Assembly (NCBI GenBank): GCA_030633565.1 | Contig: DAOVSH010000001.1 | Location: 1-57,285 of the forward strand | Length of the DNA: 57,285 nucleotides | DNA from: Candidatus Cloacimonadota bacterium | GTDB lineage: Bacteria; Hydrothermota; E44-bin80 | Direction of reading: 5' to 3' | Part shown: piece after piece, positions 1-57,285 of the stretch | Numbering within the stretch: position 1 is the first letter of the stretch | Layout: each line of letters begins with the position of its first letter | Made by a program: the position numbers and the translations under genes | Notes under the pieces: model-generated | The model's database searches: none | The model's input: only the letters and a program-made list of their open reading frames with translations | Told to the model about the DNA's origin: nothing

Positions 1-425
1 ATCTGCATCGCGATACGTGAGCGTTCTAAAAATCCTCTAAATTTCACACGTACGCCTTCGTAATAAACATCCTCTTTTATCTTCTGTCCCTTCACCGTCT
101 CGGAATCAAAAACAAGCCCATCTGGAGTTACCGCAACCTTACATACATCCCTTATTACTTTCTCAATAGTTGCTATCTGATTGTCATAACGTGCCGATAA
201 ATCTATATCAAGGGTCGTTCGTCTTTCAGGCACCTGCCACACTGTAAACATAAGAGCACCTTTCAAAATAAACTTATCCGCATATTTAGAACGGCTAAAC
301 CTATAAAGAAATCTTTCCATCCCATAATATTGCAAAACCTCCGCAAATGGACGGTTCGTTTCTTTCGCTTTATTTTGAAGTTGAGCTCGCACAGAAGCTT
401 CTATATTCTTAATATTCTTTTTCAT
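1..425 (-). CDS. AbiEii-type nucleotidyltransferase toxin (type IV toxin-antitoxin / abortive infection AbiE), N-terminal part only; the gene runs off the window start
   Basis: Minus-strand translation from the ATG at rc 423-425 gives MKKNIKNIEASVRAQLQNKAKETNRPFAEVLQYYGMERFLYRFSRSKYADKFILKGALMFTVWQVPERRTTLDIDLS... This matches the conserved AbiEii/DUF1814 N-terminus (SVRARLLN...ERFLYRLS...F.LKGG). Its start overlaps the upstream stop as ATGA. It is absent from the ORF track because it is partial. Confidence 0.7.
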   Translation of the reverse strand, partial: MKKNIKNIEASVRAQLQNKAKETNRPFAEVLQYYGMERFLYRFSRSKYADKFILKGALMFTVWQVPERRTTLDIDLSARYDNQIATIEKVIRDVCKVAVTPDGLVFDSETVKGQKIKEDVYYEGVRVKFRGFLERSRIAMQ

Positions 426-1024
426 ATCATCGCTTCCAGTATTGGTTTTATTATACTATCGACTCGGCAAATCTTGGCGTATTTCATGATCTCTTTTGGC
501 TTTATGCCTTTTTCTGTAACAGCAACCTTGAGGGCATTTCTCGCAACATTTACACCTATTTTATTGCGGAATTTAAAGCAGTCGGCAATCGTCTTAGCAA
601 GGCTATAAACTTTGATTTCATGTCCTTCGATTTCATGTTTTTCAATCCCTGCTTCCCATGATTTAAGTGCGAAACGGTAAAATTTTACCGGGGGATACTT
701 AATTCTATTAGCATGTGTACGTTGCGGAATAGCTATATCCACATACCTCGGGATTTCGCTTGTCGCTTCATAAAAAGAAAGGGCAGAAAGAAGACAAACA
801 ATACCCTTAGGTGTCTGAAGTGATGCAATAACAAGATCGGGATGAGAACCCGGAGTATAATCAGTTACCCGATAAAGGCCCCGGGCAATCTTTTCAACCT
901 TTTTCTTTTTTTCAAGAGCGCTAAGCGAATCAGGATGAAAGCCAGCCTTTAGAATAGTGGAAAATCGAACTATCCCGCCATTCCTCTGAAAAAAACTCAT
1001 AAGTTCCTGTGTTCGTGTTCGCAT
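422..1024 (-). CDS. AbiEi-type antitoxin / transcriptional regulator (type IV TA system AbiEi family)
   Basis: 200 aa. The N-terminal region (MRTRTQELMSFFQRNGGIVRFSTI...KIARGLYRV) fits the AbiEi_4 winged-helix pattern, followed by a longer C-terminal domain. It sits immediately upstream of the AbiEii toxin gene and is translationally coupled to it through an ATGA overlap. Confidence 0.75.
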   Translation of the reverse strand: MRTRTQELMSFFQRNGGIVRFSTILKAGFHPDSLSALEKKKKVEKIARGLYRVTDYTPGSHPDLVIASLQTPKGIVCLLSALSFYEATSEIPRYVDIAIPQRTHANRIKYPPVKFYRFALKSWEAGIEKHEIEGHEIKVYSLAKTIADCFKFRNKIGVNVARNALKVAVTEKGIKPKEIMKYAKICRVDSIIKPILEAMI

Positions 1025-1059
1025 TTAACCTCCGTATAATTTCTTACTACTTGTCAACA

Positions 1060-1106
1060 AGTATACATAATTTATACGATTATGTCAAATGATATTTTAT
1101 GTCAAA
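1060..1106 (-). promoter_or_regulatory. Sigma70-like promoter of abiEi with a duplicated -35-containing 9-bp direct repeat (candidate AbiEi operator)
   Basis: Minus strand: TTGACA (1088-1083), 17-nt spacer, TATACT (1065-1060). A GGAGG Shine-Dalgarno lies about 6 nt before the ATG at 1024. TATGTCAAA occurs twice on the plus strand (1081-1089 and 1098-1106), giving a second TTGACA 17 bp upstream. Confidence 0.4.
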
Positions 1107-1148
1107 CATATGTTAGGATGAAATAATCATCCATAGAATCACGTCAGG

Positions 1149-2390
1149 TTATAGAGACGTAGAGGGAATCCTACCGTATGTGTCATATCCTGAGATGGTT
1201 TGAATAACTACATTCTTGAATCTATTCTCACAGTTTTCAGTTTTTGGAATAAGAACCCTGATATAGTTCCCAGAGAATCCAACCATCATTTTTGTTAATT
1301 TATCCCTTTTTGTTTCTACGAGAACACTTAGATGTTTTCCAATATAATTCTTTCTGAAATTAATGGACTTTTCAAGACCAAGCTCCCGTAATAAAGCACT
1401 ACGTCTTTTCTTCTCTGATTCATTCACAATATCTGGCATTATTGCTGCAAGGGTTCGTCTCATCGGGGAATATCGAAATACATGGAGATATGTGAAAGGA
1501 AATTCCTTTATAAACATGTATGTATGTTTGAATTCTTCAGTTCGCTCAGAGGGAAAACCAGTAATAATGTCAGCGCCAATACCACAATCATTAATATATT
1601 TCGTTATTTTATTCAGTTTGTGAGCAATGTCAGAAGGGCTATATTTTCGTCCCATCGCCCTTAACACTTTTTTATCACCGCTCTGGAGCGATATATGAAA
1701 ATGGTGGCATATTTTCTGAGATTCAGAAACTATATCGATGAGTTCATCGGTAATTTCCTCCGGGTTGAGAGAACCAAGCCTTATTCTTTCTAACCCCTCA
1801 ATACTTTCTATCTGTTTAAGAAGTTTGGCAAGAGCTTTTCCCTGGTCTTTATACCTTCCGATGTGAACACCTGTTAGTGTAATTTCCATAAATTTGTTTT
1901 TTACAAGAGTTTCAATCTCTCTTATGATTTCTTTTGAGGGTCTTGAATACTCTCTTCCACGTAAATATGGGACAATACAATATGAACAGAACCTGTTACA
2001 TCCTGTCTGGACTTTTACAAAGGCTCTTGTATGATTATCAAATTTACTAATTTTCTTTTTTGTAGAAGAAAAAAAATTTTCAAAAAAGGAACTTTTACTT
2101 GAATTTGACACATAAATATCTGCTTCCTTCAAATTGTTTTGTATCTCTTTCGGGTAACATCCTGTAACAATAATTTTTGCATTCTTTGATTTTCTTCTTG
2201 CTCTTCTAATAATATTTCTTGATTGCTGAGCGGCATTCATAGTCACTGAACAGGTGTTGATGACATATATATCAGCAATTTCATCATTAAAATCGGTAAT
2301 TTTATATGATGAAGCTTCTGCCATTTCCTTAAGAAGTTGGGTATCGTACTGGTTTAATTTGCATCCGAGCGTTTCAAATGAAATTTTCAT
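1149..2390 (-). CDS. MiaB-family radical-SAM tRNA methylthiotransferase (MtaB/RimO-like)
   Basis: 413 aa. MTTase N-domain (MKISFETLGCKLNQYDTQ), radical-SAM CNRFCSYC motif, and a C-terminal TRAM-like region. Confidence 0.85.
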   Translation of the reverse strand: MKISFETLGCKLNQYDTQLLKEMAEASSYKITDFNDEIADIYVINTCSVTMNAAQQSRNIIRRARRKSKNAKIIVTGCYPKEIQNNLKEADIYVSNSSKSSFFENFFSSTKKKISKFDNHTRAFVKVQTGCNRFCSYCIVPYLRGREYSRPSKEIIREIETLVKNKFMEITLTGVHIGRYKDQGKALAKLLKQIESIEGLERIRLGSLNPEEITDELIDIVSESQKICHHFHISLQSGDKKVLRAMGRKYSPSDIAHKLNKITKYINDCGIGADIITGFPSERTEEFKHTYMFIKEFPFTYLHVFRYSPMRRTLAAIMPDIVNESEKKRRSALLRELGLEKSINFRKNYIGKHLSVLVETKRDKLTKMMVGFSGNYIRVLIPKTENCENRFKNVVIQTISGYDTYGRIPSTSL

Positions 2391-2540
2391 ATTTTTATTT
2401 TGTTTTTCTTATTTTTGCACAAGATTATCTGGACAATAAACTTAAATTAACTATATTATAAAACAACGTTTCAGTCAAGATTTTTCTCAAAACCAAAGGA
2501 GTACTGTTTCGTGATATTTATGAATATGTGTTGCTTTAAT

Positions 2541-2580
2541 AAAAAAACAGCAGGATACTATTATCCTGCTGTTTTTAATA
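2541..2580 (-). terminator. Rho-independent terminator downstream of the Spy-like gene (bidirectional in form)
   Basis: aaaaaaACAGCAGGATActattATCCTGCTGTtttt: a 10-bp GC-containing stem flanked by an A-run and a T-run, located 22 nt past the stop of the minus-strand gene that ends at 2602. Confidence 0.5.
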
Positions 2581-2601
2581 CCTGTTCAGTAATTAGAAAA
2601 A

Positions 2602-3072
2602 TTAAGGTTCCATACGATGCTTAGGATGTTCTGGAGGGTTATGTCCACCCCTTTTGTGTCTATGTTCTTTCATAGCCTGTCGTTCTCTTTTAAATTCCTC
2701 GAATTTTTCAAGTTGTTCTGAAGTGAGGGTTTTCTTTATTGAAATCAATTGTTTAATTTGCAAGACACGTGCTTCTGTTTTCTTTTTCATTATATCATTT
2801 ATAAGAGAAACTGCTTTTCCCTCATTGGGTTTGTCTTCATCAAGCGCAACTTTCAAATCTATCTCTTTCAATTCAATGTCTGCACGGATCTTTATCATTT
2901 TCTTTTTTGTGTTGATAGTAAGTTCTTTTATTTCTTTAACTTGTTCATCGCTCAATCCAATCTCTTTAGCAAGCTTTTTATTTTTTATAAGCGCTTGAAA
3001 TTCGCAGAAAGATGGTACTGCAAAGGCGAATATAAGGAGTGCTGAAACCAATGCGATTGTTATTTTTTTCAT
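2602..3072 (-). CDS. Periplasmic LTXXQ-motif protein, Spy/CpxP family (envelope stress chaperone-like)
   Basis: 156 aa. Signal peptide MKKITIALVSALLIFAFA. Two LTXXQ-type motifs (LSDEQVKEIKEL and LTSEQLEKFEEF). Charged helical composition with a His-rich tail. Confidence 0.6.
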   Translation of the reverse strand: MKKITIALVSALLIFAFAVPSFCEFQALIKNKKLAKEIGLSDEQVKEIKELTINTKKKMIKIRADIELKEIDLKVALDEDKPNEGKAVSLINDIMKKKTEARVLQIKQLISIKKTLTSEQLEKFEEFKRERQAMKEHRHKRGGHNPPEHPKHRMEP

Positions 3073-3279
3073 TTTTTCACCTCCTTCAAGTTACTTTTTA
3101 GATTTTCTATTCGAATATTTAGATGTAAAATAAATGAGAAGGTTTAAATATATTTATAGGTTATGATATACTGATAGAAATTAAATGGGAATTTCCAAAT
3201 CTCAATATACAAATCACAAACAATACCAAAATTACAATACCAATATATACAAAATCTTATTGAATGTTTTATTGAAACC

Positions 3280-3311
3280 CAAAAAAGCCCCGATTATCGG
3301 GGCTTTTTTTA
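3280..3311 (-). terminator. Rho-independent terminator at the 3' end of the BMC shell gene pair (bidirectional in form)
   Basis: aaaaaaGCCCCGattatCGGGGCttttttt. The hairpin lies immediately after the stop codon at 3309-3311 on the minus strand, with T-runs on both strands. Confidence 0.6.
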
Positions 3312-3752
3312 CATTACCTTCTTAATCTCTTTAATTAATTTATCTTTATTGGATTTAGAGATTTCTCTTCCCTTAATTTCAATTCCGTCCGTATTTCTTG
3401 CAATTTTTCGCAGTTCTGTAACAGATAATTCTTCAAGGATTTTTATATCTGTTTTTTCTCCCTTTGTGGAAGCTGGTTTTGTTGTTGCATGAACTATGGA
3501 ATAGATTTCAATGTGTGGTCTTGGAATTACATGGACTGATATTAATTCCCCTATTTGTGCAGAACGATTTGCAGCTGTTTCAACTGCTGCTTTCACCGCA
3601 GCAACTTCCCCAATAATTTTTACACAGACATATCCTCCAGTTGATAGTTCGTATCCTAAAAGATGAACTTCTGCAGTTTTTGTCATTGCATCTGCTGATT
3701 CAATCGCAGCTGTGAGACCCTTTGTTTCGATCATTCCGAGAGAATATTCCAT
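3309..3752 (-). CDS. BMC-H microcompartment shell protein (PduA/EutM/CcmK fold) with a ~55-aa C-terminal extension
   Basis: MEYSLGMIETKGLTAAIESADAMTKTAEVHLLGYE...GEVAAVKAAVETA...HVIPRPH is the canonical BMC domain. The tail (ELSVTELRKIARNTDGIEIKGREISKSNKDKLIKEI) resembles a Rho_N/SAP-type helix-extension-helix motif. Confidence 0.85.
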   Translation of the reverse strand: MEYSLGMIETKGLTAAIESADAMTKTAEVHLLGYELSTGGYVCVKIIGEVAAVKAAVETAANRSAQIGELISVHVIPRPHIEIYSIVHATTKPASTKGEKTDIKILEELSVTELRKIARNTDGIEIKGREISKSNKDKLIKEIKKVM

Positions 3753-3758
3753 ATTGTT

Positions 3759-4058
3759 TTACTCCAAAAACTTACCTTTATTTGGTAGAATTTCTTCAAC
3801 CTCTTGGTGTGGTCTTGGAATTACATGGACTGAAACGAGTTCACCGACTCTTCCTGCCGCTGCTGCACCTGCATCAGTTGCTGCCTTTACAGCTCCAACG
3901 TCACCTCTGACGAAAACAGTGACATAACCACCACCTATTTTTTCTTTTCCTATAAGATGGACTCTTGCTGCTTTAACCATTGCATCTGCAGCTTCTATTG
4001 AGCCGATAAGACCTCTTGTTTCTATCATTCCAAGTGCTATTCCAATTTTTTCAGCCAT
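3759..4058 (-). CDS. BMC-H microcompartment shell protein (PduA/EutM-like)
   Basis: 99 aa: [84 protein letters not shown]. This is a textbook single-domain hexamer shell protein. It sits 6 bp from the neighbouring shell gene. Confidence 0.9.
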
Positions 4059-4219
4059 AAAACCCCCTTCTAAAGGTTTTTGTTTTTTTTCGTTTTACAC
4101 AAATACAGAACTTTTGTCAACTATTATTTTGAAAATTTCTATCCATTATCGAATGTTTAAACTCTAATTTAAATAATAAATGTCTTGATTTTTTTAAATA
4201 ATGTGGTAAAATTATTAAA

Positions 4220-4972
4220 ATGAAAGATATAATTTATTGTATTTCGGATGCTCATCTCGGGGCAGATGATAAAATTAAAGAGAAAAGAAAGGAAAAGTAT
4301 CTTTTATCCTTTCTTGAAAAGGTAAAACAGGAAAAGGCTGATCTTATAATTGGTGGTGATTTATTTGACTTCTATTTCGAATATAATTCTGTTATTCCAA
4401 GGCTATATTTTGATGTTTTAGCAAAACTTAAGGAAATAATAAAGGCAGGTGTAAGTGTATGGTTTATTGCAGGAAATCATGATTTCTGGGTTGGTCCTTT
4501 TTTTGAAAAAGAAATTGGAGTGAGAGTTTATAAAAAATCGATGAAGTTTAAATGCTTTAGTAAGAGAATATATTTTGCACATGGTGATGGACTTGGACGA
4601 TTTGACCTTGGACACCTGCTTTTACAGCTTCTTTTAAGGCAGCCAATAAATATTTTCCTTTTTTCTCTTCTACATCCTAACTGTGCATATGCTCTTGGGA
4701 GATGGGTCTCAAAGATGAGCAGACAGAAATCTTCGAAAAATAAATTTTCATTGGAAGGACATCCATTGAAGAGTTTTGCAGAGAATATGTGGGAGATTGG
4801 GTATGATGCGGTGATACTTGGACATATTCATTATCCACATATTGAGGAGAAAGATGGAAAAATATTTGCAATTATTGGTGATTGGATAGATAATTTTTCC
4901 TATATTCGAATATCAAAAAACGGGATTTCACTTCATTACTTTAAGAATAAAACAATAGAACAAAGGAAGTAA
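4220..4972 (+). CDS. Calcineurin-like metallophosphoesterase, LpxH-like (putative UDP-2,3-diacylglucosamine diphosphatase)
   Basis: 250 aa with the motifs DAHLG, GGDLFD, GNHDFW and HGD, in the order and spacing typical of LpxH-family phosphoesterases. A possible extended -10 promoter (TGgTAAAAT, 4204-4212) lies immediately upstream. Confidence 0.55.
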   Translation: MKDIIYCISDAHLGADDKIKEKRKEKYLLSFLEKVKQEKADLIIGGDLFDFYFEYNSVIPRLYFDVLAKLKEIIKAGVSVWFIAGNHDFWVGPFFEKEIGVRVYKKSMKFKCFSKRIYFAHGDGLGRFDLGHLLLQLLLRQPINIFLFSLLHPNCAYALGRWVSKMSRQKSSKNKFSLEGHPLKSFAENMWEIGYDAVILGHIHYPHIEEKDGKIFAIIGDWIDNFSYIRISKNGISLHYFKNKTIEQRK

Positions 4973-5007
4973 TCAATTAAAGTCTTTGGTCTTATGTCTG
5001 GGTTTTA

Positions 5008-5889
5008 CTATTTCCCTTTTGGTAATTCAGTACCTATAGGTGCACGAAGGAATTTTTTAACAGAGATATGACTGCCAATATATCCAAGTAAAGTTCCAAA
5101 AACTACTACAATTATAAATAATTCTCTTGTTACTTGTATAAAATCACCAAGCCTTGCAGCAAAAATATTATAAATACCAAAAAGAAGCCCCGATGCAAAA
5201 CCACCTGCCAAAATACCCTCAATTACCCCTTCTACAAGGAATGGGCTGATGATAAATCTATGGGTAGCACCCACGAGTTCCATTATTTCAATCTGTTTAC
5301 GCCGAGCAAAAACTGTTAATTTAATAGTATTTGCTACAACAAAAATAGAGGAAAAACTGATTATTACACCAAGAATTAAATCAATACCTACCAATACTTT
5401 TACGACTCTATCAAGGATTTTTACCCATTCTTCGCCATATTTTATTTCTTCTACACCTGGCATTGCATCAACCTTACGGGAGATACTTTCGAGATTTTTA
5501 GGATCCTTGAAACTCTCGTATAATTTAATGTCAAATGATGCTGGCAATGGGTTTGTCTCCAATGCTTCAAGAAGGTCTGAATCTTCCCCAAGGTCCTCTC
5601 TAAATTTTTCAAAAGCTTCGCTTTTTGATACAAAAATAACCTCTTGAACCCCCATTAGTGATGAAATATCTCTTTTTAATGATTCAATTTCGTTATCTGA
5701 AAGTTCATCTTCTAAAAAGGCACTAATTCCAACCTTCTCTTCTGCTTTTTGAATTAGAAGGAATAGGTTAACTGTTGAAATAAGAAAGAGACCAAATATG
5801 AAAAGAGAAAAGAACATAACACCGAAAGTCACGAGTGCCATCAATTTATTTTTAGAAAGTCCTCTGAATGCTTCTCTGAGAATAAACAT
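5008..5889 (-). CDS. ftsX: Cell-division ABC transporter permease FtsX
   Basis: 293 aa. N-terminal MFILREAFRGL motif, a large periplasmic loop, and three C-terminal TM helices. Directly downstream of the ftsE-like ATPase gene. Confidence 0.8.
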   Translation of the reverse strand: MFILREAFRGLSKNKLMALVTFGVMFFSLFIFGLFLISTVNLFLLIQKAEEKVGISAFLEDELSDNEIESLKRDISSLMGVQEVIFVSKSEAFEKFREDLGEDSDLLEALETNPLPASFDIKLYESFKDPKNLESISRKVDAMPGVEEIKYGEEWVKILDRVVKVLVGIDLILGVIISFSSIFVVANTIKLTVFARRKQIEIMELVGATHRFIISPFLVEGVIEGILAGGFASGLLFGIYNIFAARLGDFIQVTRELFIIVVVFGTLLGYIGSHISVKKFLRAPIGTELPKGK

Positions 5890-5903
5890 AATAATTTATT
5901 TTT

Positions 5904-6602
5904 TTATAAATTATCGAGAAATATTTCTTCTTTCAGGTTGTCTTTTGTATCTTCGATTACCTCACCCATCTTCACTACAATTTTTCTAAACGGGCTTTTT
6001 TTTACAAGGTGGATTTCATGAGTAGCCATTATGACAGCAGTACCTGAGGCATTTATATCTTTAAGCAGTTCAAGAATCTGTTTTGTACTTTCGGGGTCAA
6101 CGTTTCCTGTGGGCTCGTCCGCAAGTAGAATAAATGGTTCTCTGACCAATGCTCTAGCAATTGAAACCCGCTGCTGTTCACCTCCAGACAGCTGATATGG
6201 GAATGAATCCCTTTTGTGACTCAGATGAACGTCTGCAATTGTTTTCAAAACCTTCTCTTTTATCTGTTTTCTTGGTGTTCCTGTTACCTGTAGGGCGAAT
6301 GAGACATTGTCAAATAGATCCCTATCCTGAAGTAGTTTAAAATCCTGAAAGATGACACCAATTTTTCTTCGAAGGAAAGGAATTTCTTTGGATTTTATAC
6401 TTGAAGAGTGATACCCTGCAACTATTACTTCCCCTTTTGTTGGAAAAATATCCATGTACATAAGCCTTAAAAGGGTTGTCTTTCCACATCCAGAAGGACC
6501 AGTGACAAAGATGAATTCGCCCTTCTCAATCTTTAGGTTTATGTTTTTTAATGCATACCACTCTTTATGAAAAACTACATCAGTATCGTATATCTGTATC
6601 AT
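5904..6602 (-). CDS. ftsE: Cell-division ATP-binding protein FtsE
   Basis: 232 aa. Walker A GPSGCGKTT, ABC signature LSGGEQQRVSIARAL, Walker B ILLADEPTGNVD. Upstream partner of ftsX. Confidence 0.85.
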   Translation of the reverse strand: MIQIYDTDVVFHKEWYALKNINLKIEKGEFIFVTGPSGCGKTTLLRLMYMDIFPTKGEVIVAGYHSSSIKSKEIPFLRRKIGVIFQDFKLLQDRDLFDNVSFALQVTGTPRKQIKEKVLKTIADVHLSHKRDSFPYQLSGGEQQRVSIARALVREPFILLADEPTGNVDPESTKQILELLKDINASGTAVIMATHEIHLVKKSPFRKIVVKMGEVIEDTKDNLKEEIFLDNL

Positions 6603-6719
6603 AGTATACTTTTATTTTGGTTTACATTATACTAAATCTTTCGTTTTGTCAATAGAAAAATCAGGTTACCTAACACACTTTTAAAATTAAAAAGCAAAAT
6701 TAACAAAAAATAAGACCTC

Positions 6720-8882
6720 TTATTCTTTTATCCCGAATAAATCGAAGATAAATGCATATTCAAAAGCGATGTCCTTAAGGTAGTCATATCGTCCAGAAGC
6801 ACCCAAATGTCCTGCACCCATTTCTGTTTTTAGCAGTAGAATGTTTTTATCTGTTTTTAGACTTCTTAATTTAGCTGTCCATTTAGCTGCTTCCCAATAC
6901 ATTACACGCGTATCATTCAGACTTGCAGTAATCAGTAAATTGGGATACTCTTTGTGTTCAACGTTGTCATATGGAGAATATGACTTTATATAGTTATAAT
7001 ATTCCTTATCGTTAGGATTACCCCACTCTTCATATTCGAGAACGGTTAGTGGTAAAGAGGGGTCAAGCATGGTGTTGAGAACATCAACAAAGGGGACATC
7101 AGCAATGGCAGCTTTGAAAAGGTCTGGTCTCATATTTACTACTGCACCAACGAGTAATCCTCCAGCACTTCCTCCAAAAACGACCAGATTATTATGTGAC
7201 GTATAATTTTCAGCAACTAAATGTTCTGCACAGGTAATAAAATCAGTGAAGGTATTCATTTTACACAACAACTTTCCCTGTTCATACCAGTATCGACCCA
7301 TTTCACCCCCACCACGGACATGGCTAATTCCATATATAAAACCACGATCCAGGAGGCTCAACCGGATCGAGGAAAAGTATGAATCATAACTACTTCCATA
7401 TGCACCATAGCCAAATAATATCAGAGGATTACACCCATCCTTAACAATTCCCTTTTTATAAACTAACGATATTGGGATCATGGTTCCATCCTTAGCTTTA
7501 GTGAAAATTCTCTCTGATTGGTAATTGGATGGATCGTATCCACCAAGTACTTCGTACTGCTTTTTCAGTTCACGAATCCTGTTGTCCATATTGTAATCGA
7601 AGACAGATCTTGGTGTAATAAAGGATGTGTAATTAAAACGAAGAATATTGGTGTTAAAATTTGGATTTCGTTCTTTCCAGTAAGTATAAACAGGTTCGGG
7701 AAAATCTACATAGTGAATTTCATTAGTGTTAAGATTCATTATTCTAATCTTTTGTAGACCATTTTCCCTTTCATAAACCACAAGATGGTTTTTAAAAACT
7801 TCGAAACCATCTATTTTTATTGAATCTCTGTGGGGTATAACACACTTCCAATTTTCCTTAGAATGATTTGCTACAGGGGTTTCCATTAACTTAAAATTAT
7901 TTGCCATCTCATTTGTAATAATGAAGAATATATCTCTATAAGATTCAACGTAATATTCAACTTCATGTTTTCGTGGATGAATGAGTTCGAAATCCCCTGT
8001 TGGGTTATCAGCCTGTAAGTAATAGAACTCAGATGTAGTATGGCTTCCCATTTCCATTAATAAATACTTTCTATTTTTTGAAATTACTATATAAAGGAAA
8101 AAAGCATTATCCTTTTCATGGTAAATAAGTTTATCCTCATCAGGATGCGTTTCTATTATATGTCTGTAAAGCTTATAGGGACGTTTTGTATCATCAAGTA
8201 TGGTATAGAAAATGGTCTTGTTGTCATTAGCCCACTCAACAGTATAACCTGTATTCGGGATTTGCTCAGTGCATAATTCATCCTTATTTAAATCCTTAAT
8301 ATAGAGTGTATATATTTCTGAACCTGTTGTATCTACAGAATAAACAAGGAATTTATGATCCGGACTGATTTCATAAAGACCTATCTCAAAATATGAATGT
8401 CCAATCGAAAGTTCGTTCTGATCGAGTAAAATCTCTTCTTGTGCATCAAGGCTTTCTTTTTTTCTACAGTAAATTGGATACTGTTTTCCTTCTTTAGTAC
8501 GTGAATAGTAGTAATAATTATCTAATCTGTATGGAACAGAAAGGTCGGTCTCTTTAATTCTTCCAAGAAGTTCTCTGTACAATTTTTCCTGAAATTCTTC
8601 AGTATGCTTCATCATGGCTTCAGTATATTTATTCTCTGCCTTCAAATAATCAATTACCTTTGAACTTAGCCTGTTTCTTAACCAGTAATAGTTATCTAAG
8701 CGAACATCCCCATGCAGGGAATCTGCTTTAGGTATTATTTCAACAACGGGAGGGGATAGATTTTGATTGTATTTAGAGGGGATATGAGAGACCCGTGTGT
8801 GAAATCTGCAACCGGAAATACAAATAATAATTAATAAAAAAATAGATATTAATAAAACATAATATCTTTTAATCAACGACAT
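6720..8882 (-). CDS. S9A prolyl-oligopeptidase family peptidase (oligopeptidase B-like), lipoprotein signal
   Basis: 720 aa. Signal peptide with a lipobox (ISGC). N-terminal beta-propeller region (DNYYWLRN). Catalytic Ser motif GGSAGGLLVGAV, with Asp and His motifs downstream. Confidence 0.8.
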   Translation of the reverse strand: MSLIKRYYVLLISIFLLIIICISGCRFHTRVSHIPSKYNQNLSPPVVEIIPKADSLHGDVRLDNYYWLRNRLSSKVIDYLKAENKYTEAMMKHTEEFQEKLYRELLGRIKETDLSVPYRLDNYYYYSRTKEGKQYPIYCRKKESLDAQEEILLDQNELSIGHSYFEIGLYEISPDHKFLVYSVDTTGSEIYTLYIKDLNKDELCTEQIPNTGYTVEWANDNKTIFYTILDDTKRPYKLYRHIIETHPDEDKLIYHEKDNAFFLYIVISKNRKYLLMEMGSHTTSEFYYLQADNPTGDFELIHPRKHEVEYYVESYRDIFFIITNEMANNFKLMETPVANHSKENWKCVIPHRDSIKIDGFEVFKNHLVVYERENGLQKIRIMNLNTNEIHYVDFPEPVYTYWKERNPNFNTNILRFNYTSFITPRSVFDYNMDNRIRELKKQYEVLGGYDPSNYQSERIFTKAKDGTMIPISLVYKKGIVKDGCNPLILFGYGAYGSSYDSYFSSIRLSLLDRGFIYGISHVRGGGEMGRYWYEQGKLLCKMNTFTDFITCAEHLVAENYTSHNNLVVFGGSAGGLLVGAVVNMRPDLFKAAIADVPFVDVLNTMLDPSLPLTVLEYEEWGNPNDKEYYNYIKSYSPYDNVEHKEYPNLLITASLNDTRVMYWEAAKWTAKLRSLKTDKNILLLKTEMGAGHLGASGRYDYLKDIAFEYAFIFDLFGIKE

Positions 8883-8893
8883 TTCCTACCTCC

Positions 8894-10984
8894 TTAATTA
8901 TGAAATATTTTCTTAAATTTCCACTGAACACCAACTTCATAAATTTCTCCAGGGGAGAATTTAAGATTCCAGAAGGGGAGAAATGAAAGGCATTGGTTAG
9001 TTGTATCAAATCCCTTCTCTGATTGGGAAATAGTCTGTAGAGGAAAATAGAAAAGGTTGCAGTTTTTTGAAAGTAATAATTCAAAGTGTTGATTGAATTT
9101 TTCATCTATAGCAACTATTGCATCGACGTCTTCAATAAATAGCTTTTTTGATATATCAATAGATTTTTCTTTAATTTCCACCCTCCCATTACCTGATAAT
9201 AAAAATCCGAAGAAAAGATTAAACTCAATTCCAAATCGTATATTTATAGGTTGTCTCCCTGTATTTGTGATAATATAGTTGCATTTAATATTACCTTCAT
9301 TAAATGAATATAATTTAGTAAGATATATTGTTGATATTAAACTATTACTTTCATATATTCCACCATTTCTTGTTAGTACAATTGTATCATCAACTTGTTC
9401 AACTTGATATTCATTGTTAACAAAATCTCCCATTTCTTGAAAGTCACATTGTTCATAATCGTCAAGTGTTGCCTGTTTGCTGAAGAAATGGTCAATAAAA
9501 CTGTTTCTCTCGTACCAATCATAGAAGAGTTCAATTGGAGCGCTATAATTTTTTCCTATAGTGTGAATACTCGGTACACCTTCATGGTTATTATATATTG
9601 AAGATTCATCAATAATTGATGTTTTCGAGACATTATCTATAATCTTTTGATGATATGATTCAAATCTTCTCATAAGAGTGTTTTGATAATTATTACCTGA
9701 TTTAAAAAGAATATGTTGTATGAGTTGACCGCCTAATGATGGTTTCAATATAGATGAAAATAATTTTGAATGAATCCAGATTTCATCTTTACCATCATAG
9801 TCAAAATCGAGAATATCATTCTCTTTCTTTTCCATTCCATCACTAAGAATTTTGAGTGTTTTAGAAAGTTGTTTCCATGTTGCATGCCTGAGGTGGGGAA
9901 GATAAAGTCCGCCAAAAACACCGTGCCAGTATGCATCGTTGCACTGGGAAGATAGAAGCATTTTCTCTGCTTTTTTATTTTTTTGTTTTTTAACAAGGGA
10001 ACTCATGAGTAACATGAATTTGTGCATTCTATTTGATTCAGAATATTTTGTAAAGAAGTTTTTCCAGTGTCCACCCCTGATAAAGGGGGAATCTCCTGTT
10101 TTCTTCTTTAATGTTTCGATTTCAATTATTTTTCTTGCTGGTAGTGCCCATTCCTCCATCTCCATATACGATGCGTTAGAAAGATATACTATTCCTTTTG
10201 GTGGATAGTCTTTAATAATTTCTGAAAATGTTGAAAATTGGAGAATTTTATTATCATTAAGTTTTCCCATAGTTTGGATAAATTGATCAAGCCAGCCATC
10301 TTTATATACCCATTTATTAGTACCTGGCCATTCACCAAATTTTTCGCCATCGTCAATATAGATTACCATCTGGTGCCCTTCTTCATCAAGTTTTTTGATA
10401 TATTCCTCGATTTCTTTGGGTTGTCTGAAAGGTATAAGATACCGCAATTTTGTATCAATGGGGAAGATGGAAATTCTTTGCTCGTTAAATTCACTGATGT
10501 AGTAAGAATGGAGTTGAGAGTAATCGAAACCACTGACAGTAAAATGCCTGTCGTCAACAACAACATATTTGATTCCAGACCGCGCAATATCTTCCAAAAG
10601 ATCAGGTTCCCAGACCCTTTCTGTAAGCCATATACCAGATGGTTTAAATCCAAATTGATTCTTTATATACTGAGTGAGGAGAGAAATTTGTTTTCTTCTA
10701 TCCCTTTTTGGGATGGATGAAAGTACAGGTTCATAGTAACCACCGGAAAGTATCTCTGCCTGACCACTTTGAACACATTTTTTAATAAGTTCAAGATAGT
10801 AAGGATTATTTTTTTCAAACCATTCAATTAGCACACCACTTATGTGTATAACAAACTTAAAAAAGGGAAAATTTCTCACCTTTTCAAGAAACGGTATGTA
10901 ACATTTCTCTGTTGCTCTTTTTATAACCCAGTCGAGATTACCAAGAGGTTGATGATTATGGATACCAAATATAAATCTAATCAT
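8894..10984 (-). CDS. Glycoside hydrolase family 57 protein (alpha-amylase / 4-alpha-glucanotransferase type)
   Basis: 696 aa. N-terminal GIHNHQPLGN motif and the GH57 catalytic-region architecture (WLTERVWEP...). Confidence 0.7.
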   Translation of the reverse strand: MIRFIFGIHNHQPLGNLDWVIKRATEKCYIPFLEKVRNFPFFKFVIHISGVLIEWFEKNNPYYLELIKKCVQSGQAEILSGGYYEPVLSSIPKRDRRKQISLLTQYIKNQFGFKPSGIWLTERVWEPDLLEDIARSGIKYVVVDDRHFTVSGFDYSQLHSYYISEFNEQRISIFPIDTKLRYLIPFRQPKEIEEYIKKLDEEGHQMVIYIDDGEKFGEWPGTNKWVYKDGWLDQFIQTMGKLNDNKILQFSTFSEIIKDYPPKGIVYLSNASYMEMEEWALPARKIIEIETLKKKTGDSPFIRGGHWKNFFTKYSESNRMHKFMLLMSSLVKKQKNKKAEKMLLSSQCNDAYWHGVFGGLYLPHLRHATWKQLSKTLKILSDGMEKKENDILDFDYDGKDEIWIHSKLFSSILKPSLGGQLIQHILFKSGNNYQNTLMRRFESYHQKIIDNVSKTSIIDESSIYNNHEGVPSIHTIGKNYSAPIELFYDWYERNSFIDHFFSKQATLDDYEQCDFQEMGDFVNNEYQVEQVDDTIVLTRNGGIYESNSLISTIYLTKLYSFNEGNIKCNYIITNTGRQPINIRFGIEFNLFFGFLLSGNGRVEIKEKSIDISKKLFIEDVDAIVAIDEKFNQHFELLLSKNCNLFYFPLQTISQSEKGFDTTNQCLSFLPFWNLKFSPGEIYEVGVQWKFKKIFHN

Positions 10985-11054
10985 GTTTTTTTCTTAGCTT
11001 TATTGTTTGTTTCCTTTGTGCTTTCCTGTAACCTAACATAAGGTACGCTCACAT

Positions 11055-13442
11055 CTACGTGGACTTAAGCATGGATGAAAATTTAATTGTTTTATTGCTA
11101 ATGTGAAGTATTCTCAATAGGGATAGAAATAAATCATCTCCAACAATTTTTATTATATCGTTTCTTTTTCCTTGATTTTTTATTGATTTATAGAAATGAA
11201 TCTGAGCTTCTCGTGAATCAAATCCAATGCCGTTGCATTCAAGATTATTATATTTACTAATAATGGATTTTAAGTATTCTGCTTGCGGGTTTTTTATGAA
11301 ATTAATAATTAATTTAGTAAAATACTTAGATAATCTTTTGAGAATTTTCTTTTCATCAAGTTGAATATTTAATTTATGTGCTTCATTTTTTACAAAAACA
11401 ATTTCATTAATTGAATTCTCATCTTCATCAAGCATCAATGATACATCCCTAAGTTTTGAATTCAGACTATAGCGTGCTGCAATTAGAAATCCATCAGGAA
11501 GGTTTCCTCCAATTTTAGAAATGTATTCCATTACCCCCTTATTCTCCTCGTATACTGTATTATAGGCATCTTTGAACCTTTCAATGATATCCTCCGAAAG
11601 GAGTTTCAATATCTCCTCCTTTACATCAGGTAATAGTGCTTCGAGGGTAAAATATTCATCTCCAAAATTATGGTCGAGTAACCTTGTTACCTCTGTCAAA
11701 TTTGGTTCTGTAAACCTTTTTGAAATTTCCTCTTTAATATCTTCAAAGAAAGTGTCGTATTCTTTGATTGAAAAACGAAAATCAATACCAGCAATTCTAA
11801 GAGCAACCATAGCAAATTCCTTTTGCTCTTTTGTTATTAATGACTTAACGATAGAATGGGATGAAATCATGGACATATCACCCATGGATGATTCATTTTT
11901 ATCAAGTTCAGTTATAGTGAAGGAAAAAAGATCATTTCGAGGGTTATCTATTAACTGAAAAGCGCCATAATGGCAAATTGTCTTTTTATGATTGAGTATC
12001 AATGGTTTAACATATTTTTTGTAAATAACTGCACCATTTTCTTCTTCATTTTTATTACTTTTTGCAAATTCTAACATTCCAAGAAATTCATCTTCCAAAT
12101 TTCTATCAATAAAATCTTGTGCAAGTTCGATTGCTCTTCCTGCATACTTTAGAATTTGCACGCTTTCTAATCCTGATATATCAGAAAAGAACCAACCACA
12201 GCTTGTTAACATAAAAAGCCCATTCCTCTGCATTTCCATAAGTTTCAAGATCTTTACTGTATTGGTGTCATCTTTTATAATTGAATTATTGTCAATAAAA
12301 TCACTGATAGTCTTTTCTGACCTTTGTATTAAAATATCTACATAATCATCGCGCGCTTTCCAAACATCATGAATATATTTCCTTCCTTCGTTCTCAAATA
12401 TTTCATCAAGGATGCATTTTAACCAATCGGTCGCTTCCCGGAGTGGCTTCCTCCATTTCTGATTCCATTCTGGTTTTCCTCCAGTTGAACAGCCACAGTC
12501 ATTACGCCATCTGTCTATACCGTGAATACAACTCCAGGACGTATTCTCAACAATCTCAGCCTCATATTCTGGTTCTTTCATAGAAAGATACTCATTAAGA
12601 GTAATAATTTCTATATCCGTACGTGCTACAATTGAATTAAGAACATACGCAAGTGCCATCTCTCCAAATCTGTGATGATGCCCGTATATTTCACCATCTG
12701 TTGAAATTACAAGGACGTTGTTTTTGGTTTTGTTGAATATATTATCTATGTCTTTATAGAAACTATCACCGCTGTGAAGCAAACCTTCAAAGGATATTTT
12801 GTGAGAAATAGAATTATCGTATGAGACAATTTTTATTGATTTTCCATTATTTAATCGAACAAGATAAATTTCTGAAGTTTTCTCTATATCCTTTTTTGTA
12901 TATTCCCCTTTTATCTTTCTTATTATTCTGATCTGGTGAGGAGCTAAGATTGTAAATTCTATGCCGCATTCGGCGAGAACCTCGAGTGTCTCGCTTGAAA
13001 CAGCAGTTTCTGGAAGCCACATCCCTTTTGGTTTTTTCCCGAATCTGTATTTAAAATCTTTTATACCCCAGAGTACCTCTGTTCTCATATCTCTTCTTGT
13101 TGAAAGAGGCATTATGATATGGTTATATACCTGTGAGATTGCATTTTCCTTTTCAGAATTCAATATCCTTGAATACGTTTCTGTTTCATTCTTCTCCATC
13201 CATGAAAGGAGAGTTGGGCCAAAGTTGAAATTAATCTTTTGAAAATTGTTAACTACATCAAGTAGATTCTTTTCTTCGTCAAGCACAATAGCATCAAGAT
13301 TTGGACTGTAACATTCTTCTACTATTCTTTTGTTCCAGTTATGATAGGGAAAAGCAGATTGCTCTTTTCCTACTTCTTCTGTCCATGGGTTCTCTCGAGG
13401 TGGTTGGTAAAAATGTCCGTGGATAATAAGGTATTTCTTCAT
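11055..13442 (-). CDS. Glycoside hydrolase family 57 protein, long DUF3536-type
   Basis: The hallmark IHGHFYQPPRENPW motif follows MKKYL. The likely true start is the ATG at 13442 (MKKYLIIHGH...); the ORF track extends it to 13481. About 795 aa. Confidence 0.7.
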   Translation of the reverse strand: MKKYLIIHGHFYQPPRENPWTEEVGKEQSAFPYHNWNKRIVEECYSPNLDAIVLDEEKNLLDVVNNFQKINFNFGPTLLSWMEKNETETYSRILNSEKENAISQVYNHIIMPLSTRRDMRTEVLWGIKDFKYRFGKKPKGMWLPETAVSSETLEVLAECGIEFTILAPHQIRIIRKIKGEYTKKDIEKTSEIYLVRLNNGKSIKIVSYDNSISHKISFEGLLHSGDSFYKDIDNIFNKTKNNVLVISTDGEIYGHHHRFGEMALAYVLNSIVARTDIEIITLNEYLSMKEPEYEAEIVENTSWSCIHGIDRWRNDCGCSTGGKPEWNQKWRKPLREATDWLKCILDEIFENEGRKYIHDVWKARDDYVDILIQRSEKTISDFIDNNSIIKDDTNTVKILKLMEMQRNGLFMLTSCGWFFSDISGLESVQILKYAGRAIELAQDFIDRNLEDEFLGMLEFAKSNKNEEENGAVIYKKYVKPLILNHKKTICHYGAFQLIDNPRNDLFSFTITELDKNESSMGDMSMISSHSIVKSLITKEQKEFAMVALRIAGIDFRFSIKEYDTFFEDIKEEISKRFTEPNLTEVTRLLDHNFGDEYFTLEALLPDVKEEILKLLSEDIIERFKDAYNTVYEENKGVMEYISKIGGNLPDGFLIAARYSLNSKLRDVSLMLDEDENSINEIVFVKNEAHKLNIQLDEKKILKRLSKYFTKLIINFIKNPQAEYLKSIISKYNNLECNGIGFDSREAQIHFYKSIKNQGKRNDIIKIVGDDLFLSLLRILHISNKTIKFSSMLKST

Positions 13443-13599
13443 AACACAATTTACAATAGACAAATTCCAAACAATATACAATTACAAAATCGCAATAAAG
13501 ATTCTTTGGTTTTTGGTAATTGTCTTTTTTGAGGTATTATTTGTGATTTGTTCATTGTGGTTTGGTAATTGTCTTTAAATTTCTATCGTTTTTTTTCTG

Positions 13600-14562
13600 T
13601 TATTTTCTTTTTTTCACCGCTTGCAAGGCTAAGTATGCAGCACCTGTTGCACCTGCCCTGTTTCCCAACGCACCTTTCTGTATTGTAAAATCCTTTGAAA
13701 AAGGATAAAAAAGGTTTTTATTCACTTCTTCCTCTACAAATGGAATAAAGAGATCAAATGCATTACTGATTCCTCCGCTTAAAATAAAGTTTTTTATTCC
13801 AAGTAGGTTTATTACATTTGATATTGCAACACCAAGGTATCTTGACATTTCACGATAGATGTTGATGGCAACTTCGTCTCCTTTTTTTGCCACTTTGTAT
13901 ACAGTTTCTGGTGAAGCAGCTTCCAAAGGAATATATTTTCTTAACAGGGTTTTCTTTTTTTGTTTCAGAACCTTTTTTACCAGTCTTTTGATTGCCTGGC
14001 TCGAAAAATACATCTCAAGACACCCCTTTGCACCACAACCACATTTAATTCCACCTGGAACAATTGAAGTATGACCAATCTCAGAAGCACTCCCATATTC
14101 TCCAATCCAAAGTTTTTTGTTTATTATAAGTCCACTGCCTAATCCCGTTCCAAGTGTTAATAACATAAAATTACTTAGTTTCTTTCCTTTTCCTTTCCAT
14201 AGTTCACCGAGTGCAGCGCCATTTGCGTCATTCTCAAGAACAACTTTCTTCTTTATCGTATCTTCTACAGACTTCTTTATGTAAAAATTATCCCAACCAT
14301 TCAGATTAGGAGAATGGATAACATACTCCCTTTTTTTATCAAGAATTCCTGGAATAACAACACCTACAACAGGGTGAATTGATGTTCTATTCTCTTCAAA
14401 TTGTTTTACAATCTTAGTTATTCTTTTAAGAAATGCATCCCTCCCTTTCTCAATCATGGATGAAATTTTTTTCCATTCAATAATATATCCATTACTATTA
14501 AATAATCCTGCTTTAATATATGTACCGCCTATGTCAATACCTATAATAAGACTATTTTTCAT
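13600..14562 (-). CDS. glcK: ROK-family glucokinase
   Basis: 320 aa. N-terminal GIDIGGTYIKAGL ATP-binding motif, ROK signature, and zinc motif CGCGAKGCLE. Confidence 0.8.
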   Translation of the reverse strand: MKNSLIIGIDIGGTYIKAGLFNSNGYIIEWKKISSMIEKGRDAFLKRITKIVKQFEENRTSIHPVVGVVIPGILDKKREYVIHSPNLNGWDNFYIKKSVEDTIKKKVVLENDANGAALGELWKGKGKKLSNFMLLTLGTGLGSGLIINKKLWIGEYGSASEIGHTSIVPGGIKCGCGAKGCLEMYFSSQAIKRLVKKVLKQKKKTLLRKYIPLEAASPETVYKVAKKGDEVAINIYREMSRYLGVAISNVINLLGIKNFILSGGISNAFDLFIPFVEEEVNKNLFYPFSKDFTIQKGALGNRAGATGAAYLALQAVKKRK

Positions 14563-14591
14563 CTTCGTTTGAATCGTTTAGATCGTTCAAA

Positions 14592-15131
14592 TCATTGTGG
14601 GTTGATATTGAATAGTCCGTTTGCTTTATAAATTTCCCATTGTATGTTTGAGAATGGTTTACAGTGTAGTATTTCTCCAGTTCCTAAAATGTGTATTTCA
14701 CCTTTCATAAGGTCTATTTCTATTTCATCATCGGTATTTAATTTTTGAGTAATATCATTGCATTCAATGAGGGGAAAACCTGAATTTATTGCATTTCTTT
14801 TATATATAGCACCGAATGATTCTCCCATTATTGCTTGAATGCCAAGTGAACTGAAGCAATCGACTGCCTGTTGTCTTGAGGAACCGGCTCCAAAGTTTTT
14901 CCCAACGATGAGGATGTTGCCCTCCTGTGCCTTGTTAGGAAAATCAGTCCACCCAGCAAGATTACTAAAGGCGTAATCCTTCATTTTCTCTTTATCAGTG
15001 ATTGTAAGGTATTTGTTATGGAAAATCTGGTCAGTATCGATACTATCGATAGCATTCCCATTCTCATCCTTAACAACCCAGATCTTTCCTTTTATAATAC
15101 TTTTCCTTTCCATAGCAATCAGAATATACAA
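14592..15131 (-). CDS. Aconitase-family small subunit, LeuD-like (3-isopropylmalate / homoaconitate dehydratase small subunit type)
   Basis: 179 aa with GKNFGAGSSRQQA (LeuD GxNFGCGSSRE-like) and the swivel-domain pattern. No large subunit is adjacent. The true start may be the internal MERKS (15113). Confidence 0.55.
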   Translation of the reverse strand: MYILIAMERKSIIKGKIWVVKDENGNAIDSIDTDQIFHNKYLTITDKEKMKDYAFSNLAGWTDFPNKAQEGNILIVGKNFGAGSSRQQAVDCFSSLGIQAIMGESFGAIYKRNAINSGFPLIECNDITQKLNTDDEIEIDLMKGEIHILGTGEILHCKPFSNIQWEIYKANGLFNINPQ

Positions 15132-15149
15132 AACATCAAGTGAAAAGTC

Positions 15150-15460
15150 AAGATAAATCAGAGGATAGAAGGCAGAGGACAGAAGTCAGAAGGCAGAGGT
15201 CATAATGATTGTGAAACGGGGAAACGGAGTGTCGGAGAAACGGTGCATAAGCGAGTGAGATAAATTGTCTCATTAGTTAGATTAGTTGAATTGGTTTGAT
15301 TGGTTATGGGAACATAGCGTAATTAAGTAATTTGGTTATTGAGTAATTAACAGATAAGATTGCTTTATAAGAGAATATGAAAGTGTATTCGCAATGACAA
15401 ACTAACGGACTAAACGATAATAACGATCAAAACGCTCTAAACGAACTAAACGAAGTTAGT
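15150..15460 (+). repeat. Copy A of a modular intergenic repeat family (purine-rich AGRCAG tract plus modules shared with 22273-22384, 25724-26169, 29590-29960, 38890-39415)
   Basis: Shares long near-identical stretches with the other copies, e.g. tggttatgggaacatagcgtaattaagtaatttggttattgagtaattaacagataagattgctt...gtattcgcaatgacaaactaac...cgatcaaaacgctctaaacgaactaaacg. Confidence 0.8.
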
Positions 15461-15596
15461 TGCTGAAGTTTATAAATATGGTATTACTTCGCATCAGAAA
15501 ATCAGAATATCAGAGTGGAAAGTAAACAGTAAATAGTGATTAGTAAATAGAAAAATAAAATAAACTTTGCGGTCTTTGCGGTAATAATATTGTGTT

Positions 15597-16874
15597 TTAC
15601 TTCCAGAAGAACCAGATAAAGAAGGTTGCAACTAAGGTTGATACAATAGTGAAAGGAAGCCCTAATTTAACAAAGTCGAAAAAGGTTACTTTGTGATTTC
15701 GTTTTTTTAACATTCCAACAGCAACTACATTTGCCGCAGCTCCAAATGGTGTAATATTCCCTCCAATGGATGCTCCAATAACGATACCAAAACAGAGAAG
15801 AAAGGGTTCAAATCCAAGATTCTTTGAGAGAATAATTCCAACCGGAAGCATTGCCGTTACATATGGAACATTATCAATAAAGGCAGAAAGAAAAACAGAT
15901 ACCCATACGAGAACAAGAAAAGTGAGGAATTTGTTTGATTTAGTAATTGCAGAAATAAGGTAAGCAATTTTATCAATAATTCCCCTTTCACTCAGCATCC
16001 CAACAAGAATAAATATTGCAAAAAGAAAGAAAAGTGTTTCCCAGTCAAACCTTAACAGTAAACCAAATCGTTTATCCCTTCCTTTATGAAAGATTTCGTA
16101 CCAGGTAATGGCAAGAAAACCGAAAAAAACAGATACAATCCCCCCAAATTTATTAAAATCCAATCCAAAAACAGAGATACTGATAAGACCAAGTGTCATC
16201 AATACAAGAAAGATGGTAGGTATCCAGGTTTTTACCTCCTGTTTCTCTACTTTACCGGTTTTCTGAGTAAATTTTCTAAATGCAAGGAAGAGAATGAACA
16301 AGGATGCAATAGCCCCGAGTTCTATCGCAAAGAAAAGAGTTGGTTTTCCATTAATAAAAAAGAAACTGTTAAAGTTCATATTTAAAAATCCTGCAAGAAT
16401 CATGCTTGGTGGATCGCCAATAAGGGTTGCTGCACCCTGAAGGTTCGAACTTATAGCAATTGCAATCAGAAAGGGGATGGGGGAGACCTTCAGTTTCTTT
16501 GATATTTCAAATGCTATTGGTGCAACAATCATTACTGTTGCGACATTTTCGCAAAAAGAAGATATAAATCCGGAAAATGCAGAGACAGCGAGTATAGCAA
16601 GCCCAACAGTTTTTGTTTTTGATACAAGTTTATTAGCGATTAATGCAGGAACGTTTGATATAATAAAGATTTCTGCAACAATCGCAGTCCCCCAGAAGAT
16701 ACCAATTACATTCCAGTTTATAGCGTTTACTGCACTTTTAAATGTGATTAATCTGAAAATGAAAAGGAGAAGAACACCTGCCCAGAGAATTATAGTTTTT
16801 TTGTTATGATAAAAGGAAATGAAAATAAAGGAGAGGATAAAGATTGCAAGACCGAGTAGATCTTTGCTTACCAC
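15597..16874 (-). CDS. ArsB/NhaD-superfamily ion permease (putative anion transporter)
   Basis: 425 aa, about 12 predicted TM helices, with the duplicated-half architecture typical of ArsB/NhaD/SLC13-like permeases. Last gene of a three-gene operon. Confidence 0.5.
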   Translation of the reverse strand: MVSKDLLGLAIFILSFIFISFYHNKKTIILWAGVLLLFIFRLITFKSAVNAINWNVIGIFWGTAIVAEIFIISNVPALIANKLVSKTKTVGLAILAVSAFSGFISSFCENVATVMIVAPIAFEISKKLKVSPIPFLIAIAISSNLQGAATLIGDPPSMILAGFLNMNFNSFFFINGKPTLFFAIELGAIASLFILFLAFRKFTQKTGKVEKQEVKTWIPTIFLVLMTLGLISISVFGLDFNKFGGIVSVFFGFLAITWYEIFHKGRDKRFGLLLRFDWETLFFLFAIFILVGMLSERGIIDKIAYLISAITKSNKFLTFLVLVWVSVFLSAFIDNVPYVTAMLPVGIILSKNLGFEPFLLCFGIVIGASIGGNITPFGAAANVVAVGMLKKRNHKVTFFDFVKLGLPFTIVSTLVATFFIWFFWK

Positions 16875-16876
16875 AT

Positions 16877-17536
16877 CTATTCGCCCTCCTCCTTTTTTCC
16901 GTAATTTATTAATTCCCAGGTTTCGTTATCATATGTTGACTTTATTAGACCAATGTCAGGTGCATACCATTCCCAATATGTTTTTTCACTAATTGAATCG
17001 CCTATTACAGTTGAAATAATTTTCTCGAAAACATGAAATTTTATCCTGTAACAATTTTTAAATTTTCCAGCTTCAATCTCGATAGTTTCAAAACATTCTA
17101 TATATCCTTGAAGATTGTCAGTTCTGTAGAGAGGCTCATTAAAAAACAAAAGAGTATCAGTCCATTCATCAATCCATGAATTTCCTTTAACAAGGGGAAT
17201 TTCGATGTAATTTTGCCATCTATGCTCGACCTGATAAAGGTTCCCGTTGAAATTTATCTCAATATCCCTGTATCTTGAGAGGAAACCTTCTCCTTTATAC
17301 CAGTATGTTTCAATATAATTCTCTTCAAGAATGATTACTTCCCTGAAGTCCTTTTCCAGATTTGTAGTGTTTTCCTTCACTTCAACATATTTCTCATTTC
17401 CTTCTTGATTCTTGTATATCCAGAAATTTCCAATTTGGTCAATTGTAATGTAATCATATTTTATTCTTGCTGTGTATGGATTTTCGTATGAACAGAACTG
17501 AAATAAGAAAATAAGAAGAAAGAGTAATTTTTTCAT
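16877..17536 (-). CDS. Hypothetical secreted/lipoprotein
   Basis: 219 aa. Signal peptide MKKLLFLLIFLFQFC with Cys, then an aromatic-rich soluble domain. Its start overlaps the upstream gene as ATGA. Confidence 0.4.
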   Translation of the reverse strand: MKKLLFLLIFLFQFCSYENPYTARIKYDYITIDQIGNFWIYKNQEGNEKYVEVKENTTNLEKDFREVIILEENYIETYWYKGEGFLSRYRDIEINFNGNLYQVEHRWQNYIEIPLVKGNSWIDEWTDTLLFFNEPLYRTDNLQGYIECFETIEIEAGKFKNCYRIKFHVFEKIISTVIGDSISEKTYWEWYAPDIGLIKSTYDNETWELINYGKKEEGE

Positions 17537-18072
17537 TTTTTAAATTCTATCCCCAGTCCAAAGATTAATAGATCAATTCTACCCATGAAGTGCTTTTCTC
17601 CCAGGAAGGTTGAGAAAGACCAATTTTCACTGAGCTTGAACTTGCCACCAATGAGCATCAAAATATTAAAATCCCCACCAGTTTCTCTGGAGTTATGAAG
17701 GTTTTTTTCCATAAAAGAATATCCAAGTGTGCTGTTTATGAAAATATTATAATTATTTTTGAAGAAAAGCGGGTAGAATTTTATAAATGCTCCAGGAGAA
17801 AGAATTTGTAGAGTATAACTTTCATTAAGCTTTCCTGAAAACGTCGAAACACTAAAAGATATGCCAGAGTTAAGGTAATTTTTATTAATTAAATTAGTTT
17901 CAAGCGTAAAAAAGGGAGAAGAATTGTGATAAGTTGACCAGTTTCCAATTGGAATAGAGAATCCTGTATTTCCTGTAATGTTCAATGCGGAAAGTGACGC
18001 AATGAAAAGGAATAGTATTAATAAAGATAATAGTATATGTTTCACCACAATATTAGTATGTATTTTAGACAA
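17533..18072 (-). CDS. Hypothetical outer-membrane beta-barrel-like protein
   Basis: 179 aa. Signal peptide, an alternating aromatic/polar beta-strand pattern, and a C-terminal GLGIEFKK ending with an aromatic residue. Confidence 0.35.
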   Translation of the reverse strand: MSKIHTNIVVKHILLSLLILFLFIASLSALNITGNTGFSIPIGNWSTYHNSSPFFTLETNLINKNYLNSGISFSVSTFSGKLNESYTLQILSPGAFIKFYPLFFKNNYNIFINSTLGYSFMEKNLHNSRETGGDFNILMLIGGKFKLSENWSFSTFLGEKHFMGRIDLLIFGLGIEFKK

Positions 18073-18113
18073 AATTATCGTTCCAATTCAATAAATCCAA
18101 TAAATCAAACTAA

Positions 18114-19298
18114 TTAACTTTCTTTTTTAGGTTCCTCTTTTGGCTTATCACTTACAGCAAGGTTATTTCCACAATTGGGACAGAACTTTGTGCCTTCTGG
18201 AACATCCATCCCGCACTTTGAGCATTTTATAAGTTTTGGTGCAAGTGAAGCTCCACAGTTAGAACAGAATTTACTTCCTTTTAGAACTGGCTGATTACAC
18301 TTTGGACAATTTATCATCTCCATTTCAAGTTTTTCCCCGCATGCACTGCAGAATTTTGCTGTCGCAGGATTTAAGCCACCACATTTTGAACATTTAATCT
18401 GCGGACCTCCTGTCTGCCCATATGCCTGACTGATCATCCCAGGCATCATCATTCCCATTCCAAGACCTGCTCCGAGACCGAGACCTGCTCCAGCTGTTCC
18501 AGCTCCTCCACCTTCTCCGCCACCTCCCTGTTGAGCTGCATCCCTCAAGGCTCGTGCTGTTGAGAATTGCGTGAATTTACCAAGGTCACCAACAGCACCC
18601 ATACCTGAACGCTGGTCAATCATTTCCTGGACATCTGGAGGTGGAGTGATTGCATTGATATAGAAATCAACCAATTCTAAACCATATTTTGAAAAATCAT
18701 CATGAATTCTTGCCTTTGTTCCTGCTGCAACTTCATCGTAATGCTGAGGAAGGTCAAAGATACTCTTAAGATTCTCGCCTAAAAAATCTGTCAGACGTGC
18801 AATTATGATAGTCCTCAGGAAATCTTCTATTTCATTCCTTCTATATATGCCCTGTGTACCGACAGCTTTATTTATGAAAAGCTGAGGTTCGATTACCCTC
18901 TCACTATATGTACCGAATGCTCGCAAACGAACCATATGCAACTCTGTATCCCTGAATGGAATGGGCTCCTGGGTTCCCCATTTTGAGTTTGTAAAAACCT
19001 TTCCATTAACATAATATACCTCAACCCTAAAAGGGCTTTTACCATCAAATGCAGCACCAATGATTCTTCTTATCAATGGTAGGTTGAGAGTTGTCAAGGT
19101 GTGTCTTCCTGGACCAAATGAATCCAAAGCTTTCCCATCTCTGAAGAAGACCGCATACTGGTTTTCTCTAACAACCAGCTGGCTCCCAAGCTGAGTTTCA
19201 CCAGAACCTGTTTCCGGAATCCTGTGAGCAATTTCATCGCCTGTTTCGTCAAAAAACTCAATTACTTCAAAGAACTTTGCCATTTTACTTTCCTCCAC
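18114..19298 (-). CDS. SPFH/Band-7 (Band_7_1, YdjI-like) domain protein fused to three C-terminal double zinc ribbons
   Basis: 394 aa. The N-terminal ~250 aa resemble the YdjI-type SPFH domain (LGSQLVVRENQYAVFFRDGKALDSFGPGRHTL). A Gly-rich linker follows (GGGGEGGGAGTAGAGLGLGAGLGMGMMMPG). Three CxxC-x10-CxxC units follow it (CSKCGG...CSACG; CPKCNQ...CSNCG; CSKCGM...CPNCG). Confidence 0.7.
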   Translation of the reverse strand: MEESKMAKFFEVIEFFDETGDEIAHRIPETGSGETQLGSQLVVRENQYAVFFRDGKALDSFGPGRHTLTTLNLPLIRRIIGAAFDGKSPFRVEVYYVNGKVFTNSKWGTQEPIPFRDTELHMVRLRAFGTYSERVIEPQLFINKAVGTQGIYRRNEIEDFLRTIIIARLTDFLGENLKSIFDLPQHYDEVAAGTKARIHDDFSKYGLELVDFYINAITPPPDVQEMIDQRSGMGAVGDLGKFTQFSTARALRDAAQQGGGGEGGGAGTAGAGLGLGAGLGMGMMMPGMISQAYGQTGGPQIKCSKCGGLNPATAKFCSACGEKLEMEMINCPKCNQPVLKGSKFCSNCGASLAPKLIKCSKCGMDVPEGTKFCPNCGNNLAVSDKPKEEPKKES

Positions 19299-19803
19299 TA
19301 ATTCCAGTTATACATTCATCCCTTAATGCTAACTTTTCATTGAATTCATCAATTGATTTCAGAAATCCTTCAAGAAGTGGAAGGAGAGTGTCAGAATCAA
19401 GGGCTTTTGCTAATACGGTAACTTTTTCTTTTAATGCCCCTATATCCTCATTTAGTGAGAGATCAAAATTGTAGAGTTTTTCGAGTTCTGGGAAATCTAC
19501 AGATACAACATCAAAGAATCCCTTATATCCATGATCAGCAAACCGAACTGTATCAGTAACTTTTTCAAGTTTTTTGAAGATTCTATCTATAGGTTTAAGA
19601 AGGTCAAGATTCCCAATGTCTGTTATTTTAGTTGAAACCTCATCGAAAACTCTTTTTACACTTCTCAATTTTTCTACAAGATACATTCTGTAGAGATGGT
19701 CTGTTTCCCTTCTTTTTTCTCTCTTTTGATATCCAGCATAACCTGGAATGTGATAAGCAATCTTTTCCATAATATTCCTAAGACCTTTTCCAATATCTCC
19801 CAT
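19285..19803 (-). CDS. Hypothetical protein co-transcribed with the SPFH/zinc-ribbon gene
   Basis: 172 aa, soluble and helical. Its 3' end overlaps the SPFH gene start by 14 nt. Confidence 0.4.
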   Translation of the reverse strand: MGDIGKGLRNIMEKIAYHIPGYAGYQKREKRRETDHLYRMYLVEKLRSVKRVFDEVSTKITDIGNLDLLKPIDRIFKKLEKVTDTVRFADHGYKGFFDVVSVDFPELEKLYNFDLSLNEDIGALKEKVTVLAKALDSDTLLPLLEGFLKSIDEFNEKLALRDECITGISGGK

Positions 19804-20129
19804 TTGTCCTCCTTCTTTTTCTTTATTATTACCAGATTATATTTATATTGTCAATAAAAAAACAATATATAATATTATACTTATCTGCTTAACTCACATA
19901 ATGAGACGAAAATCTTCATTTTATTGTTGAGGAGGGACAGGTCCCCCTGGAATAATACATGTCCATAGGGACATGTCCCTTTCAGTTTAATCTGTTACAA
20001 TCAGTGTAATCATTATCGGAGGAATTAACTATTTAAGGAATTTTGACAATCGTCTATCCTTATAAATTTTTCCTCCTGTTTGGCATTTGGGACAGTAGTA
20101 TGTTCTATTCTTTTTTGAATATACCCACT

Positions 20130-20879
20130 CTATTTTACTTCAAAACGGGGACAGGGTTCTCCCTTTCTTTCGTACACCTGCATAAATTCTCTCGGTTCTT
20201 TCATTACAATTTTACCCTTGGTTCTTTTCTCAATTTCTTTTATTCCATTTCTCAAAACCTTTTTTATAGAGCAATAAAAGTTTGCTATCTCAGTATCATT
20301 AAGTAAATCGGATGACGCAAAAGGAGATAGTTGAGCTTCCCATAATATTTCATCAGAATATGCATTTCCAATTCCAGAAATCTTTTTCTGGTCTTTAAGG
20401 AACAACTTTAAATTTTTTCTTTTCTTGGTAAGAAGCTCCTTGAGATAATTCGTGGTGAAGTTCGAATCAAATGGGTCAATTCCAATGTTTCTGAACCCTG
20501 GAATATTTGAAGAATCCTTTACTATGTAAATTTTTGCCATCTTTTCCTTACCGTATTCAACAATTTCTATTACTCTTCCATCATTGAGTTTTAAATAACA
20601 TGCAGTAAATTTGCCAACCCTGTTTTTTTCAGGTGATATTTTTATTCTTCCGCTTTTCATTGGATGAATTACTATCCGGAGACTGCTTTTCAGTTGAAAA
20701 AGCAAAAATTTCCCTCTCCTTTCAATTTTTTCTATTCGTGAAGGAAAAGCTTTTTCATATCCAGGAAAAATCCCCTTCAGTATGTATGGTTTTGTAAAAA
20801 CGGGAATTTCGATTTCCTTTCCAATGATTTCTCTATTAAGAATCTTTTTAATTAACTCAAGTTCAGGAAGCTCTGGCAT
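20130..20879 (-). CDS. fpg: Formamidopyrimidine-DNA glycosylase (Fpg/MutM/Nei family) with a disrupted C-terminal zinc finger (possible pseudogene or frameshift)
   Basis: The MPELPELE catalytic N-terminus and H2TH region are intact. The ORF stops at GEPCPRFEVK, and the remaining zinc-finger half (RTYYCPKCQTGGK) is in the -1 frame, running to the stop at 20029-20031. Confidence 0.75.
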   Translation of the reverse strand: MPELPELELIKKILNREIIGKEIEIPVFTKPYILKGIFPGYEKAFPSRIEKIERRGKFLLFQLKSSLRIVIHPMKSGRIKISPEKNRVGKFTACYLKLNDGRVIEIVEYGKEKMAKIYIVKDSSNIPGFRNIGIDPFDSNFTTNYLKELLTKKRKNLKLFLKDQKKISGIGNAYSDEILWEAQLSPFASSDLLNDTEIANFYCSIKKVLRNGIKEIEKRTKGKIVMKEPREFMQVYERKGEPCPRFEVK

Positions 20880-20964
20880 GGTTATTTCACAATGTAGCCG
20901 CAGGCTTCAGCCTGCGTGAGTTTTTTCGCACCTTATTTAAACTCTGATTTTTTTTAGTAAAGGG

Positions 20965-21456
20965 CTAATGCTCCGAAGTGAGACAGAACGAAAGAGATGT
21001 TCCGTTCTTTCCTCCACCTAAAATTATATATTCCGTCCCATCACAAAAGATGTAAATATCACCAGGTGGAATACTAATTGTATCTGACCGTTTTGGGAGG
21101 ATTTTTGATGTATAAATAAAAATAACATTGGGAATCCTATTTGTATAAGGATTTTCGAAATGCCTTTTCTTTGAAAAATTATAGATCAACTCAGAAAACA
21201 TTCCTCCAGAAATTGTTTTATCATGCATTGAGGTTGGATAAGTACCTTCGATTCGCTTCATGGCAAAATATTCTAAATGCATTTTCACTATTCGCATATT
21301 CCACAATACAAGTTCTTCATTGGCTCTTTCAAACATAGAAAAAAGGTTAACCATCATAAATACAGAAAGGAAAATAATAGCCTTGTTTCCCAAAACCAGA
21401 GCTACTATTCCAAATTGAAATTCTGTAAAACTTCTATGTTTTTTTATTTGTACCAT
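20965..21456 (-). CDS. Hypothetical membrane-anchored protein (weak prepilin-like N-terminus)
   Basis: 163 aa. The N-terminus (KKHRSFTEFQFGIVALVLG) loosely resembles a type IV pilin/pseudopilin leader plus hydrophobic segment. No other motif recognised. Confidence 0.3.
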   Translation of the reverse strand: MVQIKKHRSFTEFQFGIVALVLGNKAIIFLSVFMMVNLFSMFERANEELVLWNMRIVKMHLEYFAMKRIEGTYPTSMHDKTISGGMFSELIYNFSKKRHFENPYTNRIPNVIFIYTSKILPKRSDTISIPPGDIYIFCDGTEYIILGGGKNGTSLSFCLTSEH

Positions 21457-21575
21457 AACAATTCTCGAGACTTTTGTTTATAATGGATTTATTAGGAATC
21501 TGTGTAATTTCTCTTGTAATCTGTGCAATCGTAAGATAATCTTAATTGAGTTTTTCCATTCCAAGAGATAATCTT

Positions 21576-21612
21576 AACAAAAAAGGGGGACATAAAATGC
21601 CCCCCTTTTAAA
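21576..21612 (-). terminator. Rho-independent terminator downstream of the small membrane protein gene
   Basis: The minus strand reads GGGGGCATTTTATGTCCCCCTTTTTTG, about 20 nt after the stop at 21634. Confidence 0.55.
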
Positions 21613-21633
21613 TTCCTATAAAGTTATAGATGC

Positions 21634-22029
21634 CTACTCAGCCGTAACGGGTGCTGTACCCGCGAACCAAGCCTTCCCCTGATCGTTGAACATGTTTATT
21701 AGGATTACTATTCCAAGAATTGTCCCTATAGGAATGCTCGGAAGCATCAGGATACCAAAAATGATTGCCATTATCTTACCATAGTTCTTTTTATTAGCAA
21801 CGCCTTTTGCAGTAAAGAAGTATAGAATGAATACTATAATTCCAAAAATAATGTAAAATATACCCAATCCAGCCATGGCTGCAAACCCTCCTGCTGCACC
21901 CTCCTGAGCAGATGCTCCTATTGCACCTCCTACAATCATCATTATAATTCCTACAAGTATACCAGCGATAAGTGCTATCCAAGCAAGTATCGTATAAATG
22001 ATTTTGACTGCCTTTATTCCACCTGGCAT
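21634..22029 (-). CDS. Small hypothetical integral membrane protein
   Basis: 131 aa, four predicted TM helices, Gly/Ala-rich. Followed by a clean terminator. Confidence 0.4.
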   Translation of the reverse strand: MPGGIKAVKIIYTILAWIALIAGILVGIIMMIVGGAIGASAQEGAAGGFAAMAGLGIFYIIFGIIVFILYFFTAKGVANKKNYGKIMAIIFGILMLPSIPIGTILGIVILINMFNDQGKAWFAGTAPVTAE

Positions 22030-22272
22030 GTCTTCACCTCCTCTCTATAGTTTGAGGTTAAACTAAAAGTTTTTATGTGTATATCATAAATTTCAGATTT
22101 TGTCAAAGCATTTTTTAATGATTTCTAAAGAAATATTAATTACACTCTGTTGGATAGTAAACATATAACAGGGGTGTTCTTACTTATTTTCTTCTTGCCT
22201 TTTTAACAGGATAACAGGATGTTCAGGATTAAAGTGTTTTGTTAATGAGGAAAGGGTGTCATTTTGATATTT

Positions 22273-22384
22273 TAATTACTCAATTACCAAATTACTCATT
22301 TACGTTCATTTACAGCGAAGCGTTACTTTAACAGGCGAAGCCGTCTGTTTCACAGCGTCAGCATTTATTTGCAGCGAAGCGTTT
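22273..22384 (-). repeat. Partial copy (E) of the intergenic repeat family plus three direct repeats of CAGCGAAGC, in the 3' flank of addA
   Basis: ttaattactcaattaccaaattactca is the reverse complement of the gtaattaagtaatttggtaattgagtaattaa module. cagcgaagcg, caggcgaagcc and cagcgaagcg recur at roughly 25-35-nt spacing. Confidence 0.5.
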
Positions 22385-25300
22385 TCAGACTTCAACAATT
22401 TCAAGGATGGATGTTAAAACGAGAAAAGTTTTCACATTCTCTTTTCCAAAGAGCATCTTTACAGCTAATGTATATGCTTCCATCTGCTGCTTGTACCTTT
22501 TTTTCATGCTCTCAATGAATTTCTTTTCAGTTATTCCCATTAAGGTATCTGTTTTATAATCAAATATCAATATTTTATCACTCTCAAAAATGATCTTGTC
22601 AATCACAGCAGGAATAATTTCAATCTCACCTTTTTCGTTCTCTAATTGGACCGAGCAATGAAATTCATTCATACTATTCTTATGTGTAATTACTTCCATT
22701 ATTCTTTTGTTTCTAAGGACTTTTAAAAATTCATATTCTATTTCATTACATATTTTTTTATCACATAGGAATTGATTATCCATCTGATGTGTGATTTTTT
22801 TAACAATTTCTGAGGTATTGCCTGCTATATTTTTTTTAATCTTTCCCCTACCAAGCAATTCAAATAGTTTGTGCAGTATAGTTCCTTTGATTTCTGCTTT
22901 CTCATTATCAATGTTATAGAGAACAATTTTCTTTCCCAACTCACTTGGAACTGTTTTCTTTTTTAAAGGAACTCTACTTATTGCCTCTGAAAATTCATAT
23001 ACCGGATGTTCTCTTCGGTGTGAAATAATTATCTCTTCGGTTGTTGGAATTTCTATATCAAGTTTGTCTGTTAATGGGAAATTTGAATCGTAAACGATGT
23101 TCGCCCAAACTCTCTTATCATCATATTTTTTTTGAGATATAAAAAGGTACAGCTCTTCTTTTGCTCTTGTTAGTGCGACGTACAATAGTCTTTTTAACTC
23201 TTCGGTTTCTCTTCGCATTTCATGTTCTTTGAATTTCTTCATAAGAGGGGTTTCCATCCTTGCATACTTTTTTATAAACAACAGTATATGGTTATCATTA
23301 TCAACATATATTCCTTCTCCTTTACTCTTATTAACAACCGAATCAACCTCTGGAACTATTATGACAGGAAATTCAAGCCCTTTTGCTTTATGAACAGTCA
23401 TTAAATGAATAGCTCCAGTATTTTCTTCATCAAAAGATTTAGTGCCTATATCAATATCTGCATTTTTTTCTCTTGCCTTTATAATCCTGTTTAGTCTGTC
23501 GGAAAAGAAAGAGAAATTCATCTTTTCTTGTGAAGCCCTTTCAATGATATTCAGAAGTTTTCTAATATTTACATCCTTTTGACCACCTATTCTATCGATA
23601 AGGATACCGAAAGCATTCGTATCCATTAATGCGTTTTCTATCAATTCTATAGAGGATATTCTATCCCTTTTATCTAACCAGGTTTTCGTTAAGTCGATAA
23701 AATAACAATATTTATCAGTAAAGTTTTGTTTTAGTTTATCGTACAATGAGGTAGTTTTTCTGAAATCATAAGGTGTATTGTCATTTATAAGAATATTCAA
23801 TAAATCGCTTACATCATGGTTAAAAATGGGGGAGAGAAATAAGCTGGAAAAGTTAATATCATCGTAGGGATTCTCAAGGAAATTCAGTATCTTGATAATC
23901 TCCCTTATTTCTCTATTTTCAAAAAATGATTTCCCACCTGATGAAATGTAAGGAATAGATTCTTTTTCAAATATTTCCTCATAGAAATGAGAATTTAATG
24001 AATCTCTGAAAAGTAGTGCAATATCACCCCAGGATTGATACTTCTTCTTTAATGAAAGAATAAGTTTTGCTACACTCTTAGCTAACATTGGAATTCTAAG
24101 TTCTTTCTTCTTATCTAATTCACGCTCAATAATTTTTACAATGCCACCTCCTTTGTCATCATTAGGTTTCATCTCTTCGTAAGCAACAGAGAAATCATCT
24201 TTTTTTAACCTTTTCATCTTTCTTTTAAAAAGAAGGTTTACTGAATTAACTATTTCTTTTTTACTTCTAAAATTTTTAACAAGGGAAGAAACTTGTGTAA
24301 AGGGATCATTTTTTTTATCCTTTATACGTGTAATAATTCTAACATCGGCATTTCTAAATCCATAGATTGATTGTTTCTCATCTCCTACAAGGAATATTGT
24401 TGGTGTGATATTACGTTCTTGTTTTGCGGTTTCTCCTGCGAACCAATCTTCTGTAAGTTTCTGAAATATCTCCCACTGGATCGGATCAGTGTCCTGAAAT
24501 TCATCTATAAGATAATGATTTACCCTTGCGTCCATATTATAAAGAATATTGAAGCGTTCTTTATGTTTGGTAAGCAGTTTGTATGTTATCGTTTTCAAAT
24601 CACCGATTCCAAGGACTCCAAGTTCTCTTTTTCCCTTTTCTACCTTGTTTATTATTGAAATTATTAAATTAACTAAGTTTGAAGAAAGATATGAACGGTC
24701 ACTATCCTTTGTAAATAAAATTGCCTGTACACATTTTTCGTAGAGAAGAGAAATTTCGTAAAATAATTCCCTTGTAGAAACTTCTATGGTTTTTATTTTA
24801 AGTCTTTTTCTTAGGTTCATCTCTTTTGTAAAGAATAAATCACTATAATTTATAAATTTATCAATATCATTATAAATATCTTCTACTGATGTTCTTAGAA
24901 TATATTTAACAAATTCATTGACTGAACTGTTTTTTTCATGGTAAATTGCACTAAATTCTTTTACTCTTCTAAGAAGATTGGAATGGTGCTTTCCTAAATC
25001 CATCTCATTACCAATATAATACTTTATCCGTTTTGTAAATTCTTCATTTGTAACTTGATTTAATTCAATGATTGTTTTGCTATACATTTCCCAGTTCTTT
25101 ACTATTCTCTTTATACTATTAAATAAACAAAAACCAGCATATTTTCCTGTAGAGTATTTAAAATTGAAAAAACGCAAAAGTTCTATGATTTTTTTATCAT
25201 GTCCCATCCTCTCTTCAATTATCTCATCGATAACGGTATCGATTAATTCATCCTCATCTATCTCATCAATAACTTTGAAATTAGGATCAACTCCTGATTC

Positions 25301-25723
25301 ACCAGGGAAAAGTCTTATAATACTCGAAAGGAATGAATCAATTGTTGAGATACGCATGCCGAGAATCATTCTGTTAAGTGTATCAGGATCTTTTAAGGAT
25401 AGTGAAAAATTGCATGAGGAATTTTTCTCGATTACAACTTTTTTAAATTCTAAAAGATAATCGACAATACGTTCCTTCATCTCACCAGCCGCTTTTCTCG
25501 TGAATGTAATACCTACTATATTTTCAGGTTTTTCTCCATAAACCAATAGTTTTAGATACCTTGAGGCAAGAACTCTTGTTTTCCCTGAACCTGCAGGTGC
25601 TGTAATCAGGAGCCTGTATGCTGTTCTGTCGGGGGTTCTGTCTTTCATAACAGCATCTAACTGCAAATCATCCAGTTCGAGATTTGTTATCAAAAAATCA
25701 TCAAATAATTCTCTTATATTCAT
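22385..25723 (-). CDS. addA: ATP-dependent helicase/nuclease subunit A (AddA/RecB-like UvrD-family helicase with C-terminal PD-(D/E)XK nuclease)
   Basis: 1112 aa. Walker A APAGSGKT within UvrD-family motifs I-VI. C-terminal nuclease motif IDKIIFESDKILIFDYKTD. Confidence 0.8.
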   Translation of the reverse strand: MNIRELFDDFLITNLELDDLQLDAVMKDRTPDRTAYRLLITAPAGSGKTRVLASRYLKLLVYGEKPENIVGITFTRKAAGEMKERIVDYLLEFKKVVIEKNSSCNFSLSLKDPDTLNRMILGMRISTIDSFLSSIIRLFPGESGVDPNFKVIDEIDEDELIDTVIDEIIEERMGHDKKIIELLRFFNFKYSTGKYAGFCLFNSIKRIVKNWEMYSKTIIELNQVTNEEFTKRIKYYIGNEMDLGKHHSNLLRRVKEFSAIYHEKNSSVNEFVKYILRTSVEDIYNDIDKFINYSDLFFTKEMNLRKRLKIKTIEVSTRELFYEISLLYEKCVQAILFTKDSDRSYLSSNLVNLIISIINKVEKGKRELGVLGIGDLKTITYKLLTKHKERFNILYNMDARVNHYLIDEFQDTDPIQWEIFQKLTEDWFAGETAKQERNITPTIFLVGDEKQSIYGFRNADVRIITRIKDKKNDPFTQVSSLVKNFRSKKEIVNSVNLLFKRKMKRLKKDDFSVAYEEMKPNDDKGGGIVKIIERELDKKKELRIPMLAKSVAKLILSLKKKYQSWGDIALLFRDSLNSHFYEEIFEKESIPYISSGGKSFFENREIREIIKILNFLENPYDDINFSSLFLSPIFNHDVSDLLNILINDNTPYDFRKTTSLYDKLKQNFTDKYCYFIDLTKTWLDKRDRISSIELIENALMDTNAFGILIDRIGGQKDVNIRKLLNIIERASQEKMNFSFFSDRLNRIIKAREKNADIDIGTKSFDEENTGAIHLMTVHKAKGLEFPVIIVPEVDSVVNKSKGEGIYVDNDNHILLFIKKYARMETPLMKKFKEHEMRRETEELKRLLYVALTRAKEELYLFISQKKYDDKRVWANIVYDSNFPLTDKLDIEIPTTEEIIISHRREHPVYEFSEAISRVPLKKKTVPSELGKKIVLYNIDNEKAEIKGTILHKLFELLGRGKIKKNIAGNTSEIVKKITHQMDNQFLCDKKICNEIEYEFLKVLRNKRIMEVITHKNSMNEFHCSVQLENEKGEIEIIPAVIDKIIFESDKILIFDYKTDTLMGITEKKFIESMKKRYKQQMEAYTLAVKMLFGKENVKTFLVLTSILEIVEV

Positions 25724-26169
25724 CTTTTTTCGCCCGTTTCAATAATTAATATCGTTTGGTGATTGATCTGAATGTAAGATATACAATGTACAATGTAATG
25801 TAGCCGCAGGCTCTTGTCCTGAGCGGAGTCGAAGGGTCAGCCTGCATAACGTAACAGCTTCTTCCAGCCGAAGGTTAACTTCCATCCTGAGATAATCGAA
25901 GGATATCTTCCATCCTGAGCTTGTAGTGAGGGACTCGAACTGAGAAGTCGAAGGATTACTTCCAATGCATAGCATTAATTCACTCTCCGTTTCCCCGTTT
26001 CGCATTTGTTCTGTCTTCCGTTATCTGTCTTCTGTCCTCTGACCTCTGTCCTCTGACATCTATCTTCTGTTATCTGTCTTCTGTCTTCTGTTCTATGTCT
26101 TCTGACTTCTGTCCTCTGACATCTGTCTTCTGTTATCTGTCTTCTGACCTCTGACCTCTGTCTTCTGAC
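25724..26169 (-). repeat. Copy D of the modular intergenic repeat (reverse orientation) plus a ~150-bp (TCTGWC)n hexanucleotide microsatellite, lying between addB and addA
   Basis: 25740-26000 is the near-exact reverse complement of 39045-39400 and 29600-29760. 26020-26168 consists of tctgtc/tctgac/tctgtt hexamers. Confidence 0.8.
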
Positions 26170-29043
26170 CTATATTGTTTTAGGACAGAATTCACTATAT
26201 ATACAGAAGGTTTCGCAACCCTGTTTAAATAATGGTTCGAAATTTAATTCCTTTATTTCCTTCCATACACGTTCAATATTTGAAATGAACATTTCAATAG
26301 GAATTTGATTTCTTTCTTCTATAATACAACCTTCCTTACTATTTATCACGTAATATGCTGTTTTTGCTACCTTTCCGATACATTTTTGAACGGCAAGATT
26401 GTAAATAGGAAATTGGAAGCTTTCACCATTCTCAATTTTTCTGTTACTCGGAAGATTGCTCTTACTGCCTGTCTTGTAATCGTAAATTATCAAACCATCG
26501 CTATTTCTATCAATCCTGTCAATTCTGCCAACAAAGCTTAATCTTTCACCATTACACATTATCCATACATCATTCTGGTAAAACTTCCACTCAACATCAA
26601 GAACTGTATGGTTAATATTTTCCATCACTTCAGTTTCGAGAAACTTTTGGAAAAGTGATTTATAATACTTTGATATTAGTTCAAGCCTCATTAGAATTCT
26701 ATCCCTTACTCCCGGTGCCATCTTCTCAATTGTTTCGAGAGCAATTTTTCGCAATTCTTCCCAGTTATTAATATGGTTTGTTTTAATTTTTTTAGAAAGC
26801 CTTCTTTCATAAAAACGTGCAAGGATGTGGTGGATAATTTTACCCTTTATAAGGTTATCAACACCTTCTTCGGGTTCTTCTAATTCTCCAAGATTTAGTA
26901 TGTAACGAAAGAAAAAACTGTATGGGCACCTTTTATACGTTTCAAGGGAAATTGCAGATATTCTATTTGACAATTCATTAATTCTTATTTCTACGTACTT
27001 TCTTAATTCCTCAGAAGAAAACAAAATCTCTTTTATATTTTGTAATCGATTTTCATCCCTGAGCCTTTTTACCGCATCCTTTATTATCGATACTCTGTTT
27101 CTCATATCTTCTAAAAATAAATTTTCATTGAAGCTTTTATCAGTATGTATGATTTCCCCGATACTCATCTGCCATTCCAACAGTGTGTATACCTTATCCT
27201 TAATACCCATATCTTCTTCTTCTTGAATTTCCTGAAGGAATGGGCTTTTTATAAAAACATTACCTTTTTCATCCTTCTCATAGTAAGAACAATAAACCTT
27301 TTTTGCACCTTTAATAATACTTTCAAAGTTAAATTTTGAAAGGGTATAGAGCATATCATAAGTTGGAAACCCCATTTCCTCGAGTAGTTTTTCAGAGAAA
27401 AGAGGATTGTGCTGTGGTTTTCTGGGAAGTTTTCCTTCAACAAGTCCTGTTAAAAAAACCCTGTTAAAATTCATTCCAGCAATCTCTTCAAGGTCCAACA
27501 TCTCTACCCTTGTATCTATCTTCTGTTCTAACGATATTTTCATTGACTCTGAGTACGAGAAAATTATTCTCTGAAAATCCATAATGCCAAATTCCTGAAT
27601 AGTATTTACAAGTGGTTTTCTTTTAATTGAGAGAATAAACCTCAGGAGTGAATTGTATGCTATTATTTCAATATCTTCATCTAATTGTATAAGGTTATTA
27701 AGTATTGAAACGTATTGTTCAATAAATGCTGTCCCCTTTTTTGACTTTAAAATATTAAGTTCTTTTATGAAATTTGAAACTACCCTAAACTTACCTTCCC
27801 TGTCTATTATTCTTTTCCAATCATCACCTGAAACAATCATTTCTTCCCTTGTGACTTTGTCAATTATCATTCGTTCATTATCCTTTAGTATTTTTATATA
27901 AGGTGACATAAGAAAACTTACTACAGCTCTTCTTTTGAAATTTTGATGTATAATCTCGAATATTGCAAGACAGGTTTTTATAACAGGGAATTGAATTAGT
28001 TCTTTTCGAAAAAGTGATGAAGGATGAATCGAATATCGGGGAAAGATTCTTTCAAAGGTTCTTGTATAATTTTCAATTTCAGTGGATATTATGATGATAT
28101 TTTTATCAGGATTTTCATCTTTCACTTTCCTTGCAATTGCATCAACCTCATGCTCTTTTTTTTCGTATTTAAGTAGTTTTATTTCAGGAACAAAATCTGA
28201 TTCCTTTGTTTTGATTTCAATTTCTTCCTTCTCTACATCAATAATTCCTGTTGTTGTGAAACGAGCTCCAGGGAAGGAATAGAAGAAATCAAGCAATGAT
28301 ACAGATTTTGCTTCTTTGTATATCTTCATAAAAAGGTTTTGTTCGATTCTTCTCAGTATTGAAAGATGTTCTATATAAAAAGAGTATTCTTTTAAAATGT
28401 GAGGTTTCAAATGGTCAATAACCCACCATCTTTTATCACTCTCATCAATAATCTCATTGTTACTAAGAAACTCTTCATATAGTGTAAAAACCTTACATAG
28501 TATTGATAACAGTTTCTCATTAAATCTATTTTCTCTATTTAAAAGATCAAAGCAGGATGAATCTTCACGATACGAAATTATACTATCCTTATATTTGAGA
28601 GAAAGATTATATTCTTTAATGTTCTTAATCCATTCGAGAAAGAAGTTTGCCGTTTCGGTAGAGAGTGAGAAATCACCAGTTCTGAAAAGATACTTTCTTC
28701 TATTTAATAGAAGATGACGTATTATAATTTTCGCGTATTCATCTGAAATTAAACGTTTTGCTGTTCTCTCTTCAGGGGGGAGCATATCGTATAAAAGATC
28801 AAATAGTGGTCGAATCGAGACTAACCATGGCTTTATTTTCATAAGATTTTTATTTCTCAAATATTCAATTAACCTCCTTATTTTATCACCGGAATTTGCA
28901 ACATAAATTATTTTTCTTGCCTTCTTCCCATTATCAAGTGAAAAATGGTCTGACGAATAATTGTTTTCTATTAGATTTTTTATAAGGAAGAATTCCTTTT
29001 CTTGATTATCTATTGTAAGCTTGAATATTTTTACTGATTTCAT
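26170..29043 (-). CDS. addB: AddB-type nuclease subunit (PD-(D/E)XK nuclease with C-terminal Fe-S Cys cluster; helicase-like N-domain degenerate)
   Basis: 957 aa. RecB-like nuclease motif GRIDRIDRNSDGLIIYDYKTG. Cys before the nuclease domain (YKRCPY) and a C-terminal CETFCIYSEFCP, as in AddB iron-staple proteins. Upstream of addA. Confidence 0.65.
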   Translation of the reverse strand: MKSVKIFKLTIDNQEKEFFLIKNLIENNYSSDHFSLDNGKKARKIIYVANSGDKIRRLIEYLRNKNLMKIKPWLVSIRPLFDLLYDMLPPEERTAKRLISDEYAKIIIRHLLLNRRKYLFRTGDFSLSTETANFFLEWIKNIKEYNLSLKYKDSIISYREDSSCFDLLNRENRFNEKLLSILCKVFTLYEEFLSNNEIIDESDKRWWVIDHLKPHILKEYSFYIEHLSILRRIEQNLFMKIYKEAKSVSLLDFFYSFPGARFTTTGIIDVEKEEIEIKTKESDFVPEIKLLKYEKKEHEVDAIARKVKDENPDKNIIIISTEIENYTRTFERIFPRYSIHPSSLFRKELIQFPVIKTCLAIFEIIHQNFKRRAVVSFLMSPYIKILKDNERMIIDKVTREEMIVSGDDWKRIIDREGKFRVVSNFIKELNILKSKKGTAFIEQYVSILNNLIQLDEDIEIIAYNSLLRFILSIKRKPLVNTIQEFGIMDFQRIIFSYSESMKISLEQKIDTRVEMLDLEEIAGMNFNRVFLTGLVEGKLPRKPQHNPLFSEKLLEEMGFPTYDMLYTLSKFNFESIIKGAKKVYCSYYEKDEKGNVFIKSPFLQEIQEEEDMGIKDKVYTLLEWQMSIGEIIHTDKSFNENLFLEDMRNRVSIIKDAVKRLRDENRLQNIKEILFSSEELRKYVEIRINELSNRISAISLETYKRCPYSFFFRYILNLGELEEPEEGVDNLIKGKIIHHILARFYERRLSKKIKTNHINNWEELRKIALETIEKMAPGVRDRILMRLELISKYYKSLFQKFLETEVMENINHTVLDVEWKFYQNDVWIMCNGERLSFVGRIDRIDRNSDGLIIYDYKTGSKSNLPSNRKIENGESFQFPIYNLAVQKCIGKVAKTAYYVINSKEGCIIEERNQIPIEMFISNIERVWKEIKELNFEPLFKQGCETFCIYSEFCPKTI

Positions 29044-29236
29044 TTATTATTTATTATCATACAAAAAATAAAATGTAAAGAAAAATAAAATGTAGACATA
29101 GTTTACAACTTTACAGCCTCCGTCCCTAATTTTATAATCTTAATAATAATTAAAATAATACTTGACATATTCAATATTATACTGTATATTGTTAATATGA
29201 ATATTGAATATGTTAACATTTAATCTGGGAGTGAAA

Positions 29237-29587
29237 ATGATTACTAAGTGTCCTGTATGTCATGGAGCGTTGGAGATAAGGGAGCTTGGGTGTAATAAAT
29301 GTGATGTAACTATAAGAGGAAAGTTTCCATTTTCAGGTATTTTTCAATTATCACCCGAACAAATGGAGTTTGTGAAAATCTTTTTAAAATCCAGGGGAAA
29401 TATAAAGGAGGTGGAGAAAGAAGTTGGAATTTCATATCCTACTGTAAGAGGTAAACTGAATGATGTTTTGAAAAGCCTTGGAATGGAGCCTGATAAGAAA
29501 TCTATGAAGAGGGAGGAAGTTCTTGAATCCCTTTCAAAGGGAGATATTACTGCTGAGGAAGCAGTTGAAAAGCTAAAGAAGCTATAA
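29237..29587 (+). CDS. DUF2089-family protein (N-terminal C4 zinc ribbon plus HTH-like region) with a C-terminal SHOCT-like motif
   Basis: MITKCPVCHGALEIRELGCNKCDVTIRG...LSPEQMEFVKIFLKSRGNIKEVEKEVGISYPTVRGKL follows the DUF2089 pattern. The tail is REEVLESLSKGDITAEEAVEKLKKL. GGGAG lies 7 nt before the ATG at 29237; the ORF track starts at 29204. Confidence 0.6.
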   Translation: MITKCPVCHGALEIRELGCNKCDVTIRGKFPFSGIFQLSPEQMEFVKIFLKSRGNIKEVEKEVGISYPTVRGKLNDVLKSLGMEPDKKSMKREEVLESLSKGDITAEEAVEKLKKL

Positions 29588-29589
29588 TT

Positions 29590-29960
29590 AAAGAGAATAC
29601 CTGACGGTGAAAAGAAGAGTGAATTAATGCTATGCATTGGAAGTAATCCTTCGACTTCTCAGTTCGAGTCCCTCACTACAAGCTCAGGATGGAAGATATC
29701 CTTCGATTATCTCAGGATGGAAGTTAACCTTCGGCTGGAAGAAGCTGTTACATTATATTGAATTGCAAGTTAAAAGGAGAAAAATTGTTTGATTGGTTAT
29801 GAGAACATATCGTAATTAAGTAATTTGGTAATTGAGTAATTAACAGATAAGATTGCTTCATAAGAAAATATGAAAGTGTATTCGCAATGACAAACTAACT
29901 GACTAAACGACAATAACGATCAAAACGCTCTAAACGAACTAAACGGTGTTATCTATTAAC
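29590..29960 (+). repeat. Copy B of the modular intergenic repeat family
   Basis: It begins 3 nt after the DUF2089 gene stop. The modules gagtgaattaatgctatgcattggaagtaa, ccttcgacttctcagttcgagtccctcactacaagctcaggatggaagatatccttcgattatctcaggatggaagttaaccttcgg, gtaattaagtaatttggtaattgagtaattaacagataag and ...aaacgctctaaacgaactaaacg are shared with copies A, C and D. Confidence 0.85.
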
Positions 29961-29997
29961 TTAAAAACTCAATAACTAAGTAAAGGAGGTGTAGAAG

Positions 29998-30747
29998 ATG
30001 AATGAGAGAATGAAGATATTGAAAATGCTTGAGGAAGGAAAAATAACAGCTGATGAAGCAGCAAAATTGCTTGAAGCAGTTGGAAAGGAGAAGAAGAAAG
30101 ATATTGGTTCAAAAGTTGTTAACGGGATAATGGATGGTGTTTCTTCCATTGTAGGAGCCATACCGGGAACGATTGGTAGTGTTTTTTGTTGTACAATGGG
30201 AGAAGAAAAGGAAATAAAGGTAGAAAAAGGTGATGCATTTATACTGAAATCAGTTGGTTCTTCCATTAAACTCTCTCACAACGATAAGGATGAATTTATA
30301 CTGAAACCAAGTTCTGGTTTGATAAAATCAAAAAAAGAAAATTCCACAATTACATCAAAGATAGTTGGAGGTTCGGTGAAGATTCTCTATCCTTCAAGTT
30401 TATCTGTATCTATAAAGGATGCAGGGGGAACAATTGAGGGAGTTGGTAGTGCAGTATTGTCGCTTAAGCAGGTAGGAGGCTCTACACAATTAACATTCGA
30501 TGAAATAGAAGATGTAAATATAGATTCTAAAGGAGGATCGGTTACTCTCTATGTAGGTGACTGTGATGTTGCATTTGATATTTCTGCACCGAACGGAGAA
30601 GTTGAATTTGATGTTCCTGCAAAGTTTACGGTGGAAAAAGAAGATGAAGTAAAGGGAACAATAAAAAAAGGGAAAGGGAAGCTTTTTATCTATGCATCTT
30701 ATGGTAATGTTTCTGTTTTGCCCTTAAAAGAAAAGGAGGAGAAATGA
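29998..30747 (+). CDS. N-terminal SHOCT-like motif plus DUF4097-like all-beta domain protein (LiaF/YvlB-type putative stress-response protein)
   Basis: 249 aa. N-terminal MNERMKILKMLEEGKITADEAAKLLEAVG. Then repetitive beta-strand segments (GGSVKILYPSS..., GSVTLYVGDCDV..., GNVSVLPLKE) typical of DUF4097. Confidence 0.5.
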   Translation: MNERMKILKMLEEGKITADEAAKLLEAVGKEKKKDIGSKVVNGIMDGVSSIVGAIPGTIGSVFCCTMGEEKEIKVEKGDAFILKSVGSSIKLSHNDKDEFILKPSSGLIKSKKENSTITSKIVGGSVKILYPSSLSVSIKDAGGTIEGVGSAVLSLKQVGGSTQLTFDEIEDVNIDSKGGSVTLYVGDCDVAFDISAPNGEVEFDVPAKFTVEKEDEVKGTIKKGKGKLFIYASYGNVSVLPLKEKEEK

Positions 30748-31004
30748 GTTTAAGAATTTGGGGACCTATAATACTCATCGCACTTGGTGTTCTTTTCTGG
30801 CTTGGTAAATTTGGTATCATTGATTTTTACTGGAGCAGGGATTGGCCAGTTATTCTTATAGTAATTGGTGTTTTCTCTCTTATTAATCTAATAGTCAAAA
30901 AAACGAGGAGAAGAAGTTCCAGGAACAAAAGAGATATATTAACCAAACTCGAAAACGGTAAGATAGATGCGGAAGAGGCAATAAAAAGAATAAAGAGGCT
31001 GTAA
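30744..31004 (+). CDS. Small two-TM membrane protein (LiaF/DUF2154-like N-domain) with a C-terminal SHOCT-like motif
   Basis: 86 aa: two hydrophobic helices (IILIALGVLFWL..., PVILIVIGVFSLINLIV), a basic stretch, then RDILTKLENGKIDAEEAIKRIKRL. Its start overlaps the upstream gene as ATGA. Confidence 0.5.
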   Translation: MSLRIWGPIILIALGVLFWLGKFGIIDFYWSRDWPVILIVIGVFSLINLIVKKTRRRSSRNKRDILTKLENGKIDAEEAIKRIKRL

Positions 31005-31095
31005 TAATAAGACAGAAGACAGATAGAAAGAGAGTAAGGAGTAGGTAGTAGGGAGTGAGCAGTAAACAACAAAAAAAATAAAAAAGGAGGAAGAA

Positions 31096-31491
31096 ATGGA
31101 CGAAAAATTAAAGATATTAAAAATGCTGGAGGATGGCAAGATTTCCAGTGAACAAGCCAATAAATTACTTGAAGCCATCGAAAATAAATCCAATAATATA
31201 GAAAGTAAAGCCAAATGGTTGAAAGTTAAAGTTATTGAAGATGGTTGCCAGAAAGTTAACATAAAGATTCCCTTAAAAGTAATAAGAATTGCAGCGAAGA
31301 TCGGTGGAAAATTAAACATTAATCTTCCAGAAGAAGCAAAGGAAAAACTTGCTGAGAAGGGGATAAACCTTGAAAAAATTGATGATGTTGAAAAATTAAA
31401 TGAGATACTTGAAGAGATTGAAAAAGAAGCACCATTTGAACTTGTAAATGTCGATGAAGGGACAAAAAAAGTTTTTGTTTATATTGAATAG
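31096..31491 (+). CDS. Small acidic protein with an N-terminal SHOCT-like motif
   Basis: 131 aa. N-terminal MDEKLKILKMLEDGKISSEQANKLLEAIENKS, nearly identical to the N-terminus of the 29998 gene. Strong GGAGG Shine-Dalgarno. Followed by a terminator. Confidence 0.45.
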   Translation: MDEKLKILKMLEDGKISSEQANKLLEAIENKSNNIESKAKWLKVKVIEDGCQKVNIKIPLKVIRIAAKIGGKLNINLPEEAKEKLAEKGINLEKIDDVEKLNEILEEIEKEAPFELVNVDEGTKKVFVYIE

Positions 31492-31502
31492 AACGTAAAA
31501 AG

Positions 31503-31534
31503 AAAAGCGGGGTTAAAAACCCCGCTTTTTTTAT
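31503..31534 (+). terminator. Rho-independent terminator ending the SHOCT cluster
   Basis: AAAGCGGGGTTaaaAACCCCGCTTTTTTTATT, 12 nt after the stop at 31491. Confidence 0.7.
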
Positions 31535-31656
31535 TAATAGAATAAAATTCTGTTGAGCTATTTCTTGTATTTTTCATATTTTTTCTTGACATTTTTGCAA
31601 ATTTATGCTATATTTATATTTAGAAAAGATAGTAATGAAAGGAGTGATAAAAAAAC

Positions 31657-31848
31657 GTGCCTGCAATTAAGATAAGAGATGGCGAAAGTTTTGAAAGTGC
31701 TCTTCGAAGATTTAAGAGAATCTGTGAGCAGGAAGGAATACTAAGCGATATTAGAAAACACCAACATTTCGAAAAACCTAGCGAAAAAAAGAAAAAAAGA
31801 ATACTTGCTGCCAAAAGAAAAATCAAACGTTTTGGCTCATTTCACTAA
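31657..31848 (+). CDS. rpsU: 30S ribosomal protein S21
   Basis: 63 aa. Translation MPAIKIRDGESFESALRRFKRICEQEGILSDIRKHQHFEKPSEKKKKR... shows the conserved S21 ALRRFKR core. GTG start preceded by AAGGAG. Confidence 0.85.
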   Translation: MPAIKIRDGESFESALRRFKRICEQEGILSDIRKHQHFEKPSEKKKKRILAAKRKIKRFGSFH

Positions 31849-31974
31849 TTAAAAAAGGATTTTATTTTACAGTCAGCTATAAACCACGTAGGACAGAGAT
31901 TTAGTATACAAGTTAATTTACTTACTTAGTATATCTAAAATCTCTATTGTTTTTGTGGTAAATTTTAACCATAG

Positions 31975-34302
31975 ATGTCTTTTACCCCTGAAATTCTAAA
32001 ATTATTAGAATTTAACAAGTTAAAGGAAATCATTTCCTCTTTCTCTTTTTCCATTCTGGGAAGAGAGACTATTCTTTCTATAGTTCCTTATAAAGATAGA
32101 AATAAGAGAAAAGAGACAATATCCCTTGTTAAAGGGTTTAGATTACTGTTTAGTTCCGGACGAAACTTTCCTGTCCCAGATGATAATGATATTAGGCCGC
32201 TTATTAAAAAATTAGAAGAAGGTGCTTATCACCTATCACTGAATGAGCTTATACTCGCAGGCAAAATTACAGAAGATTACAAAAATGTAGGTAATTTTCT
32301 AAGCAAACTTTCCAGTGAGTTTAGAACTTTATCGAAACTCGGTTCGGTTTTAAAGAATCTTCCAGATTTATACAAAAAGGTCCAAGGTATTGTTGATGAA
32401 CATGGAGGAATAAAGGATAGTGCATCTGATGAGCTAAGATCTATAAGAACCGGTTTTAGAAAAATGCATCAGAAGCTTTTACGTGCTGCAAATAAGCTTA
32501 TCTCAGAAAAAAAGAGGTTTCTTCAGGAGGAGATATTTACTACAAAAGATAAAAGGATTGTCCTTCCAGTTATTTTTTCAAAAAAGAACAATGTTCCAGG
32601 TATTGTCCACAGCACATCTCAAACTCAGAATACCGTTTTTATCGAGCCGATTGAGTTGGTTGAAATGAACAACGAATATGCTACGTTTAAACTGAGAGAA
32701 GAGAGAGAAATAAAACGGATATTGAGGAGATTGACAGAGAATATTATTGAAAATATTAGTTGTTATGAGAAATCTATCGAAGAAATGAAAAAAATTGATA
32801 TGTTATATTCACTTGCATCTTTTTCCGAAGAATATAACTACTCGGCTCCTACTTTTTCAGATGAGATGTATCTTTCGATAAGAGGAGGAATGCATCCACT
32901 GCTTTTAATAAATAAAGGAAGGGAAGAAGTTATTCCTTTTGATATCAGACTTGGTGAAAACTCAAAAGTTATTCTTATCAGTGGACCAAACATGGGAGGG
33001 AAAACTGTACTTTTAAAGAGCATTGGAATAATTACACTTATGGCTTATGCCGGTATGCACATACCTGCTAACGACGATTCGGTTATCCCTGAAATTGATT
33101 GCATTTTTGCTGATATTGGTGATGAGCAATCAATTGAAATGAACCTGTCAACATTTTCGTCTCATATCAATAATATAAGCATTGCACTCAGAAATTCAAC
33201 AGAGAGGTCTTTTGTTCTTCTTGATGAAGTAGGTGTTGGAACAGATCCTGAAGAGGGAATGGGGATTGCAATGGCAACACTGGAAAGGTTGGCTGAAAAA
33301 GGTGTTCTAACATTTGCAACAACACATTATGGAAAACTCAAACATTTTGTTGCAGGGAAAGAGAATATGGAAAATGCTTCAATGGATTTCGACAGTGAAA
33401 ATGGAGTCCCGACTTACCACCTATCCTATGGAATTCCTGGTTCATCACATGGTTTTGCAATTGCTGAAAAGGTGGGTTTTCCAACCGAGCTTTTAAGAAA
33501 GGCAAAATCTTACGTTGATGAGAATGAATTGAAGACTGATGAATTGATATGTTCTCTCGAGGAATTAATGAAGCAGGTTAAGAATAACCAAAATATTGTA
33601 AATGAAGAGAAGGAAAAATATAATATACTATTTGATAAATATAATAAGAAATATAATGAAATTAAAAGTAAGGAGAAGGAACTCATCAAGAATGCAAAAA
33701 AACGTACAGAAGAGATCGTTTACGCGACGCGAAAGGAGATGGAAAATCTTATTAAGACAATACGAGAATCACAGGCAACAAAAGAGAGTATAATGAAGGC
33801 AAAGAAGGTGATATCTGAGAAGATCAAAGGTTTTGAAGAGGAACAAGAAATTAAAACTGAAAAGAAATTTGATATTGGTGACTTTGTATATTCTAATAAA
33901 TTAAAAATATCAGGAGTAGTGAAGGAAATTTTGGACGGGTTTGCTAAGGTTGAAACAGAAAAATTTCGTTTTTTAGCACCTTTTAATACTTTAGAGGTAA
34001 AAATACGTGAGAGAAAGAGTGAAGATAGAGATATTGTGATTGTTGATAGGAATAAATTAAACTTTGAGATTGATATAAGAGGTCTTTTTGTTGAAGAAGC
34101 TGAGATGAGAGTAACTAAATTCATTGATGATGCAGTATTATCAGGAGTATTAACTATATACATAATTCACGGTAAAGGCAGTGGTGTTTTGAGAAAGGCG
34201 ATTGGAACGCTTCTTAAGAAAGATAAAAGAATAGATGAATATAGGCTTGGGTACTGGAATGAAGGAGGAAGCGGTGTAACAATTGCAAATTTAAAAAAAT
34301 AA
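31975..34302 (+). CDS. mutS2: Endonuclease MutS2 (MutS-family ATPase with C-terminal Smr domain)
   Basis: 775 aa. Walker A GPNMGGKTVLLKSIG and MutS signature. C-terminal Smr domain (IDIRGLFVEEAEMRV...IIHGKGSGVLRKAI). Confidence 0.85.
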   Translation: MSFTPEILKLLEFNKLKEIISSFSFSILGRETILSIVPYKDRNKRKETISLVKGFRLLFSSGRNFPVPDDNDIRPLIKKLEEGAYHLSLNELILAGKITEDYKNVGNFLSKLSSEFRTLSKLGSVLKNLPDLYKKVQGIVDEHGGIKDSASDELRSIRTGFRKMHQKLLRAANKLISEKKRFLQEEIFTTKDKRIVLPVIFSKKNNVPGIVHSTSQTQNTVFIEPIELVEMNNEYATFKLREEREIKRILRRLTENIIENISCYEKSIEEMKKIDMLYSLASFSEEYNYSAPTFSDEMYLSIRGGMHPLLLINKGREEVIPFDIRLGENSKVILISGPNMGGKTVLLKSIGIITLMAYAGMHIPANDDSVIPEIDCIFADIGDEQSIEMNLSTFSSHINNISIALRNSTERSFVLLDEVGVGTDPEEGMGIAMATLERLAEKGVLTFATTHYGKLKHFVAGKENMENASMDFDSENGVPTYHLSYGIPGSSHGFAIAEKVGFPTELLRKAKSYVDENELKTDELICSLEELMKQVKNNQNIVNEEKEKYNILFDKYNKKYNEIKSKEKELIKNAKKRTEEIVYATRKEMENLIKTIRESQATKESIMKAKKVISEKIKGFEEEQEIKTEKKFDIGDFVYSNKLKISGVVKEILDGFAKVETEKFRFLAPFNTLEVKIRERKSEDRDIVIVDRNKLNFEIDIRGLFVEEAEMRVTKFIDDAVLSGVLTIYIIHGKGSGVLRKAIGTLLKKDKRIDEYRLGYWNEGGSGVTIANLKK

Positions 34303-34524
34303 AAAAAAAGTTGCAAAAGCTATATTTAGCAATTATATTGTAGTAAATGTATAAAGGAAGAAAAAAATAGTTTTAAACCGTACTTTAACTCCAGGTATTC
34401 TTGTGATTTACAATTTTAATGCATCTTTTATTTCTTAAAACACATTTTCACTACTTGTTCGTTATGTTTATATTTCATAGATGGGAACGTGCGGGTAAAT
34501 GCCAATTGTCTTGAAGTTTTAATA

Positions 34525-36294
34525 ATGTCAAGTTTTTATTTAAATCAGGAGAAAATTGAGGAAGTCAGGGAGTCAGCTGATATTGTAGATATAATCAGCG
34601 AATATATCCCTATTAAAAAGACAGGAAAAAATTATACAGGGCTATGCCCTTTTCATTCTGAGAAAAAACCATCATTCACGGTTTCACCTATAAAACAATT
34701 ATACCATTGCTTCGGGTGTGGTGCAAGCGGGAATGTGATTACTTTTGTAATGAACTACGAATCTGTATCGTTCATTGAAGCAATTGAAATACTTGCAAAA
34801 AAATATGGCATAACGCTTAAAAAAAAGTCTGCTTATAGTGAAGATAAGAAAAAGCAAGAAATAATCAATGCAAATGAGTTTGCATTTAAGCATTTTAAAA
34901 ATAATTTATTTTCTGAATCAGGAAAACACGCACTTGAGTACTTAAAAAAACGGGAAATAAATCTGGATACGATAGAGAAATTTGGATTAGGTTATGCTCC
35001 AGAAGGATGGGATAATCTATTACGAGCAGCTCAAAAAGAGGGTATATCAAATAAAATACTAATTTCTGCTGGTCTTATCGTCGAAAATGAAAAAGGTAAA
35101 TTATATGATAGGTTTAGAAAACGCATTATATTCACTTTCTACAACTCAATTGGAAAGAAAATCGGATTTGCAGGAAGGAATTTGGGAGATGAAATGCCAA
35201 AGTATCTTAACATTTCTGAATCCCCATTATATAAAAAGAGATATACTCTTTATGGTCTTTATCAGTCTAAAGAAGAAATAAGAAAACTTGATAAATGTCT
35301 TATTGTTGAAGGTTATATGGACGTACTTGCATTATATCAAGCAGGGTTCAAAAATACTGTCGCAATTTCCGGCACATCACTGACTGATGAACAGGCAAAA
35401 TTTATTAGGAAATATACAAGAAATATCTATATATCTTTTGATGCTGATAAACCCGGTAAGGAAGCAACTTTAAGGGGTATTTCGATTTTTATACAAAATG
35501 GGCTTATACCCTACATAATGACTCTTGTTAAAGGTAAAGATCCTGATGAAATAGTAAAAAAAGAAGGAAAGGAGATATTTCAAAAAATCGTTGATGCCGC
35601 AGAACACTTTATCGATTTTAAAATGAGGTTCTTACTATCAAAATATAATTTATATAATGCAGTTGAAAAAGCCCAGGTTGTAAGAGAAATAGGTAAGACT
35701 TTGATGCAGGTTAGAGATTTAACCGAAAGACAAATGTGGTTAAGCAACGTTTCTAGGAAGTTATCAGTTGACGAGTCCATTTTGATAATAAATACGAAAA
35801 AATCAAGTAGAGAACAATTTATTCCTTATGTTTCGTCTTTGAATGAGATATGTCATGATCTAGTAGCAATGCTTTCACTGAAACCTGAACGATATGAAGA
35901 GGTTGCAAAAGTTTTTAAAGAGGAGGAATTGCTCGACGAAACCTCACAAAGAATCCTATCCTATATAGGAGGAAAAGTATTAAATATAGATGAAATTTGT
36001 ATAGCAGATATTGTTAACTTAATAGAAGACAGAGATGAGAGGAAAAGGGTGTCCTCAACCGTTTTTAATATTAAAGATGATATCAAAGAAGAGGATTTCG
36101 CGAAAATGATTGATCAGTATATTATTCATATAAAAGCTGATAGATTGAAAGAAAGATGGAAAAGTATCAGACAAGAAATAAAAAGTAGGGGGGGGGATAT
36201 CGAGGGAGTAAGAACCCTTTTAGAAGAACAGAGAAGAATTGCTTCAATATTAAAAAACTTAGGAGGGAATGTTGTTAGCGAAAAGAGTGTTTAA
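34525..36294 (+). CDS. dnaG: DNA primase DnaG
   Basis: CHC2 zinc finger ([32 protein letters not shown]), TOPRIM domain ([21 protein letters not shown]), and a C-terminal DnaB-interaction region. The start is chosen at MSSFYL (34525); the ORF track uses a GTG at 34489. Confidence 0.85.
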
Positions 36295-38005
36295 AATTGA
36301 AGAAATCCTCAAATTTGTAAATAAGGGAAAAATTTCTTTTCAAACATTGAATAACGTTTTACCAAAAGAGCTAATAAAACCTGAGGAACTTGATAATATT
36401 TTTATGTATTTGGATGCTGTTGGTGTTGTGGTTTATGAAGATGAATCTTTTAAGAAAACGAAAGAAAAACCCACAAAACAAGTAGTAAAAGCTGGAGACG
36501 GAAGAACCGCTAAATATAAATCTGATATTCGGATTGATGATCCAATAAGAATTTATCTTAAAGATATGGGAAAGGTATTTCTCTTATCGAGAGAAGGAGA
36601 AGTATCAATTTCTAAGAAAATTGAAAATGGACGTATGTGTATAATGAAGAACCTTTTTTATATACCATTAGGCTTGAGAGAAATTGTATCGTTCTACTAC
36701 AAACTTAAAAATAATGAAATTCGAATCGAGGAATTTATACATGTTGATGTAAATGACTGGCCACACAACTATTCAGGATGGAAGGAAAAGCAGAGAGTTA
36801 TGAGATTGCTTGAAGGGATAGAACGATATAGAAAACAATACTGTGAATCTTTGAAACGTTTAAAAAATTTGAAATATGGTAAAAAAATTATAGAGGAAGA
36901 GAAGAAACTTCAAGCAGTTCATGAGAAGATAATAAGTAAAGTTTCTCGATTAAAAATTCAGGAAAGAGTTATACTGGATGTTATTTATAAACTTAAGGAT
37001 CTCGTTTCTGAGATAAAAAATATTGAAAGAAGAGCAAAGAAAATTGAAAATTCTGTCGGGGTAGATAGAGAAGAAATTCTTGGGCTGAAGAAGAAAAGAA
37101 TAACAAAAAAAGTTATTGAGAGTATCGGTAAAGATAAGGAACTGATAAAAAAAGATATTGATGATTTGGAGTATTTGGTGAACAAGTTAGATGATATAGA
37201 AAAGAATGAAATAATCCTTTTAAAAGATCTCAAGAAATTATTACATACAATAAAGGTTTGGGAAAAGGTAATTTCACAACTCAAAGAAAAGATGATTGAG
37301 GCAAATGTCAGGCTTGTTATTAGCATAGCAAAAAGATATACAAATAGAGGACTTGATTTTCTCGATTTAATCCAGGAAGGAAATACAGGATTAATGAAGG
37401 CAGTTGAAAAATTTGATTACAAAAAAGGTTATAAATTCAGTACATACGCAACATGGTGGATTAGGCAGGCAATTACAAGAGCAATTGCTGATCAGGCAAG
37501 AACAATTAGGGTTCCTGTACATATGATCGAGGTTATTCATAAGGTTGTAAAAGCAACAAGAGAGCTTGTACAGGTGAATGGAAGAGATCCAACACCAGAT
37601 GAAATTTCAAAGAAAATTGGAATTTCTGTATTAAAAGTGAAAAGTGTTTACAAAATTGCCCAGGATACTGTTTCTCTTGACAAACCCATAGGGAATGAAG
37701 AAGAGAGTTTTCTTGGCGATTTTATCCCTGACAGAACTGTTACATCACCTGCACATTCAGCTGCACTGGTATTATTACAGGAAAAACTCCAGAGAGTACT
37801 GGGAACGCTCAGCCCAAGGGAACAGAAGGTGCTCGAGATGAGATTTGGTCTTAGTGACGGCACACCAAAAACCCTTGAGGAAGTTGGGATGATGTTTAAT
37901 GTTACAAGGGAAAGGGTAAGACAGATTGAAACAAAAGCATTAAAGAAATTACGTCATCCTACAAGGGCTCGGAGGTTAAAGGGATTCCTTGAAATGCCGG
38001 AATAG
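36269..38005 (+). CDS. rpoD: RNA polymerase primary sigma factor (sigma-70, RpoD)
   Basis: 578 aa with region 1.1, a long non-conserved insert, region 2 ([54 protein letters not shown]) and regions 3-4. The start is uncertain and may overlap the dnaG end. Confidence 0.85.
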
Positions 38006-38170
38006 AGAGAAATACAGAAGACAGATATCAGATAACAGACAACAGATAACAGATATCAGATAACAGACAACAGACAACAGATATCAGACATCAGACATCA
38101 GACATCAGACAACAGACAACAGATATCAGACATCAGACATCAGACAACAGATAACAGATAACCTCTAACA
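38006..38170 (+). repeat. Hexanucleotide microsatellite (CAGAYA)n, ~27 units, immediately after the rpoD stop
   Basis: cagataacagacaacagataacagatatcagataacagacaacagacaacagatatcagacatcagacatcagacatcagacaacagacaacagatatcagacatcagacatcagacaacagataacagataacc. This is the reverse complement of the (TCTGWC)n tract at 26020-26168. Confidence 0.9.
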
Positions 38171-38199
38171 ACAAAAATGTAACCGCCAAACGTCGTGAA

Positions 38200-38889
38200 T
38201 TGGGGATTGAAATGATTGAATGGGATGACTACTGGAAGGATTATTCTGCATCTAAGGCAGAGAAATGGCTTATATCCGAACGTGATAAAATAATAAAGAG
38301 TTACCTTGATAGAATAAATATAACAAATAAAAAAGTTATTGAAGTAGGTTGTGGTTTTGGCTCAAATCTTCGTCTTATACACAGCACAAGAAACGATGTG
38401 GATTGCTATGCACTTGACAAAAGCAGCGAAGCTGTAAAATCAATAAAAAAAATTATTCCAAATACAGTTGTTGCTGACTGTAGAAAAACTGATTTTCCTG
38501 ATAAAAAGTTTGATCTAATATACAGTTCTGGATTAATGGAGCATTTTAAAGACGAAATTCCATTTCTAAAAGAAATGAAACGAATCTTGAAAGATGATGG
38601 ATACATTATTACTTGTGTTCCTGCCCGTTACTCCCTCTGGAAGCTTTATCAACTGCTACATTTTGGTCTCTGGCAACACGGATACGAGAAAGCTTATAAT
38701 TACAATGGTTTGAATTCACTTTTTTCAGAAAATGAGTTTAGTGTTATAGAAATAAGAGGAATTGATCCCTTCAGTATAAGCGGATTTATAATGAAAATAT
38801 TCAATGCATCTTTTAATCCTATTATTAAAAGAACACCACAAAAGAGCGCATATACAGAACTCTGTGTAATTGCGAAGAAAAGAGTGTAG
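38200..38889 (+). CDS. Class I SAM-dependent methyltransferase
   Basis: 229 aa. Motif I VIEVGCGFGSN, post-I acidic residue ALD, motif II DLIYSSGLMEHF. The start is alternatively at 38212 (MIEWDDYW), which has GGGGA upstream. Confidence 0.6.
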   Translation: MGIEMIEWDDYWKDYSASKAEKWLISERDKIIKSYLDRINITNKKVIEVGCGFGSNLRLIHSTRNDVDCYALDKSSEAVKSIKKIIPNTVVADCRKTDFPDKKFDLIYSSGLMEHFKDEIPFLKEMKRILKDDGYIITCVPARYSLWKLYQLLHFGLWQHGYEKAYNYNGLNSLFSENEFSVIEIRGIDPFSISGFIMKIFNASFNPIIKRTPQKSAYTELCVIAKKRV

Positions 38890-39415
38890 AATAAGACAGA
38901 AGACAGCTCACAGCTAACAGCATACAGCTAACAGCTCACAGCTGACAGCATACAGCTAACAGCATACAGCTAACAGCATAACAAATTGAGTGATTGGTTG
39001 GAAGACAGAACGAATGCGAATCGGAGTATGGTAGTGTCGGAGAAACGGGGAAACGGAGAGTGAATTAATACTATGCATTGGAAGTAAGCACTTCGTGCTG
39101 GAAGATATCCTTCGATTATCTCAGGATGGAAGTTAACCTTCGGTTGGAAGAAGCTGCTACGTTATATTGAATTGCAAGTTAAAAGTAGAAAAATCGTTTG
39201 ATTGGTTTAATTTGTTTAATTAGTTGTATTGGTTATGGGAACATAGCGTAATTAAGTAATTTGGTAATTGAGTAATTAACAGATAAGCAGGCTCTTCGCT
39301 GGAGTGGGTTCGCAATGACAAACTTACGCAGGCTGACCCTTCGACTCCGCTCAGGACAAGAGCCTGCGGCTACCTTACATCGAAAATTTACATCCAGATC
39401 AATAGCCAAACGATA
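38890..39415 (+). repeat. (ACAGCW)n microsatellite followed by copy C of the modular intergenic repeat, with a GC-rich stem module at its right end
   Basis: 38893-38960 are acagct/acagca hexamers. 39045-39300 match copies B and D. 39290-39375 (caggctcttcgctggagtgggttcgcaatgacaaacttacgcaggctgacccttcgactccgctcaggacaagagcctgcggctac) matches the reverse complement of 25800-25860. Confidence 0.85.
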
Positions 39416-39418
39416 TTA

Positions 39419-40450
39419 ATGATGAAAAAGAGAATAATTGATGATTTATGGAATGAAATAGAAAAAATTCCTTTTAGATCAAAGAAATTGAAAGAACCTT
39501 TAGGAACAATACTCTTTTCATTACCAGATATTCCAGCTTATGTATTGCAAAACATGATTAAAAATATTAATTATATACCTAAAACACCTCCTTTCTTTTA
39601 TCCTTATAGAAATAATATATTTATAAAAAGGGTCATTAAAGTAAAAAAAGGCTTAAAAATTAAAACAGTGGTAGGGGAGAGGAAAGGTAATAAAAAAACA
39701 ATAATACTTGTTCATGGTATATTTCAGTCAAAGAATTTTAGATTTATCAGAGATATTGCTGAACATCTTTATAACTACTTTAACTTTAATGTTATTGTTA
39801 TTGATCTAAGAGATCATTTAGAAACAGGTTTTTTATCGCCTTGTTTTCCAGCCTCGTCTGGTTTCTTTGAAGGTAAAGATATACTTGAAATTGCATCGCA
39901 AATAAAATTTAAAAATACTGATCTAAAAATATTTCTCCTTGGTTTTAGCTATGGAGGTGGTATCGTTCTTAATGCGTTAAATTCATATAAAGCAAATAAA
40001 ATAATATCAGGTGTTATAGCTGTTTCTCCAAGTCTGATTCTTGAGGATGTAGTAAATCATATTGATACAAATCCAGGTTTTTTCTCGTCATTCCATCCAA
40101 TATATAATCTTTTTAAGCTATGCTTGTTTTTACGGTATCGTTTTAGAATAAAGACATTTGATGAGTACCTTGAAATAGCTGCTAAAAAGTATGGATTTGA
40201 AAAATATGAGATGATGAGAAGTAGTTCTGTTACAGAATTTATAGATCGAATTGACGTTCCTGCCCTTATTATTCTGTCGAAGGATGATCCTGTAATTCCA
40301 AGATGTAATATGAAGAAAGTTCTTGATGAATCTCAAATTAATAAAAATGTAAAAGTTCTTGTTAAAAATGAAGGTGGGCACATAGCATTTTCATTCATTG
40401 CTTCTTCATGGTTTTTTAAAGTGATTGATAAATTTGCAGAGCAATTCTGA
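39419..40450 (+). CDS. Alpha/beta-hydrolase fold protein (YheT-like putative esterase)
   Basis: 343 aa. HG motif ILVHGIFQS, nucleophile elbow GFSYGGG, and a downstream Asp/His in the expected order. Confidence 0.6.
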   Translation: MMKKRIIDDLWNEIEKIPFRSKKLKEPLGTILFSLPDIPAYVLQNMIKNINYIPKTPPFFYPYRNNIFIKRVIKVKKGLKIKTVVGERKGNKKTIILVHGIFQSKNFRFIRDIAEHLYNYFNFNVIVIDLRDHLETGFLSPCFPASSGFFEGKDILEIASQIKFKNTDLKIFLLGFSYGGGIVLNALNSYKANKIISGVIAVSPSLILEDVVNHIDTNPGFFSSFHPIYNLFKLCLFLRYRFRIKTFDEYLEIAAKKYGFEKYEMMRSSSVTEFIDRIDVPALIILSKDDPVIPRCNMKKVLDESQINKNVKVLVKNEGGHIAFSFIASSWFFKVIDKFAEQF

Positions 40451-40554
40451 TGATTTAACTATTTACAGTATCCTTACGGGTTAAAAATAAAAGTTTTAAA
40501 TTATTTTCTTGACATAATTGTGACAATGTGATATAAAAATTGTAGTTACATTCT

Positions 40555-40781
40555 AATAAGATACGGTTGCAAGGTTAAGGGAAGTTACGTGAAAATCGTA
40601 CGCGGTCCCGCCGCTGTAACCGGGAGCAAAAGCCGCTCTATGCCACTTCGCGTTTGCGTGGGAAGGCGCGGTGATTAGAATAACCCGGGAGCCAGAAGAC
40701 CTGCTTTGTAATCGCAATTCGCCTTCTTCGAGGAAAAGTTAGGTGGAATTTTTTTTATATCCGCTTGAAGAGGTGAAAGCG
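40555..40781 (+). ncRNA. Cobalamin (AdoCbl/B12) riboswitch with intrinsic terminator expression platform
   Basis: A GC-rich island in an AT-rich region. It contains tgccacttcg...gggaaggcgcggtg (the GCCACTG/GGAAGGC core). It has a B12-box-like gagccagaagacctgc (40679-40694). A terminator CCGCTTgaagaggtgaAAGCGGattttttttatt (40751-40784) lies 20 nt before the btuB-like ATG. Confidence 0.7.
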
Positions 40782-40802
40782 GATTTTTTTATTGTTGATA
40801 AT

Positions 40803-42728
40803 ATGACAAATTTATTTTTAAATATTTTATTTTTAATATCTATACAAGGACAGTCTCCAGAACCTTGTTCTTCTGATGTTTATAATAAAGATGAAATTAA
40901 ATGTTATGTTATGCAACCAATAATAGTAACTGCTAAGAGGTGGAAGTGGGTATTGGATACACGCCCTATATCGGGTGAAATAATTAAAATAAAAGAAGTT
41001 GAACGGACATCTGATCTCGGCGGAATTATAAAATCTATGTTAAATGCTGATATTATCTCATACGGAGGGGAAGGAAGCTCACAGATATTATCCCTTCGAG
41101 GAGCATCTCCTGATCAAACTCTTTTTTTCATAGATGGTGTTCAGATTAATACTGCGCAAGGTAGTGGACTAGATATGTCACAGTGGCCTGTTTCATGGAT
41201 AGACCGCATAGAGATTTATAGAGCTGGTAGTTCAGTAGAAATGGGTGCACAAGCAATTGGTGGAATAGTTAATATAATAACAAAAAAAGAAAAAGTAGCA
41301 CATAGATATATTTCGTCAAGAATTGGTTCTTTTGGAAATTTTAATGTCAATACACTCTGGTCGTCAAATTATTTAAATGGTAAATTGCAATCCTGGTTGG
41401 GCGTTCAAAGTAAACAAGGAAAGGGAGATTTCTGGTATCTTGATGAGAATCACGATGCAGTTAGGCAGAGAGAAAATGCTGATTATAAAGACATTAGCGC
41501 AATGACAAAAGTTGGTTATAGTTTTGGTAATAATAAGTTGGAATTAAATTTAAGGATGCAGAATTGCGATAGAGGTTCTCCGGGATCTAGTGAATTTCCT
41601 ACACCTGAAGCCAGATTAAAAGACCAAATGTATTCTATTCAAGCAAAATTAACTTATAACAAAGGGGTTTTTCTTCAATCGGTGTGTAAGACGTATACTA
41701 ATTGGTTTAACAGAGGATATAAAAATCCACATCCGATTATTTATGCCGATGATATGCACAAGAACTTTGCCGTGGCGATTGAAGAAAAGTGTCTTTTATT
41801 TTTCTCGCCAAATTTCAAGGCTATATTTGGGGTGGAGATAAGAAAAGATAAACTGGTGAGTTCAACAGATGGAGAGTGTGAAAGGCAAAAGTTTGGGACT
41901 TTTTTACAGAATGAAATACTTTTAATGAGTGAGAGTGGGAGATACTTGCTTCTATTACCTGGAATTCGTTCTGAATGGGTCGATGAATATCAGTCAGAGA
42001 TATGCCCTGGCATGGGAGTTGTTTATACCTTTCTCGGGGGATTTATTATTCTGAAAGCGTCTACTGAAAAGGTTTTTAGACCCCCTACTTTCGATGATTT
42101 GTTTTGGCCTGCAAGTGCCATGGCTGTTGGAAACCCTGATTTACTACCTGAGGAGGGTAGAAATTCAGATTTGGGAGTGATATTGTATCCTTTATCTTCC
42201 ATTATAAGAACTACATTTACTGGGTTTCATCGTGATGTAACAAATTTGATTAATTGGATTCCCGGCGCAAAGGGAATATGGAGACCTCATAATGTTGGAA
42301 AAGCTAAAATAATGGGCATTGAAGCAGAATTGTCGAGTTACTTTTATCCACTATGTAATATCTATCTTGAAATTGTTTCAAACTATGCATACACAGTAGC
42401 TAAGGATTTGACAGGGGAACGAAATAGCACAGGAAAACAGATTTCAGGAAGACCAGTACATAAAGCTAATTTAAAAGTTTATATTTCGTTTGAGAAATAT
42501 CAAATGTCTACTACCTGGAATTATGTAGGGCTTCGTTATACCACTGCTTCAAATACAAAATGGATTCCAGAGTATATAGTAGGTGATTTTATAATACTTT
42601 ATCAATTAAATGGAAATATTGATTTATCGATTGGAATAAAAAATATTACGGGGAAAAGATATATTGACGCAGTGAATTATCCTGTTCCAGGAAGGAGATT
42701 TAGCGTAAGTATGTCACTTGATTTTTAA
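40803..42728 (+). CDS. btuB: TonB-dependent outer-membrane receptor, BtuB-like (vitamin B12/corrinoid transporter)
   Basis: The start is chosen at the ATG at 40803 (MTNLFLNILFLISIQG, signal peptide), since the longer ORF would begin inside the riboswitch. TonB-box-like QPIIVTAKR; plug domain (ILSLRGASPDQTLFFIDGVQIN); 22-strand barrel region; C-terminal RRFSVSMSLDF. Directly downstream of the cobalamin riboswitch. Confidence 0.75.
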   Translation: MTNLFLNILFLISIQGQSPEPCSSDVYNKDEIKCYVMQPIIVTAKRWKWVLDTRPISGEIIKIKEVERTSDLGGIIKSMLNADIISYGGEGSSQILSLRGASPDQTLFFIDGVQINTAQGSGLDMSQWPVSWIDRIEIYRAGSSVEMGAQAIGGIVNIITKKEKVAHRYISSRIGSFGNFNVNTLWSSNYLNGKLQSWLGVQSKQGKGDFWYLDENHDAVRQRENADYKDISAMTKVGYSFGNNKLELNLRMQNCDRGSPGSSEFPTPEARLKDQMYSIQAKLTYNKGVFLQSVCKTYTNWFNRGYKNPHPIIYADDMHKNFAVAIEEKCLLFFSPNFKAIFGVEIRKDKLVSSTDGECERQKFGTFLQNEILLMSESGRYLLLLPGIRSEWVDEYQSEICPGMGVVYTFLGGFIILKASTEKVFRPPTFDDLFWPASAMAVGNPDLLPEEGRNSDLGVILYPLSSIIRTTFTGFHRDVTNLINWIPGAKGIWRPHNVGKAKIMGIEAELSSYFYPLCNIYLEIVSNYAYTVAKDLTGERNSTGKQISGRPVHKANLKVYISFEKYQMSTTWNYVGLRYTTASNTKWIPEYIVGDFIILYQLNGNIDLSIGIKNITGKRYIDAVNYPVPGRRFSVSMSLDF

Positions 42729-42758
42729 CTTAAAAAGGAGGATGCTAAAATAAGATTT

Positions 42759-43985
42759 TTGTGGATATTACCTTTGATAATGATGATTTTCTCATCAAAC
42801 TTATTGTGTCTTAGTGTAGGAGCTGATTCGGTTCTGTCTGTAAATTATGGAACAAATTCTGGATTTGGACAGGATAGTTTTCCGCAAATTGTTCTTGGTA
42901 TGCCAAAAGGGGAAGGGTCTTCGGTAGGTTCAAAAGATGTTTTATCTCTTGGTAAAAGCGGAGATATTACTTTAGCATTTGTAGATGAGATTGTTGTCGA
43001 TGGACCGGGTTACGACCTTGTCGTGTTCGAAAACCCTTTTTTAATTGGTGGTGATTCAAACAATATTTATTGTGAAGTGGCTTTCGTAGAAATAGGAAAT
43101 GAAGAAAGTTTGTTTATCCCGTATCCATTTGAATATGATTCCACAATTCATCCAGTAGGAAACCCATTAAGGTATAATGGTTTGGCGGGTGTTTGGCCAG
43201 TTAATTCAAAAAATGGTATTCCTGACCCAAGAAATCCTGATTCGTCAGGCGGAGATTTTTTTGACCTTGCTTTAGTCGGACTTGAAAATGCTCGTTTCGT
43301 TCGGATAATTGATGCCGGGGATTCTATATATGATGGAGGTTGGTCGTTACCACCTACTGCTGGATTTGATTTGGATGCGATAGTGGCAATAAATTGGACT
43401 GATGCAAATAATCCATTTATTGTCAAAGATGCATTTGCGATATCAAAAACTGAGATTGTAGTTCAATTCTCTAAAAGTTTGGCAAATAATACGTTTTTTT
43501 CTTTAGAATATTTCCAACTCAATGCTAACTCTTTAGAAATCGGAGATGAAATTTTCATCTCCGATTCCACCACAATTATAATAATATTAAATAAAACACC
43601 ACCATTGGATGATAAAATGCCTGTTTTAACTGTTTGTCAGAATATAGAAAGCAAAACAGGGGAGAATTTATTAAACGGCTACGATAAACAAATAAGAATT
43701 TCTGATAACTATTATTCTTACACCAACAATTTAAGAATAATAGCATATCCAAACCCATCATTTTGCGATGTTACGTTTCTGGTAAATATAGAGTATAGAA
43801 AACCATATAGAATAGATATTTTCAATATCGCAGGGCAGAAAATATGGGAAATAAATGCAGATTATGATGAAGTTATCTGGAATACATGTAACGAATCAGG
43901 AAACAAAGTTGCTGCTGGCTGTTATATTTGTAAGCTTTCTACTGGAGGGAAAAATGCATTTTGTAAGATATTGTTATTTAAGTAG
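42759..43985 (+). CDS. Secreted protein with a T9SS C-terminal sorting domain (unknown N-terminal domain)
   Basis: 408 aa. TTG start after AAGGAGG. Signal peptide MWILPLIMMIFSSNLLCLSVGA. C-terminal ~80 aa (IDIFNIAGQKIWEI...GNKVAAGCYICKLSTGGKNAFCKILLFK) fit the Por_Secre_tail pattern. Confidence 0.55.
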   Translation: MWILPLIMMIFSSNLLCLSVGADSVLSVNYGTNSGFGQDSFPQIVLGMPKGEGSSVGSKDVLSLGKSGDITLAFVDEIVVDGPGYDLVVFENPFLIGGDSNNIYCEVAFVEIGNEESLFIPYPFEYDSTIHPVGNPLRYNGLAGVWPVNSKNGIPDPRNPDSSGGDFFDLALVGLENARFVRIIDAGDSIYDGGWSLPPTAGFDLDAIVAINWTDANNPFIVKDAFAISKTEIVVQFSKSLANNTFFSLEYFQLNANSLEIGDEIFISDSTTIIIILNKTPPLDDKMPVLTVCQNIESKTGENLLNGYDKQIRISDNYYSYTNNLRIIAYPNPSFCDVTFLVNIEYRKPYRIDIFNIAGQKIWEINADYDEVIWNTCNESGNKVAAGCYICKLSTGGKNAFCKILLFK

Positions 43986-45003
43986 AAATGGTTATCTTTT
44001 ATTAATAATTTTTACAATCCTTTTGTTATTCATTGGGGGATGTAAAAAACATCCAATGTTACCAGAGCCGCCGAATCCAGAAGAGTCAATCATACTTGTA
44101 GTAAATGGTCTTGGGGAAACACTTTCAATAATTCATTTGGACAATGGAGAGGTTGACAACGATGTATTGACATTGGGTTTATGGACGAATCATATTGTTG
44201 TTAATTCAAATGGGGATGTGGCATATGTTGTTAATTCAGGAGAAAACAACATACAGGTTATTGATTTATACTTGTTAGAAACTGTTTGCATGATAGATGT
44301 TGGAGTTGGACAAAATCCTTATCATTTAGCAACTACTGATACACTGGGATTTGTTACAAATCTTTTAACGAATACAGTATCAGTGATTAATTTCAAGGAA
44401 TATAAAGTTGTTGATACTATTTATGTTGGTGTTGCACCCGAAGGTGTCTTAATACAGGGAAATAAAGCATATGTAACGAATACAGGATATTCCTATGGAG
44501 GTTATGGTCAGGGAACGGTCTCTGTAATAGATATAAATACTATGCAGGTTGAGTTAGTTATTGATGTTCCGACAAATCCACAAGAAATAGTAAGCGACCC
44601 AATAGGGAATCTTCATGTGGTATGTACTGGTAATTATATGGACAGTACAAGTGGGAAAATAGTCATAATTAATCCCGAGATAAATTGTGTAATAGATACA
44701 GTTGTCCTGGGTGGTTCACCCTCTGATGTAGTCTTTACTGCTGGTGGAAAAGCATATGTTGTGGGTTATTGGGGTGGTCTAATGAGCTACGACTGGCAAA
44801 AGAACCAGGTCTTGCATAATGCTTTTAATCCTATAGTAAAGGATGATGGATTGATGAACATTGAACTGGATACTGTTGAAAATTGTATTTATTTATGTGA
44901 CTTCGATGATGACAGAATTTTGGTTGTGGATTTAACAGATGAGTCTATTGTAAACGAATACAAAGTTGGAGATGGTCCTGTGTGTATTACAGTAAGGCAA
45001 TAA
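43954..45003 (+). CDS. Lipoprotein with YVTN-family beta-propeller repeats
   Basis: The start is chosen at the ATG at 43954 (GGAGGG Shine-Dalgarno; MHFVRYCYLSRNGYLLLIIFTILLLFIGGCKK, with a lipobox Cys). Repeated blades carry the motifs AYVVNSGENNIQVIDL, AYVTNTGYSYGGYGQGTVSVIDI and AYVVGYWGG. No CTD. Confidence 0.55.
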   Translation: MHFVRYCYLSRNGYLLLIIFTILLLFIGGCKKHPMLPEPPNPEESIILVVNGLGETLSIIHLDNGEVDNDVLTLGLWTNHIVVNSNGDVAYVVNSGENNIQVIDLYLLETVCMIDVGVGQNPYHLATTDTLGFVTNLLTNTVSVINFKEYKVVDTIYVGVAPEGVLIQGNKAYVTNTGYSYGGYGQGTVSVIDINTMQVELVIDVPTNPQEIVSDPIGNLHVVCTGNYMDSTSGKIVIINPEINCVIDTVVLGGSPSDVVFTAGGKAYVVGYWGGLMSYDWQKNQVLHNAFNPIVKDDGLMNIELDTVENCIYLCDFDDDRILVVDLTDESIVNEYKVGDGPVCITVRQ

Positions 45004-45009
45004 GGAGGT

Positions 45010-46326
45010 TTGATGAAGCATTTATTGATTTTATTATGGGTTGTTGTTATATTGTCAGTAACTTCTTTGCTTGATGCTGAAAAGATGGCTTATGTTATAA
45101 ACGGTCTTGGTGAGACTCTTTCGAAAATAAACCTTGAGACAGGGGAAGTATCTAATGACATATTGGCACTGGGTATATCACCCAACCATATCGTTATTAG
45201 AGACAATTCTGCATATGTTGTGAATTCCCTCTCGCATACTCTTCAGATAATAGATATTGAAAAAGATTCAACAGTAAAGACCATAGAGCTTAATTCTGGA
45301 AATCCGATGAGAATGGCATTTTTGAATGACAATACTATTTATACCACAAACTTTGATTCAGCGAGTGTGTATGAAATCAATCTGAATACTTATTCTATTG
45401 TTGATACTATTAAGGTGGGACTATCGCCAACAGGTATTCTGTGTGTTGATAACAGGCTTTATGTGACTAATACGGGTTATGACCCAGTAGGTTGGACATA
45501 CGGACAGGGTACGGTATATGTTATTGATACTGAAAGCAATTCTGTAACTGACTCTATAATGGTTGGGAAGAATCCACAAGCAATTGCCCTTGATTCTGAC
45601 GGGGAGCTCAATGTAGTTTGTACGGGTGATTGGGTCTCTATTTTCGGTACGGTCTGTTTTATTGACACACTAACTAATTCAGTACGGGATTCGATCAACA
45701 TAGGCGGTAATCCGGGAAATATAGCTATCAAATCCAACGGGATAGCCTACCTTGCAGCCGGGGGTTGGATAGATAGTGGATTTGTGTACTCCTATAGTAC
45801 AATAACAGATTCAATTCTTCACGGTTCAGCAAATCCTATTTATGCAGGGCTTGGGGTTATGGGGGTTACAGTGGATGATGAAGGATATTTATATACCTGT
45901 GACTTCTATAATTCAAGTATTACTATGTTTGATTCAACCGACAGTATTGTAAATACTTACATTGTAGGAGATGGGCCAATAGATCTTGCAATATATGAGA
46001 GTCAAGCTGGGATTGAGGAAACTTTTTATAAATCGAAGGAAAAAGTTGAATGGATAGGATATATTTCTCCTAATCCCTTCAAGAATATGATAGAGATAGA
46101 GTTAAACACCGAACTTTTATTATCTAATGAGAAAAGATATATTAGCCTTAGAATTTATGATCTATCCGGTCGATTCATAAAATCTTTAACACCTTATCCC
46201 AATTCTTTGACCTACACGTGGGATGGGACAGACAGGAGTGGTGGGAAGGTAAGGAGCGGAGTATATTTATACATGATAGAAACAGAGGATGGAGTAAAGA
46301 CAGGTAAGGTAATTTTTATAAGATAA
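45010..46326 (+). CDS. YVTN-family beta-propeller protein with a T9SS C-terminal sorting domain
   Basis: 438 aa. Signal peptide MMKHLLILLWVVVILSVTSLL. Blades with AYVVNSLSHTLQIIDI and LYVTNTGYDPVGWTYGQGTVYVID, paralogous to the preceding gene. C-terminal RIYDLSGRFIKSL...GKVRSGVYLYMIETEDGVKTGKVIFIR is a typical Por_Secre_tail. Confidence 0.6.
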   Translation: MMKHLLILLWVVVILSVTSLLDAEKMAYVINGLGETLSKINLETGEVSNDILALGISPNHIVIRDNSAYVVNSLSHTLQIIDIEKDSTVKTIELNSGNPMRMAFLNDNTIYTTNFDSASVYEINLNTYSIVDTIKVGLSPTGILCVDNRLYVTNTGYDPVGWTYGQGTVYVIDTESNSVTDSIMVGKNPQAIALDSDGELNVVCTGDWVSIFGTVCFIDTLTNSVRDSINIGGNPGNIAIKSNGIAYLAAGGWIDSGFVYSYSTITDSILHGSANPIYAGLGVMGVTVDDEGYLYTCDFYNSSITMFDSTDSIVNTYIVGDGPIDLAIYESQAGIEETFYKSKEKVEWIGYISPNPFKNMIEIELNTELLLSNEKRYISLRIYDLSGRFIKSLTPYPNSLTYTWDGTDRSGGKVRSGVYLYMIETEDGVKTGKVIFIR

Positions 46327-46333
46327 AGAGTTT

Positions 46334-47617
46334 TTACTTTGCTCTAATTCTCATTATGTCATTATAAAAGATGAAAGCAATTGCAATTAGAAGGATTGCG
46401 AAACCAATCTGTTGAATAAGAGCATACTGTTTTTCTGATGGTCTTTTTCTTGTCAATTTCTCAATTCCAAAAATAAGGATGTGGCCACCATCTAATGGAG
46501 GAAATGGGATCAGGTTAAATATAAATAGGTTAATTGAGAGAAGTGCCATGAATCCAAGGTAAAACTCCAGTCCCCAGCGCGCTGATTCACCAGCCAATTG
46601 AAATATTGCTATGGGACCTCCAAGATTTTTGGGAGAAATCTGCCTTCTAAACAGCATTACTATTACTGAAATTATTAATTTTGTGCCGTCTGCCGTTCTA
46701 TAAAAACTTTCTTTTAGAGAGCCAATGAACCCGAATCGCAACTTCTCTGTGTCTGCAACAATCCCGAGCATGCCGACTTCCTTCATTTCTCCATCTTCTT
46801 GAATTTTCTTTTTTAAGGGAATAGCTGTTCCTTTCACTACCATTCCGTCTCTTATCCATTCGATGTTTATTTCTGTTTCAGGATTTGCCCTTACAACTAA
46901 TCTCATATCCTCAAAACTTCTTATGTTCTTTCCATTAACTGAGATCACCCTATCGCCCTTTTTAAGCCCGGCTTTATACGCAGGGCTGCCTTTTTCAATG
47001 ATACCAATAATAGGTTCTATCATGGGGATAAAAGGAAAATTCCCTTCTTTTTCGTATGCAATTCGGAGATTAAAAAGACTATCATCCCTTTTAATGATAA
47101 ATTTTAGTGAATCTGGATTTTGCTCTAAAATAGTTGAAATTTCATACCAGTTATTAACAGATCGATTGTTTAGACTAATTATCTTATCCCCTTTATTTCC
47201 TCTTTCTTCTAACAATGGATAATTATAGACTGACTCTATTGAAGTTCCTGGTGTAATATCGACTCCAAAGGAAATAACTGAGAAGAAGTATATTAAAAAC
47301 GCAAGTATTAGATTTAACAAAGGTCCCGCAAGAACAACGAATGTTCTCGCAAGGATAGATTTTGAGAAGAATTCATCTTTATCACCCTTTATATCACCTG
47401 GATCCATTCCTTTCATTTTTACATATCCACCAAAAGGAATAATGGAAAGGACATATTCGGTTCCTCGAAAACGAAAACCGAATAGTTTCGGTCCAAGACC
47501 GATTGAAAACCGAATGACACAAATACCAGTGAGTTTTGCCGCCATGAAATGACCAAATTCATGGCTTATTACCATTACAGTAAAAAGAATCAGTCCAGCT
47601 ATCATTGTCAAAATCAT
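46334..47617 (-). CDS. rseP: RIP metalloprotease RseP (site-2 protease, M50 family)
   Basis: 427 aa. HEFGH zinc motif in TM1, PDZ domain, and the LDGG motif (PFPPLDGGHIL). Confidence 0.85.
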   Translation of the reverse strand: MILTMIAGLILFTVMVISHEFGHFMAAKLTGICVIRFSIGLGPKLFGFRFRGTEYVLSIIPFGGYVKMKGMDPGDIKGDKDEFFSKSILARTFVVLAGPLLNLILAFLIYFFSVISFGVDITPGTSIESVYNYPLLEERGNKGDKIISLNNRSVNNWYEISTILEQNPDSLKFIIKRDDSLFNLRIAYEKEGNFPFIPMIEPIIGIIEKGSPAYKAGLKKGDRVISVNGKNIRSFEDMRLVVRANPETEINIEWIRDGMVVKGTAIPLKKKIQEDGEMKEVGMLGIVADTEKLRFGFIGSLKESFYRTADGTKLIISVIVMLFRRQISPKNLGGPIAIFQLAGESARWGLEFYLGFMALLSINLFIFNLIPFPPLDGGHILIFGIEKLTRKRPSEKQYALIQQIGFAILLIAIAFIFYNDIMRIRAK

Positions 47618-47795
47618 ATTTTTTAGATTTGCTGTGCTACAGTAACTTCGTTTACTCCGTTTCGATCGTTAAAATCATTACTGATGTTTTAATCGTTAAT
47701 TGCGTTTGCCTGGTTTTACTTTTCACTTTTAACTTTTTACTTTTAACTTGACTAACATCTTACATCCCATAGTTTTTTGCTTGCGTTTTCTGCAC

Positions 47796-48941
47796 CTATT
47801 TCTTTAACAACTGTTCTGCTTCTCTTTTTGCCCACTCTTCAGCCTCCTTAATCTCATCTATTTTTGCATTTTTAATAGGTGTATGTTTTTCTATAACTAA
47901 CTGAATGATTTCAGTTATTTTATCTAACGATATTTTTTGTTTTAAGAATGATTCAACAAGAAATTCATTTGATGAATTTAGTACAGCAGTTGTTGTTCCG
48001 CCTTTTTCAATTGAACGATATGCTAAAGAAATAGCAGGAAAACGTGAAGGAGGAGCTGATTCAAACGTAAGTGTTGATATTTCTGAAAGATCAAGGGCTT
48101 TTGTTATTGATTGTTTTCTCTCAGGATATGTTAGGGCATACTGTATTGGTAGTGTCATGTCAGGGTTGGAGAGTTGGGCTATAATTGAGTTATCAACAAA
48201 TTCAACTGCTGAATGAATGATGCACTGTGGATGAATAACAACAGTAATTCTTTCTGCAGGTATGGAAAACAAAAAATGTGCTTCTATAATTTCCAGAGCT
48301 TTATTCATCATAGTTGCTGAATCAACGGAGATCTTCTTTCCCATTCGCCACACAGGGTGATTCAGTGTCTCTTCTATCGTTACATCATGGAGGTCTTTTC
48401 TTTTCCTGAAAGGACCACCTGATGATGTTAGGATTATTCGCTTTATGTCTATTGTTTCTCTACCATTAATACACTGAAAGATTGCAGAATGTTCACTATC
48501 TACTGGAATTATCTCGGATTTATTTTTCTTTACTTCATCCATTATTATATTCCCATATGAAACAAGCGTCTCTTTATTTGCAAGTGCTATCCTCTTTCCT
48601 TTCTTTATTGCTGCGAGTGTTGGATTGAAACCTGCAGAACCAATAATTCCATTGAGAATTAAATCTACTTCTTCCATTTCGGCAATTTTACAGAGATCTT
48701 CTTTTCCAGAAAGAATTTTTATTCCTGATCCCTGCAATTTATTTCTAAGTAGGGGAACCTTATCCTTATTTCCAATATTTATTACTTTTGGATGAAATTG
48801 TAATGCTTGTTGAGCAAGATGTTCAGCGTTGCTCTCGCAAGAAAGAGCAACAATCGTGAATTCATCACCGAGATTTTTTATAACCCGCAAGGCGTTTTTT
48901 CCAATGGAACCAGTTGATCCAAGAACTACAATTCGTTTCAT
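47796..48941 (-). CDS. dxr: 1-deoxy-D-xylulose 5-phosphate reductoisomerase
   Basis: The start is chosen at MKRIVVLGSTGSIGKNAL (48941); the ORF track extends it by 42 aa. Conserved Dxr core (LANKETLV, NPDM) and C-terminal helical domain. Confidence 0.85.
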   Translation of the reverse strand: MKRIVVLGSTGSIGKNALRVIKNLGDEFTIVALSCESNAEHLAQQALQFHPKVINIGNKDKVPLLRNKLQGSGIKILSGKEDLCKIAEMEEVDLILNGIIGSAGFNPTLAAIKKGKRIALANKETLVSYGNIIMDEVKKNKSEIIPVDSEHSAIFQCINGRETIDIKRIILTSSGGPFRKRKDLHDVTIEETLNHPVWRMGKKISVDSATMMNKALEIIEAHFLFSIPAERITVVIHPQCIIHSAVEFVDNSIIAQLSNPDMTLPIQYALTYPERKQSITKALDLSEISTLTFESAPPSRFPAISLAYRSIEKGGTTTAVLNSSNEFLVESFLKQKISLDKITEIIQLVIEKHTPIKNAKIDEIKEAEEWAKREAEQLLKK

Positions 48942-48942
48942 T

Positions 48943-49791
48943 TTATCTTTCTGCAAAAAACCTGAGAAAATAGTATACAAAGGGGGCAACAAAAAGGATA
49001 CTATCAAATCTGTCAAGGATTCCACCATGACCTGGAATGTAAAGAGCAGAATCCTTGATTTTTGCATCGCGTTTGATAAGGGATTCTACTAAGTCCCCAG
49101 CCTGAGCTAAACCTGAACCTATAAGAGCGAGAATAATTACATCAAAATTTGTTAAGTAGGTTAATCTAAATAATTGCTGGTATGCAAATAAAAAGCAAAG
49201 AGATAAAAGAAAACCACCTATTGCTCCTTCCCATGTCTTTGATGGACTAACTCTTTCTAATAGTTTCCGTTTTCCGAACTTTTTACCAATAAAAAATGCT
49301 CCTGTATCATAACCCCATCCTATAAAAAATGGAATAAGCACGTATGTTGCCCCAATACTATACTCTCTTCCTGTAATAGTTGGTAATTCACGTAGGGAGA
49401 TGAGGTGACTTAATAGCCAGGAAATATAGAGAATCCCAAATATTGTTGTAGCAATATGATTGATTGCCCTGTCTTGTTCTTTTCTAAAAAGTTCTGAAAT
49501 TGAAAGCATAATAATAAGCGTGGTAAATGTAAAGTATGTGAAAACATAACTCTGGAAGTATGCTGTAAGACAAAGAATTATGGCAGCAGTAATCCCGATC
49601 TTCTTATAAGGTTGCATCTTCTTTGCCCGGAGAATATCATAGAACTCAAATGCTCCTAAGAAGATGCCAAGCTCTATTAGGATAAGAAAATATACCCCTC
49701 CTTTATATATAATAAAAATTAAAGCTGGGATAAAGAGAAATGCAGTAATTAATCTGTAAACTATATTCGTCTTTTTAACCATCGATTCCAC
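48943..49791 (-). CDS. cdsA: Phosphatidate cytidylyltransferase
   Basis: 282 aa, multi-TM. C-terminal signature region YIPGHGGILDRFDS. Confidence 0.8.
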   Translation of the reverse strand: MESMVKKTNIVYRLITAFLFIPALIFIIYKGGVYFLILIELGIFLGAFEFYDILRAKKMQPYKKIGITAAIILCLTAYFQSYVFTYFTFTTLIIMLSISELFRKEQDRAINHIATTIFGILYISWLLSHLISLRELPTITGREYSIGATYVLIPFFIGWGYDTGAFFIGKKFGKRKLLERVSPSKTWEGAIGGFLLSLCFLFAYQQLFRLTYLTNFDVIILALIGSGLAQAGDLVESLIKRDAKIKDSALYIPGHGGILDRFDSILFVAPFVYYFLRFFAER

Positions 49792-50518
49792 CGAATTTTC
49801 GTTTTCTCAACTGGTAATGAAGAATTGCCTTAATAAGATGCCTTTTTCTAAAATCAGGCCAAAGAGTTTTTGTTATCCATAATTCACTGTAAGCTGCCTC
49901 CCATATAAGAAAATTTGATAATCTGACTTCACCGCTTGTTCTAATGATAAGATCAGGATATGGAAGTTCTCTATCGTAGAGAAAATTTTGAAAGGTTTCA
50001 ACATTTATTTTTTCTTTCTTATATTTGTTCAAATCCTCTATAATTTTATTAACAGCATCAACTATTTCCTGTCTTCCACCATAATTTAATGCTAATACAA
50101 GGACTAAACCACTGTTCTCAGATGTTAGCTTAATGGAATTTGATATCGCTTTTCTTACATTCAATGGAAGTTTCTCAATTCGACCTATTACTTTCACCTT
50201 GACATTATTTTTATGTAATTCTGGCGTCTCTGAATTGAGAAGACCTTCTAACATTTGCATAAGTGCATTTACCTCTTCTTTCGGTCTCTTCCAATTTTCT
50301 GTTGAAAATGTGTAAAGTGTGAGATATTTCACCCCTATACTCGATGCTGCCTTCACTGTTGCACGGACAGATTCAATTCCTGCATGGTGACCCATTATTC
50401 TCGGAAGACCTCTTTTATCAGCCCATCTACCATTTCCATCCATTATAATTGCAATGTGTTTTGGAAGCTTTTTGGGATCTATACTATATCGTTGAAGTAA
50501 ATTATCAATCTTCTTCAA
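49775..50518 (-). CDS. uppS: Undecaprenyl-diphosphate synthase (cis-isoprenyl transferase)
   Basis: 247 aa. HIAIIMDGNGRWA and the ELWIT...RFGGI C-terminal motifs. Confidence 0.85.
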   Translation of the reverse strand: MKKIDNLLQRYSIDPKKLPKHIAIIMDGNGRWADKRGLPRIMGHHAGIESVRATVKAASSIGVKYLTLYTFSTENWKRPKEEVNALMQMLEGLLNSETPELHKNNVKVKVIGRIEKLPLNVRKAISNSIKLTSENSGLVLVLALNYGGRQEIVDAVNKIIEDLNKYKKEKINVETFQNFLYDRELPYPDLIIRTSGEVRLSNFLIWEAAYSELWITKTLWPDFRKRHLIKAILHYQLRKRKFGGIDG

Positions 50519-50519
50519 C

Positions 50520-51080
50520 TTATATCTCCATTACCTCTTTTTCTTTTTCTTCAACAATCTTATCCATCTGTTCGGTATACTCATCAGTTATTTCTTGAAT
50601 CTCTTTTATTCCACGCTGCGCATCATCCTCCGAGAACTGGCCAGATTTTTCTCCGTTTTTAAAATCATCATTGCATTCCCTTCTAACATTTCTAATTGAA
50701 ATCTTTCCTTCCTCACCAAGTTTTTTTACAAGTTTTACAAGTTCTTTTCTTCTTTCTTCAGTTAATGGTGGGATAGGTAATCTGATCGCCTTACCATCAT
50801 TGTTAGGTGTCAATCCGAGATCAGACTGGAAGATGGCTTTTTCAATTTCAGGAAGAAGATTCTTATCCCAAGGTTGAATTAAAAGTAATCGGGCTTCAGG
50901 AACACCAATATTTGCAATCTGTTTTAACGGAACCTTTGACCCGTAACATACAACTTTTATACCCTCAACAAGTGCGGTTGTTGCTTTCCCGGTTCTTATT
51001 CTTACAATTTCATTAGTAACAGAATCAATACTCTTTTTCATTTTCTCACGAGCCTTTTCCTCAATCTCTTTTGTGTTCAT
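50520..51080 (-). CDS. frr: Ribosome recycling factor
   Basis: 186 aa with the characteristic RRF sequence (VRTGKATTALVEGIKVVCYGSKVPLKQIANI...NVRRE). Confidence 0.9.
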   Translation of the reverse strand: MNTKEIEEKAREKMKKSIDSVTNEIVRIRTGKATTALVEGIKVVCYGSKVPLKQIANIGVPEARLLLIQPWDKNLLPEIEKAIFQSDLGLTPNNDGKAIRLPIPPLTEERRKELVKLVKKLGEEGKISIRNVRRECNDDFKNGEKSGQFSEDDAQRGIKEIQEITDEYTEQMDKIVEEKEKEVMEI

Positions 51081-51098
51081 TATTCCTCCTTTGTATAA

Positions 51099-51821
51099 TC
51101 AGATCCTATCAGATACTATGCTTCCCAAGTTATCACCTGACAATATCCTTGAAAGAAACCCCTTTTTCAATATATTAAACACAAATATTGGTAATTTATT
51201 AATCATAGCGAGTGAGAAAGCAGTAGTATCCATGACTTCAAGACGTTGTTCGATAACATACTGATAAGTTAGTTTTTCGAAAAATTTTGCGTCTTTGAAC
51301 TTATTCGGGTCTTTATCATATACTCCTTTTACCTTTGTTCCTTTAAGGATTATTTCTGATTCGATCTCTAATGCCCTGAGAACACCAGCAGTGTCTGTTG
51401 TAAAGAATGGATTACCTGTCCCACATGCAAATATTACAATTCTTCCTTCTTCAAGGTATTCTATTGCTTTTCTCCTTATAAAGGGTTCAGCAAGTTCAAT
51501 AAAAGGTATCGCACTCATTACACTTGTCGGAATTTTAGCATTCTCAAGTGCATTCCTTAGGAGTGATGCGTTAAATAATGTAGCTAACATTCCCATATAA
51601 TCGGCAATCACACGATTAAATGAGAAATCTTTAACTGCATCTTTTCCTCTGAAAACATTTCCACCACCAATGACTATTCCAAGTTCTACATTAAGATCAT
51701 AGGCATCTATGATTTCATCCCTTAAATTGTTTAATGCAGTTTTGGAAAATCCAAATTTATTTTTTCCAGAAATTATTTGTCCACTCAATTTAAGAAGGAT
51801 TCTTTTATACTTTGAGATCAT
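51099..51821 (-). CDS. pyrH: UMP kinase
   Basis: 240 aa. KRILLKLSGQ N-terminus and GGGNVFRG, the aspartokinase-fold UMPK motifs. Confidence 0.9.
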   Translation of the reverse strand: MISKYKRILLKLSGQIISGKNKFGFSKTALNNLRDEIIDAYDLNVELGIVIGGGNVFRGKDAVKDFSFNRVIADYMGMLATLFNASLLRNALENAKIPTSVMSAIPFIELAEPFIRRKAIEYLEEGRIVIFACGTGNPFFTTDTAGVLRALEIESEIILKGTKVKGVYDKDPNKFKDAKFFEKLTYQYVIEQRLEVMDTTAFSLAMINKLPIFVFNILKKGFLSRILSGDNLGSIVSDRI

Positions 51822-51832
51822 GAAATAATCCC

Positions 51833-52432
51833 TTAAATCACCTCTCCGATTTGGAACCTTGAAAATCTTTTAATAGTTATATTTTCACCAATTTTTGATA
51901 TATAACTTTTTATATGGTCTCCAACAGTGATGTCTGAATCCTTCACAAAAGGTTGTTCTAATAAGCAAACTTCTTTGTAAAATTTGTTTAGTTTTCCTTC
52001 AACAATTTTTTCAATAATCTCTTCTGGTTTTCCTGAATCTTCTATTTGGGTTTTGTAAATGGATTTTTCTTTCTTTTGTATTTCCTTAGGAATACCTTCT
52101 CTGTTTATGGAAATCGGATTTGAAGCAGCAATTTGCATCGCAATATCTTTTGAAAGTTTCTTAAATTCATCTGTTTTTGCAACAAAGTCAGTTTCACAGT
52201 TTAGTTCAACAAGCACTCCGAGCCTTGCTCCCGGGTGAATGTAATATTGAATTATTCCTTCTTCTGTTTTTCTTAATAGTTTTGAGGCTGCTTTCGCGAT
52301 TCCTAATTTTCTTAAATGTTCAATCGCATTATCGACGTCTCCTTTTGTCGTTTCAAGCGCCTGTTTACAGTCGAGGACACCTGCACCTGTTCTTCCACGT
52401 AATTCTTTTATTTTCTCAATAGGAATATTCAT
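51833..52432 (-). CDS. tsf: Elongation factor Ts (short form)
   Basis: 199 aa. N-terminal UBA-like IKELRGRTGAGVLDCKQALETTKGDVDNAIEHLRKLG. Same gene order as the conserved rpsB-tsf-pyrH-frr block. Confidence 0.8.
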   Translation of the reverse strand: MNIPIEKIKELRGRTGAGVLDCKQALETTKGDVDNAIEHLRKLGIAKAASKLLRKTEEGIIQYYIHPGARLGVLVELNCETDFVAKTDEFKKLSKDIAMQIAASNPISINREGIPKEIQKKEKSIYKTQIEDSGKPEEIIEKIVEGKLNKFYKEVCLLEQPFVKDSDITVGDHIKSYISKIGENITIKRFSRFQIGEVI

Positions 52433-52449
52433 ATTTCTTTCTCCTTCTT

Positions 52450-53433
52450 TTATTTTCCGGATTCCTTTTTTGGCTTTTCTTTATTTTTCACATCTTTTTG
52501 CTGAGATTTTACAGGTTTCTTATGTTTAAGTTTTACAATTTTTTTTCTTTTTTCAACATCTGTTTTTTTTCTGATTACTTTTTTTGTTGTTCTTTTTATT
52601 ATTTTTGAAGGTTTTTGAACCTTTTTTGTTTCTGTTTCTTTCTTATGGATTATCTTTTTTCCTTCCTTTTTTTCTTCCTTTTTTTCTTTCTCAGCTTTTT
52701 CGGCTTTCTCTGATTCGGCTAGTAGTGTACCATCGATTACCGCCTGGCCAATAATTGATGTGATTAACTTTATTGATCTAATTGCATCATCATTTGCAGG
52801 GATTGGGAAATTTATTAAATCAGGATCTGTGTTTGTATCTACAATTGCAATTACTGGGATTCCAAGAATATTAGCTTCATGTACAGCAATATATTCTCTT
52901 TTTATGTCTATCACATACAAAATGTCTGGAAGAGATTTCATTGTTTTCACACCACCAAGGATTCTTTCCATCTTTTCCATTTTTCTTGTTAGTGAGAGCG
53001 CTTCTTTTTTTGGCAAAGTATCTAAAATTCCATCCTTTTTCTTATTGTCATATTCTATTAATTTATCAATTGTTTTTCTGATTGTTCTGAAATTTGTCAG
53101 CATCCCTCCTAACCATCGTTCGCAGATATAAAATGAACCACATTTTATTGATTCTTCCCTTACAATATCTTGAGATTGTCTTTTTGTTCCTATAAAAAGG
53201 ATAGATTTGGAATTTCTGACATATTCGACAACTTCACTGTATGCTTTTTCAAGCATTTTAACTGTTTTTTGGAGATCAATTATGTAAATACCATTCTTTT
53301 CTCCAAAAATGAATTTCTTCATTTTTGGATTCCACCTACTCACCTTGTGTCCAAAATGAGCACCAGCTTCAAGTAAATCTTTCATTGTTACCAAAGGAAA
53401 CCCCCTTAATGTTTTATCCTCCATTCTCCTCAT
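52450..53433 (-). CDS. rpsB: 30S ribosomal protein S2 with a ~90-aa Lys/Glu-rich C-terminal extension
   Basis: MKDLLEAGAHFGHKVSRWNPKM core and the rest of the S2 fold through about residue 235. Then AEKAEKEKKEEKKEGKK...KEKPKKESGK. The exact start is uncertain; the ORF track begins 17 aa before MKDLL. Confidence 0.85.
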   Translation of the reverse strand: MRRMEDKTLRGFPLVTMKDLLEAGAHFGHKVSRWNPKMKKFIFGEKNGIYIIDLQKTVKMLEKAYSEVVEYVRNSKSILFIGTKRQSQDIVREESIKCGSFYICERWLGGMLTNFRTIRKTIDKLIEYDNKKKDGILDTLPKKEALSLTRKMEKMERILGGVKTMKSLPDILYVIDIKREYIAVHEANILGIPVIAIVDTNTDPDLINFPIPANDDAIRSIKLITSIIGQAVIDGTLLAESEKAEKAEKEKKEEKKEGKKIIHKKETETKKVQKPSKIIKRTTKKVIRKKTDVEKRKKIVKLKHKKPVKSQQKDVKNKEKPKKESGK

Positions 53434-53491
53434 TTCAGGGAAGAGCCCGGGTAGGGAACCTCTTCTGATCAGAGAATGTGTGTAATTTGAT

Positions 53492-53884
53492 TTAACGTTT
53501 AGAGAATTGGAATCTCTTTCTTGCTTTTACTCTTCCATATTTTTTTCTTTCAACTTCTCTTGAATCCCTTGTCAAAAGCCCAGCTGATCTTAGTGTTCTT
53601 CTGAACTCCTCGTTACTTTTAAGCAATGCTCTTGCTATCCCGAGCATTAAAGCACTTGCCTGTCCACTCTTACCGCCACCTTTTACTTTTGCTATAACAT
53701 CTATTTTACCAAGTGTATCAGTAACTGCAAAGGGTTTGACAACGAGTGTTTCGAGGTCGGGTCTATAGAAATACTTTTGTATGAATTGTCCGTTAACGAT
53801 AATTTTACCTTTTCCTTCAAATATTCTAACTTTGGCTACTGCTTCCTTTCTTGAACCAGTTGCATAAAAAATATTTTTTTGCAA
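53492..53884 (-). CDS. rpsI: 30S ribosomal protein S9
   Basis: 130 aa, ending in the conserved KYGRVKARKRFQFSKR. Confidence 0.9.
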   Translation of the reverse strand: MQKNIFYATGSRKEAVAKVRIFEGKGKIIVNGQFIQKYFYRPDLETLVVKPFAVTDTLGKIDVIAKVKGGGKSGQASALMLGIARALLKSNEEFRRTLRSAGLLTRDSREVERKKYGRVKARKRFQFSKR

Positions 53885-53925
53885 GCTTTCCCTCCCTACA
53901 TTAGTTATTGAGTTATTGCTTTAAA

Positions 53926-54354
53926 TTACATATCCAATGGCTTTGGATTTTGAGAATTATGAGGCTGTTTACTGTCTTTGTAGACCTTCAATCTTTTCAG
54001 CATTCTTGCTGCAAGCTTATTCTTTGGCAACATTCCTTTAACAGCTAATGTAATAACCCTTTCGGGATGTTTAACTAACATTTCTTTGGCAGTTATTTCC
54101 TTTAACCCACCTATGTAACCCGAGTACCTGTAGTACATTTTCTGTTCTTTCTTCTGTCCTGAGAGGAAAATATCTTTTGCGTTTATAACTACAATGAAGT
54201 CTCCATTGTCAACATGTGGGGTGTAAGATGGTTTATCTTTCCCAGATAACATTGTAGCGATTTTTGTCGCTAATCTTCCAAGAGTTTTTCCCTTTGCATC
54301 AACTAAATACCATTTTCTCTCTACATCCTCTTTTCTTAAAGAAAGAGTTTTCAT
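53926..54354 (-). CDS. rplM: 50S ribosomal protein L13
   Basis: 142 aa. [20 protein letters not shown] and the rest of the L13 pattern. Upstream of rpsI as in the conserved rplM-rpsI operon. Confidence 0.9.
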
Positions 54355-54575
54355 TAATAACCTCCTACAAATACATCATTTTGTTAATCAGATACAGGCA
54401 TATTTTCAAAGTACAAATGCTAATACTATCATATTTTACCTAATTTGTCAAGTATTTTGAAAATTTTAATTTTTATCATTGAATTACACCATACACAGGC
54501 AAATTGTAGTTATAATGTTAATATTAAATTAATGTGGACTTATGGGATACAAAAAAATACTATAAATGTATTTAT

Positions 54576-55931
54576 TTATATCTTAATAAAATCATACTTT
54601 TTTAGTATATCAAGAAAACACTTCTTAATTCTATTAAGATTTTCTTCTGTGTTAGCTTCGAATCTAAGAACGAGAACAGGCTGTGTGTTTGAAGCACGCA
54701 GAAGGCCCCAGCCGTAAGGAAATGTAACTCTTACACCATCAATATCTAATATTTTATAATCCTTCTTGAAAATTTCTTTTACCTCATCCACAACAGCAAA
54801 TTTTTCTGAATCTGGGCAATCAATCCTTATTTCAGGTGTAACGAAATATGATGGAACTTTATCAGCAAGTAGAGACATTGGTTTATTAGTGTTTGAAAGT
54901 ATCTCAACTAAGCGTAATGAGGCAAAGATTGCATCATCAAAACCGTAATAGTTGTCGGCAAAGAACATATGTCCACTCATTTCGCCAGCAAGAGGTGCGT
55001 TTTCTTCTTTCATCTTTGCCTTTATAAGAGAGTGTCCTGTCTTCCACATAAGAGGAACCCCACCGTTTTCCTCGATATATTCAAGTAAACCATTTGAGCA
55101 TTTAACCTCGCAGATAATTTTTGCTCCAGGATGTTTTTTTAAAACTTCAGTTGAAAAAATTGCAAGCAATTTATCTCCCCAAATTATCCTGCCTTTCTCA
55201 TCGATAGCCCCGATTCTATCTCCATCACCATCAAACCCAATTCCAAGATCTGCCTTTGACTCTTTAACTCTCTGTATCAAATCATTAATGTATTCCGGAA
55301 TAGTAGGATCAGCGAGGTGATTAGGAAATAAACCATCTGGTTCAGCAAAAAGTATTTCAAATTCAAACGGCAAGTTTTTGTATAACTTGTTTATTACTGG
55401 TCCAGTTATTCCGTTACCGCTATCAAAAATTATTTTAAGTTTCCTCTTTCCTAGTGAAATTCTACTGAGAACATCTGTTATGTAATCATTTACTGAATTT
55501 TTTTCCTCGTAATTCCCCTGACCCTTTTTGAAATTTGATTTCTCAGCAATTTTTCTGATATGCTGAATATCTTTACCATATATAGTATTTCTTCCAACAA
55601 GCATTTTCAATCCATTGTATTCTTTTGGATTGTGACTTCCAGTTATCTCAACACCTCCGTTGAGTCCATATTTATGTACAGTAAAATATAGAACTGGTGT
55701 GGGAATTTCACCAAAATCTACAACATTAACACCAGTTGAAAGCAATCCATTCACAAAACTGGTTTTAATTCTTTCAGAACTGAGTCTTATATCCCGTCCA
55801 ATCCCAATCAATTTTGCATTATCAGGGAGAAACGTTCCATATGACCTCCCCAGTTTTTCAGCGACCTCATTCGTCAAATCAATATCCGCAATGCCACGTA
55901 TATCATATGTTCTAAAAATTTCTGTATTCAT
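54576..55931 (-). CDS. Phosphomannomutase/phosphoglucomutase (alpha-D-phosphohexomutase family)
   Basis: 451 aa. N-terminal FRTYDIRG, active-site TGSHNP, metal-binding FDGDGDR, and sugar-binding loop GEMSGH. Confidence 0.75.
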   Translation of the reverse strand: MNTEIFRTYDIRGIADIDLTNEVAEKLGRSYGTFLPDNAKLIGIGRDIRLSSERIKTSFVNGLLSTGVNVVDFGEIPTPVLYFTVHKYGLNGGVEITGSHNPKEYNGLKMLVGRNTIYGKDIQHIRKIAEKSNFKKGQGNYEEKNSVNDYITDVLSRISLGKRKLKIIFDSGNGITGPVINKLYKNLPFEFEILFAEPDGLFPNHLADPTIPEYINDLIQRVKESKADLGIGFDGDGDRIGAIDEKGRIIWGDKLLAIFSTEVLKKHPGAKIICEVKCSNGLLEYIEENGGVPLMWKTGHSLIKAKMKEENAPLAGEMSGHMFFADNYYGFDDAIFASLRLVEILSNTNKPMSLLADKVPSYFVTPEIRIDCPDSEKFAVVDEVKEIFKKDYKILDIDGVRVTFPYGWGLLRASNTQPVLVLRFEANTEENLNRIKKCFLDILKKYDFIKI

Positions 55932-55941
55932 AGTTTTACCC

Positions 55942-56907
55942 CTAAAGAATTATTTCCATACTCACAGACTGTGAAGATCCGAGTGTATGGGTTATGAACC
56001 CATATTGAATTGCAATTTTCCAGAATTTAAAACCTGTACCAAAAGATAATTTACCTTGATTCCATCCAAAATCAACAAGAAAATTTTCTGTATAAGTGTA
56101 TTCCAATCCAATATGTCTACTACCGTCATATCGCGTATTGTGATCAAATGACACCAAAAAGCTGGATTTTATCTTCTTGAATTCTTTCTTATAATTTACA
56201 CCAAATCTGTAATTGGTAGGGATTATATCTTTCCTTTGTGAAACAGTGTTCCATAAAATCTGCGTTCCCATTGCATCCTGAAGATTAACCCCTAATGTTA
56301 GTTTACCGGGAATTTTCTTTGTTTTAAGGACAATTATTCCTCCAACATCAATTCCTATGCCTGTTCCACCTGTTTTATAAATTGTTTCATCAAAATACTT
56401 AAAATTTCCACCAACCGAAAAGTTAAGGTGCTTCAATCTTATAAGCTTTGAAAGGTTTATAATGTATACATTAGCCATTTCATTAAAATATCCCATTGGA
56501 TTACCATCCCCCTGTAGAGATGGTGTTGTATCACGTTCTTCTGGGGTACCTTCTAATTCAGGGAAAAGTGGTATTTCATTAACGTTGTGCCGTACGACTG
56601 CGATGGAGAAGTAACTTTGAGCAACAATAGGTTTAATAAATGAGATATAATCGATAATTGACATTCCTGAAAAGTTTGAGTTATGGGTGAAATAGAGACG
56701 CGAAGAGGAAACCTGTGATGTTCCAGCAGGATTCCAGAGGATTGAAGAGCCATCATCTGCGATTGAAACAAAACTACAACCGAGTGCTTTTGCTCTTGTC
56801 CCTACTCCAAGATCAAGAAAATCGAAAGAATAACTGCCACCCCAAATCGTAGAGATAGAAACAAAAAAGAAAAAAGTTAAACTACTAAATGCCAATTTTC
56901 TCATCAT
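55942..56907 (-). CDS. Outer-membrane beta-barrel protein with a PorV/UPF0164-like N-terminal motif (possible T9SS-associated shuttle protein)
   Basis: 321 aa. Signal peptide. GTRAKALGCSFVSIADDGSSILWNPAG matches the GxRAxGMGGAxxAxxDDxxAxxWNPAG pattern seen in PorV-type proteins. Ends with an aromatic-rich barrel and a C-terminal aromatic residue. Confidence 0.35.
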   Translation of the reverse strand: MMRKLAFSSLTFFFFVSISTIWGGSYSFDFLDLGVGTRAKALGCSFVSIADDGSSILWNPAGTSQVSSSRLYFTHNSNFSGMSIIDYISFIKPIVAQSYFSIAVVRHNVNEIPLFPELEGTPEERDTTPSLQGDGNPMGYFNEMANVYIINLSKLIRLKHLNFSVGGNFKYFDETIYKTGGTGIGIDVGGIIVLKTKKIPGKLTLGVNLQDAMGTQILWNTVSQRKDIIPTNYRFGVNYKKEFKKIKSSFLVSFDHNTRYDGSRHIGLEYTYTENFLVDFGWNQGKLSFGTGFKFWKIAIQYGFITHTLGSSQSVSMEIIL

Positions 56908-56987
56908 TTAAATACTATCTTAAGTTTATCATTCTGTCAAGCAATTATTAAATTTTCTTTCATCTGAATATCATATCTTTTTTGCTT

Positions 56988-57030
56988 GACAAATTTTCAT
57001 ATTCCAACTATAGTAAATTATACAGCATAA
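56988..57030 (+). promoter_or_regulatory. Possible sigma70 promoter facing right at the window end
   Basis: TTGACA (56988-56993), 17 nt, TATAGT. The nearest candidate start is an ATG at 57230 (MKLYLKNGILKFPTKSLQ...) that runs off the window. Confidence 0.2.
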
Positions 57031-57285
57031 AATAAACATACAGCAACAGAAAACATTTCTGAAACAATCATAATTATAGAACGAAAGATGTAAGCTATTG
57101 TAATTTCTCGCTCTATTCGTAGCAGTTTAACTGTTTAACGTTAAAAACTGTAAACCTTAACGAAAAAAGAGTCGTGCAAATAGAAGCGTAAAAAAGCAGG
57201 AAGTAAAAATAGAATATCTGAAGACATAGATGAAACTTTATCTGAAAAATGGGATCTTAAAGTTTCCTACGAAAAGCCTTCAAGG

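Follow-up and report, generated by a model that had tools for sequence, protein, structure and literature searches.

A composite intergenic repeat in Candidatus Cloacimonadota with a putative GTAG-tagged REP hairpin

A contig of Candidatus Cloacimonadota (DAOVSH010000001.1) carries a composite intergenic repeat, copies of which fill several gene gaps. The whole stretch analysed, 57,285 nucleotides, is referred to as the window. Judged from its sequence, the GC-rich module of the repeat, GTAGCCGCAGGCTTCAGCCTGCG, is a GTAG-tagged REP. The repeat as a whole is probably a mosaic of the BIME/NIME type, made of selfish small elements and slippage arrays that are co-transcribed within operons. In functional terms, it can be likened to enterobacterial BIMEs and Neisseria NIMEs.

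Architecture of the repeat

Four long copies, designated A–D, were found in the window by self-BLAST and a repeat finder (Table 1). Their common blocks are 85–98% identical. In self-BLAST, copies A and C match over 159 nt (15294–15452 and 29787–29945; 95.6% identity, E value 3e-71), and copies B and C match over 153 nt in opposite orientations (25846–25998 and 29756–29604; 97.4%, 5e-73). Copy D shares 109 nt with copy C (39099–39207 and 29690–29798; 95.4%) and is also similar to copies A (39187–39287 and 15258–15358; 87%) and B (39420–39324 and 25745–25849; 85%). These matches bear out the repeat family and the long copies proposed in an initial annotation, and the two partial copies named there, a reverse GTAATTA block and a short stretch containing the GC hairpin, were recovered as well. 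Three CGCTTCGCTG-type mini-hairpins precede the former. Three members come in addition to that list: the heptamer arrays at 38006–38199 and 31009–31065, and a weakly matching CTAAACG block at 47643–47701.

The blocks follow a fixed order in all copies. A purine-rich array of CAGNNNN heptamers is followed by GAAACGG heptads, small hairpin blocks, AT-rich heptad-like blocks, the GC hairpin, and a leader. Shared blocks are collinear in every pair among copies A–D, and only the presence or absence of blocks varies. Thus, the modules are not shuffled, contrary to the initial annotation. Copy D is the most complete and additionally contains a degenerate inverted REP arm of 26 nt that is 73% complementary.

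Every copy in the window lies between ORFs and none interrupts a gene, as the initial annotation had stated. The long copies are confined to 15–39 kb. The remaining ~33 kb of the window holds a single weak partial copy (47643–47701), and no long copy is present in ~6 kb of extra flank, covered by extending the window through neighbouring contigs. A protein collection was searched with the translation of an 88-aa ORF running through copy B, in case other copies had been miscalled as genes, and nothing scored.

Table 1. Members of the repeat family in the window and their component blocks.
Member	Position	Strand	Location	Component blocks
Copy A	15132–15596	+	Between CitMHS transporter gene and leuD-like gene, both on − strand; copy antisense to its neighbours	Heptamer array 15158–15202; GAAACGG heptads 15213–15243; ATTAGTT/TTGGTTT block 15272–15306; GTAATTA block 15318–15358; TTCGCAATGACAAAC + CTAAACG block 15382–15454; REP hairpin absent
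Copy B	25724–26169	−	Between addB (stop 26170–26172) and addA (start 25723); oriented as both genes	Heptamer array 26009–26169; GAAACGG heptads ~25982–26008; block Mb 25956–25985; CCTTCGA..CTCAGGATGGAAG blocks (two) 25846–25955; REP hairpin with 24-nt loop insert 25800–25845; leader block 25724–25799
Copy C	29588–29997	+	Between DUF2089 gene and SHOCT/DUF4097 gene; sense	Mb 29617–29646; CCTTCGA..CTCAGGA blocks 29647–29752; block Me 29753–29810; GTAATTA block 29811–29851; block Mg 29852–29874; TTCGCAATGAC + CTAAACG block 29875–29945; heptamer array and REP absent
Copy D	38890–39418	+	Between methyltransferase and alpha/beta-hydrolase genes; sense	Heptamer array CAGCTAA/CAGCATA 38897–38983; GAAACGG heptads 39000–39058; Mb 39058–39087; mini-hairpin GCACTTCGTGC 39088–39098, replacing block Mc; Md 39099–39165; Me + TTGGTTT heptads 39166–39245; GTAATTA block 39246–39287; degenerate inverted REP arm 39287–39312; TTCGCAATGACAAAC 39306–39327; REP with 24-nt loop insert 39328–39373; leader block 39374–39418, reaching into ATG
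Solitary 'empty' REP hairpin	20894–20915	+ (GTAG strand)	85-nt gap between two − strand genes	GTAGCCGCAGGCTTCAGCCTGC
Partial GTAATTA block	22272–22304	−	355-nt gap after addA stop	91–94% identical to A, C and D
Two short heptamer arrays	31009–31065	+	91-nt intercistronic gap	AAGACAG (2.1 units); GAGTAAG (4.9 units)
Free-standing heptamer array	38006–38199	+	Between rpoD and methyltransferase gene; sense	CAGATAA/CAGACAA/CAGACAT, ~20 units, 88% matches
Weak partial CTAAACG block	47643–47701	−	Between two − strand genes	71% identical to A
TTTAACT/AGTTAAA heptamer array	47714–47749	−	Adjoins weak CTAAACG partial copy; member span 47643–47749	

The initial annotation had offered a MITE as one candidate, that is, a non-autonomous IS derivative moved whole by a DDE transposase. 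Such an element would be multi-copy, strictly intergenic and similar among its copies to the degree seen here, and short-read assemblies would break at it, as they do. However, no terminal inverted repeats link the ends of any copy, and sharp common termini are absent, since the copies open and close with different modules. At the copy junctions, no flanking duplication can be seen; the empty sites of relatives are too diverged for base-by-base alignment. The window contains neither a RAYT nor any other transposase gene, the modules match no known IS, intron or rRNA fragment, and a BLAST search of copy D against plasmid and phage records gave only one 46-nt match at chance level. A MITE is therefore a very unlikely explanation.

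The GC hairpin is a putative GTAG-tagged REP

The GC hairpin consists of a 7-bp stem (CGCAGGC/GCCTGCG) closed by a 4-nt loop (CGCAGGC-TGAA-GCCTGCG), with an unpaired GTAGC tail. The hairpin pattern is matched three times in the window, against 0.00 matches expected from 100 shuffles; the host chromosome has a GC content of 33%. All three copies possess the GTAG tail together with the hairpin, contain AGCCTGCGGCTAC (the reverse complement of GTAGCCGCAGGCT) exactly, and are located between co-directional genes. Each long copy harbours at most one REP, and alternating pairs are absent.

Two of the three REPs, those of copies B and D, accommodate a 24-nt insert, CCCTTCGACTCCGCTCAGGACAAG, in the loop. 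The solitary REP at 20894–20915 is devoid of it, which shows the hairpin to be an independent unit and the 24-nt block an optional insert. The insert is common to unrelated genomes, including GC-rich genomes and phages. At two loci (L119 and L056), it resides inside the loops of CTAC-tailed hairpins with different stems. A tRNA-derived origin of GTTCGAGTCCC was considered and rejected, as no tRNA was detected and the flanks form no T-arm by eye. By description, the 24-nt block can be likened to the SDR repeats of Nostoc punctiforme, which are reportedly ~21–27 nt long and lie inside other repeats or heptamer arrays without target duplications. SDRs are cyanobacterial, whereas the 24-nt unit also occurs in GC-rich genomes and phages.

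The REP is widespread in environmental DNA. The exact 22-mer is present in eight phage contigs of IMG/VR and, among the matches listed, in more than 120 JGI metagenome contigs of 30–73% GC. Among the loci listed, 76 further hairpins share the frame GTAG(C/T)CGCA..TTYA..TGC. Their inner stems (GGC/GCC, ACC/GGT, CCC/GGG, AGC/GCT, AAC/GTT and GCC/GGC) change in a complementary manner, and the TTYA loop is conserved. Crude ORF calling places 112 of 133 environmental copies between genes. In the same 133 copies, the REP is not preferentially oriented with respect to adjacent ORFs, which suggests that the REP-bearing element acts at the DNA level.

Association with RAYT genes

In other genomes, this REP family flanks genes for RAYTs, which are HUH/Y1 transposases, mostly as inverted pairs. 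ORFs adjoining the REPs at four loci (L108, L122, L106 and L059) match the Pfam family Y1_Tnp (PF01797). The NCBIfam search took in L108, L122 and L059, all of which match NF047646, 'REP-associated tyrosine transposase', with 73.9–92.1 bits, two of the three above the cut-off of 80.

An independent test started from RAYT homologues found by protein similarity alone (P0072, P0074, P0044 and P0038; loci L177–L190). These have GTAGCCGCAGGCTTTAGCCTGCG just upstream, and an inverted copy of GTAGCCGCAGGCTTTAGCCTGCG lies just downstream in nearly all of the loci. P0072 comes from the same sampling project as the window, on contigs of 38–46% GC, and judging from that GC content its host is probably another organism. 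P0074 is from unrelated samples, and P0044 and P0038 are from Hainich groundwater. The RAYT subfamily comprises at least 498 protein clusters.

GTAG REPs, BIMEs and RAYTs have been described previously (Di Nocera et al. 2013, PMC3733652; Nunvar et al. 2010, PMC2817692; Ton-Hoang et al. 2012, PMC3333891). Like GTAG REPs, which measure 20–40 nt, the module in the window is a short, GC-rich, extragenic stem-loop, tagged on one side by an unpaired GTAG and located between unidirectional ORFs. Its variants likewise display compensatory stem changes and variable loop lengths, and mostly pair up in inverted orientation around RAYT genes. Two differences are apparent. First, only three copies were seen, in a portion of the genome comprising 57 kb and ~6 kb of flank; GTAG REPs typically number more than 100 in a whole genome. 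Second, the GTAG REPs described are mostly species- or genus-level, whereas the identical 22-mer spans contigs of 30–73% GC and phages. Literature string searches with the REP sequence and its typical mistranslations returned nothing relevant, and Cloacimonadota was not returned with repeat and intergenic terms in a targeted literature search.

A host-useful DNA site provides a different account of the hairpin. By analogy with E. coli REP/BIME, gyrase, an IHF-like or another nucleoid protein would bind the copies and organise supercoiling between highly transcribed units. A REP-family hairpin is indeed present in copies of the repeat, and binding of such proteins to REP/BIME sequences is reported (PMC2817692 and PMC3333891). 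Half of the long copies, however, are without a REP, and the heptamer units are not conserved across loci. We regard this function as improbable.

Heptamer arrays and transcription

Period-7 arrays were detected by TRF at 26009–26167 (22.7 units), 38021–38162 (20.3 units), 38903–38983 (11.4 units) and 15167–15197. Identity at a lag of 7 nt is 0.75 in the rpoD array (38006–38199) and 0.60 at 31009–31065. Arrays follow the addB, rpoD and methyltransferase stop codons at a distance of 0–11 nt, in agreement with the initial annotation that copies begin within a few nucleotides of stop codons. Units vary by locus (CAGAAGA, CAGATAA and CAGCTAA), and the repeats exhibit strong purine strand asymmetry. 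Heptamer arrays are also the commonest non-triplet tandem repeats on the REP-bearing contigs, where they are about three times as likely as random positions to lie near a REP. A different tandem repeat has a 9-nt indel at 18089–18097, showing that such length variation exists.

Tandem heptamers are known from other bacteria. STRR words of cyanobacteria include CCCCAGT, TTGGTCA and CAACAGT. TAACTGA heptamers have been described in Beggiatoaceae, Cyanobacteria and Bacteroidetes (MacGregor 2015, PMC4679880). The arrays in the window resemble both in being tandem 7-nt repeats of lineage-specific units, exclusively intergenic and often adjoining coding regions. They differ in their units (CAGNNNN, GAAACGG and GTAATTA) and in being joined to longer dispersed blocks and a REP. 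The word TAACTGA itself appears once in the repeats, in copy C.

Seven of the eight members are oriented as their flanking genes, a bias that is not significant (two-sided p ~0.07). Copies B and D are free of promoter and terminator consensus sequences, and copy C contains only weak promoter-like matches. Given these features and their co-directional flanks, copies B, C and D and the rpoD array are most likely transcribed within operon mRNAs.

The predominance of sense copies hints at selection at the RNA level. In the corresponding scenario, the repeats would be a cis-acting RNA platform selected within operon mRNAs. An RNA-binding protein or ribosomes would attach to their unstructured, purine-rich arrays and to the mini-hairpins, tuning the decay or translation of the flanking cistrons. 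The location between co-directional genes, the arrays starting at stop codons, the missing promoter and terminator signals of copies B and D, and the purine asymmetry would all fit, as would the different heptamers that the closest relative carries at the same junctions. A role of this sort has been proposed for the TAACTGA heptamers of Beggiatoaceae (PMC4679880). On the other hand, copy A is antisense, the REP has no preferred orientation elsewhere, and the units differing by locus provide no common binding word. Counts of GGA (CsrA-type) motifs show no excess over base composition, staying within ~1 sd of mononucleotide shuffles, and a CsrA sponge built on CAGGAUG-like motifs was rejected. 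Folding of whole copies is also not significantly more stable than that of shuffled sequences (z = +0.44, +0.41 and −1.25). An RNA platform thus appears unlikely.

The folding result bears on two further proposals of the initial annotation, which had suggested REP-like mRNA-stabilising structures or small-RNA genes. The first proposal holds for the GC stem module, which is REP-like in its GTAG tag and in the RAYT-flanking position of its relatives; a stabilising structure gains no support from the folding of whole copies. As to the second, small-RNA genes, or else a large structured non-coding RNA, could explain why conservation far exceeds that of ordinary spacers and why local hairpins exist. 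Rfam 15, however, yields no match at the gathering threshold in any copy and none at E ≤ 5 over 15000–39500, and the absence of promoter- and terminator-like signals from copies B and D speaks against independent genes. The presence or absence of whole modules would be intolerable for a single structured RNA. On the folding and Rfam results, a structured RNA was rejected, and small-RNA genes are highly improbable.

Independent assemblies and related genomes

Several short-read contigs end within the repeats, as would be expected if collapsed or chimeric repeats at contig joins had given rise to the copies. However, copy A is spanned with both unique flanks and without a single difference by an NCBI MAG contig (JAGMEZ010000493.1, L035), and copy B is likewise spanned by an ENA scaffold (L036), with identities of 99.9–100% for the two copies. 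Another contig (L001) reproduces the rpoD array and a portion of copy C. An assembly artefact, a caveat of the initial annotation, has a negligible probability.

The gaps occupied by the repeats are much smaller in relatives. The addB–addA gap measures 446 nt here and ~67 nt in a relative (L005), and the DUF2089–SHOCT gap measures 410 nt here compared with 77 nt (L002) and 108 nt (L005) in relatives. The gap between rpoD and the methyltransferase gene is 194 nt here and 0–80 nt in relatives. At this junction, the closest relative (L002) has another heptamer, AATTCCC, in 3.6 units, and the modules are absent from the rpoD loci of relatives L002–L006. With only 0–110 nt at the orthologous junctions of relatives, the repeats have expanded in this lineage.

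Blocks Mb, Md and Me–Mh match nothing outside this genome in pattern and protein searches. Exact-pattern searches returned no match for block TCTCAGGATGGAAGTTAACCTTCGG in a genome contig collection and none for block CAGGATGGAAGTTAACCTTCGG in a metagenome contig collection. To judge from these searches, this organism alone carries the lineage-specific blocks, and its species is not represented with these regions in the collections scanned.

Comparison with BIMEs and NIMEs

Like the BIMEs of E. coli, the repeat is intergenic, often intra-operonic, and combines a REP with conserved short motifs in a fixed arrangement with presence/absence variants. BIMEs are composed of alternating REPs with short linkers, whereas each 300–530-nt copy here has at most one REP and consists mostly of heptamer arrays and lineage-specific blocks. 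With a single REP per copy and no alternating pairs, the defining BIME layout is not attained in the window. Such alternation of this REP family is seen on a metagenome contig (L108), where REPs alternate +,−,+,−,+ at a spacing of 60–70 nt.

Neisseria NIMEs are linked to phage integration and recombination. They contain RS units bounded by dRS3 repeats, small palindromic tagged repeats being interleaved with other families (PMC3733652). The repeat shares with them the large mosaic intergenic regions in which tagged palindromes mix with other repeat families. The repeat sequences differ, however, as NIMEs carry CGTC-tagged dRS3, and NIMEs have no heptamer arrays.

A model for the origin of the mosaic

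In the preferred BIME/NIME-like reading, the CAGNNNN array begins at the upstream stop codon and grows or shrinks, most likely through replication slippage. GAAACGG heptads and several short blocks, each with a mini-hairpin, come next, followed by degenerate AT-rich heptad-like blocks. In some copies, the GTAG-tagged REP follows these, with the 24-nt loop insert as an option. The spread of the REP unit, past or present, is presumably due to a RAYT that targets hairpins in single-stranded DNA. On this view, the genome would be expected to contain a RAYT of the L108/P0072 subfamily between inverted copies of GTAGCCGCAGGCTT(C/T)AGCCTGCG. RAYT action alone is insufficient for the spread of the long blocks, because copies A and C share 159 nt at 95.6% identity without a REP. 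Recombination or gene conversion may have copied the larger blocks from locus to locus, with deletions trimming them afterwards. Copies would survive only where they are harmless, that is, between genes. Any effects on expression, through spacing, decay or translational coupling, would be a by-product.

A bolder interpretation views the Cloacimonadota composite as a REP-seeded non-autonomous element rather than a passive mosaic. It would belong to an inter-phylum system of very small mobile units, consisting of the base-identical GTAG REP (in genomes of 30–73% GC and phage head-gene regions), the 24-nt 'TTCGAC..CTCAGGACAAG' unit inserting into REP loops closed by unrelated stems, and the heptamer arrays. 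One widespread RAYT subfamily would service these units, and phages would ferry them between phyla. We consider this interpretation possible but doubtful.

Implications

With at least one module placed in the REP/RAYT world and the whole resembling BIME/NIME mosaics, an otherwise anonymous conserved spacer gains an identity. The repeats also limit MAG contiguity, as short-read assemblies of this organism break there. The 22-nt REP identical across very different genomes and phages, the 24-nt unit in hairpins with different stems, and the accompanying heptamer arrays suggest that very small DNA elements move horizontally. This sharing of the REP and the loop unit emerged as a side result and is possibly more interesting than the repeats themselves.

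A collinear composite repeat between genes

Comparison of the window with itself recovers the long and partial copies claimed by the initial annotation, and further members were added. Blocks common to the copies measure 43-159 nt at 85-98% identity (best E 5e-73). All members lie between ORFs, as the initial annotation stated; after addB, rpoD, and a methyltransferase gene, the heptamer arrays start 0-11 nt past the stop codon. Independent contigs span copies A and B, including both unique flanks, at 99.9-100% identity, and many short-read contigs terminate within repeats. The repeats are therefore genuine multi-copy DNA and not an assembly artefact, an explanation that the initial annotation had set against its own reading.

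Members of the composite repeat in the window
Feature	Position	Orientation or content	Source
Copy A	15132-15596	antisense to neighbours	self-comparison
Copy B	25724-26169	reversed	self-comparison
Copy C	29588-29997		self-comparison
Copy D	38890-39418		self-comparison
Partial copy	22272-22304		
Partial copy	20894-20915	REP hairpin without loop insert ("empty")	
Free-standing heptamer array after rpoD	38006-38199		added to initial annotation
Short arrays	31009-31065		added to initial annotation
Weak partial copy	47643-47749		added to initial annotation

The family is real and its organization is fixed: in a common orientation, the four long copies (A-D) are collinear and unshuffled, which contradicts the module shuffling described earlier. 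The composite comprises, in order, a purine-rich tandem array of heptamers, GAAACGG heptads, block Mb (GAGTGAATTAATRCTATGCATTGGAAGTAA), one or two blocks per copy of the form TCCTTCGA...CTCAGGATGGAAG, an AT-rich stretch with heptad-like periodicity (TTGGTTT and GTAATTA), TTCGCAATGACAAAC followed by CTAAACG-type repeats, a GC hairpin, and a leader block abutting the next start codon. The array heptamers are CAGAAGA/CAGAGGT in copies A and B, CAGCTAA/CAGCATA in copy D, and CAGATAA/CAGACAT after rpoD. Every copy lacks some blocks. Mb, the TCCTTCGA-type blocks, and the hairpin are missing from copy A, the AT-rich stretch and the TTCGCAATGACAAAC unit from copy B, and the heptamer array and the hairpin from copy C; copy D is nearly complete.

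Seven of eight members share the orientation of their co-directional neighbours, the exception being copy A. In copies B and D, neither a sigma-70-type promoter nor an intrinsic-terminator consensus is present, and the promoter-like matches in copy C are weak and about as frequent as expected by chance. A good promoter-like site, TTGACT-17-TATATT (15151-15123, minus strand), is located at the edge of copy A and faces a leuD-like gene.

Several proposed roles were not supported. For a MITE-like element, terminal inverted repeats and shared termini are lacking among copies A-D, as is any transposase gene in the window; plasmid and phage records show no similarity to the repeats. Against small-RNA genes, Rfam yields no family at gathering threshold or E ≤ 5, and copies B and D lack promoter and terminator consensus. 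No tRNA was detected. Taken whole, the copies have predicted folds no more stable than those of shuffled sequence (z +0.44, +0.41, -1.25). GGA motifs are not enriched beyond base composition.

The GC hairpin as a GTAG-tagged REP

On the GTAGCCGCAGGCTTCAGCCTGCG strand, an unpaired GTAGC precedes the 7-bp stem of the hairpin, whose 4-nt loop holds a 24-nt insert, CCCTTCGACTCCGCTCAGGACAAG, in copies B and D. Public collections (IMG/VR, JGI metagenomes) were scanned with 0-30 nt permitted in the loop. The hairpin occurs in nine IMG/VR contigs, eight with the exact 22-mer, and in at least 120 JGI metagenome contigs among the matches listed, where GC content spans 30-73% and the flanks are unrelated. 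PHROGs matches (major head protein, protease, tail sheath) identify several of the viral contigs as real phage.

Among the matches listed, 131 loci contain 76 further perfect hairpins with the frame GTAG(C/T)CGCA-NNN-TTYA-NNN-TGC, whose inner stems vary by complementary changes. By the definition of Di Nocera et al. (PMC3733652), this combination is the signature of a GTAG-tagged REP family, and the hairpin agrees with every REP criterion that was testable. REP families common to distant species have been reported (Di Nocera et al., 2013). With crude ORF calling, 133 environmental copies among the matches listed show no bias in orientation with respect to the ORFs beside them, arguing for a DNA-level element and against an oriented RNA signal. 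The REP-like identity suggested initially holds for the GC stem module, which belongs to a RAYT-associated GTAG REP family. No description of this REP family or its association with heptamer arrays was found in the literature searched.

Genuine phage contigs with a GC content of 43-66% contain the exact 22-nt REP (L046-L054, e.g., L050 6773-6794 and 9033-9054). One phage copy immediately follows a major-head-protein gene; another falls within the long ORF of the head protease, shortly before an internal SD+ATG at which a nested scaffold gene may start.

Association with RAYT genes

Four REP loci (L108, L122, L106, and L059) encode proteins of 158-169 aa directly flanked by the hairpin. All four match Pfam Y1_Tnp, and the three submitted to NCBIfam all match NF047646 (REP-associated tyrosine transposase). 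Mutual identity among the four proteins is only 39-50%. The matches to the initial RAYT query were confirmed with Pfam and NCBIfam. As an independent test, a homologue search was started from one REP-flanked protein. RAYT homologues form at least 498 clusters, many named "REP element-mobilizing transposase RayT" by JGI. In the DNA of four homologues, GTAGCCGCAGGCTTTAGCCTGCG lies ~10-15 nt upstream of each gene, and nearly all fetched loci carry an inverted copy just downstream of the RAYT gene. L108 contains REPs alternating in orientation at 60-70-nt spacing beside its RAYT gene, a classical BIME-like layout.

L177, which comes from the same sampling project, has a decayed REP tail, CGCAGGCTAAAGCCTGTGGTTAC, with one G-T stem pair downstream of its RAYT gene (2388-2470). 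Tandem CAGACYGTGGTTA units come next, so that here too tandem repeats have grown beside a REP.

Loop insert and heptamer arrays in other genomes

The 24-nt insert is widespread as well: it is found exactly in two viral contigs and in the loop of a CTAC-tailed hairpin in L056; L119 holds close variants (~95% identity) in loops of CTAC-tailed hairpins. The stems in both loci are entirely different. Tandem copies occur in L130. This module is a small unit located in REP loops of unrelated genomes. The window's TCCTTCGA...CTCAGGA blocks resemble the insert and may be its AT-shifted relatives. In L068, as in copy D, the motif CGCAATGACA directly precedes the REP, and similar forms occur in other contigs.

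In the REP-bearing contigs among the matches listed, no non-triplet tandem repeat is commoner than the period-7 array (n = 65, versus 8 for period 6 and 20 for period 8). A period-7 array lies within 100 nt of a REP in 14 of 201 cases among these matches, versus 4.9 ± 2.2 at random positions, part of the excess arising because both features are intergenic.

The 24-nt TTCGACTYCGCTCAGGRCARG unit is repeated head-to-tail in L130 (minus strand, ~7040-7110) and L055 (~12300-12373), the latter within apparently coding sequence of a phage contig with 66% GC (translated as ..SFDSASFDSASFDSAQDKPFG..). L120 (~760-1200) and L156 (~2380-2490), of 31-34% GC, contain their own composite beside the same REP (..aacaccttc.tatactttctacttcctactattattctgc, then REP). 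Its heptamers are CTACTTY, AAAACCY, and TTCAGTG, and it includes a hairpin of a second type, GTAGGGCAAACCTTTAGGTTTGC. The composite thus represents a further mosaic family, similar in style, from a different organism.

Lineage-specific expansion and genomic setting

The window is an ordinary bacterial chromosome stretch of ~33% GC, with genes including addA/addB, dnaG, rpoD, mutS2, dxr, uppS, and those of ribosomal proteins. Five MAGs from marine and other sediments encode proteins with 79-83% identity to its RpoD; three of these MAGs carry the label Candidatus Cloacimonadota. The same DNA is present in NCBI MAG GCA_023127905.1 and in ENA and Logan assemblies (BioSamples SAMN18200501-507). About 63 kb of the genome was covered.

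Gaps in the window are longer than their counterparts in related MAGs: 446 versus ~67 nt for addB-addA, 410 versus 77-108 nt for DUF2089-SHOCT, and 194 versus 0-80 nt for rpoD-methyltransferase. The orthologous junctions contain no repeat modules. In the closest relative (L002), different heptamers occupy two equivalent sites: AATTCCC follows rpoD, and AGCGTAG follows the methyltransferase gene, at the end of the contig. The repeats are thus insertions or expansions with fast turnover in the clade, and the family has expanded in this lineage.

A 9-nt intergenic tandem repeat, AATCCAATA (18085-18106), differs by one unit between the window and two other assemblies (L037 and L039; indel at 18089-18097). 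The assemblies come from different samples, and the difference gives direct evidence that the population is polymorphic through slippage. Tandem repeats of 18-19 nt at L041 1413-1466, ~3.3 kb past the right end of the window, and similar ones at L006 14-82, the contig end of a relative, have related units (TGTTAACAAACGCTATCGC versus AGCGTTTGTTTACAGCTT, reverse complement) and are a second, unrelated repeat type of the clade.

Other features of the window include GGGACATGTCCC-type palindromes (gggacatgtccctatggacatgt..gggggacctgtccctcc) in the intergenic region at 19804-20129 (minus strand), which are unrelated to the repeat family and could be an operator or terminator. A cobalamin riboswitch (RF00174, 40555-40722, plus strand; 97.5 bits, E 4e-23) directly precedes a TonB-dependent receptor gene (40743-42728), an ordinary BtuB-type arrangement. 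An AbiEi/AbiEii toxin-antitoxin (abortive-infection) pair lies at the left edge (1-1024 and L044 11367-12880), and two BMC shell-protein genes lie at 3309-4058. A divergent 160-nt gap of 18% GC (29044-29203) separates minus-strand genes (1-29043) from plus-strand genes (29204-46326). GC skew flips sign there and reverts at ~46 kb together with gene orientation; it therefore tracks transcription direction and marks no origin at the gap.

Proposed mechanism and comparison with known elements

The REP unit may have been introduced and multiplied by a RAYT working on single-stranded hairpin DNA, an action established in vitro for E. coli TnpA-REP (PMC3333891, PMC3479197). Heptamer arrays would originate and change by replication slippage. 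Recombination or gene conversion would copy the long blocks from one locus to another, and deletions would trim them; such copying would account for the 159 nt shared by copies A and C at 95.6% identity without a REP. Copies B, C, and D and the rpoD array are probably co-transcribed with their neighbours, since they lie within operons and carry no strong signals themselves. The repeats might affect mRNA decay or translational coupling, but no test in this analysis supports such an effect.

In the way it works, the composite is comparable to BIMEs and NIMEs. However, it lacks the alternating REP pairs that define BIMEs, and it is dominated by heptamer arrays and lineage-specific blocks. Its arrays are of the same kind as the STRR/TAACTGA heptamer repeats (PMC4679880). 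The most interesting by-product is that a 22-nt REP, and likewise a 24-nt loop unit, is conserved base-for-base across phyla and phages.

Follow-up and report, generated by a model that had tools for sequence, protein, structure and literature searches.

Organization of the four-gene cluster

Four consecutive genes, g1 to g4, were analyzed in a stretch of 57,285 nucleotides, here referred to as the window; the source lineage of the cluster is an uncultured candidate division WOR-3 bacterium. Genes and associated features are given below, all coordinates being those of the window.

29162..29190, plus strand: sigma-70-type promoter of the cluster (TTGACA, 17-nt spacer, TATATT; 11/12 consensus)
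29192..29207, plus strand: candidate operator TTAATATGAATATTGA, a near 7-2-7 palindrome directly 3' of the -10 element
29237..29587, plus strand: g1, DUF2089 regulator of 116 aa (Zn-ribbon, 29249-29332; HTH, 29348-29485; C-terminal, two-helix SHOCT-like tail, 29510-29584)
29604..29951, plus strand: insertion separating g1 from g2, a copy of a dispersed, mosaic intergenic repeat
29998..30747, plus strand: g2, 249 aa (N-terminal SHOCT-like segment, 30001-30096, PF22746 residues 2-33; Gly/Ser-rich linker; Toastrack/DUF4097, Pfam match 30397-30717)
30744..31004, plus strand: g3, LiaI/LiaF-type two-helix membrane stub (membrane hairpin, 30756-30878; C-terminal SHOCT-like tail, 30927-31001, PF22746 residues 62-86)
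31096..31491, plus strand: g4, 131 aa (N-terminal SHOCT-like segment, 31099-31188, PF22746 residues 2-31; C-terminal domain X, lacking a Pfam name, 31210-31488)
31503..31536, plus strand: intrinsic terminator (stem of 12 bp, 6 of them G-C, and then a T-run)

An ORF check found all four reading frames described in an earlier note on this DNA, with one start in need of correction: g1 most likely begins at the ATG at 29237, which has GGGAG upstream, rather than at the TTG at 29204, because a 100%-identical database protein has 116 aa and close homologues have 115-120 aa. A Shine-Dalgarno sequence precedes each of the four genes, and g2 and g3 are joined by an ATGA overlap in which the start of g3 lies within the stop codon of g2. 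With one promoter and one terminator, the genes thus form an operon-like unit, as the description of a four-gene cluster had implied. The neighbors are an AddB-like gene (26170-29043, minus strand), rpsU and MutS2, and no sigma factor or two-component gene was found among these immediate flanking genes. The cluster itself is devoid of genes for PspA, PspC, sigma factors and two-component systems, the Pfam scan of the four proteins gave no match to the PspA and PspC families, and no PADLOC model for anti-phage defence matched any of g1 to g4.

The promoter elements ACTTGACA and TATATT are unchanged in six relatives, in which the flanking sequence has diverged. The adjoining palindrome may serve as an operator. 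It lies inside an inverted repeat (29162-29178/29200-29216; 17 nt, 94% complementary) and also inside a period-21 direct repeat detected with TRF (29173-29220), and the sequence is AT-rich. TTAATATGAATATT occurs exactly in the promoters of 4/6 relatives and has diverged in the other two. The motif occurs once in the window against 0.84 occurrences expected by chance and is hence not statistically distinctive; no second copy that could define a regulon was found elsewhere in the window.

The interruption of the cluster by an intergenic repeat copy, which sets the regulator gene apart from the other three, was borne out. Further copies are present in the window at 15196-15458, 25785-26001 (minus strand) and 39000-39428, and the insert is missing from the relatives, where the g1-g2 gap measures 21-284 bp (32 bp in the relative L001, for example) as compared to 410 bp here. 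The insert was found to contain no plus-strand terminator and only weak promoter-like sites, and its RNA structure is not above expectation (z = 0.41). The strong terminator reported for the end of the cluster was likewise recovered: the hairpin (31503-31529) has a folding energy of -21.1 kcal/mol (z = -5.7) and is followed by the T-run. Searches for known RNA families in the region returned sub-threshold matches only, on this hairpin, and the downstream rpsU gene has its own promoter at 31586-31614.

Domain composition of the encoded proteins

The assignment of g1 as a DUF2089 zinc-ribbon/HTH protein was confirmed by two Pfam models, namely, Zn_ribbon_DUF2089 (PF22747; 43.8 bits, cut-off 27.6) and DUF2089-HTH (PF09862; 83.7 bits, cut-off 33.4), and by the four zinc-ribbon cysteines C5, C8, C19 and C22, which are invariant across 15 homologues. 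The AlphaFold2 model (pLDDT 78.5) comprises a beta ribbon, a three-helix HTH and a two-helix tail. Its nearest folds in Foldseek are LuxR, GerE and sigma-4 HTHs, none of them significant (E >= 0.15), and comparison of the HTH with solved structures revealed weak similarity to GerE only (E = 0.015).

The identification of g2 as a DUF4097 beta protein with an N-terminal motif also holds, as both PF13349 and PF22746 score above their cut-offs. The Toastrack/DUF4097 match (PF13349; 25.3 bits, cut-off 22.9) covers the C-terminal half of the model only; among the g2 orthologues, PF22746 was detected in 7/7 and DUF4097 in 6/7, with a best DUF4097 E-value of 4.9e-8. The search of solved structures returned nothing for g2. 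Residues 47-66 were considered as a transmembrane helix that would place the Toastrack domain outside the cell, and this candidate was rejected: the hydropathy is borderline (1.55), and since the orthologues carry deletions of 3-7 residues there, the moderately hydrophobic linker does not contain a conserved transmembrane helix. Where Toastrack domains reside is disputed: surface exposure has been reported for LiaX, and an extracellular position for the DUF4097 domain of LiaG (PMC6936494, PMC9239133).

The product of g3 is, as had been proposed, a LiaF-like stub with two transmembrane helices and a C-terminal motif, matching LiaI-LiaF-like_TM1 (PF18917; 40.1 bits) and PF22570 (35.5 bits) at a threshold of 27, in addition to PF22746. 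Its two hydrophobic stretches reach 19-residue Kyte-Doolittle averages of 2.2. The tail, which is kept in 6/6 orthologues, is predicted to be cytoplasmic by the positive-inside rule because of the KKTRRRSSRNKR stretch that follows the second helix.

Described previously as a small acidic protein, g4 is indeed mildly acidic (pI 5.3). PF22746 is its sole Pfam match, and the X domain is without a Pfam model. A profile of X retrieved 1099 protein clusters, nearly all of 115-150 aa with X at the C-terminus. PF22746 lies N-terminal to X in 126/150 representative clusters, and X is fused to LiaI-LiaF-TM in three of the 150 (P0299, P0348, P0395) and to an Xre-type HTH_3 in two (P0391, P0329). The genes adjoining the HTH_3-X and LiaF-TM-X fusions in the loci L092 and L093 could not be assigned to a family. 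Another X-domain protein, P0403, has a signal-peptide-like N-terminus. As for the fold, the AlphaFold2 model of g4 is poor (pLDDT 58.5, from a 35-sequence alignment), Foldseek found nothing in the PDB (best E-value 1.4), and the X profile returned only noise against PDB sequences. Two candidate identities were rejected: X is not a small Toastrack domain (hhalign probability of 0.45% against the g2 family), and g4 is not the N-terminal half of YvlB/LiaX made into a separate protein, since the X HMM finds nothing in SHOCT-like+Toastrack proteins of 350-417 aa.

A SHOCT-like tag shared by the four proteins

All four proteins had been reported to carry a SHOCT-like motif. This motif was found to be a genuine shared domain, a two-helix hairpin of about 28 residues, and it belongs to the Pfam family SHOCT-like_DUF2089-C (PF22746), not to canonical SHOCT (PF09851), which matched none of g1 to g4 at E <= 1. 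Canonical SHOCT, described in 2013 by Eberhardt et al. (PMC3581485), resembles the tag in being a short two-helix module that is located at protein termini and accompanies many unrelated domains, but the two are separate Pfam families. With a gathering cut-off of 27 bits, PF22746 scores 47.1 bits on g2, 38.9 on g4 and 28.8 on g3; on g1 it scores 15.5 bits, and homologues of g1 at about 50% identity pass the cut-off. An independent HMM, built from Bacillota loci alone with the window and its close relatives excluded, scores 45.8 bits on g2, 43.7 on g4, 38.5 on g1 and 36.5 on g3, as compared to 4.2 bits for the next best among 237 ORFs of the window with a length of 40 aa or more, so that the tag is present on exactly four of the 237. 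Models specific for tag position divide the proteins in two: the C-terminal-class HMM is the best model for g1 (44.5 bits) and g3 (32.1 bits), and the N-terminal-class HMM for g4 (48.7 bits) and g2 (47.2 bits), a split that may simply reflect the position of the tag in the protein. On g1, the matches of the C-class HMM and of the Bacillota HMM fall on the residues matched by PF22746.

These scores bear on an alternative according to which the four genes are unrelated, chance or purely syntenic neighbors that have a low-complexity helical motif in common. In favor of this explanation, the motif is a short one in which E, K, A and L abound, and the closest relatives share the flanking synteny. 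However, the low-complexity account is at odds with the separation of the four proteins from every other ORF, with the g2/g3 overlap and with the conservation data that follow.

Conservation of the gene set and of the regulator-X pair

The four-gene set is kept in six WOR-3-like relatives, in which g1 is 68-85% identical. It survives changes of its flanks, the downstream genes differing in L001 and the upstream genes in L088. The closest relatives also share AddAB upstream and rpsU and MutS2 downstream. A distant metagenome-assembled genome, L090, keeps g1, g2 and g4 on a 5.7-kb contig with a gene for a HEAT-repeat protein downstream and no sigma factor gene.

Across a wider range of bacteria, only part of the set is retained. 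In 73 of 83 loci, mostly from Bacillota, a g4-type gene encoding SHOCT-like+X follows the DUF2089 regulator gene, and the X domain of g4 aligns with these Bacillota partners; in the cluster, g1 and g4 share a strand and are separated by g2 and g3. One carrier of the pair is Priestia megaterium (BMQ_3692 and the adjacent gene). Toastrack and membrane-stub genes were found in DUF2089 loci of the WOR-3-like lineage only. The earlier expectation that the four genes are co-conserved is therefore correct for the six WOR-3-like relatives but applies to g1 and g4 only across phyla, and g2 and g3 are lineage-specific additions to the g1-g4 pair. Of the versions found, that of WOR-3 is the most complete; in it, a regulator, a membrane anchor and two globular domains all bear the tag. 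Because of the separation achieved by the tag HMM and the recurrence of the g1-g4 pair across Bacillota, the view of the four genes as unrelated neighbors is effectively refuted, and we consider it extremely improbable.

Comparison with published systems

Systems that combine Toastrack, LiaI-LiaF-TM and DUF2089 proteins are of a kind already published and are known from comparative genomics alone. Ravi et al. (2024, mSystems, PMC11237479) divided DUF2089 into Zn-ribbon, HTH and SHOCT-like parts, associated it with Toastrack and LiaI-LiaF-TM proteins, recorded the pair "DUF2089 -> SHOCT-like+X" and proposed that these families carry membrane signals to transcription. The cluster studied here shares with those contexts the architecture of the regulator, the SHOCT-like+X partner, the association with Toastrack and LiaI-LiaF-TM and the proposed membrane-to-transcription role. 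It differs in that Toastrack and LiaF-TM are two separate tagged proteins encoded between the genes of the pair, that all four products are tagged and that the lineage is WOR-3. The four-gene context of Ravi et al., consisting of a sigma factor, a zf-HC2 anti-sigma factor, Toastrack and DUF2089, is a different gene set; neither sigma factor nor zf-HC2 anti-sigma genes were found in the window cluster or in the six relatives. New in this work are the gene arrangement, the constancy of the g1-g4 pair, the recognition of X as a common domain and the alternative X fusions.

The LiaI-LiaF-type hairpin of g3 and the Toastrack-type domain of g2, which is related to the C-terminal domain of LiaF, together resemble a split LiaF. 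In contrast to LiaF, the halves are separate proteins, and LiaF-like_C/DUF2154 (PF09922) matched none of g1 to g4 at E <= 1. In contrast to LiaFSR, no LiaS/LiaR pair adjoins the cluster, no LiaIH effector is found within it, and the regulator is a DUF2089 HTH protein and not a response regulator. The suggestion of a split LiaF/PspC-type sensor with a DUF2089 regulator agrees with the Lia/Psp-type module predicted in PMC11237479, but is supported only in part, as DUF2154, PspC and PspA are all missing from the four proteins.

Links also emerge between g2 and YvlB, encoded by yvlABCD of B. subtilis, and LiaX, encoded by liaXYZ of Enterococcus, which have an N-terminal SHOCT-like tag followed by Toastrack/DUF4097, and UniRef names relatives of g4 "YvlB/LiaX N-terminal domain-containing". 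However, g2 has 249 aa as compared to 365 for YvlB and 533 for LiaX and is without their long helical N-domain, no PspC-type neighbor (YvlC/LiaY) is present, and the X domain of g4 is missing from YvlB-like proteins. The NCBIfam models for LiaX/LiaG (NF038025, NF049997) reach 16-19 bits on g2 and g4, the LiaX score being 17, as compared to cut-offs of 350 and 285.

YvlB and LiaX act as effectors or modulators of Lia/Psp responses, and this raises the alternative that g2 to g4 are protective or structural effectors of the same type, such as membrane-repair scaffolds or antimicrobial-peptide binders, rather than sensors. The regulator g1 would then be an ordinary repressor responding to another signal, and the tag would only co-localize the proteins. 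The shared order of tag and Toastrack and the weak LiaX/LiaG matches are in line with this alternative, but those scores (17-19 bits) are far under the cut-offs, and the lack of X in YvlB-like proteins is a further point of divergence. Moreover, the regulator itself bears the tag and is almost universally paired with an X gene, which argues that it is part of the complex, and we judge an effector-only function of g2 to g4 to be quite improbable.

Possible roles of the tag

X usually follows the SHOCT-like segment, but in some proteins a LiaF-type anchor or an Xre-type HTH is directly fused to it, and this suggests that the tag is a docking module connecting sensor-like domains with either a regulator or a membrane anchor. 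A role of the tag in assembly, as proposed in the earlier note, is accordingly favored by the fusions of X, from which we infer docking itself. In the mechanism that we propose, the hairpin would act as a protein-protein docking tag, carried at the C-terminus by the platform proteins, i.e., the DNA-binding g1 and the membrane anchor g3, and at the N-terminus by the globular-domain proteins, i.e., the Toastrack protein g2 and the X-domain protein g4. Docking of g2 to g3 would produce a LiaF-like unit of anchor and Toastrack that lacks a covalent link, and docking of g4 to g1 would produce a one-component regulator composed of an HTH and a regulatory domain. If g1 and g3 competed for the same tags, a change at the membrane would alter the level of free g1 at the operator-like site of its own promoter. 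The scheme presumes docking between tags, an exchange of partners, autoregulation and a signal that consists of envelope stress. Points that weigh against it are the contested location of Toastrack domains, the signal-peptide-like N-terminus of P0403, the poor model of g4, the possibility that the two tag classes reflect position only, the divergence of the operator-like sequence in two relatives and the lack of Psp, sigma factor and two-component genes in the cluster. That g1 to g4 form one operon of the WOR-3 bacterium that codes for a membrane-proximal signalling module of the Toastrack/LiaI-LiaF-TM/DUF2089 type, and that this module works by docking, is jointly a reading whose chances we regard as evenly balanced.

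A stronger version would be a heterotypic docking code, with C-class tags on regulator and anchor and N-class tags on Toastrack and X, that gives rise to a "split one-component system" in which partners are switched without phosphorylation or proteolysis; we put this forward tentatively, as a rather unlikely possibility. Pairs of HAAS and PadR-like wHTH proteins offer a parallel, as they also consist of a small DNA-binding protein and a separately encoded, adjoining partner that receives the signal, and the HTH_3-X fusions resemble one-component regulators of the ordinary kind. The HAAS/PadR-like pairs have unrelated domains, and in the cluster the HTH would be connected to the putative regulatory domain non-covalently, via paired tags.

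The same hairpin could alternatively be a peripheral membrane-binding element that recruits each protein independently to the inner leaflet, with no specific contact between tags, so that the regulator is held at the membrane or released from it. Inner-leaflet anchoring is the published prediction, favored by Ravi et al. (PMC11237479). In Toastrack proteins, the tag takes the place of N-terminal transmembrane anchors, and the LiaF-TM-X fusions show X working beside the membrane. For one canonical SHOCT domain, a test revealed no self-oligomerization (PMC3581485), which also sits more easily with anchoring than with tag-tag contacts. However, g3 is already an integral membrane protein composed of two transmembrane helices and the tag, its only soluble part, and a lipid-anchoring role of the tag would therefore be redundant on this protein. 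Furthermore, in the HTH_3-X fusions X is part of a DNA-binding protein and not at the membrane, and the overall character of the tags is hydrophilic (mean Kyte-Doolittle values between -0.55 and -1.1). We regard independent anchoring as rather unlikely.

In favor of docking, two-hybrid interactions with PspA, LiaH and Yvl membrane proteins have been reported for YvlB, a SHOCT-like+Toastrack protein (PMC9239133).

Significance

Both DUF2089 regulators and the SHOCT-like+X proteins that accompany them are common, as illustrated by the 877 homologues of g1 and the 1099 representative X clusters found in this study, and the proteins in which X is joined to an HTH or a LiaF-type anchor provide a concrete hypothesis for the role of the SHOCT-like module. 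LiaX is relevant to daptomycin resistance. If docking is wrong, the locus is one more instance of a catalogued gene neighborhood; if it is true, it would explain how the Toastrack proteins at the periphery of the Lia and Psp systems, such as YvlB and LiaX, connect to their partners. Partner switching in split one-component systems, if true, would represent a bacterial signalling principle that has gone unrecognized and that, since DUF2089 and X-domain clusters number in the hundreds to thousands, would be widespread.

Domain content of the four proteins

The four open reading frames of the cluster are present as described earlier, and the observation made from the sequence as a whole proved correct. 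The features, with Pfam scores, are as follows.

29162-29190, 5' of g1: strong sigma-70-type promoter of the cluster, TTGACA / 17 nt / TATATT
29237-29587, + strand: g1, DUF2089 regulator; Zn_ribbon_DUF2089 43.8 bits, DUF2089-HTH 83.7 bits, PF22746 15.5 bits (below the cut-off of 27)
29604-29951: inserted intergenic repeat
29998-30747, + strand: g2; PF22746 47.1 bits, Toastrack DUF4097 25.3 bits (cut-off 22.9)
30744-31004, + strand: g3, two-helix membrane stub; LiaI-LiaF-like_TM1 40.1 bits, LiaF-TM 35.5 bits, PF22746 28.8 bits
31096-31491, + strand: g4; PF22746 38.9 bits as its sole match
31210-31488: domain X, residues 39-131 of g4

The short motif that the earlier note saw on all four products is real, but it is not the canonical SHOCT domain: since Pfam finds PF22746 and no PF09851 match on any of g1 to g4, this tag is SHOCT-like_DUF2089-C and not SHOCT itself. 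DUF2154 (LiaF-like_C) likewise has no Pfam match on any of the four. To settle g1 and to test whether four matches exceed chance, an HMM was built solely from Bacillota loci, using the DUF2089 tails and the N-termini of the partner proteins. Run against the window's 237 ORFs of 40 aa or more, it gave 45.8 bits for g2, 43.7 for g4, 38.5 for g1, and 36.5 for g3, the next-best ORF reaching only 4.2 bits.

The start codon of g1 is most likely ATG 29237 rather than TTG 29204, because P0001, a database protein of 100% identity labelled as from a candidate division WOR-3 bacterium, has 116 aa and close homologues have 115-120 aa; this ATG is preceded by a GGGAG ribosome-binding site. In an AF2 model of g1 (pLDDT 78.5), the Zn-ribbon is formed of beta structure, the HTH of three helices, and the tail of two, and the closest relatives in sequence and fold are HTHs of the GerE/LuxR/sigma-4 type, all weak matches. 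In g3, two transmembrane helices are followed by KKTRRRSSRNKR and the tag, which is kept in all orthologues and predicted to be cytoplasmic by the positive-inside rule. DUF4097 is matched in six of seven g2 orthologues. The g2 linker is Gly-rich and moderately hydrophobic; a transmembrane helix was rejected there, as the orthologues differ by indels.

Operon anatomy and repeats

Each of g1 to g4 is preceded by a Shine-Dalgarno sequence, and the start of g3 overlaps the stop of g2 (ATGA). The repeat reported between g1 and g2 does recur elsewhere in the window, and relatives lack it. Neither a + strand terminator nor unusual RNA structure was found in it. Co-transcription of g1 to g4 is probably intact. 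The terminator closing the cluster is indeed strong (-21.1 kcal/mol, z = -5.7), and the downstream rpsU has a separate promoter (31586-31614; strong, TTGACA / 17 nt / TATATT, extended by a TG), which sits within a 21-bp direct repeat, two copies of TTTCTTGACATTTTTGCAAATTT; promoter and repeat together occupy 31561-31614.

ACTTGACA and TATATT are invariant in the promoters of six relatives. Directly after the -10 follows a near 7-2-7 palindrome, TTAATATGAATATT(A/G)A, exact in four of the six, which is treated only as a candidate operator because it is AT-rich and not statistically distinctive in the window. There, a 17-nt inverted repeat brackets the -10 and encloses the palindrome stretch. Both are overlapped by a period-21 direct repeat (2.3 copies, 29173-29220) that runs across the -10 region and the g1 transcript's 5' end.

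A mosaic family of dispersed intergenic repeats, which matched nothing in Rfam over the region searched and shows no RNA folding above expectation, occupies 15196-15458, 25785-26001 (- strand), 29604-29951, and 39000-39428, with fragments at 22260-22304 and 47643-47701; modules such as 29604-29756 and 29751-29951 are combined differently in each copy. Tandem arrays of 7-nt units adjoin them (26009-26167, 38021-38162, 38903-38983, and 15158-15202), the long arrays consisting of TTCTGTC (22.7 copies), ACAGACA (20.3), and ACAGCTA (11.4). A short AGACAGA tract (31008-31025) lies inside the g3-g4 spacer, which is enlarged to 91 nt versus 18-63 nt in relatives. As the g1-g2 gap is also enlarged in the relative L084 (284 bp, 5426-5711), this junction may be a place where intergenic repeats insert recurrently.

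Conservation across genomes

All four genes occur in unchanged order in six WOR-3-like relatives (loci L001/L002, L084/L085, L086/L087, L088, L089, and, partially, L004; g1 68-85% identical), with a different downstream flank in L001 and a different upstream flank in L088. The distant MAG L090 has g1, g4, and a g2 orthologue (30% identical by alignment, Pfam finding only its tag) without g3, and another, L091, has g1 and g4 only. Scanning 185,579 species genomes gave 80 loci, mostly from Bacillota, or 83 with L001-L003. Because 73 of these 83 loci, a sample biased toward relatives of the query, have an X-domain gene in the same orientation no more than 2.5 kb behind the regulator, g1 plus g4 emerges as the ancient, constant unit; four of the ten remaining loci are truncated contigs. 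Proteins combining the tag with Toastrack occur in a few Bacillota loci (L007, L025, L077, and L078), and the LiaF-TM stub with tag was seen in the WOR-3-like lineage only, within this biased sample.

The L004 contig (CAZOEM010000815.1, 1550 bp), with g1-g2-g3 of WOR-3 type and g1 75% identical, is binned as 'uncultured Halobacteria archaeon' and is probably a mis-binned bacterial contig. About 10 kb upstream of the cluster, the window encodes a Band-7 plus zinc-ribbon protein (18126-19283, - strand), with a counterpart of 75.6% identity in L088 (220-1368, - strand), there 2.6 kb upstream; in Bacillus, this architecture (YdjL-like) is associated with PspA operons.

Domain X and the role of the tag

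X is a widespread domain without a Pfam or NCBIfam family, and structure and fold comparisons gave no assignable fold. An X-only profile retrieved 1099 clusters (E <= 0.001) from 1.84 billion representative proteins, nearly all 115-150 aa long and ending in X. In the best 150 of these clusters, the N-terminal partner is the PF22746 tag in 126, a LiaI-LiaF-type membrane hairpin in three (P0299, P0348, and P0395), and an Xre-type HTH_3 in two (P0391 and P0329). Grouped with these rare fusions are P0316 and P0403, the latter having a signal-peptide-like N-terminus and two X copies. Kinship of X with Toastrack was considered and rejected, the two being unrelated, and X was not found in YvlB-like proteins.

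X is thus either covalently fused to one of two partners, a DNA-binding domain or a LiaF-type anchor, or linked to the tag. In tagged-X operons, the DNA-binding protein carries a matching tag, as does the LiaF-type anchor in the window. Such alternative joinings form a classic Rosetta-stone pattern, which is the main argument for reading the tag as a docking module. The tags fall into two classes: g1 (44.5 bits) and g3 (32.1 bits) fit better to an HMM built from C-terminal tags, and g4 (48.7 bits) and g2 (47.2 bits) to its N-terminal counterpart, neither training set containing g3 or g2. The two classes are consistent with heterotypic pairing, in which g1 would dock with g4 and g3 with g2; they could also stem from a position effect.

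The main rival is that each tag independently anchors its protein to the membrane, as SHOCT-like domains have been predicted to do at the inner leaflet (Ravi et al. 2024, PMC11237479). Self-oligomerisation was not found for one canonical SHOCT domain (Eberhardt et al. 2013, PMC3581485). Docking with a partner switch is the preferred explanation, with roughly an even chance of being right.

Relation to known systems

Ravi et al. (2024, PMC11237479) defined SHOCT-like domains, recognised a Zn-ribbon, an HTH, and a SHOCT-like part within DUF2089, and described operons in which DUF2089 accompanies sigma and anti-sigma factors and membrane-anchored Toastrack proteins, some on LiaI-LiaF-TM anchors, for which Lia-like signalling was proposed. 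Full-text literature searches turned up no experimental work on any DUF2089 system, the family otherwise appearing in gene tables only. YvlB has PspA, LiaH, and Yvl membrane proteins as partners in two-hybrid assays (PMC9239133), and LiaX, reported as surface exposed, modulates LiaFSR (PMC6936494). The envelope-stress sensor proposed in the earlier note agrees with the prediction of Ravi et al. The locus qualifies neither as a LiaFSR nor as a Psp or LiaX system, and it differs from the operons with sigma factors in that study. It does contain DUF2089, PF22746, Toastrack, and LiaI-LiaF-TM, and it conforms to the pair of DUF2089 with SHOCT-like plus X. The locus is best described as a new architectural variant, a DUF2089/X pair into which a split LiaF-like unit has been inserted and of which every part is tagged.

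Follow-up and report, generated by a model that had tools for sequence, protein, structure and literature searches.

Heptanucleotide repeat arrays and mosaic spacers around the methyltransferase gene that follows rpoD in a Candidatus Cloacimonadota bacterium

Heptamer arrays at the rpoD-methyltransferase locus

The window, that is the whole 57,285-nt stretch of DNA that was analysed, contains rpoD on the plus strand (36269-38005; Pfam Sigma70 regions 1.1-4), whose sigma-70 protein is identical on contig L003. It is followed by a 206-nt spacer (38006-38211, plus strand), nearly all of which is occupied by a tandem array (A1), and by a gene encoding a class I SAM-dependent methyltransferase of 225 aa (38212-38889, plus strand). 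The methyltransferase matches Pfam Methyltransf_11/23/25 and is of the small-molecule type; NCBIfam gave weak, sub-threshold matches only, and the nearest PDB entry is a phosphoethanolamine N-methyltransferase (E=1e-8). A second array (A2), which continues into further repeat modules, lies between this gene and an alpha/beta hydrolase gene (39419-40450, plus strand; Pfam Abhydrolase_1), and a third array (A3) follows addB on the minus strand. The original prediction had named rpoD, a SAM methyltransferase and addB as the genes flanking the tracts, and family searches confirmed all three, together with addA.

All of the predicted tracts (those after rpoD, the methyltransferase and addB, and the weaker ones at 15150 and after the gene at 30744-31004) were recovered by TRF; their period, predicted to be six, is seven. 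The units around the methyltransferase gene and after addB are CAGAYAW, CAGCWNA and CAGARGN, of which CAG is the sole part common to the three arrays. Array A1 (38015-38162, plus strand) has its first CAG 9 nt past the rpoD TAG stop and consists of a leader unit, CAGAAGA, followed by (CAGAYAW)x20 (CAGACAA 6, CAGATAA 5, CAGACAT 5 and CAGATAT 4); TRF placed it at 38021-38162 with scores of 158 at period 7 and 215 at a higher-order period of 35 nt. Array A2 (38890-38980, plus strand; TRF 38903-38983, score 90-135) is headed by the 17-nt leader AATAAGACAGAAGACAG, which recurs after the stop at 31006-31022, and continues as (CAGCWNA)x11-12. Array A3 (26020-26169, minus strand; TRF 26009-26167, score 143) is (CAGARGN)x~21 and overlaps the addB TAG. 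Weaker tracts were found at 15158-15202 and 31009-31065. As predicted, the arrays lie in 3' flanks: they start 0-10 nt after a stop codon, at four stop codons and with a common leader.

Across the arrays TRF reported 11-23 copies at period 7, with a lag-7 identity of 0.73-0.88; autocorrelation of the rpoD tract was 0.88 at lag 7 versus 0.08 at lag 6, and the remaining tracts behaved alike. Five CAGs in 7-nt phase occurred 32 times in the window versus 0.00 expected, and the observed in-phase CAG count was matched by 0 of 100 dinucleotide shuffles. A chance origin of the heptamer phasing is excluded. Higher-order periods of 14, 28 and 35 nt (TRF) indicate amplification of multi-unit blocks. All arrays in the window are intergenic, contain stop codons and hold no ORF that matches a family; with tandem 7-nt units beyond chance they belong to the intergenic heptanucleotide simple-sequence repeats (SSRs). 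The tracts, then read as period-6 repeats, had been called unusual for bacteria at this length. Repeats of their kind are not particularly unusual: heptanucleotides are reported to be the most abundant class of long SSR in prokaryotes (Mrazek 2007, as cited in PMC4679880 and PMC4692102).

Mosaic spacers headed by the arrays

The second tract had been described as fused to a modular repeat, and module sharing bears this out: the heptamer arrays are the first module of a composite in which octamer and nonamer repeats and GGAAG-linked hairpins come next, in preserved order. In copy C (non-heptamer modules 38981-39418, plus strand), which shares modules with 15132-15596, 25724-26169 and 29588-29997, array A2 is followed by (GAAACGG)-type octamers (39033-39062), GGAAG-linked hairpins (39075-39165), (GTTTRATTG)n (39196-39234), (GTAATTNN)4 (39248-39279), an imperfect long hairpin (39287-39367) and a 3' module (39388-39418) that stops at the start codon of the hydrolase gene. 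Copy B fills the whole addB-addA spacer (25724-26169, minus strand) with A3, octamers, GGAAG hairpins, the M8 hairpin and the 3' module. Copy A (15132-15596, plus strand) carries (CAGARGN)x6 at 15158-15202, octamers, (GTAATTNN)4 and (AACTAAACG)n, and is antisense to both of its flanking genes, CitMHS and an aconitase_C-like gene (Pfam; both on the minus strand). Copy D, in the DUF2089-SHOCT spacer (29588-29997, plus strand), is without heptamers in the window.

Related spacers were found at three further sites. After the LiaF-like gene (31005-31095, plus strand), the 17-nt leader is followed by (RAGTRRG)x5. The dxr-rseP spacer (47618-47795, minus strand) has (GTTAAAA)n, which reads as TTTTAAC on the plus strand at 47710-47754, and a nonamer module of the (AACGA) type, which lies in the opposite orientation to that at 15400-15458. 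A partial mosaic downstream of addA (22204-22384, minus strand), consisting of GCTTCGC hairpin units and the (GTAATTNN) module, is identical in contig L162. Modules are common to at least four loci within 57 kb at 95-99% identity and in the same order; such near-identical dispersed copies would need recent spread or gene conversion. The mosaics extend from the stop codon of the upstream gene to the ribosome-binding region of the next and occupy gaps between co-directional housekeeping genes (rpoD-methyltransferase-hydrolase, addB-addA, dxr-rseP and others). They account for 4.4% of the window and, where spacers of 60 bp or more are counted, for 46% of its intergenic DNA. When the modules were searched in relatives and metagenome loci, (TTTTAAC)n in L046 was the only match. 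Contig L008 carries an unrelated conserved 55-nt module.

The mosaics show no convincing coding potential: the sole ORF inside one of them (25739-26005) matches no family. Neither a sigma-70-like promoter nor an intrinsic terminator was found in the spacers flanking the methyltransferase gene; other spacers in the window have, by eye, an ordinary intrinsic-terminator-like hairpin and T-run. Searched with Rfam at gathering and permissive thresholds, the arrays and modules gave no family, and 37990-39430 gave nothing with an E-value <1. The only gathering-level Rfam match in the window is a cobalamin riboswitch at 40555-40722. The RNA of A1 is predicted to be essentially unstructured (MFE -9.4 kcal/mol over 142 nt), and relative to shuffled sequence there is no gain in stability either for the whole mosaic (z=-1.24) or for its modules (+1.5 to -2.1), among which the hairpin at 39287-39367 is a modest exception (z=-2.08). 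Two motifs are strongly skewed to one strand (CTTCG 16 vs 2, GGAAG 15 vs 0), the GGAAG linkers are constant and spaced 18-20 nt apart with varying hairpin stems behind them, and behind 9 of the 18 GGAWG motifs a perfect hairpin begins at exactly +2 nt, the stems differing. The motif skew, the GGAWG-hairpin spacing and a sense bias at stop codons described below suggest that one strand has been under selection, which pure junk would not be.

A mosaic with its heptamer head might be a non-autonomous MITE- or REPIN-like element that inserts by stop codons, with the arrays as its target or terminal module. The near-identical modules at dispersed loci speak for such an element, as do modules that are present in one strain and absent from another between identical flanks, relatives without mosaics at the corresponding loci, and the occurrence of one 17-nt leader directly behind two different stop codons. 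However, no terminal inverted repeats join the ends of copies A, B and C, and Pfam and NCBIfam scans of 45 of the 49 window ORFs gave no transposase, integrase, RT or RAYT. Strains differ by replaced segments and by subsets that keep the module order, not by clean insertions; no target-site duplication is definable, the relatives are too diverged for empty sites to be recognised, and the conserved module order fits deletion derivatives or gene conversion better. The tracts had also been suggested as a possible hotspot for insertion of the modular element; yet the arrays are that element's own first module, and the differences between its copies look like replacements and ordered subsets more than clean insertions. 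We therefore consider a mobile element unlikely as the origin of the mosaics.

Strain variation and the position of the methyltransferase gene

The window was compared with contigs of the same species whose coding DNA is 99.1-100% identical. In contig L001 the rpoD-methyltransferase spacer holds a different, 216-nt mosaic without heptamers in place of A1, although identity on either side is 100% (77 nt of rpoD; 0/678 mismatches in the methyltransferase CDS). The divergence sets in at the stop codon's third base and ends 9 nt before the ATG, and the replacement draws on the same module families, in diverged form but unchanged order. In L036, copy D lacks the (GTAATTNN)4 module and the tract after the LiaF-like gene has one extra TAGTAGG unit (+7 nt). 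Contig L037 begins 168 nt ahead of the SHOCT gene; it opens with repeats of the GGCAGAA type at the place that the last hairpin modules occupy in the window. Array A2 has 12 units in the window, ~33 in L001 and ~44 in L041, counts that rest on short-read assemblies prone to collapse or inflate long repeats; the +7 nt step in the short tract and the module swaps lie safely within read length. Copy number thus changes in unit steps between close strains, in line with the predicted slippage-prone, length-polymorphic nature of the tracts. Judged by this contig comparison, the spacers are hypervariable between strains with identical flanking genes.

That the tracts are artefacts of assembly is very improbable. 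Short-read contigs of the species do terminate inside repeats, and the A2 counts do differ between assemblies. Against this, both array junctions are reproduced in the independent assemblies L002 and L003 (the middle of the rpoD array, 38105-38140, lies outside independent coverage), the whole 446-bp addB-addA spacer including full A3 is reproduced in L163 and L164 with one SNP, and similar CAG-type arrays occur in 120 unrelated metagenome contigs (GC 33-70%).

The methyltransferase had been proposed as possible cargo of a repeat-bounded mobile cassette, a proposal against which the gene's presence at the same position in all relatives was to count. An orthologue with 71-78% identity lies directly after rpoD in all four relatives with sequence there (L004-L007), where the intervening spacers are 15-95 nt and without a long array; the nearest relative has a short array of another heptamer, (AATTCCC)x3.5. 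The check proposed for relatives' rpoD loci, whether they lack the tract and the gene, thus finds the long tract lacking and the methyltransferase gene present. The hydrolase gene has no homologue in L004-L008, and L005-L007 carry other genes downstream of the methyltransferase gene. The variable gene position expected of a mobile cassette was not seen: the gene follows rpoD in all of these relatives and in both strain variants. Although it is bracketed by two arrays of one general type, these consist of different units and are direct rather than inverted, and addB, the LiaF-like gene and dxr are also followed by arrays. On the evidence of gene order, the methyltransferase is a long-standing resident neighbour of rpoD, not mobile cargo, because the orthologue follows rpoD in four relatives and stays put where the spacers of strains differ; the chance that it is cargo is minimal.

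Taken together, the tracts are probably heptanucleotide SSRs that head non-coding, order-preserving mosaic spacers driven by slippage and deletion, with a resident methyltransferase gene between two of them. Since no promoter or terminator can be recognised in the mosaics, the operon mRNA most likely includes them. Through unequal exchange or replication slippage the arrays would change by single 7-nt units or by several units at once, and the mosaics would be reshaped as their many short direct repeats recombine or are deleted across. Each copy would on this view retain its own subset of a longer composite, and strains would come to differ in their spacers while the flanking genes stay identical; slippage and deletion are here inferred from end states seen by comparing contigs. 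Any function would be at most modulatory, such as unstructured spacing after the stop, or hairpins affecting mRNA stability or coupling. Sister strains and relatives do without whole arrays or modules.

These spacers offer a natural experiment, in which identical flanking genes are found with an array, with a different mosaic, or with 12-44 units (on the short-read counts given above), in the essential operons of rpoD, addBA and dxr-rseP. In practical terms, they break short-read assemblies of the lineage, yield spurious ORFs and false impressions of a cassette in annotation, and could be used as strain markers.

Strand orientation and comparison with known systems

The tracts had been predicted to be consistently purine-rich in the transcribed sense. 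This held for 5 of the 6 window arrays; the exception is the array at 15158, which is antisense to both neighbouring genes and, read as transcribed, has a purine share of 0.22. Purines reach only 57% in the CAGCWNA array. In an independent metagenome sample, among arrays that abut a stop codon, the purine-rich strand was the sense strand in 36:15 (p=0.005), or 32:8 in a tighter adjacency window, and the gaps between stop and array clustered at about 0. A first orientation test had shown no bias (24:17 and 22:20); it relied on the longest open frame at 75 nt from the array and was superseded by stop-codon adjacency because open frames run through stop-free arrays. A Rho-polarity account of the bias predicted that a co-directional next gene would be rarer after pyrimidine-sense arrays, and found no support with what were crude ORF calls (23/29 vs 10/11, p=0.65). 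A universal CAG core was rejected as a general rule, 130 metagenome arrays varying almost evenly over the seven positions (0.14-0.31, taken outside the pattern-matched part of the unit). Arrays that abut stop codons with their purine-rich strand as sense are a regularity that can be tested.

A transcript-level role, hinted at earlier for the tracts, is conceivable: the arrays and hairpins might be RNA platforms in operon transcripts that tune the flanking cistrons, offering either XAG-N4 sites of HutP or TRAP geometry to an oligomeric RNA-binding protein or a CsrA-type GGA sponge. HutP binds XAG sites at U498, U505 and U512 and recognises only their A and G (PMC2425495). The arrays resemble HutP and TRAP sites in their 7-nt spacing of XAG on unpaired RNA, with one CAG per 7 nt over about 20 units predicted to be single-stranded. 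The sense orientation in the window and at metagenome stop codons, and the one-strand GGAAG and CTTCG motifs with varying stems behind constant linkers, also fit such platforms. HutP, however, uses 3+3 motifs in a terminator leader, whereas 12-44 motifs here follow stop codons with no terminator to antagonise. No HutP domain or other partner protein was found in the 45 window ORFs scanned; tblastn gave no CsrA in the window or the fetched loci, which is uninformative because so little sequence was searched. Furthermore, the arrays are dispensable (that between rpoD and the methyltransferase gene is missing in L001 and four relatives), the three arrays agree in CAG alone, the metagenome arrays have no conserved core, and the modules, which match no Rfam family, fold no better than shuffled sequence. 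RNA platforms are accordingly a doubtful explanation, to which we give little weight. In its boldest form, the idea would make the purine-rich CAG-type array, an unstructured periodic XAG-N4 track lying in sense orientation exactly at stop codons, a post-transcriptional device widespread across contigs of 33-70% GC: the post-termination ribosome, or else an oligomeric RNA-binding protein, would use the array and set expression of the next cistron, unit number would tune operon stoichiometry, and the GGAAG-linker hairpin modules would act as a protein sponge in Cloacimonadota. This is a speculative idea with a slim chance of being right; if true, strain changes in unit number would be a tuning knob and not noise.

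SSR-based phase variation, in which the unit number of a repeat in a promoter or in the 5' part of a coding region switches expression, does not describe the slippage-prone SSRs of this locus: they lie after stop codons and outside coding sequence, in spacers without a promoter-like site, and their 7-nt unit is not a multiple of 3. The mosaics share with REP and BIME sequences of E. coli, whose REPs near stop codons affect ribosomes and mRNA (PMC12306157), the form of (here probably) co-transcribed, strain-variable extragenic mosaics in which hairpins and linkers keep a conserved order between or after operon genes. Unlike REP and BIME, they have no RAYT in the window and are dominated by 7-9-nt tandem repeats; folding is no better than that of shuffled sequence, and in place of imperfect, stable palindromes of ~35 nt there are hairpins of 4-5 bp.

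The GGGNATC repeats of Xanthomonas and Nostoc are about 90% intergenic and lie mostly between co-oriented ORFs (Rehm 2015, PMC4692102). Both these and the present arrays lie close behind stop codons on the coding strand, and both vary widely in length and sequence among close relatives (PMC4692102). GGGNATC units are, however, G-rich and quadruplex-forming, whereas the units here are rich in A, hold a single G each in two of the arrays, and are unable to form G4; and no overall strand preference was reported for GGGNATC (PMC4692102), whereas arrays that abut a stop here favour the sense strand.

TAACTGA and other intergenic heptamer direct repeats occur in Beggiatoaceae, Cyanobacteria and Bacteroidetes (MacGregor 2015, PMC4679880). 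As with TAACTGA, the present repeats form multi-heptamer intergenic assemblages with 7-nt indel steps and contigs ending inside repeats, and close relatives have the same gene neighbours with short repeat-free spacers (PMC4679880); in one register the units even read TAACAGA and TAACAGC, one base off TAACTGA. The repeats of Guaymas Beggiatoa, in contrast, mostly sit immediately ahead of start codons and take the place of the SD, whereas the arrays here begin at stop codons, the next gene keeps its own start region, and the arrays are longer (12-44 units).

The function of heptamer repeats has been a long-standing question since the cyanobacterial STRRs were described. The units of STRR1-3 are CCCCAGT, TTGGTCA and CAACAGT. 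STRRs have 7-bp units without known function, for which transcript stability or translational coupling has been proposed; like the arrays described here, they are 7-nt tandem units between operon genes, with several unit families per genome and sometimes hairpin-pairing (PMC2670836). By strict definition the present arrays differ from STRRs: the host belongs to Cloacimonadota, as its RpoD relatives indicate, the units are CAGAYAW, CAGCWNA and CAGARGN, and the arrays head a longer mosaic of further repeat modules. To the class of intergenic heptanucleotide repeats that includes STRR, TAACTGA and GGGNATC, they add another phylum and further unit families.

Heptanucleotide arrays beside the methyltransferase gene

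Inspection of the sequence showed that a 225-aa gene is bracketed by two tandem arrays at 38006-39415. The original prediction was right about the two tracts, their coordinates and the gene calls, and called the tracts hexanucleotide repeats; Tandem Repeats Finder and autocorrelation both gave a period of 7 instead. Period-7 arrays were found after rpoD (38021-38162; 20.3 copies, with a higher-order 35-nt period, score 215), after the methyltransferase gene (38903-38983; 11.4 copies, with higher-order 14- and 28-nt periods) and after addB (26009-26167; 22.7 copies), and Tandem Repeats Finder assigned period 7 or 14 to weaker tracts at 15158-15202 and 31009-31065. Autocorrelation of the rpoD tract was 0.88 at lag 7 versus 0.08 at lag 6, and the other tracts behaved likewise. 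The units are CAGAYAW, CAGCWNA and CAGARGN, and 7-nt-phased runs of five CAGs occur 32 times in the window versus 0.00 times in 100 dinucleotide-preserving shuffles. The tracts are real, with the period corrected to 7. Read in the transcribed sense, five arrays have purine fractions of 0.66, 0.57, 0.77, 0.82 and 0.73, and the antisense array at 15158 has one of 0.22; five of six arrays have the same orientation, a proportion that alone is not significant.

The methyltransferase (38212-38889) is of a generic small-molecule type, with sub-threshold NCBIfam matches only and phosphoethanolamine N-methyltransferase as its nearest solved relative (E=1e-8). The suggestion that it might be cargo of the repeats was ruled out by conserved gene order, the condition for rejection named with the original prediction, as an orthologue (71-78% identity) directly follows rpoD in all four relatives with sequence at this position (L004-L007); judged by this position, it is a resident gene. 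The rpoD-methyltransferase spacers of these relatives measure 76, 94, 95 and 15 nt and hold no long array. That of the nearest relative contains a small array of another heptamer, (AATTCCC)x3.5, and its contig stops in a GCGTARR run just past the methyltransferase stop codon. The relative E44_bin80 (L008:6956-7136) has a different short-period repeat after rpoD, made of (GGTAACG)-like octamers, together with a GC-rich hairpin ahead of the contig end, so repeat-rich spacers here are not confined to the species of the window. The closest RpoD relatives are Candidatus Cloacimonadota MAGs (79-83% identity). The dnaG and rpoD ORFs share 26 nt (36269-36294), and the tight dnaG-rpoD-methyltransferase arrangement is also present in relatives.

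Order-preserving mosaic spacers

An all-vs-all comparison of the intergenic regions of the window defined a family of mosaic spacers in which the heptamer array is the first module. The modules follow a fixed sequence: first the leader (A)AGACAGAAGACAG, then the heptamer array, then (GAAACGG)-type octamers and GGAAG-linked hairpins; next come (GTTTRATTG)n and (GTAATTNN)4, followed by either a longer imperfect hairpin or (AACTAAACG)n. The last is a 3′ module, which extends to the start codon of the next gene. Copies are located at 15132-15596, 25724-26169 (the addB/addA gap), 29588-29997 and 38890-39418. An incomplete one lies at 22204-22384, and related spacers occupy 31005-31095 and 47618-47795. 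The subset of modules differs per copy, while order is constant and identity is 95-99%. Together these spacers total 2506 bp; they account for 4.4% of all DNA in the window, and for 46% of its intergenic DNA (spacers of at least 60 bp). Arrays start 0-10 nt past the stops of rpoD, the methyltransferase gene, the LiaF-like gene and addB, the addB stop TAG overlapping the first array unit, and one identical 17-nt leader was found after two different stop codons.

No sigma-70-like promoter or intrinsic terminator was found on the coding strand of the spacers flanking the methyltransferase gene, whereas spacers elsewhere in the window carry intrinsic-terminator-like hairpins with T-runs, identified by eye. 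On this basis the mosaics are tentatively taken to be operon-internal and co-transcribed, tentatively as promoters in this phylum may follow another consensus than the one used.

An Rfam search returned no family for the arrays or mosaic modules, and RNA folding of the non-heptamer part of the copy at 38890-39418 showed no gain over shuffled sequence (z=-1.24 sense, -0.21 antisense). Single modules gave folding z values from +1.5 to -2.1, and the arrays were essentially unstructured. The mosaic elements are clearly stranded (CTTCG 16 vs CGAAG 2; GGAAG 15 vs CTTCC 0), and for 9 of the 18 GGAWG motifs (background 15%) a perfect hairpin of 4-5 bp comes next, at exactly +2 nt, with a stem sequence that changes from unit to unit.

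An 88-aa ORF at 25739-26005 (-), which a gene caller could misannotate, lies wholly inside mosaic modules, has no family match and is almost certainly spurious. Separately, a 55-nt non-coding module occurs as two inverted copies (3173-3227 and 13533-13587) and at L008:554-620; its conservation of ~90% in this relative, where RpoD is merely 79% identical, is far above that of the mosaics, and the module is a candidate functional non-coding element.

Genes beside the arrays and mosaics include dnaG, rpoD, the class I SAM methyltransferase, an alpha/beta hydrolase, addB/addA, a DUF2089/SHOCT/LiaF-like cluster and CitMHS, among others. In that cluster (29204-31491, +), a DUF2089 zinc-ribbon/HTH gene is followed by three genes each with a SHOCT-like DUF2089-C domain, one also with a LiaF-like transmembrane region, all parted by mosaic spacers. 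The remaining genes are housekeeping (frr-uppS-cdsA-dxr-rseP, rpsI-rplM, mutS2, glycoside hydrolases). No transposase, integrase, reverse transcriptase or RAYT was found among the 45 of 49 window ORFs scanned. A cobalamin riboswitch (40555-40722, +; Rfam RF00174, 97.5 bits) directly upstream of a TonB-dependent receptor gene (40743-42728) looks like a typical B12-uptake arrangement, and two adjoining BMC-domain (microcompartment shell) genes at 3309-4058 (-) have in common a 39-nt direct repeat of 87% identity and are probably recent paralogues.

Variation between same-species contigs

Same-species contigs from other samples and assemblies were found by exact-protein look-up; in coding DNA they match the window at 99.1-100% identity. 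The unit count of the post-methyltransferase array is 12 in the window, roughly 33 in L001 and roughly 44 in L041, the counts for arrays exceeding read length resting on short-read assemblies; edges are kept and interiors vary. The short tract after the LiaF-like gene has exactly one extra TAGTAGG unit in L036 and is different again in L037. Length polymorphism between strains, as anticipated from the repeats, was thus borne out. The DUF2089 spacer of L036 has no (GTAATTNN)4 module, and the L037 contig, whose first base is 168 nt before the SHOCT gene, opens in GGCAGAA-type repeats at the position of the last hairpin modules of the window. The 446-bp addB-addA mosaic with its 21-unit array is the same in two further assemblies apart from a single SNP, showing that the arrays are real and that variation does not extend to every locus.

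In L001, a heptamer-free 216-nt mosaic takes the place of the entire spacer between rpoD and the methyltransferase gene. The swap starts at base three of the stop codon and stops 9 nt short of the ATG, yet the methyltransferase CDS has 0/678 mismatches and the final 77 nt of rpoD are identical. The L001 spacer consists of diverged forms of the same module families in unchanged order; loss of different parts of a longer ancestral composite, or exchange between coexisting alleles, would be its most economical explanation. A dedicated cassette exchanger would be a less economical source of the swap. Slippage, deletion and recombination would explain the variation overall, and the tracts are hypervariable heptanucleotide repeats at the head of lineage-specific mosaic operon spacers. 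Short-read contigs of this species (L001-L003, L037, L162, L164, L165) regularly end within arrays or modules, and MAGs of this lineage are therefore expected to be fragmented at, and depleted of, mosaic spacers.

Arrays in other metagenomes and known heptanucleotide repeats

A metagenome collection scanned for the leader plus three further in-phase CAGs gave at least 120 matching contigs (33-70% GC). The matches listed (L042-L161) hold 130 CAGARGN-type arrays with a median of 65 nt, of which 83 are at least 56 nt and 23 (about 18%) are paired with an inverted array no more than 120 nt away. A universal CAG core was rejected, as variation across these 130 arrays was near-even over the seven positions outside the pattern-matched part.

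A first, crude orientation test on the metagenome arrays showed no bias. A targeted test of arrays with an edge -30 to +45 nt from the stop of a reading frame 100 aa or longer showed that, among the matches listed, the CAG strand is more often the sense than the antisense strand (36:15, p=0.005; 32:8, p=0.0002 in a tighter window; 15:5 where the stop strictly precedes the array), with stop-to-array gaps concentrated at -12 to +5 nt. This stop-adjacent bias lends modest independent support to the proposed 3′ placement and sense-strand purine richness, to which the array at 15158 in the window is an exception. Rho polarity was considered as a cause of the bias, and its prediction failed.

In L046 (Ga0268284_1000680, 37% GC), every spacer of an operon that is gas-vesicle-like from its translated sequence (L046:9900-12140) has, in this order, a sense (CAGAYAA)n array with the stop codon inside, an inverted (TCTGNNN)n array, an SD and the ATG. 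Pairing between the two arrays could give hairpins whose arms are ~50 nt long. A (TTTTAAC)n module is common to L046 and the window (47710-47754).

Heptanucleotide repeats between genes form an established but poorly understood class. Among the long simple-sequence repeats of prokaryotes, heptamers are reportedly the commonest, which may reflect how much DNA the polymerase contacts at a time (Mrazek 2007, cited in PMC4679880 and PMC4692102). The STRRs of cyanobacteria have a 7-bp unit and occupy operon spacers; roles in transcript stability or translational coupling have been proposed for them (PMC2670836). Beggiatoaceae, Cyanobacteria and Bacteroidetes have TAACTGA repeats and multi-heptamer assemblages that are missing at the same loci in close relatives and at which contigs break (PMC4679880). 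In Xanthomonas and Nostoc, most GGGNATC repeats are situated 0-50 bp past stops, in coding-strand orientation and with co-oriented ORFs on either side, and close relatives differ extensively in them (PMC4692102). The window locus fits this class in every defining feature tested. Its 7-nt XAG spacing matches the binding geometry of HutP (PMC2425495), an analogy that offers a lead; no HutP- or CsrA-like gene was found among the 45 of 49 window ORFs scanned, and an RNA-level role for the arrays is possible. The locus is useful mainly because it provides a naturally occurring series of alleles with which the effects of bacterial heptamer arrays can be tested. It differs from the known heptanucleotide repeats in its phylum, its units and its attached mosaic of octamers, nonamers and hairpins, which is reminiscent of E. 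coli BIMEs (PMC12306157).
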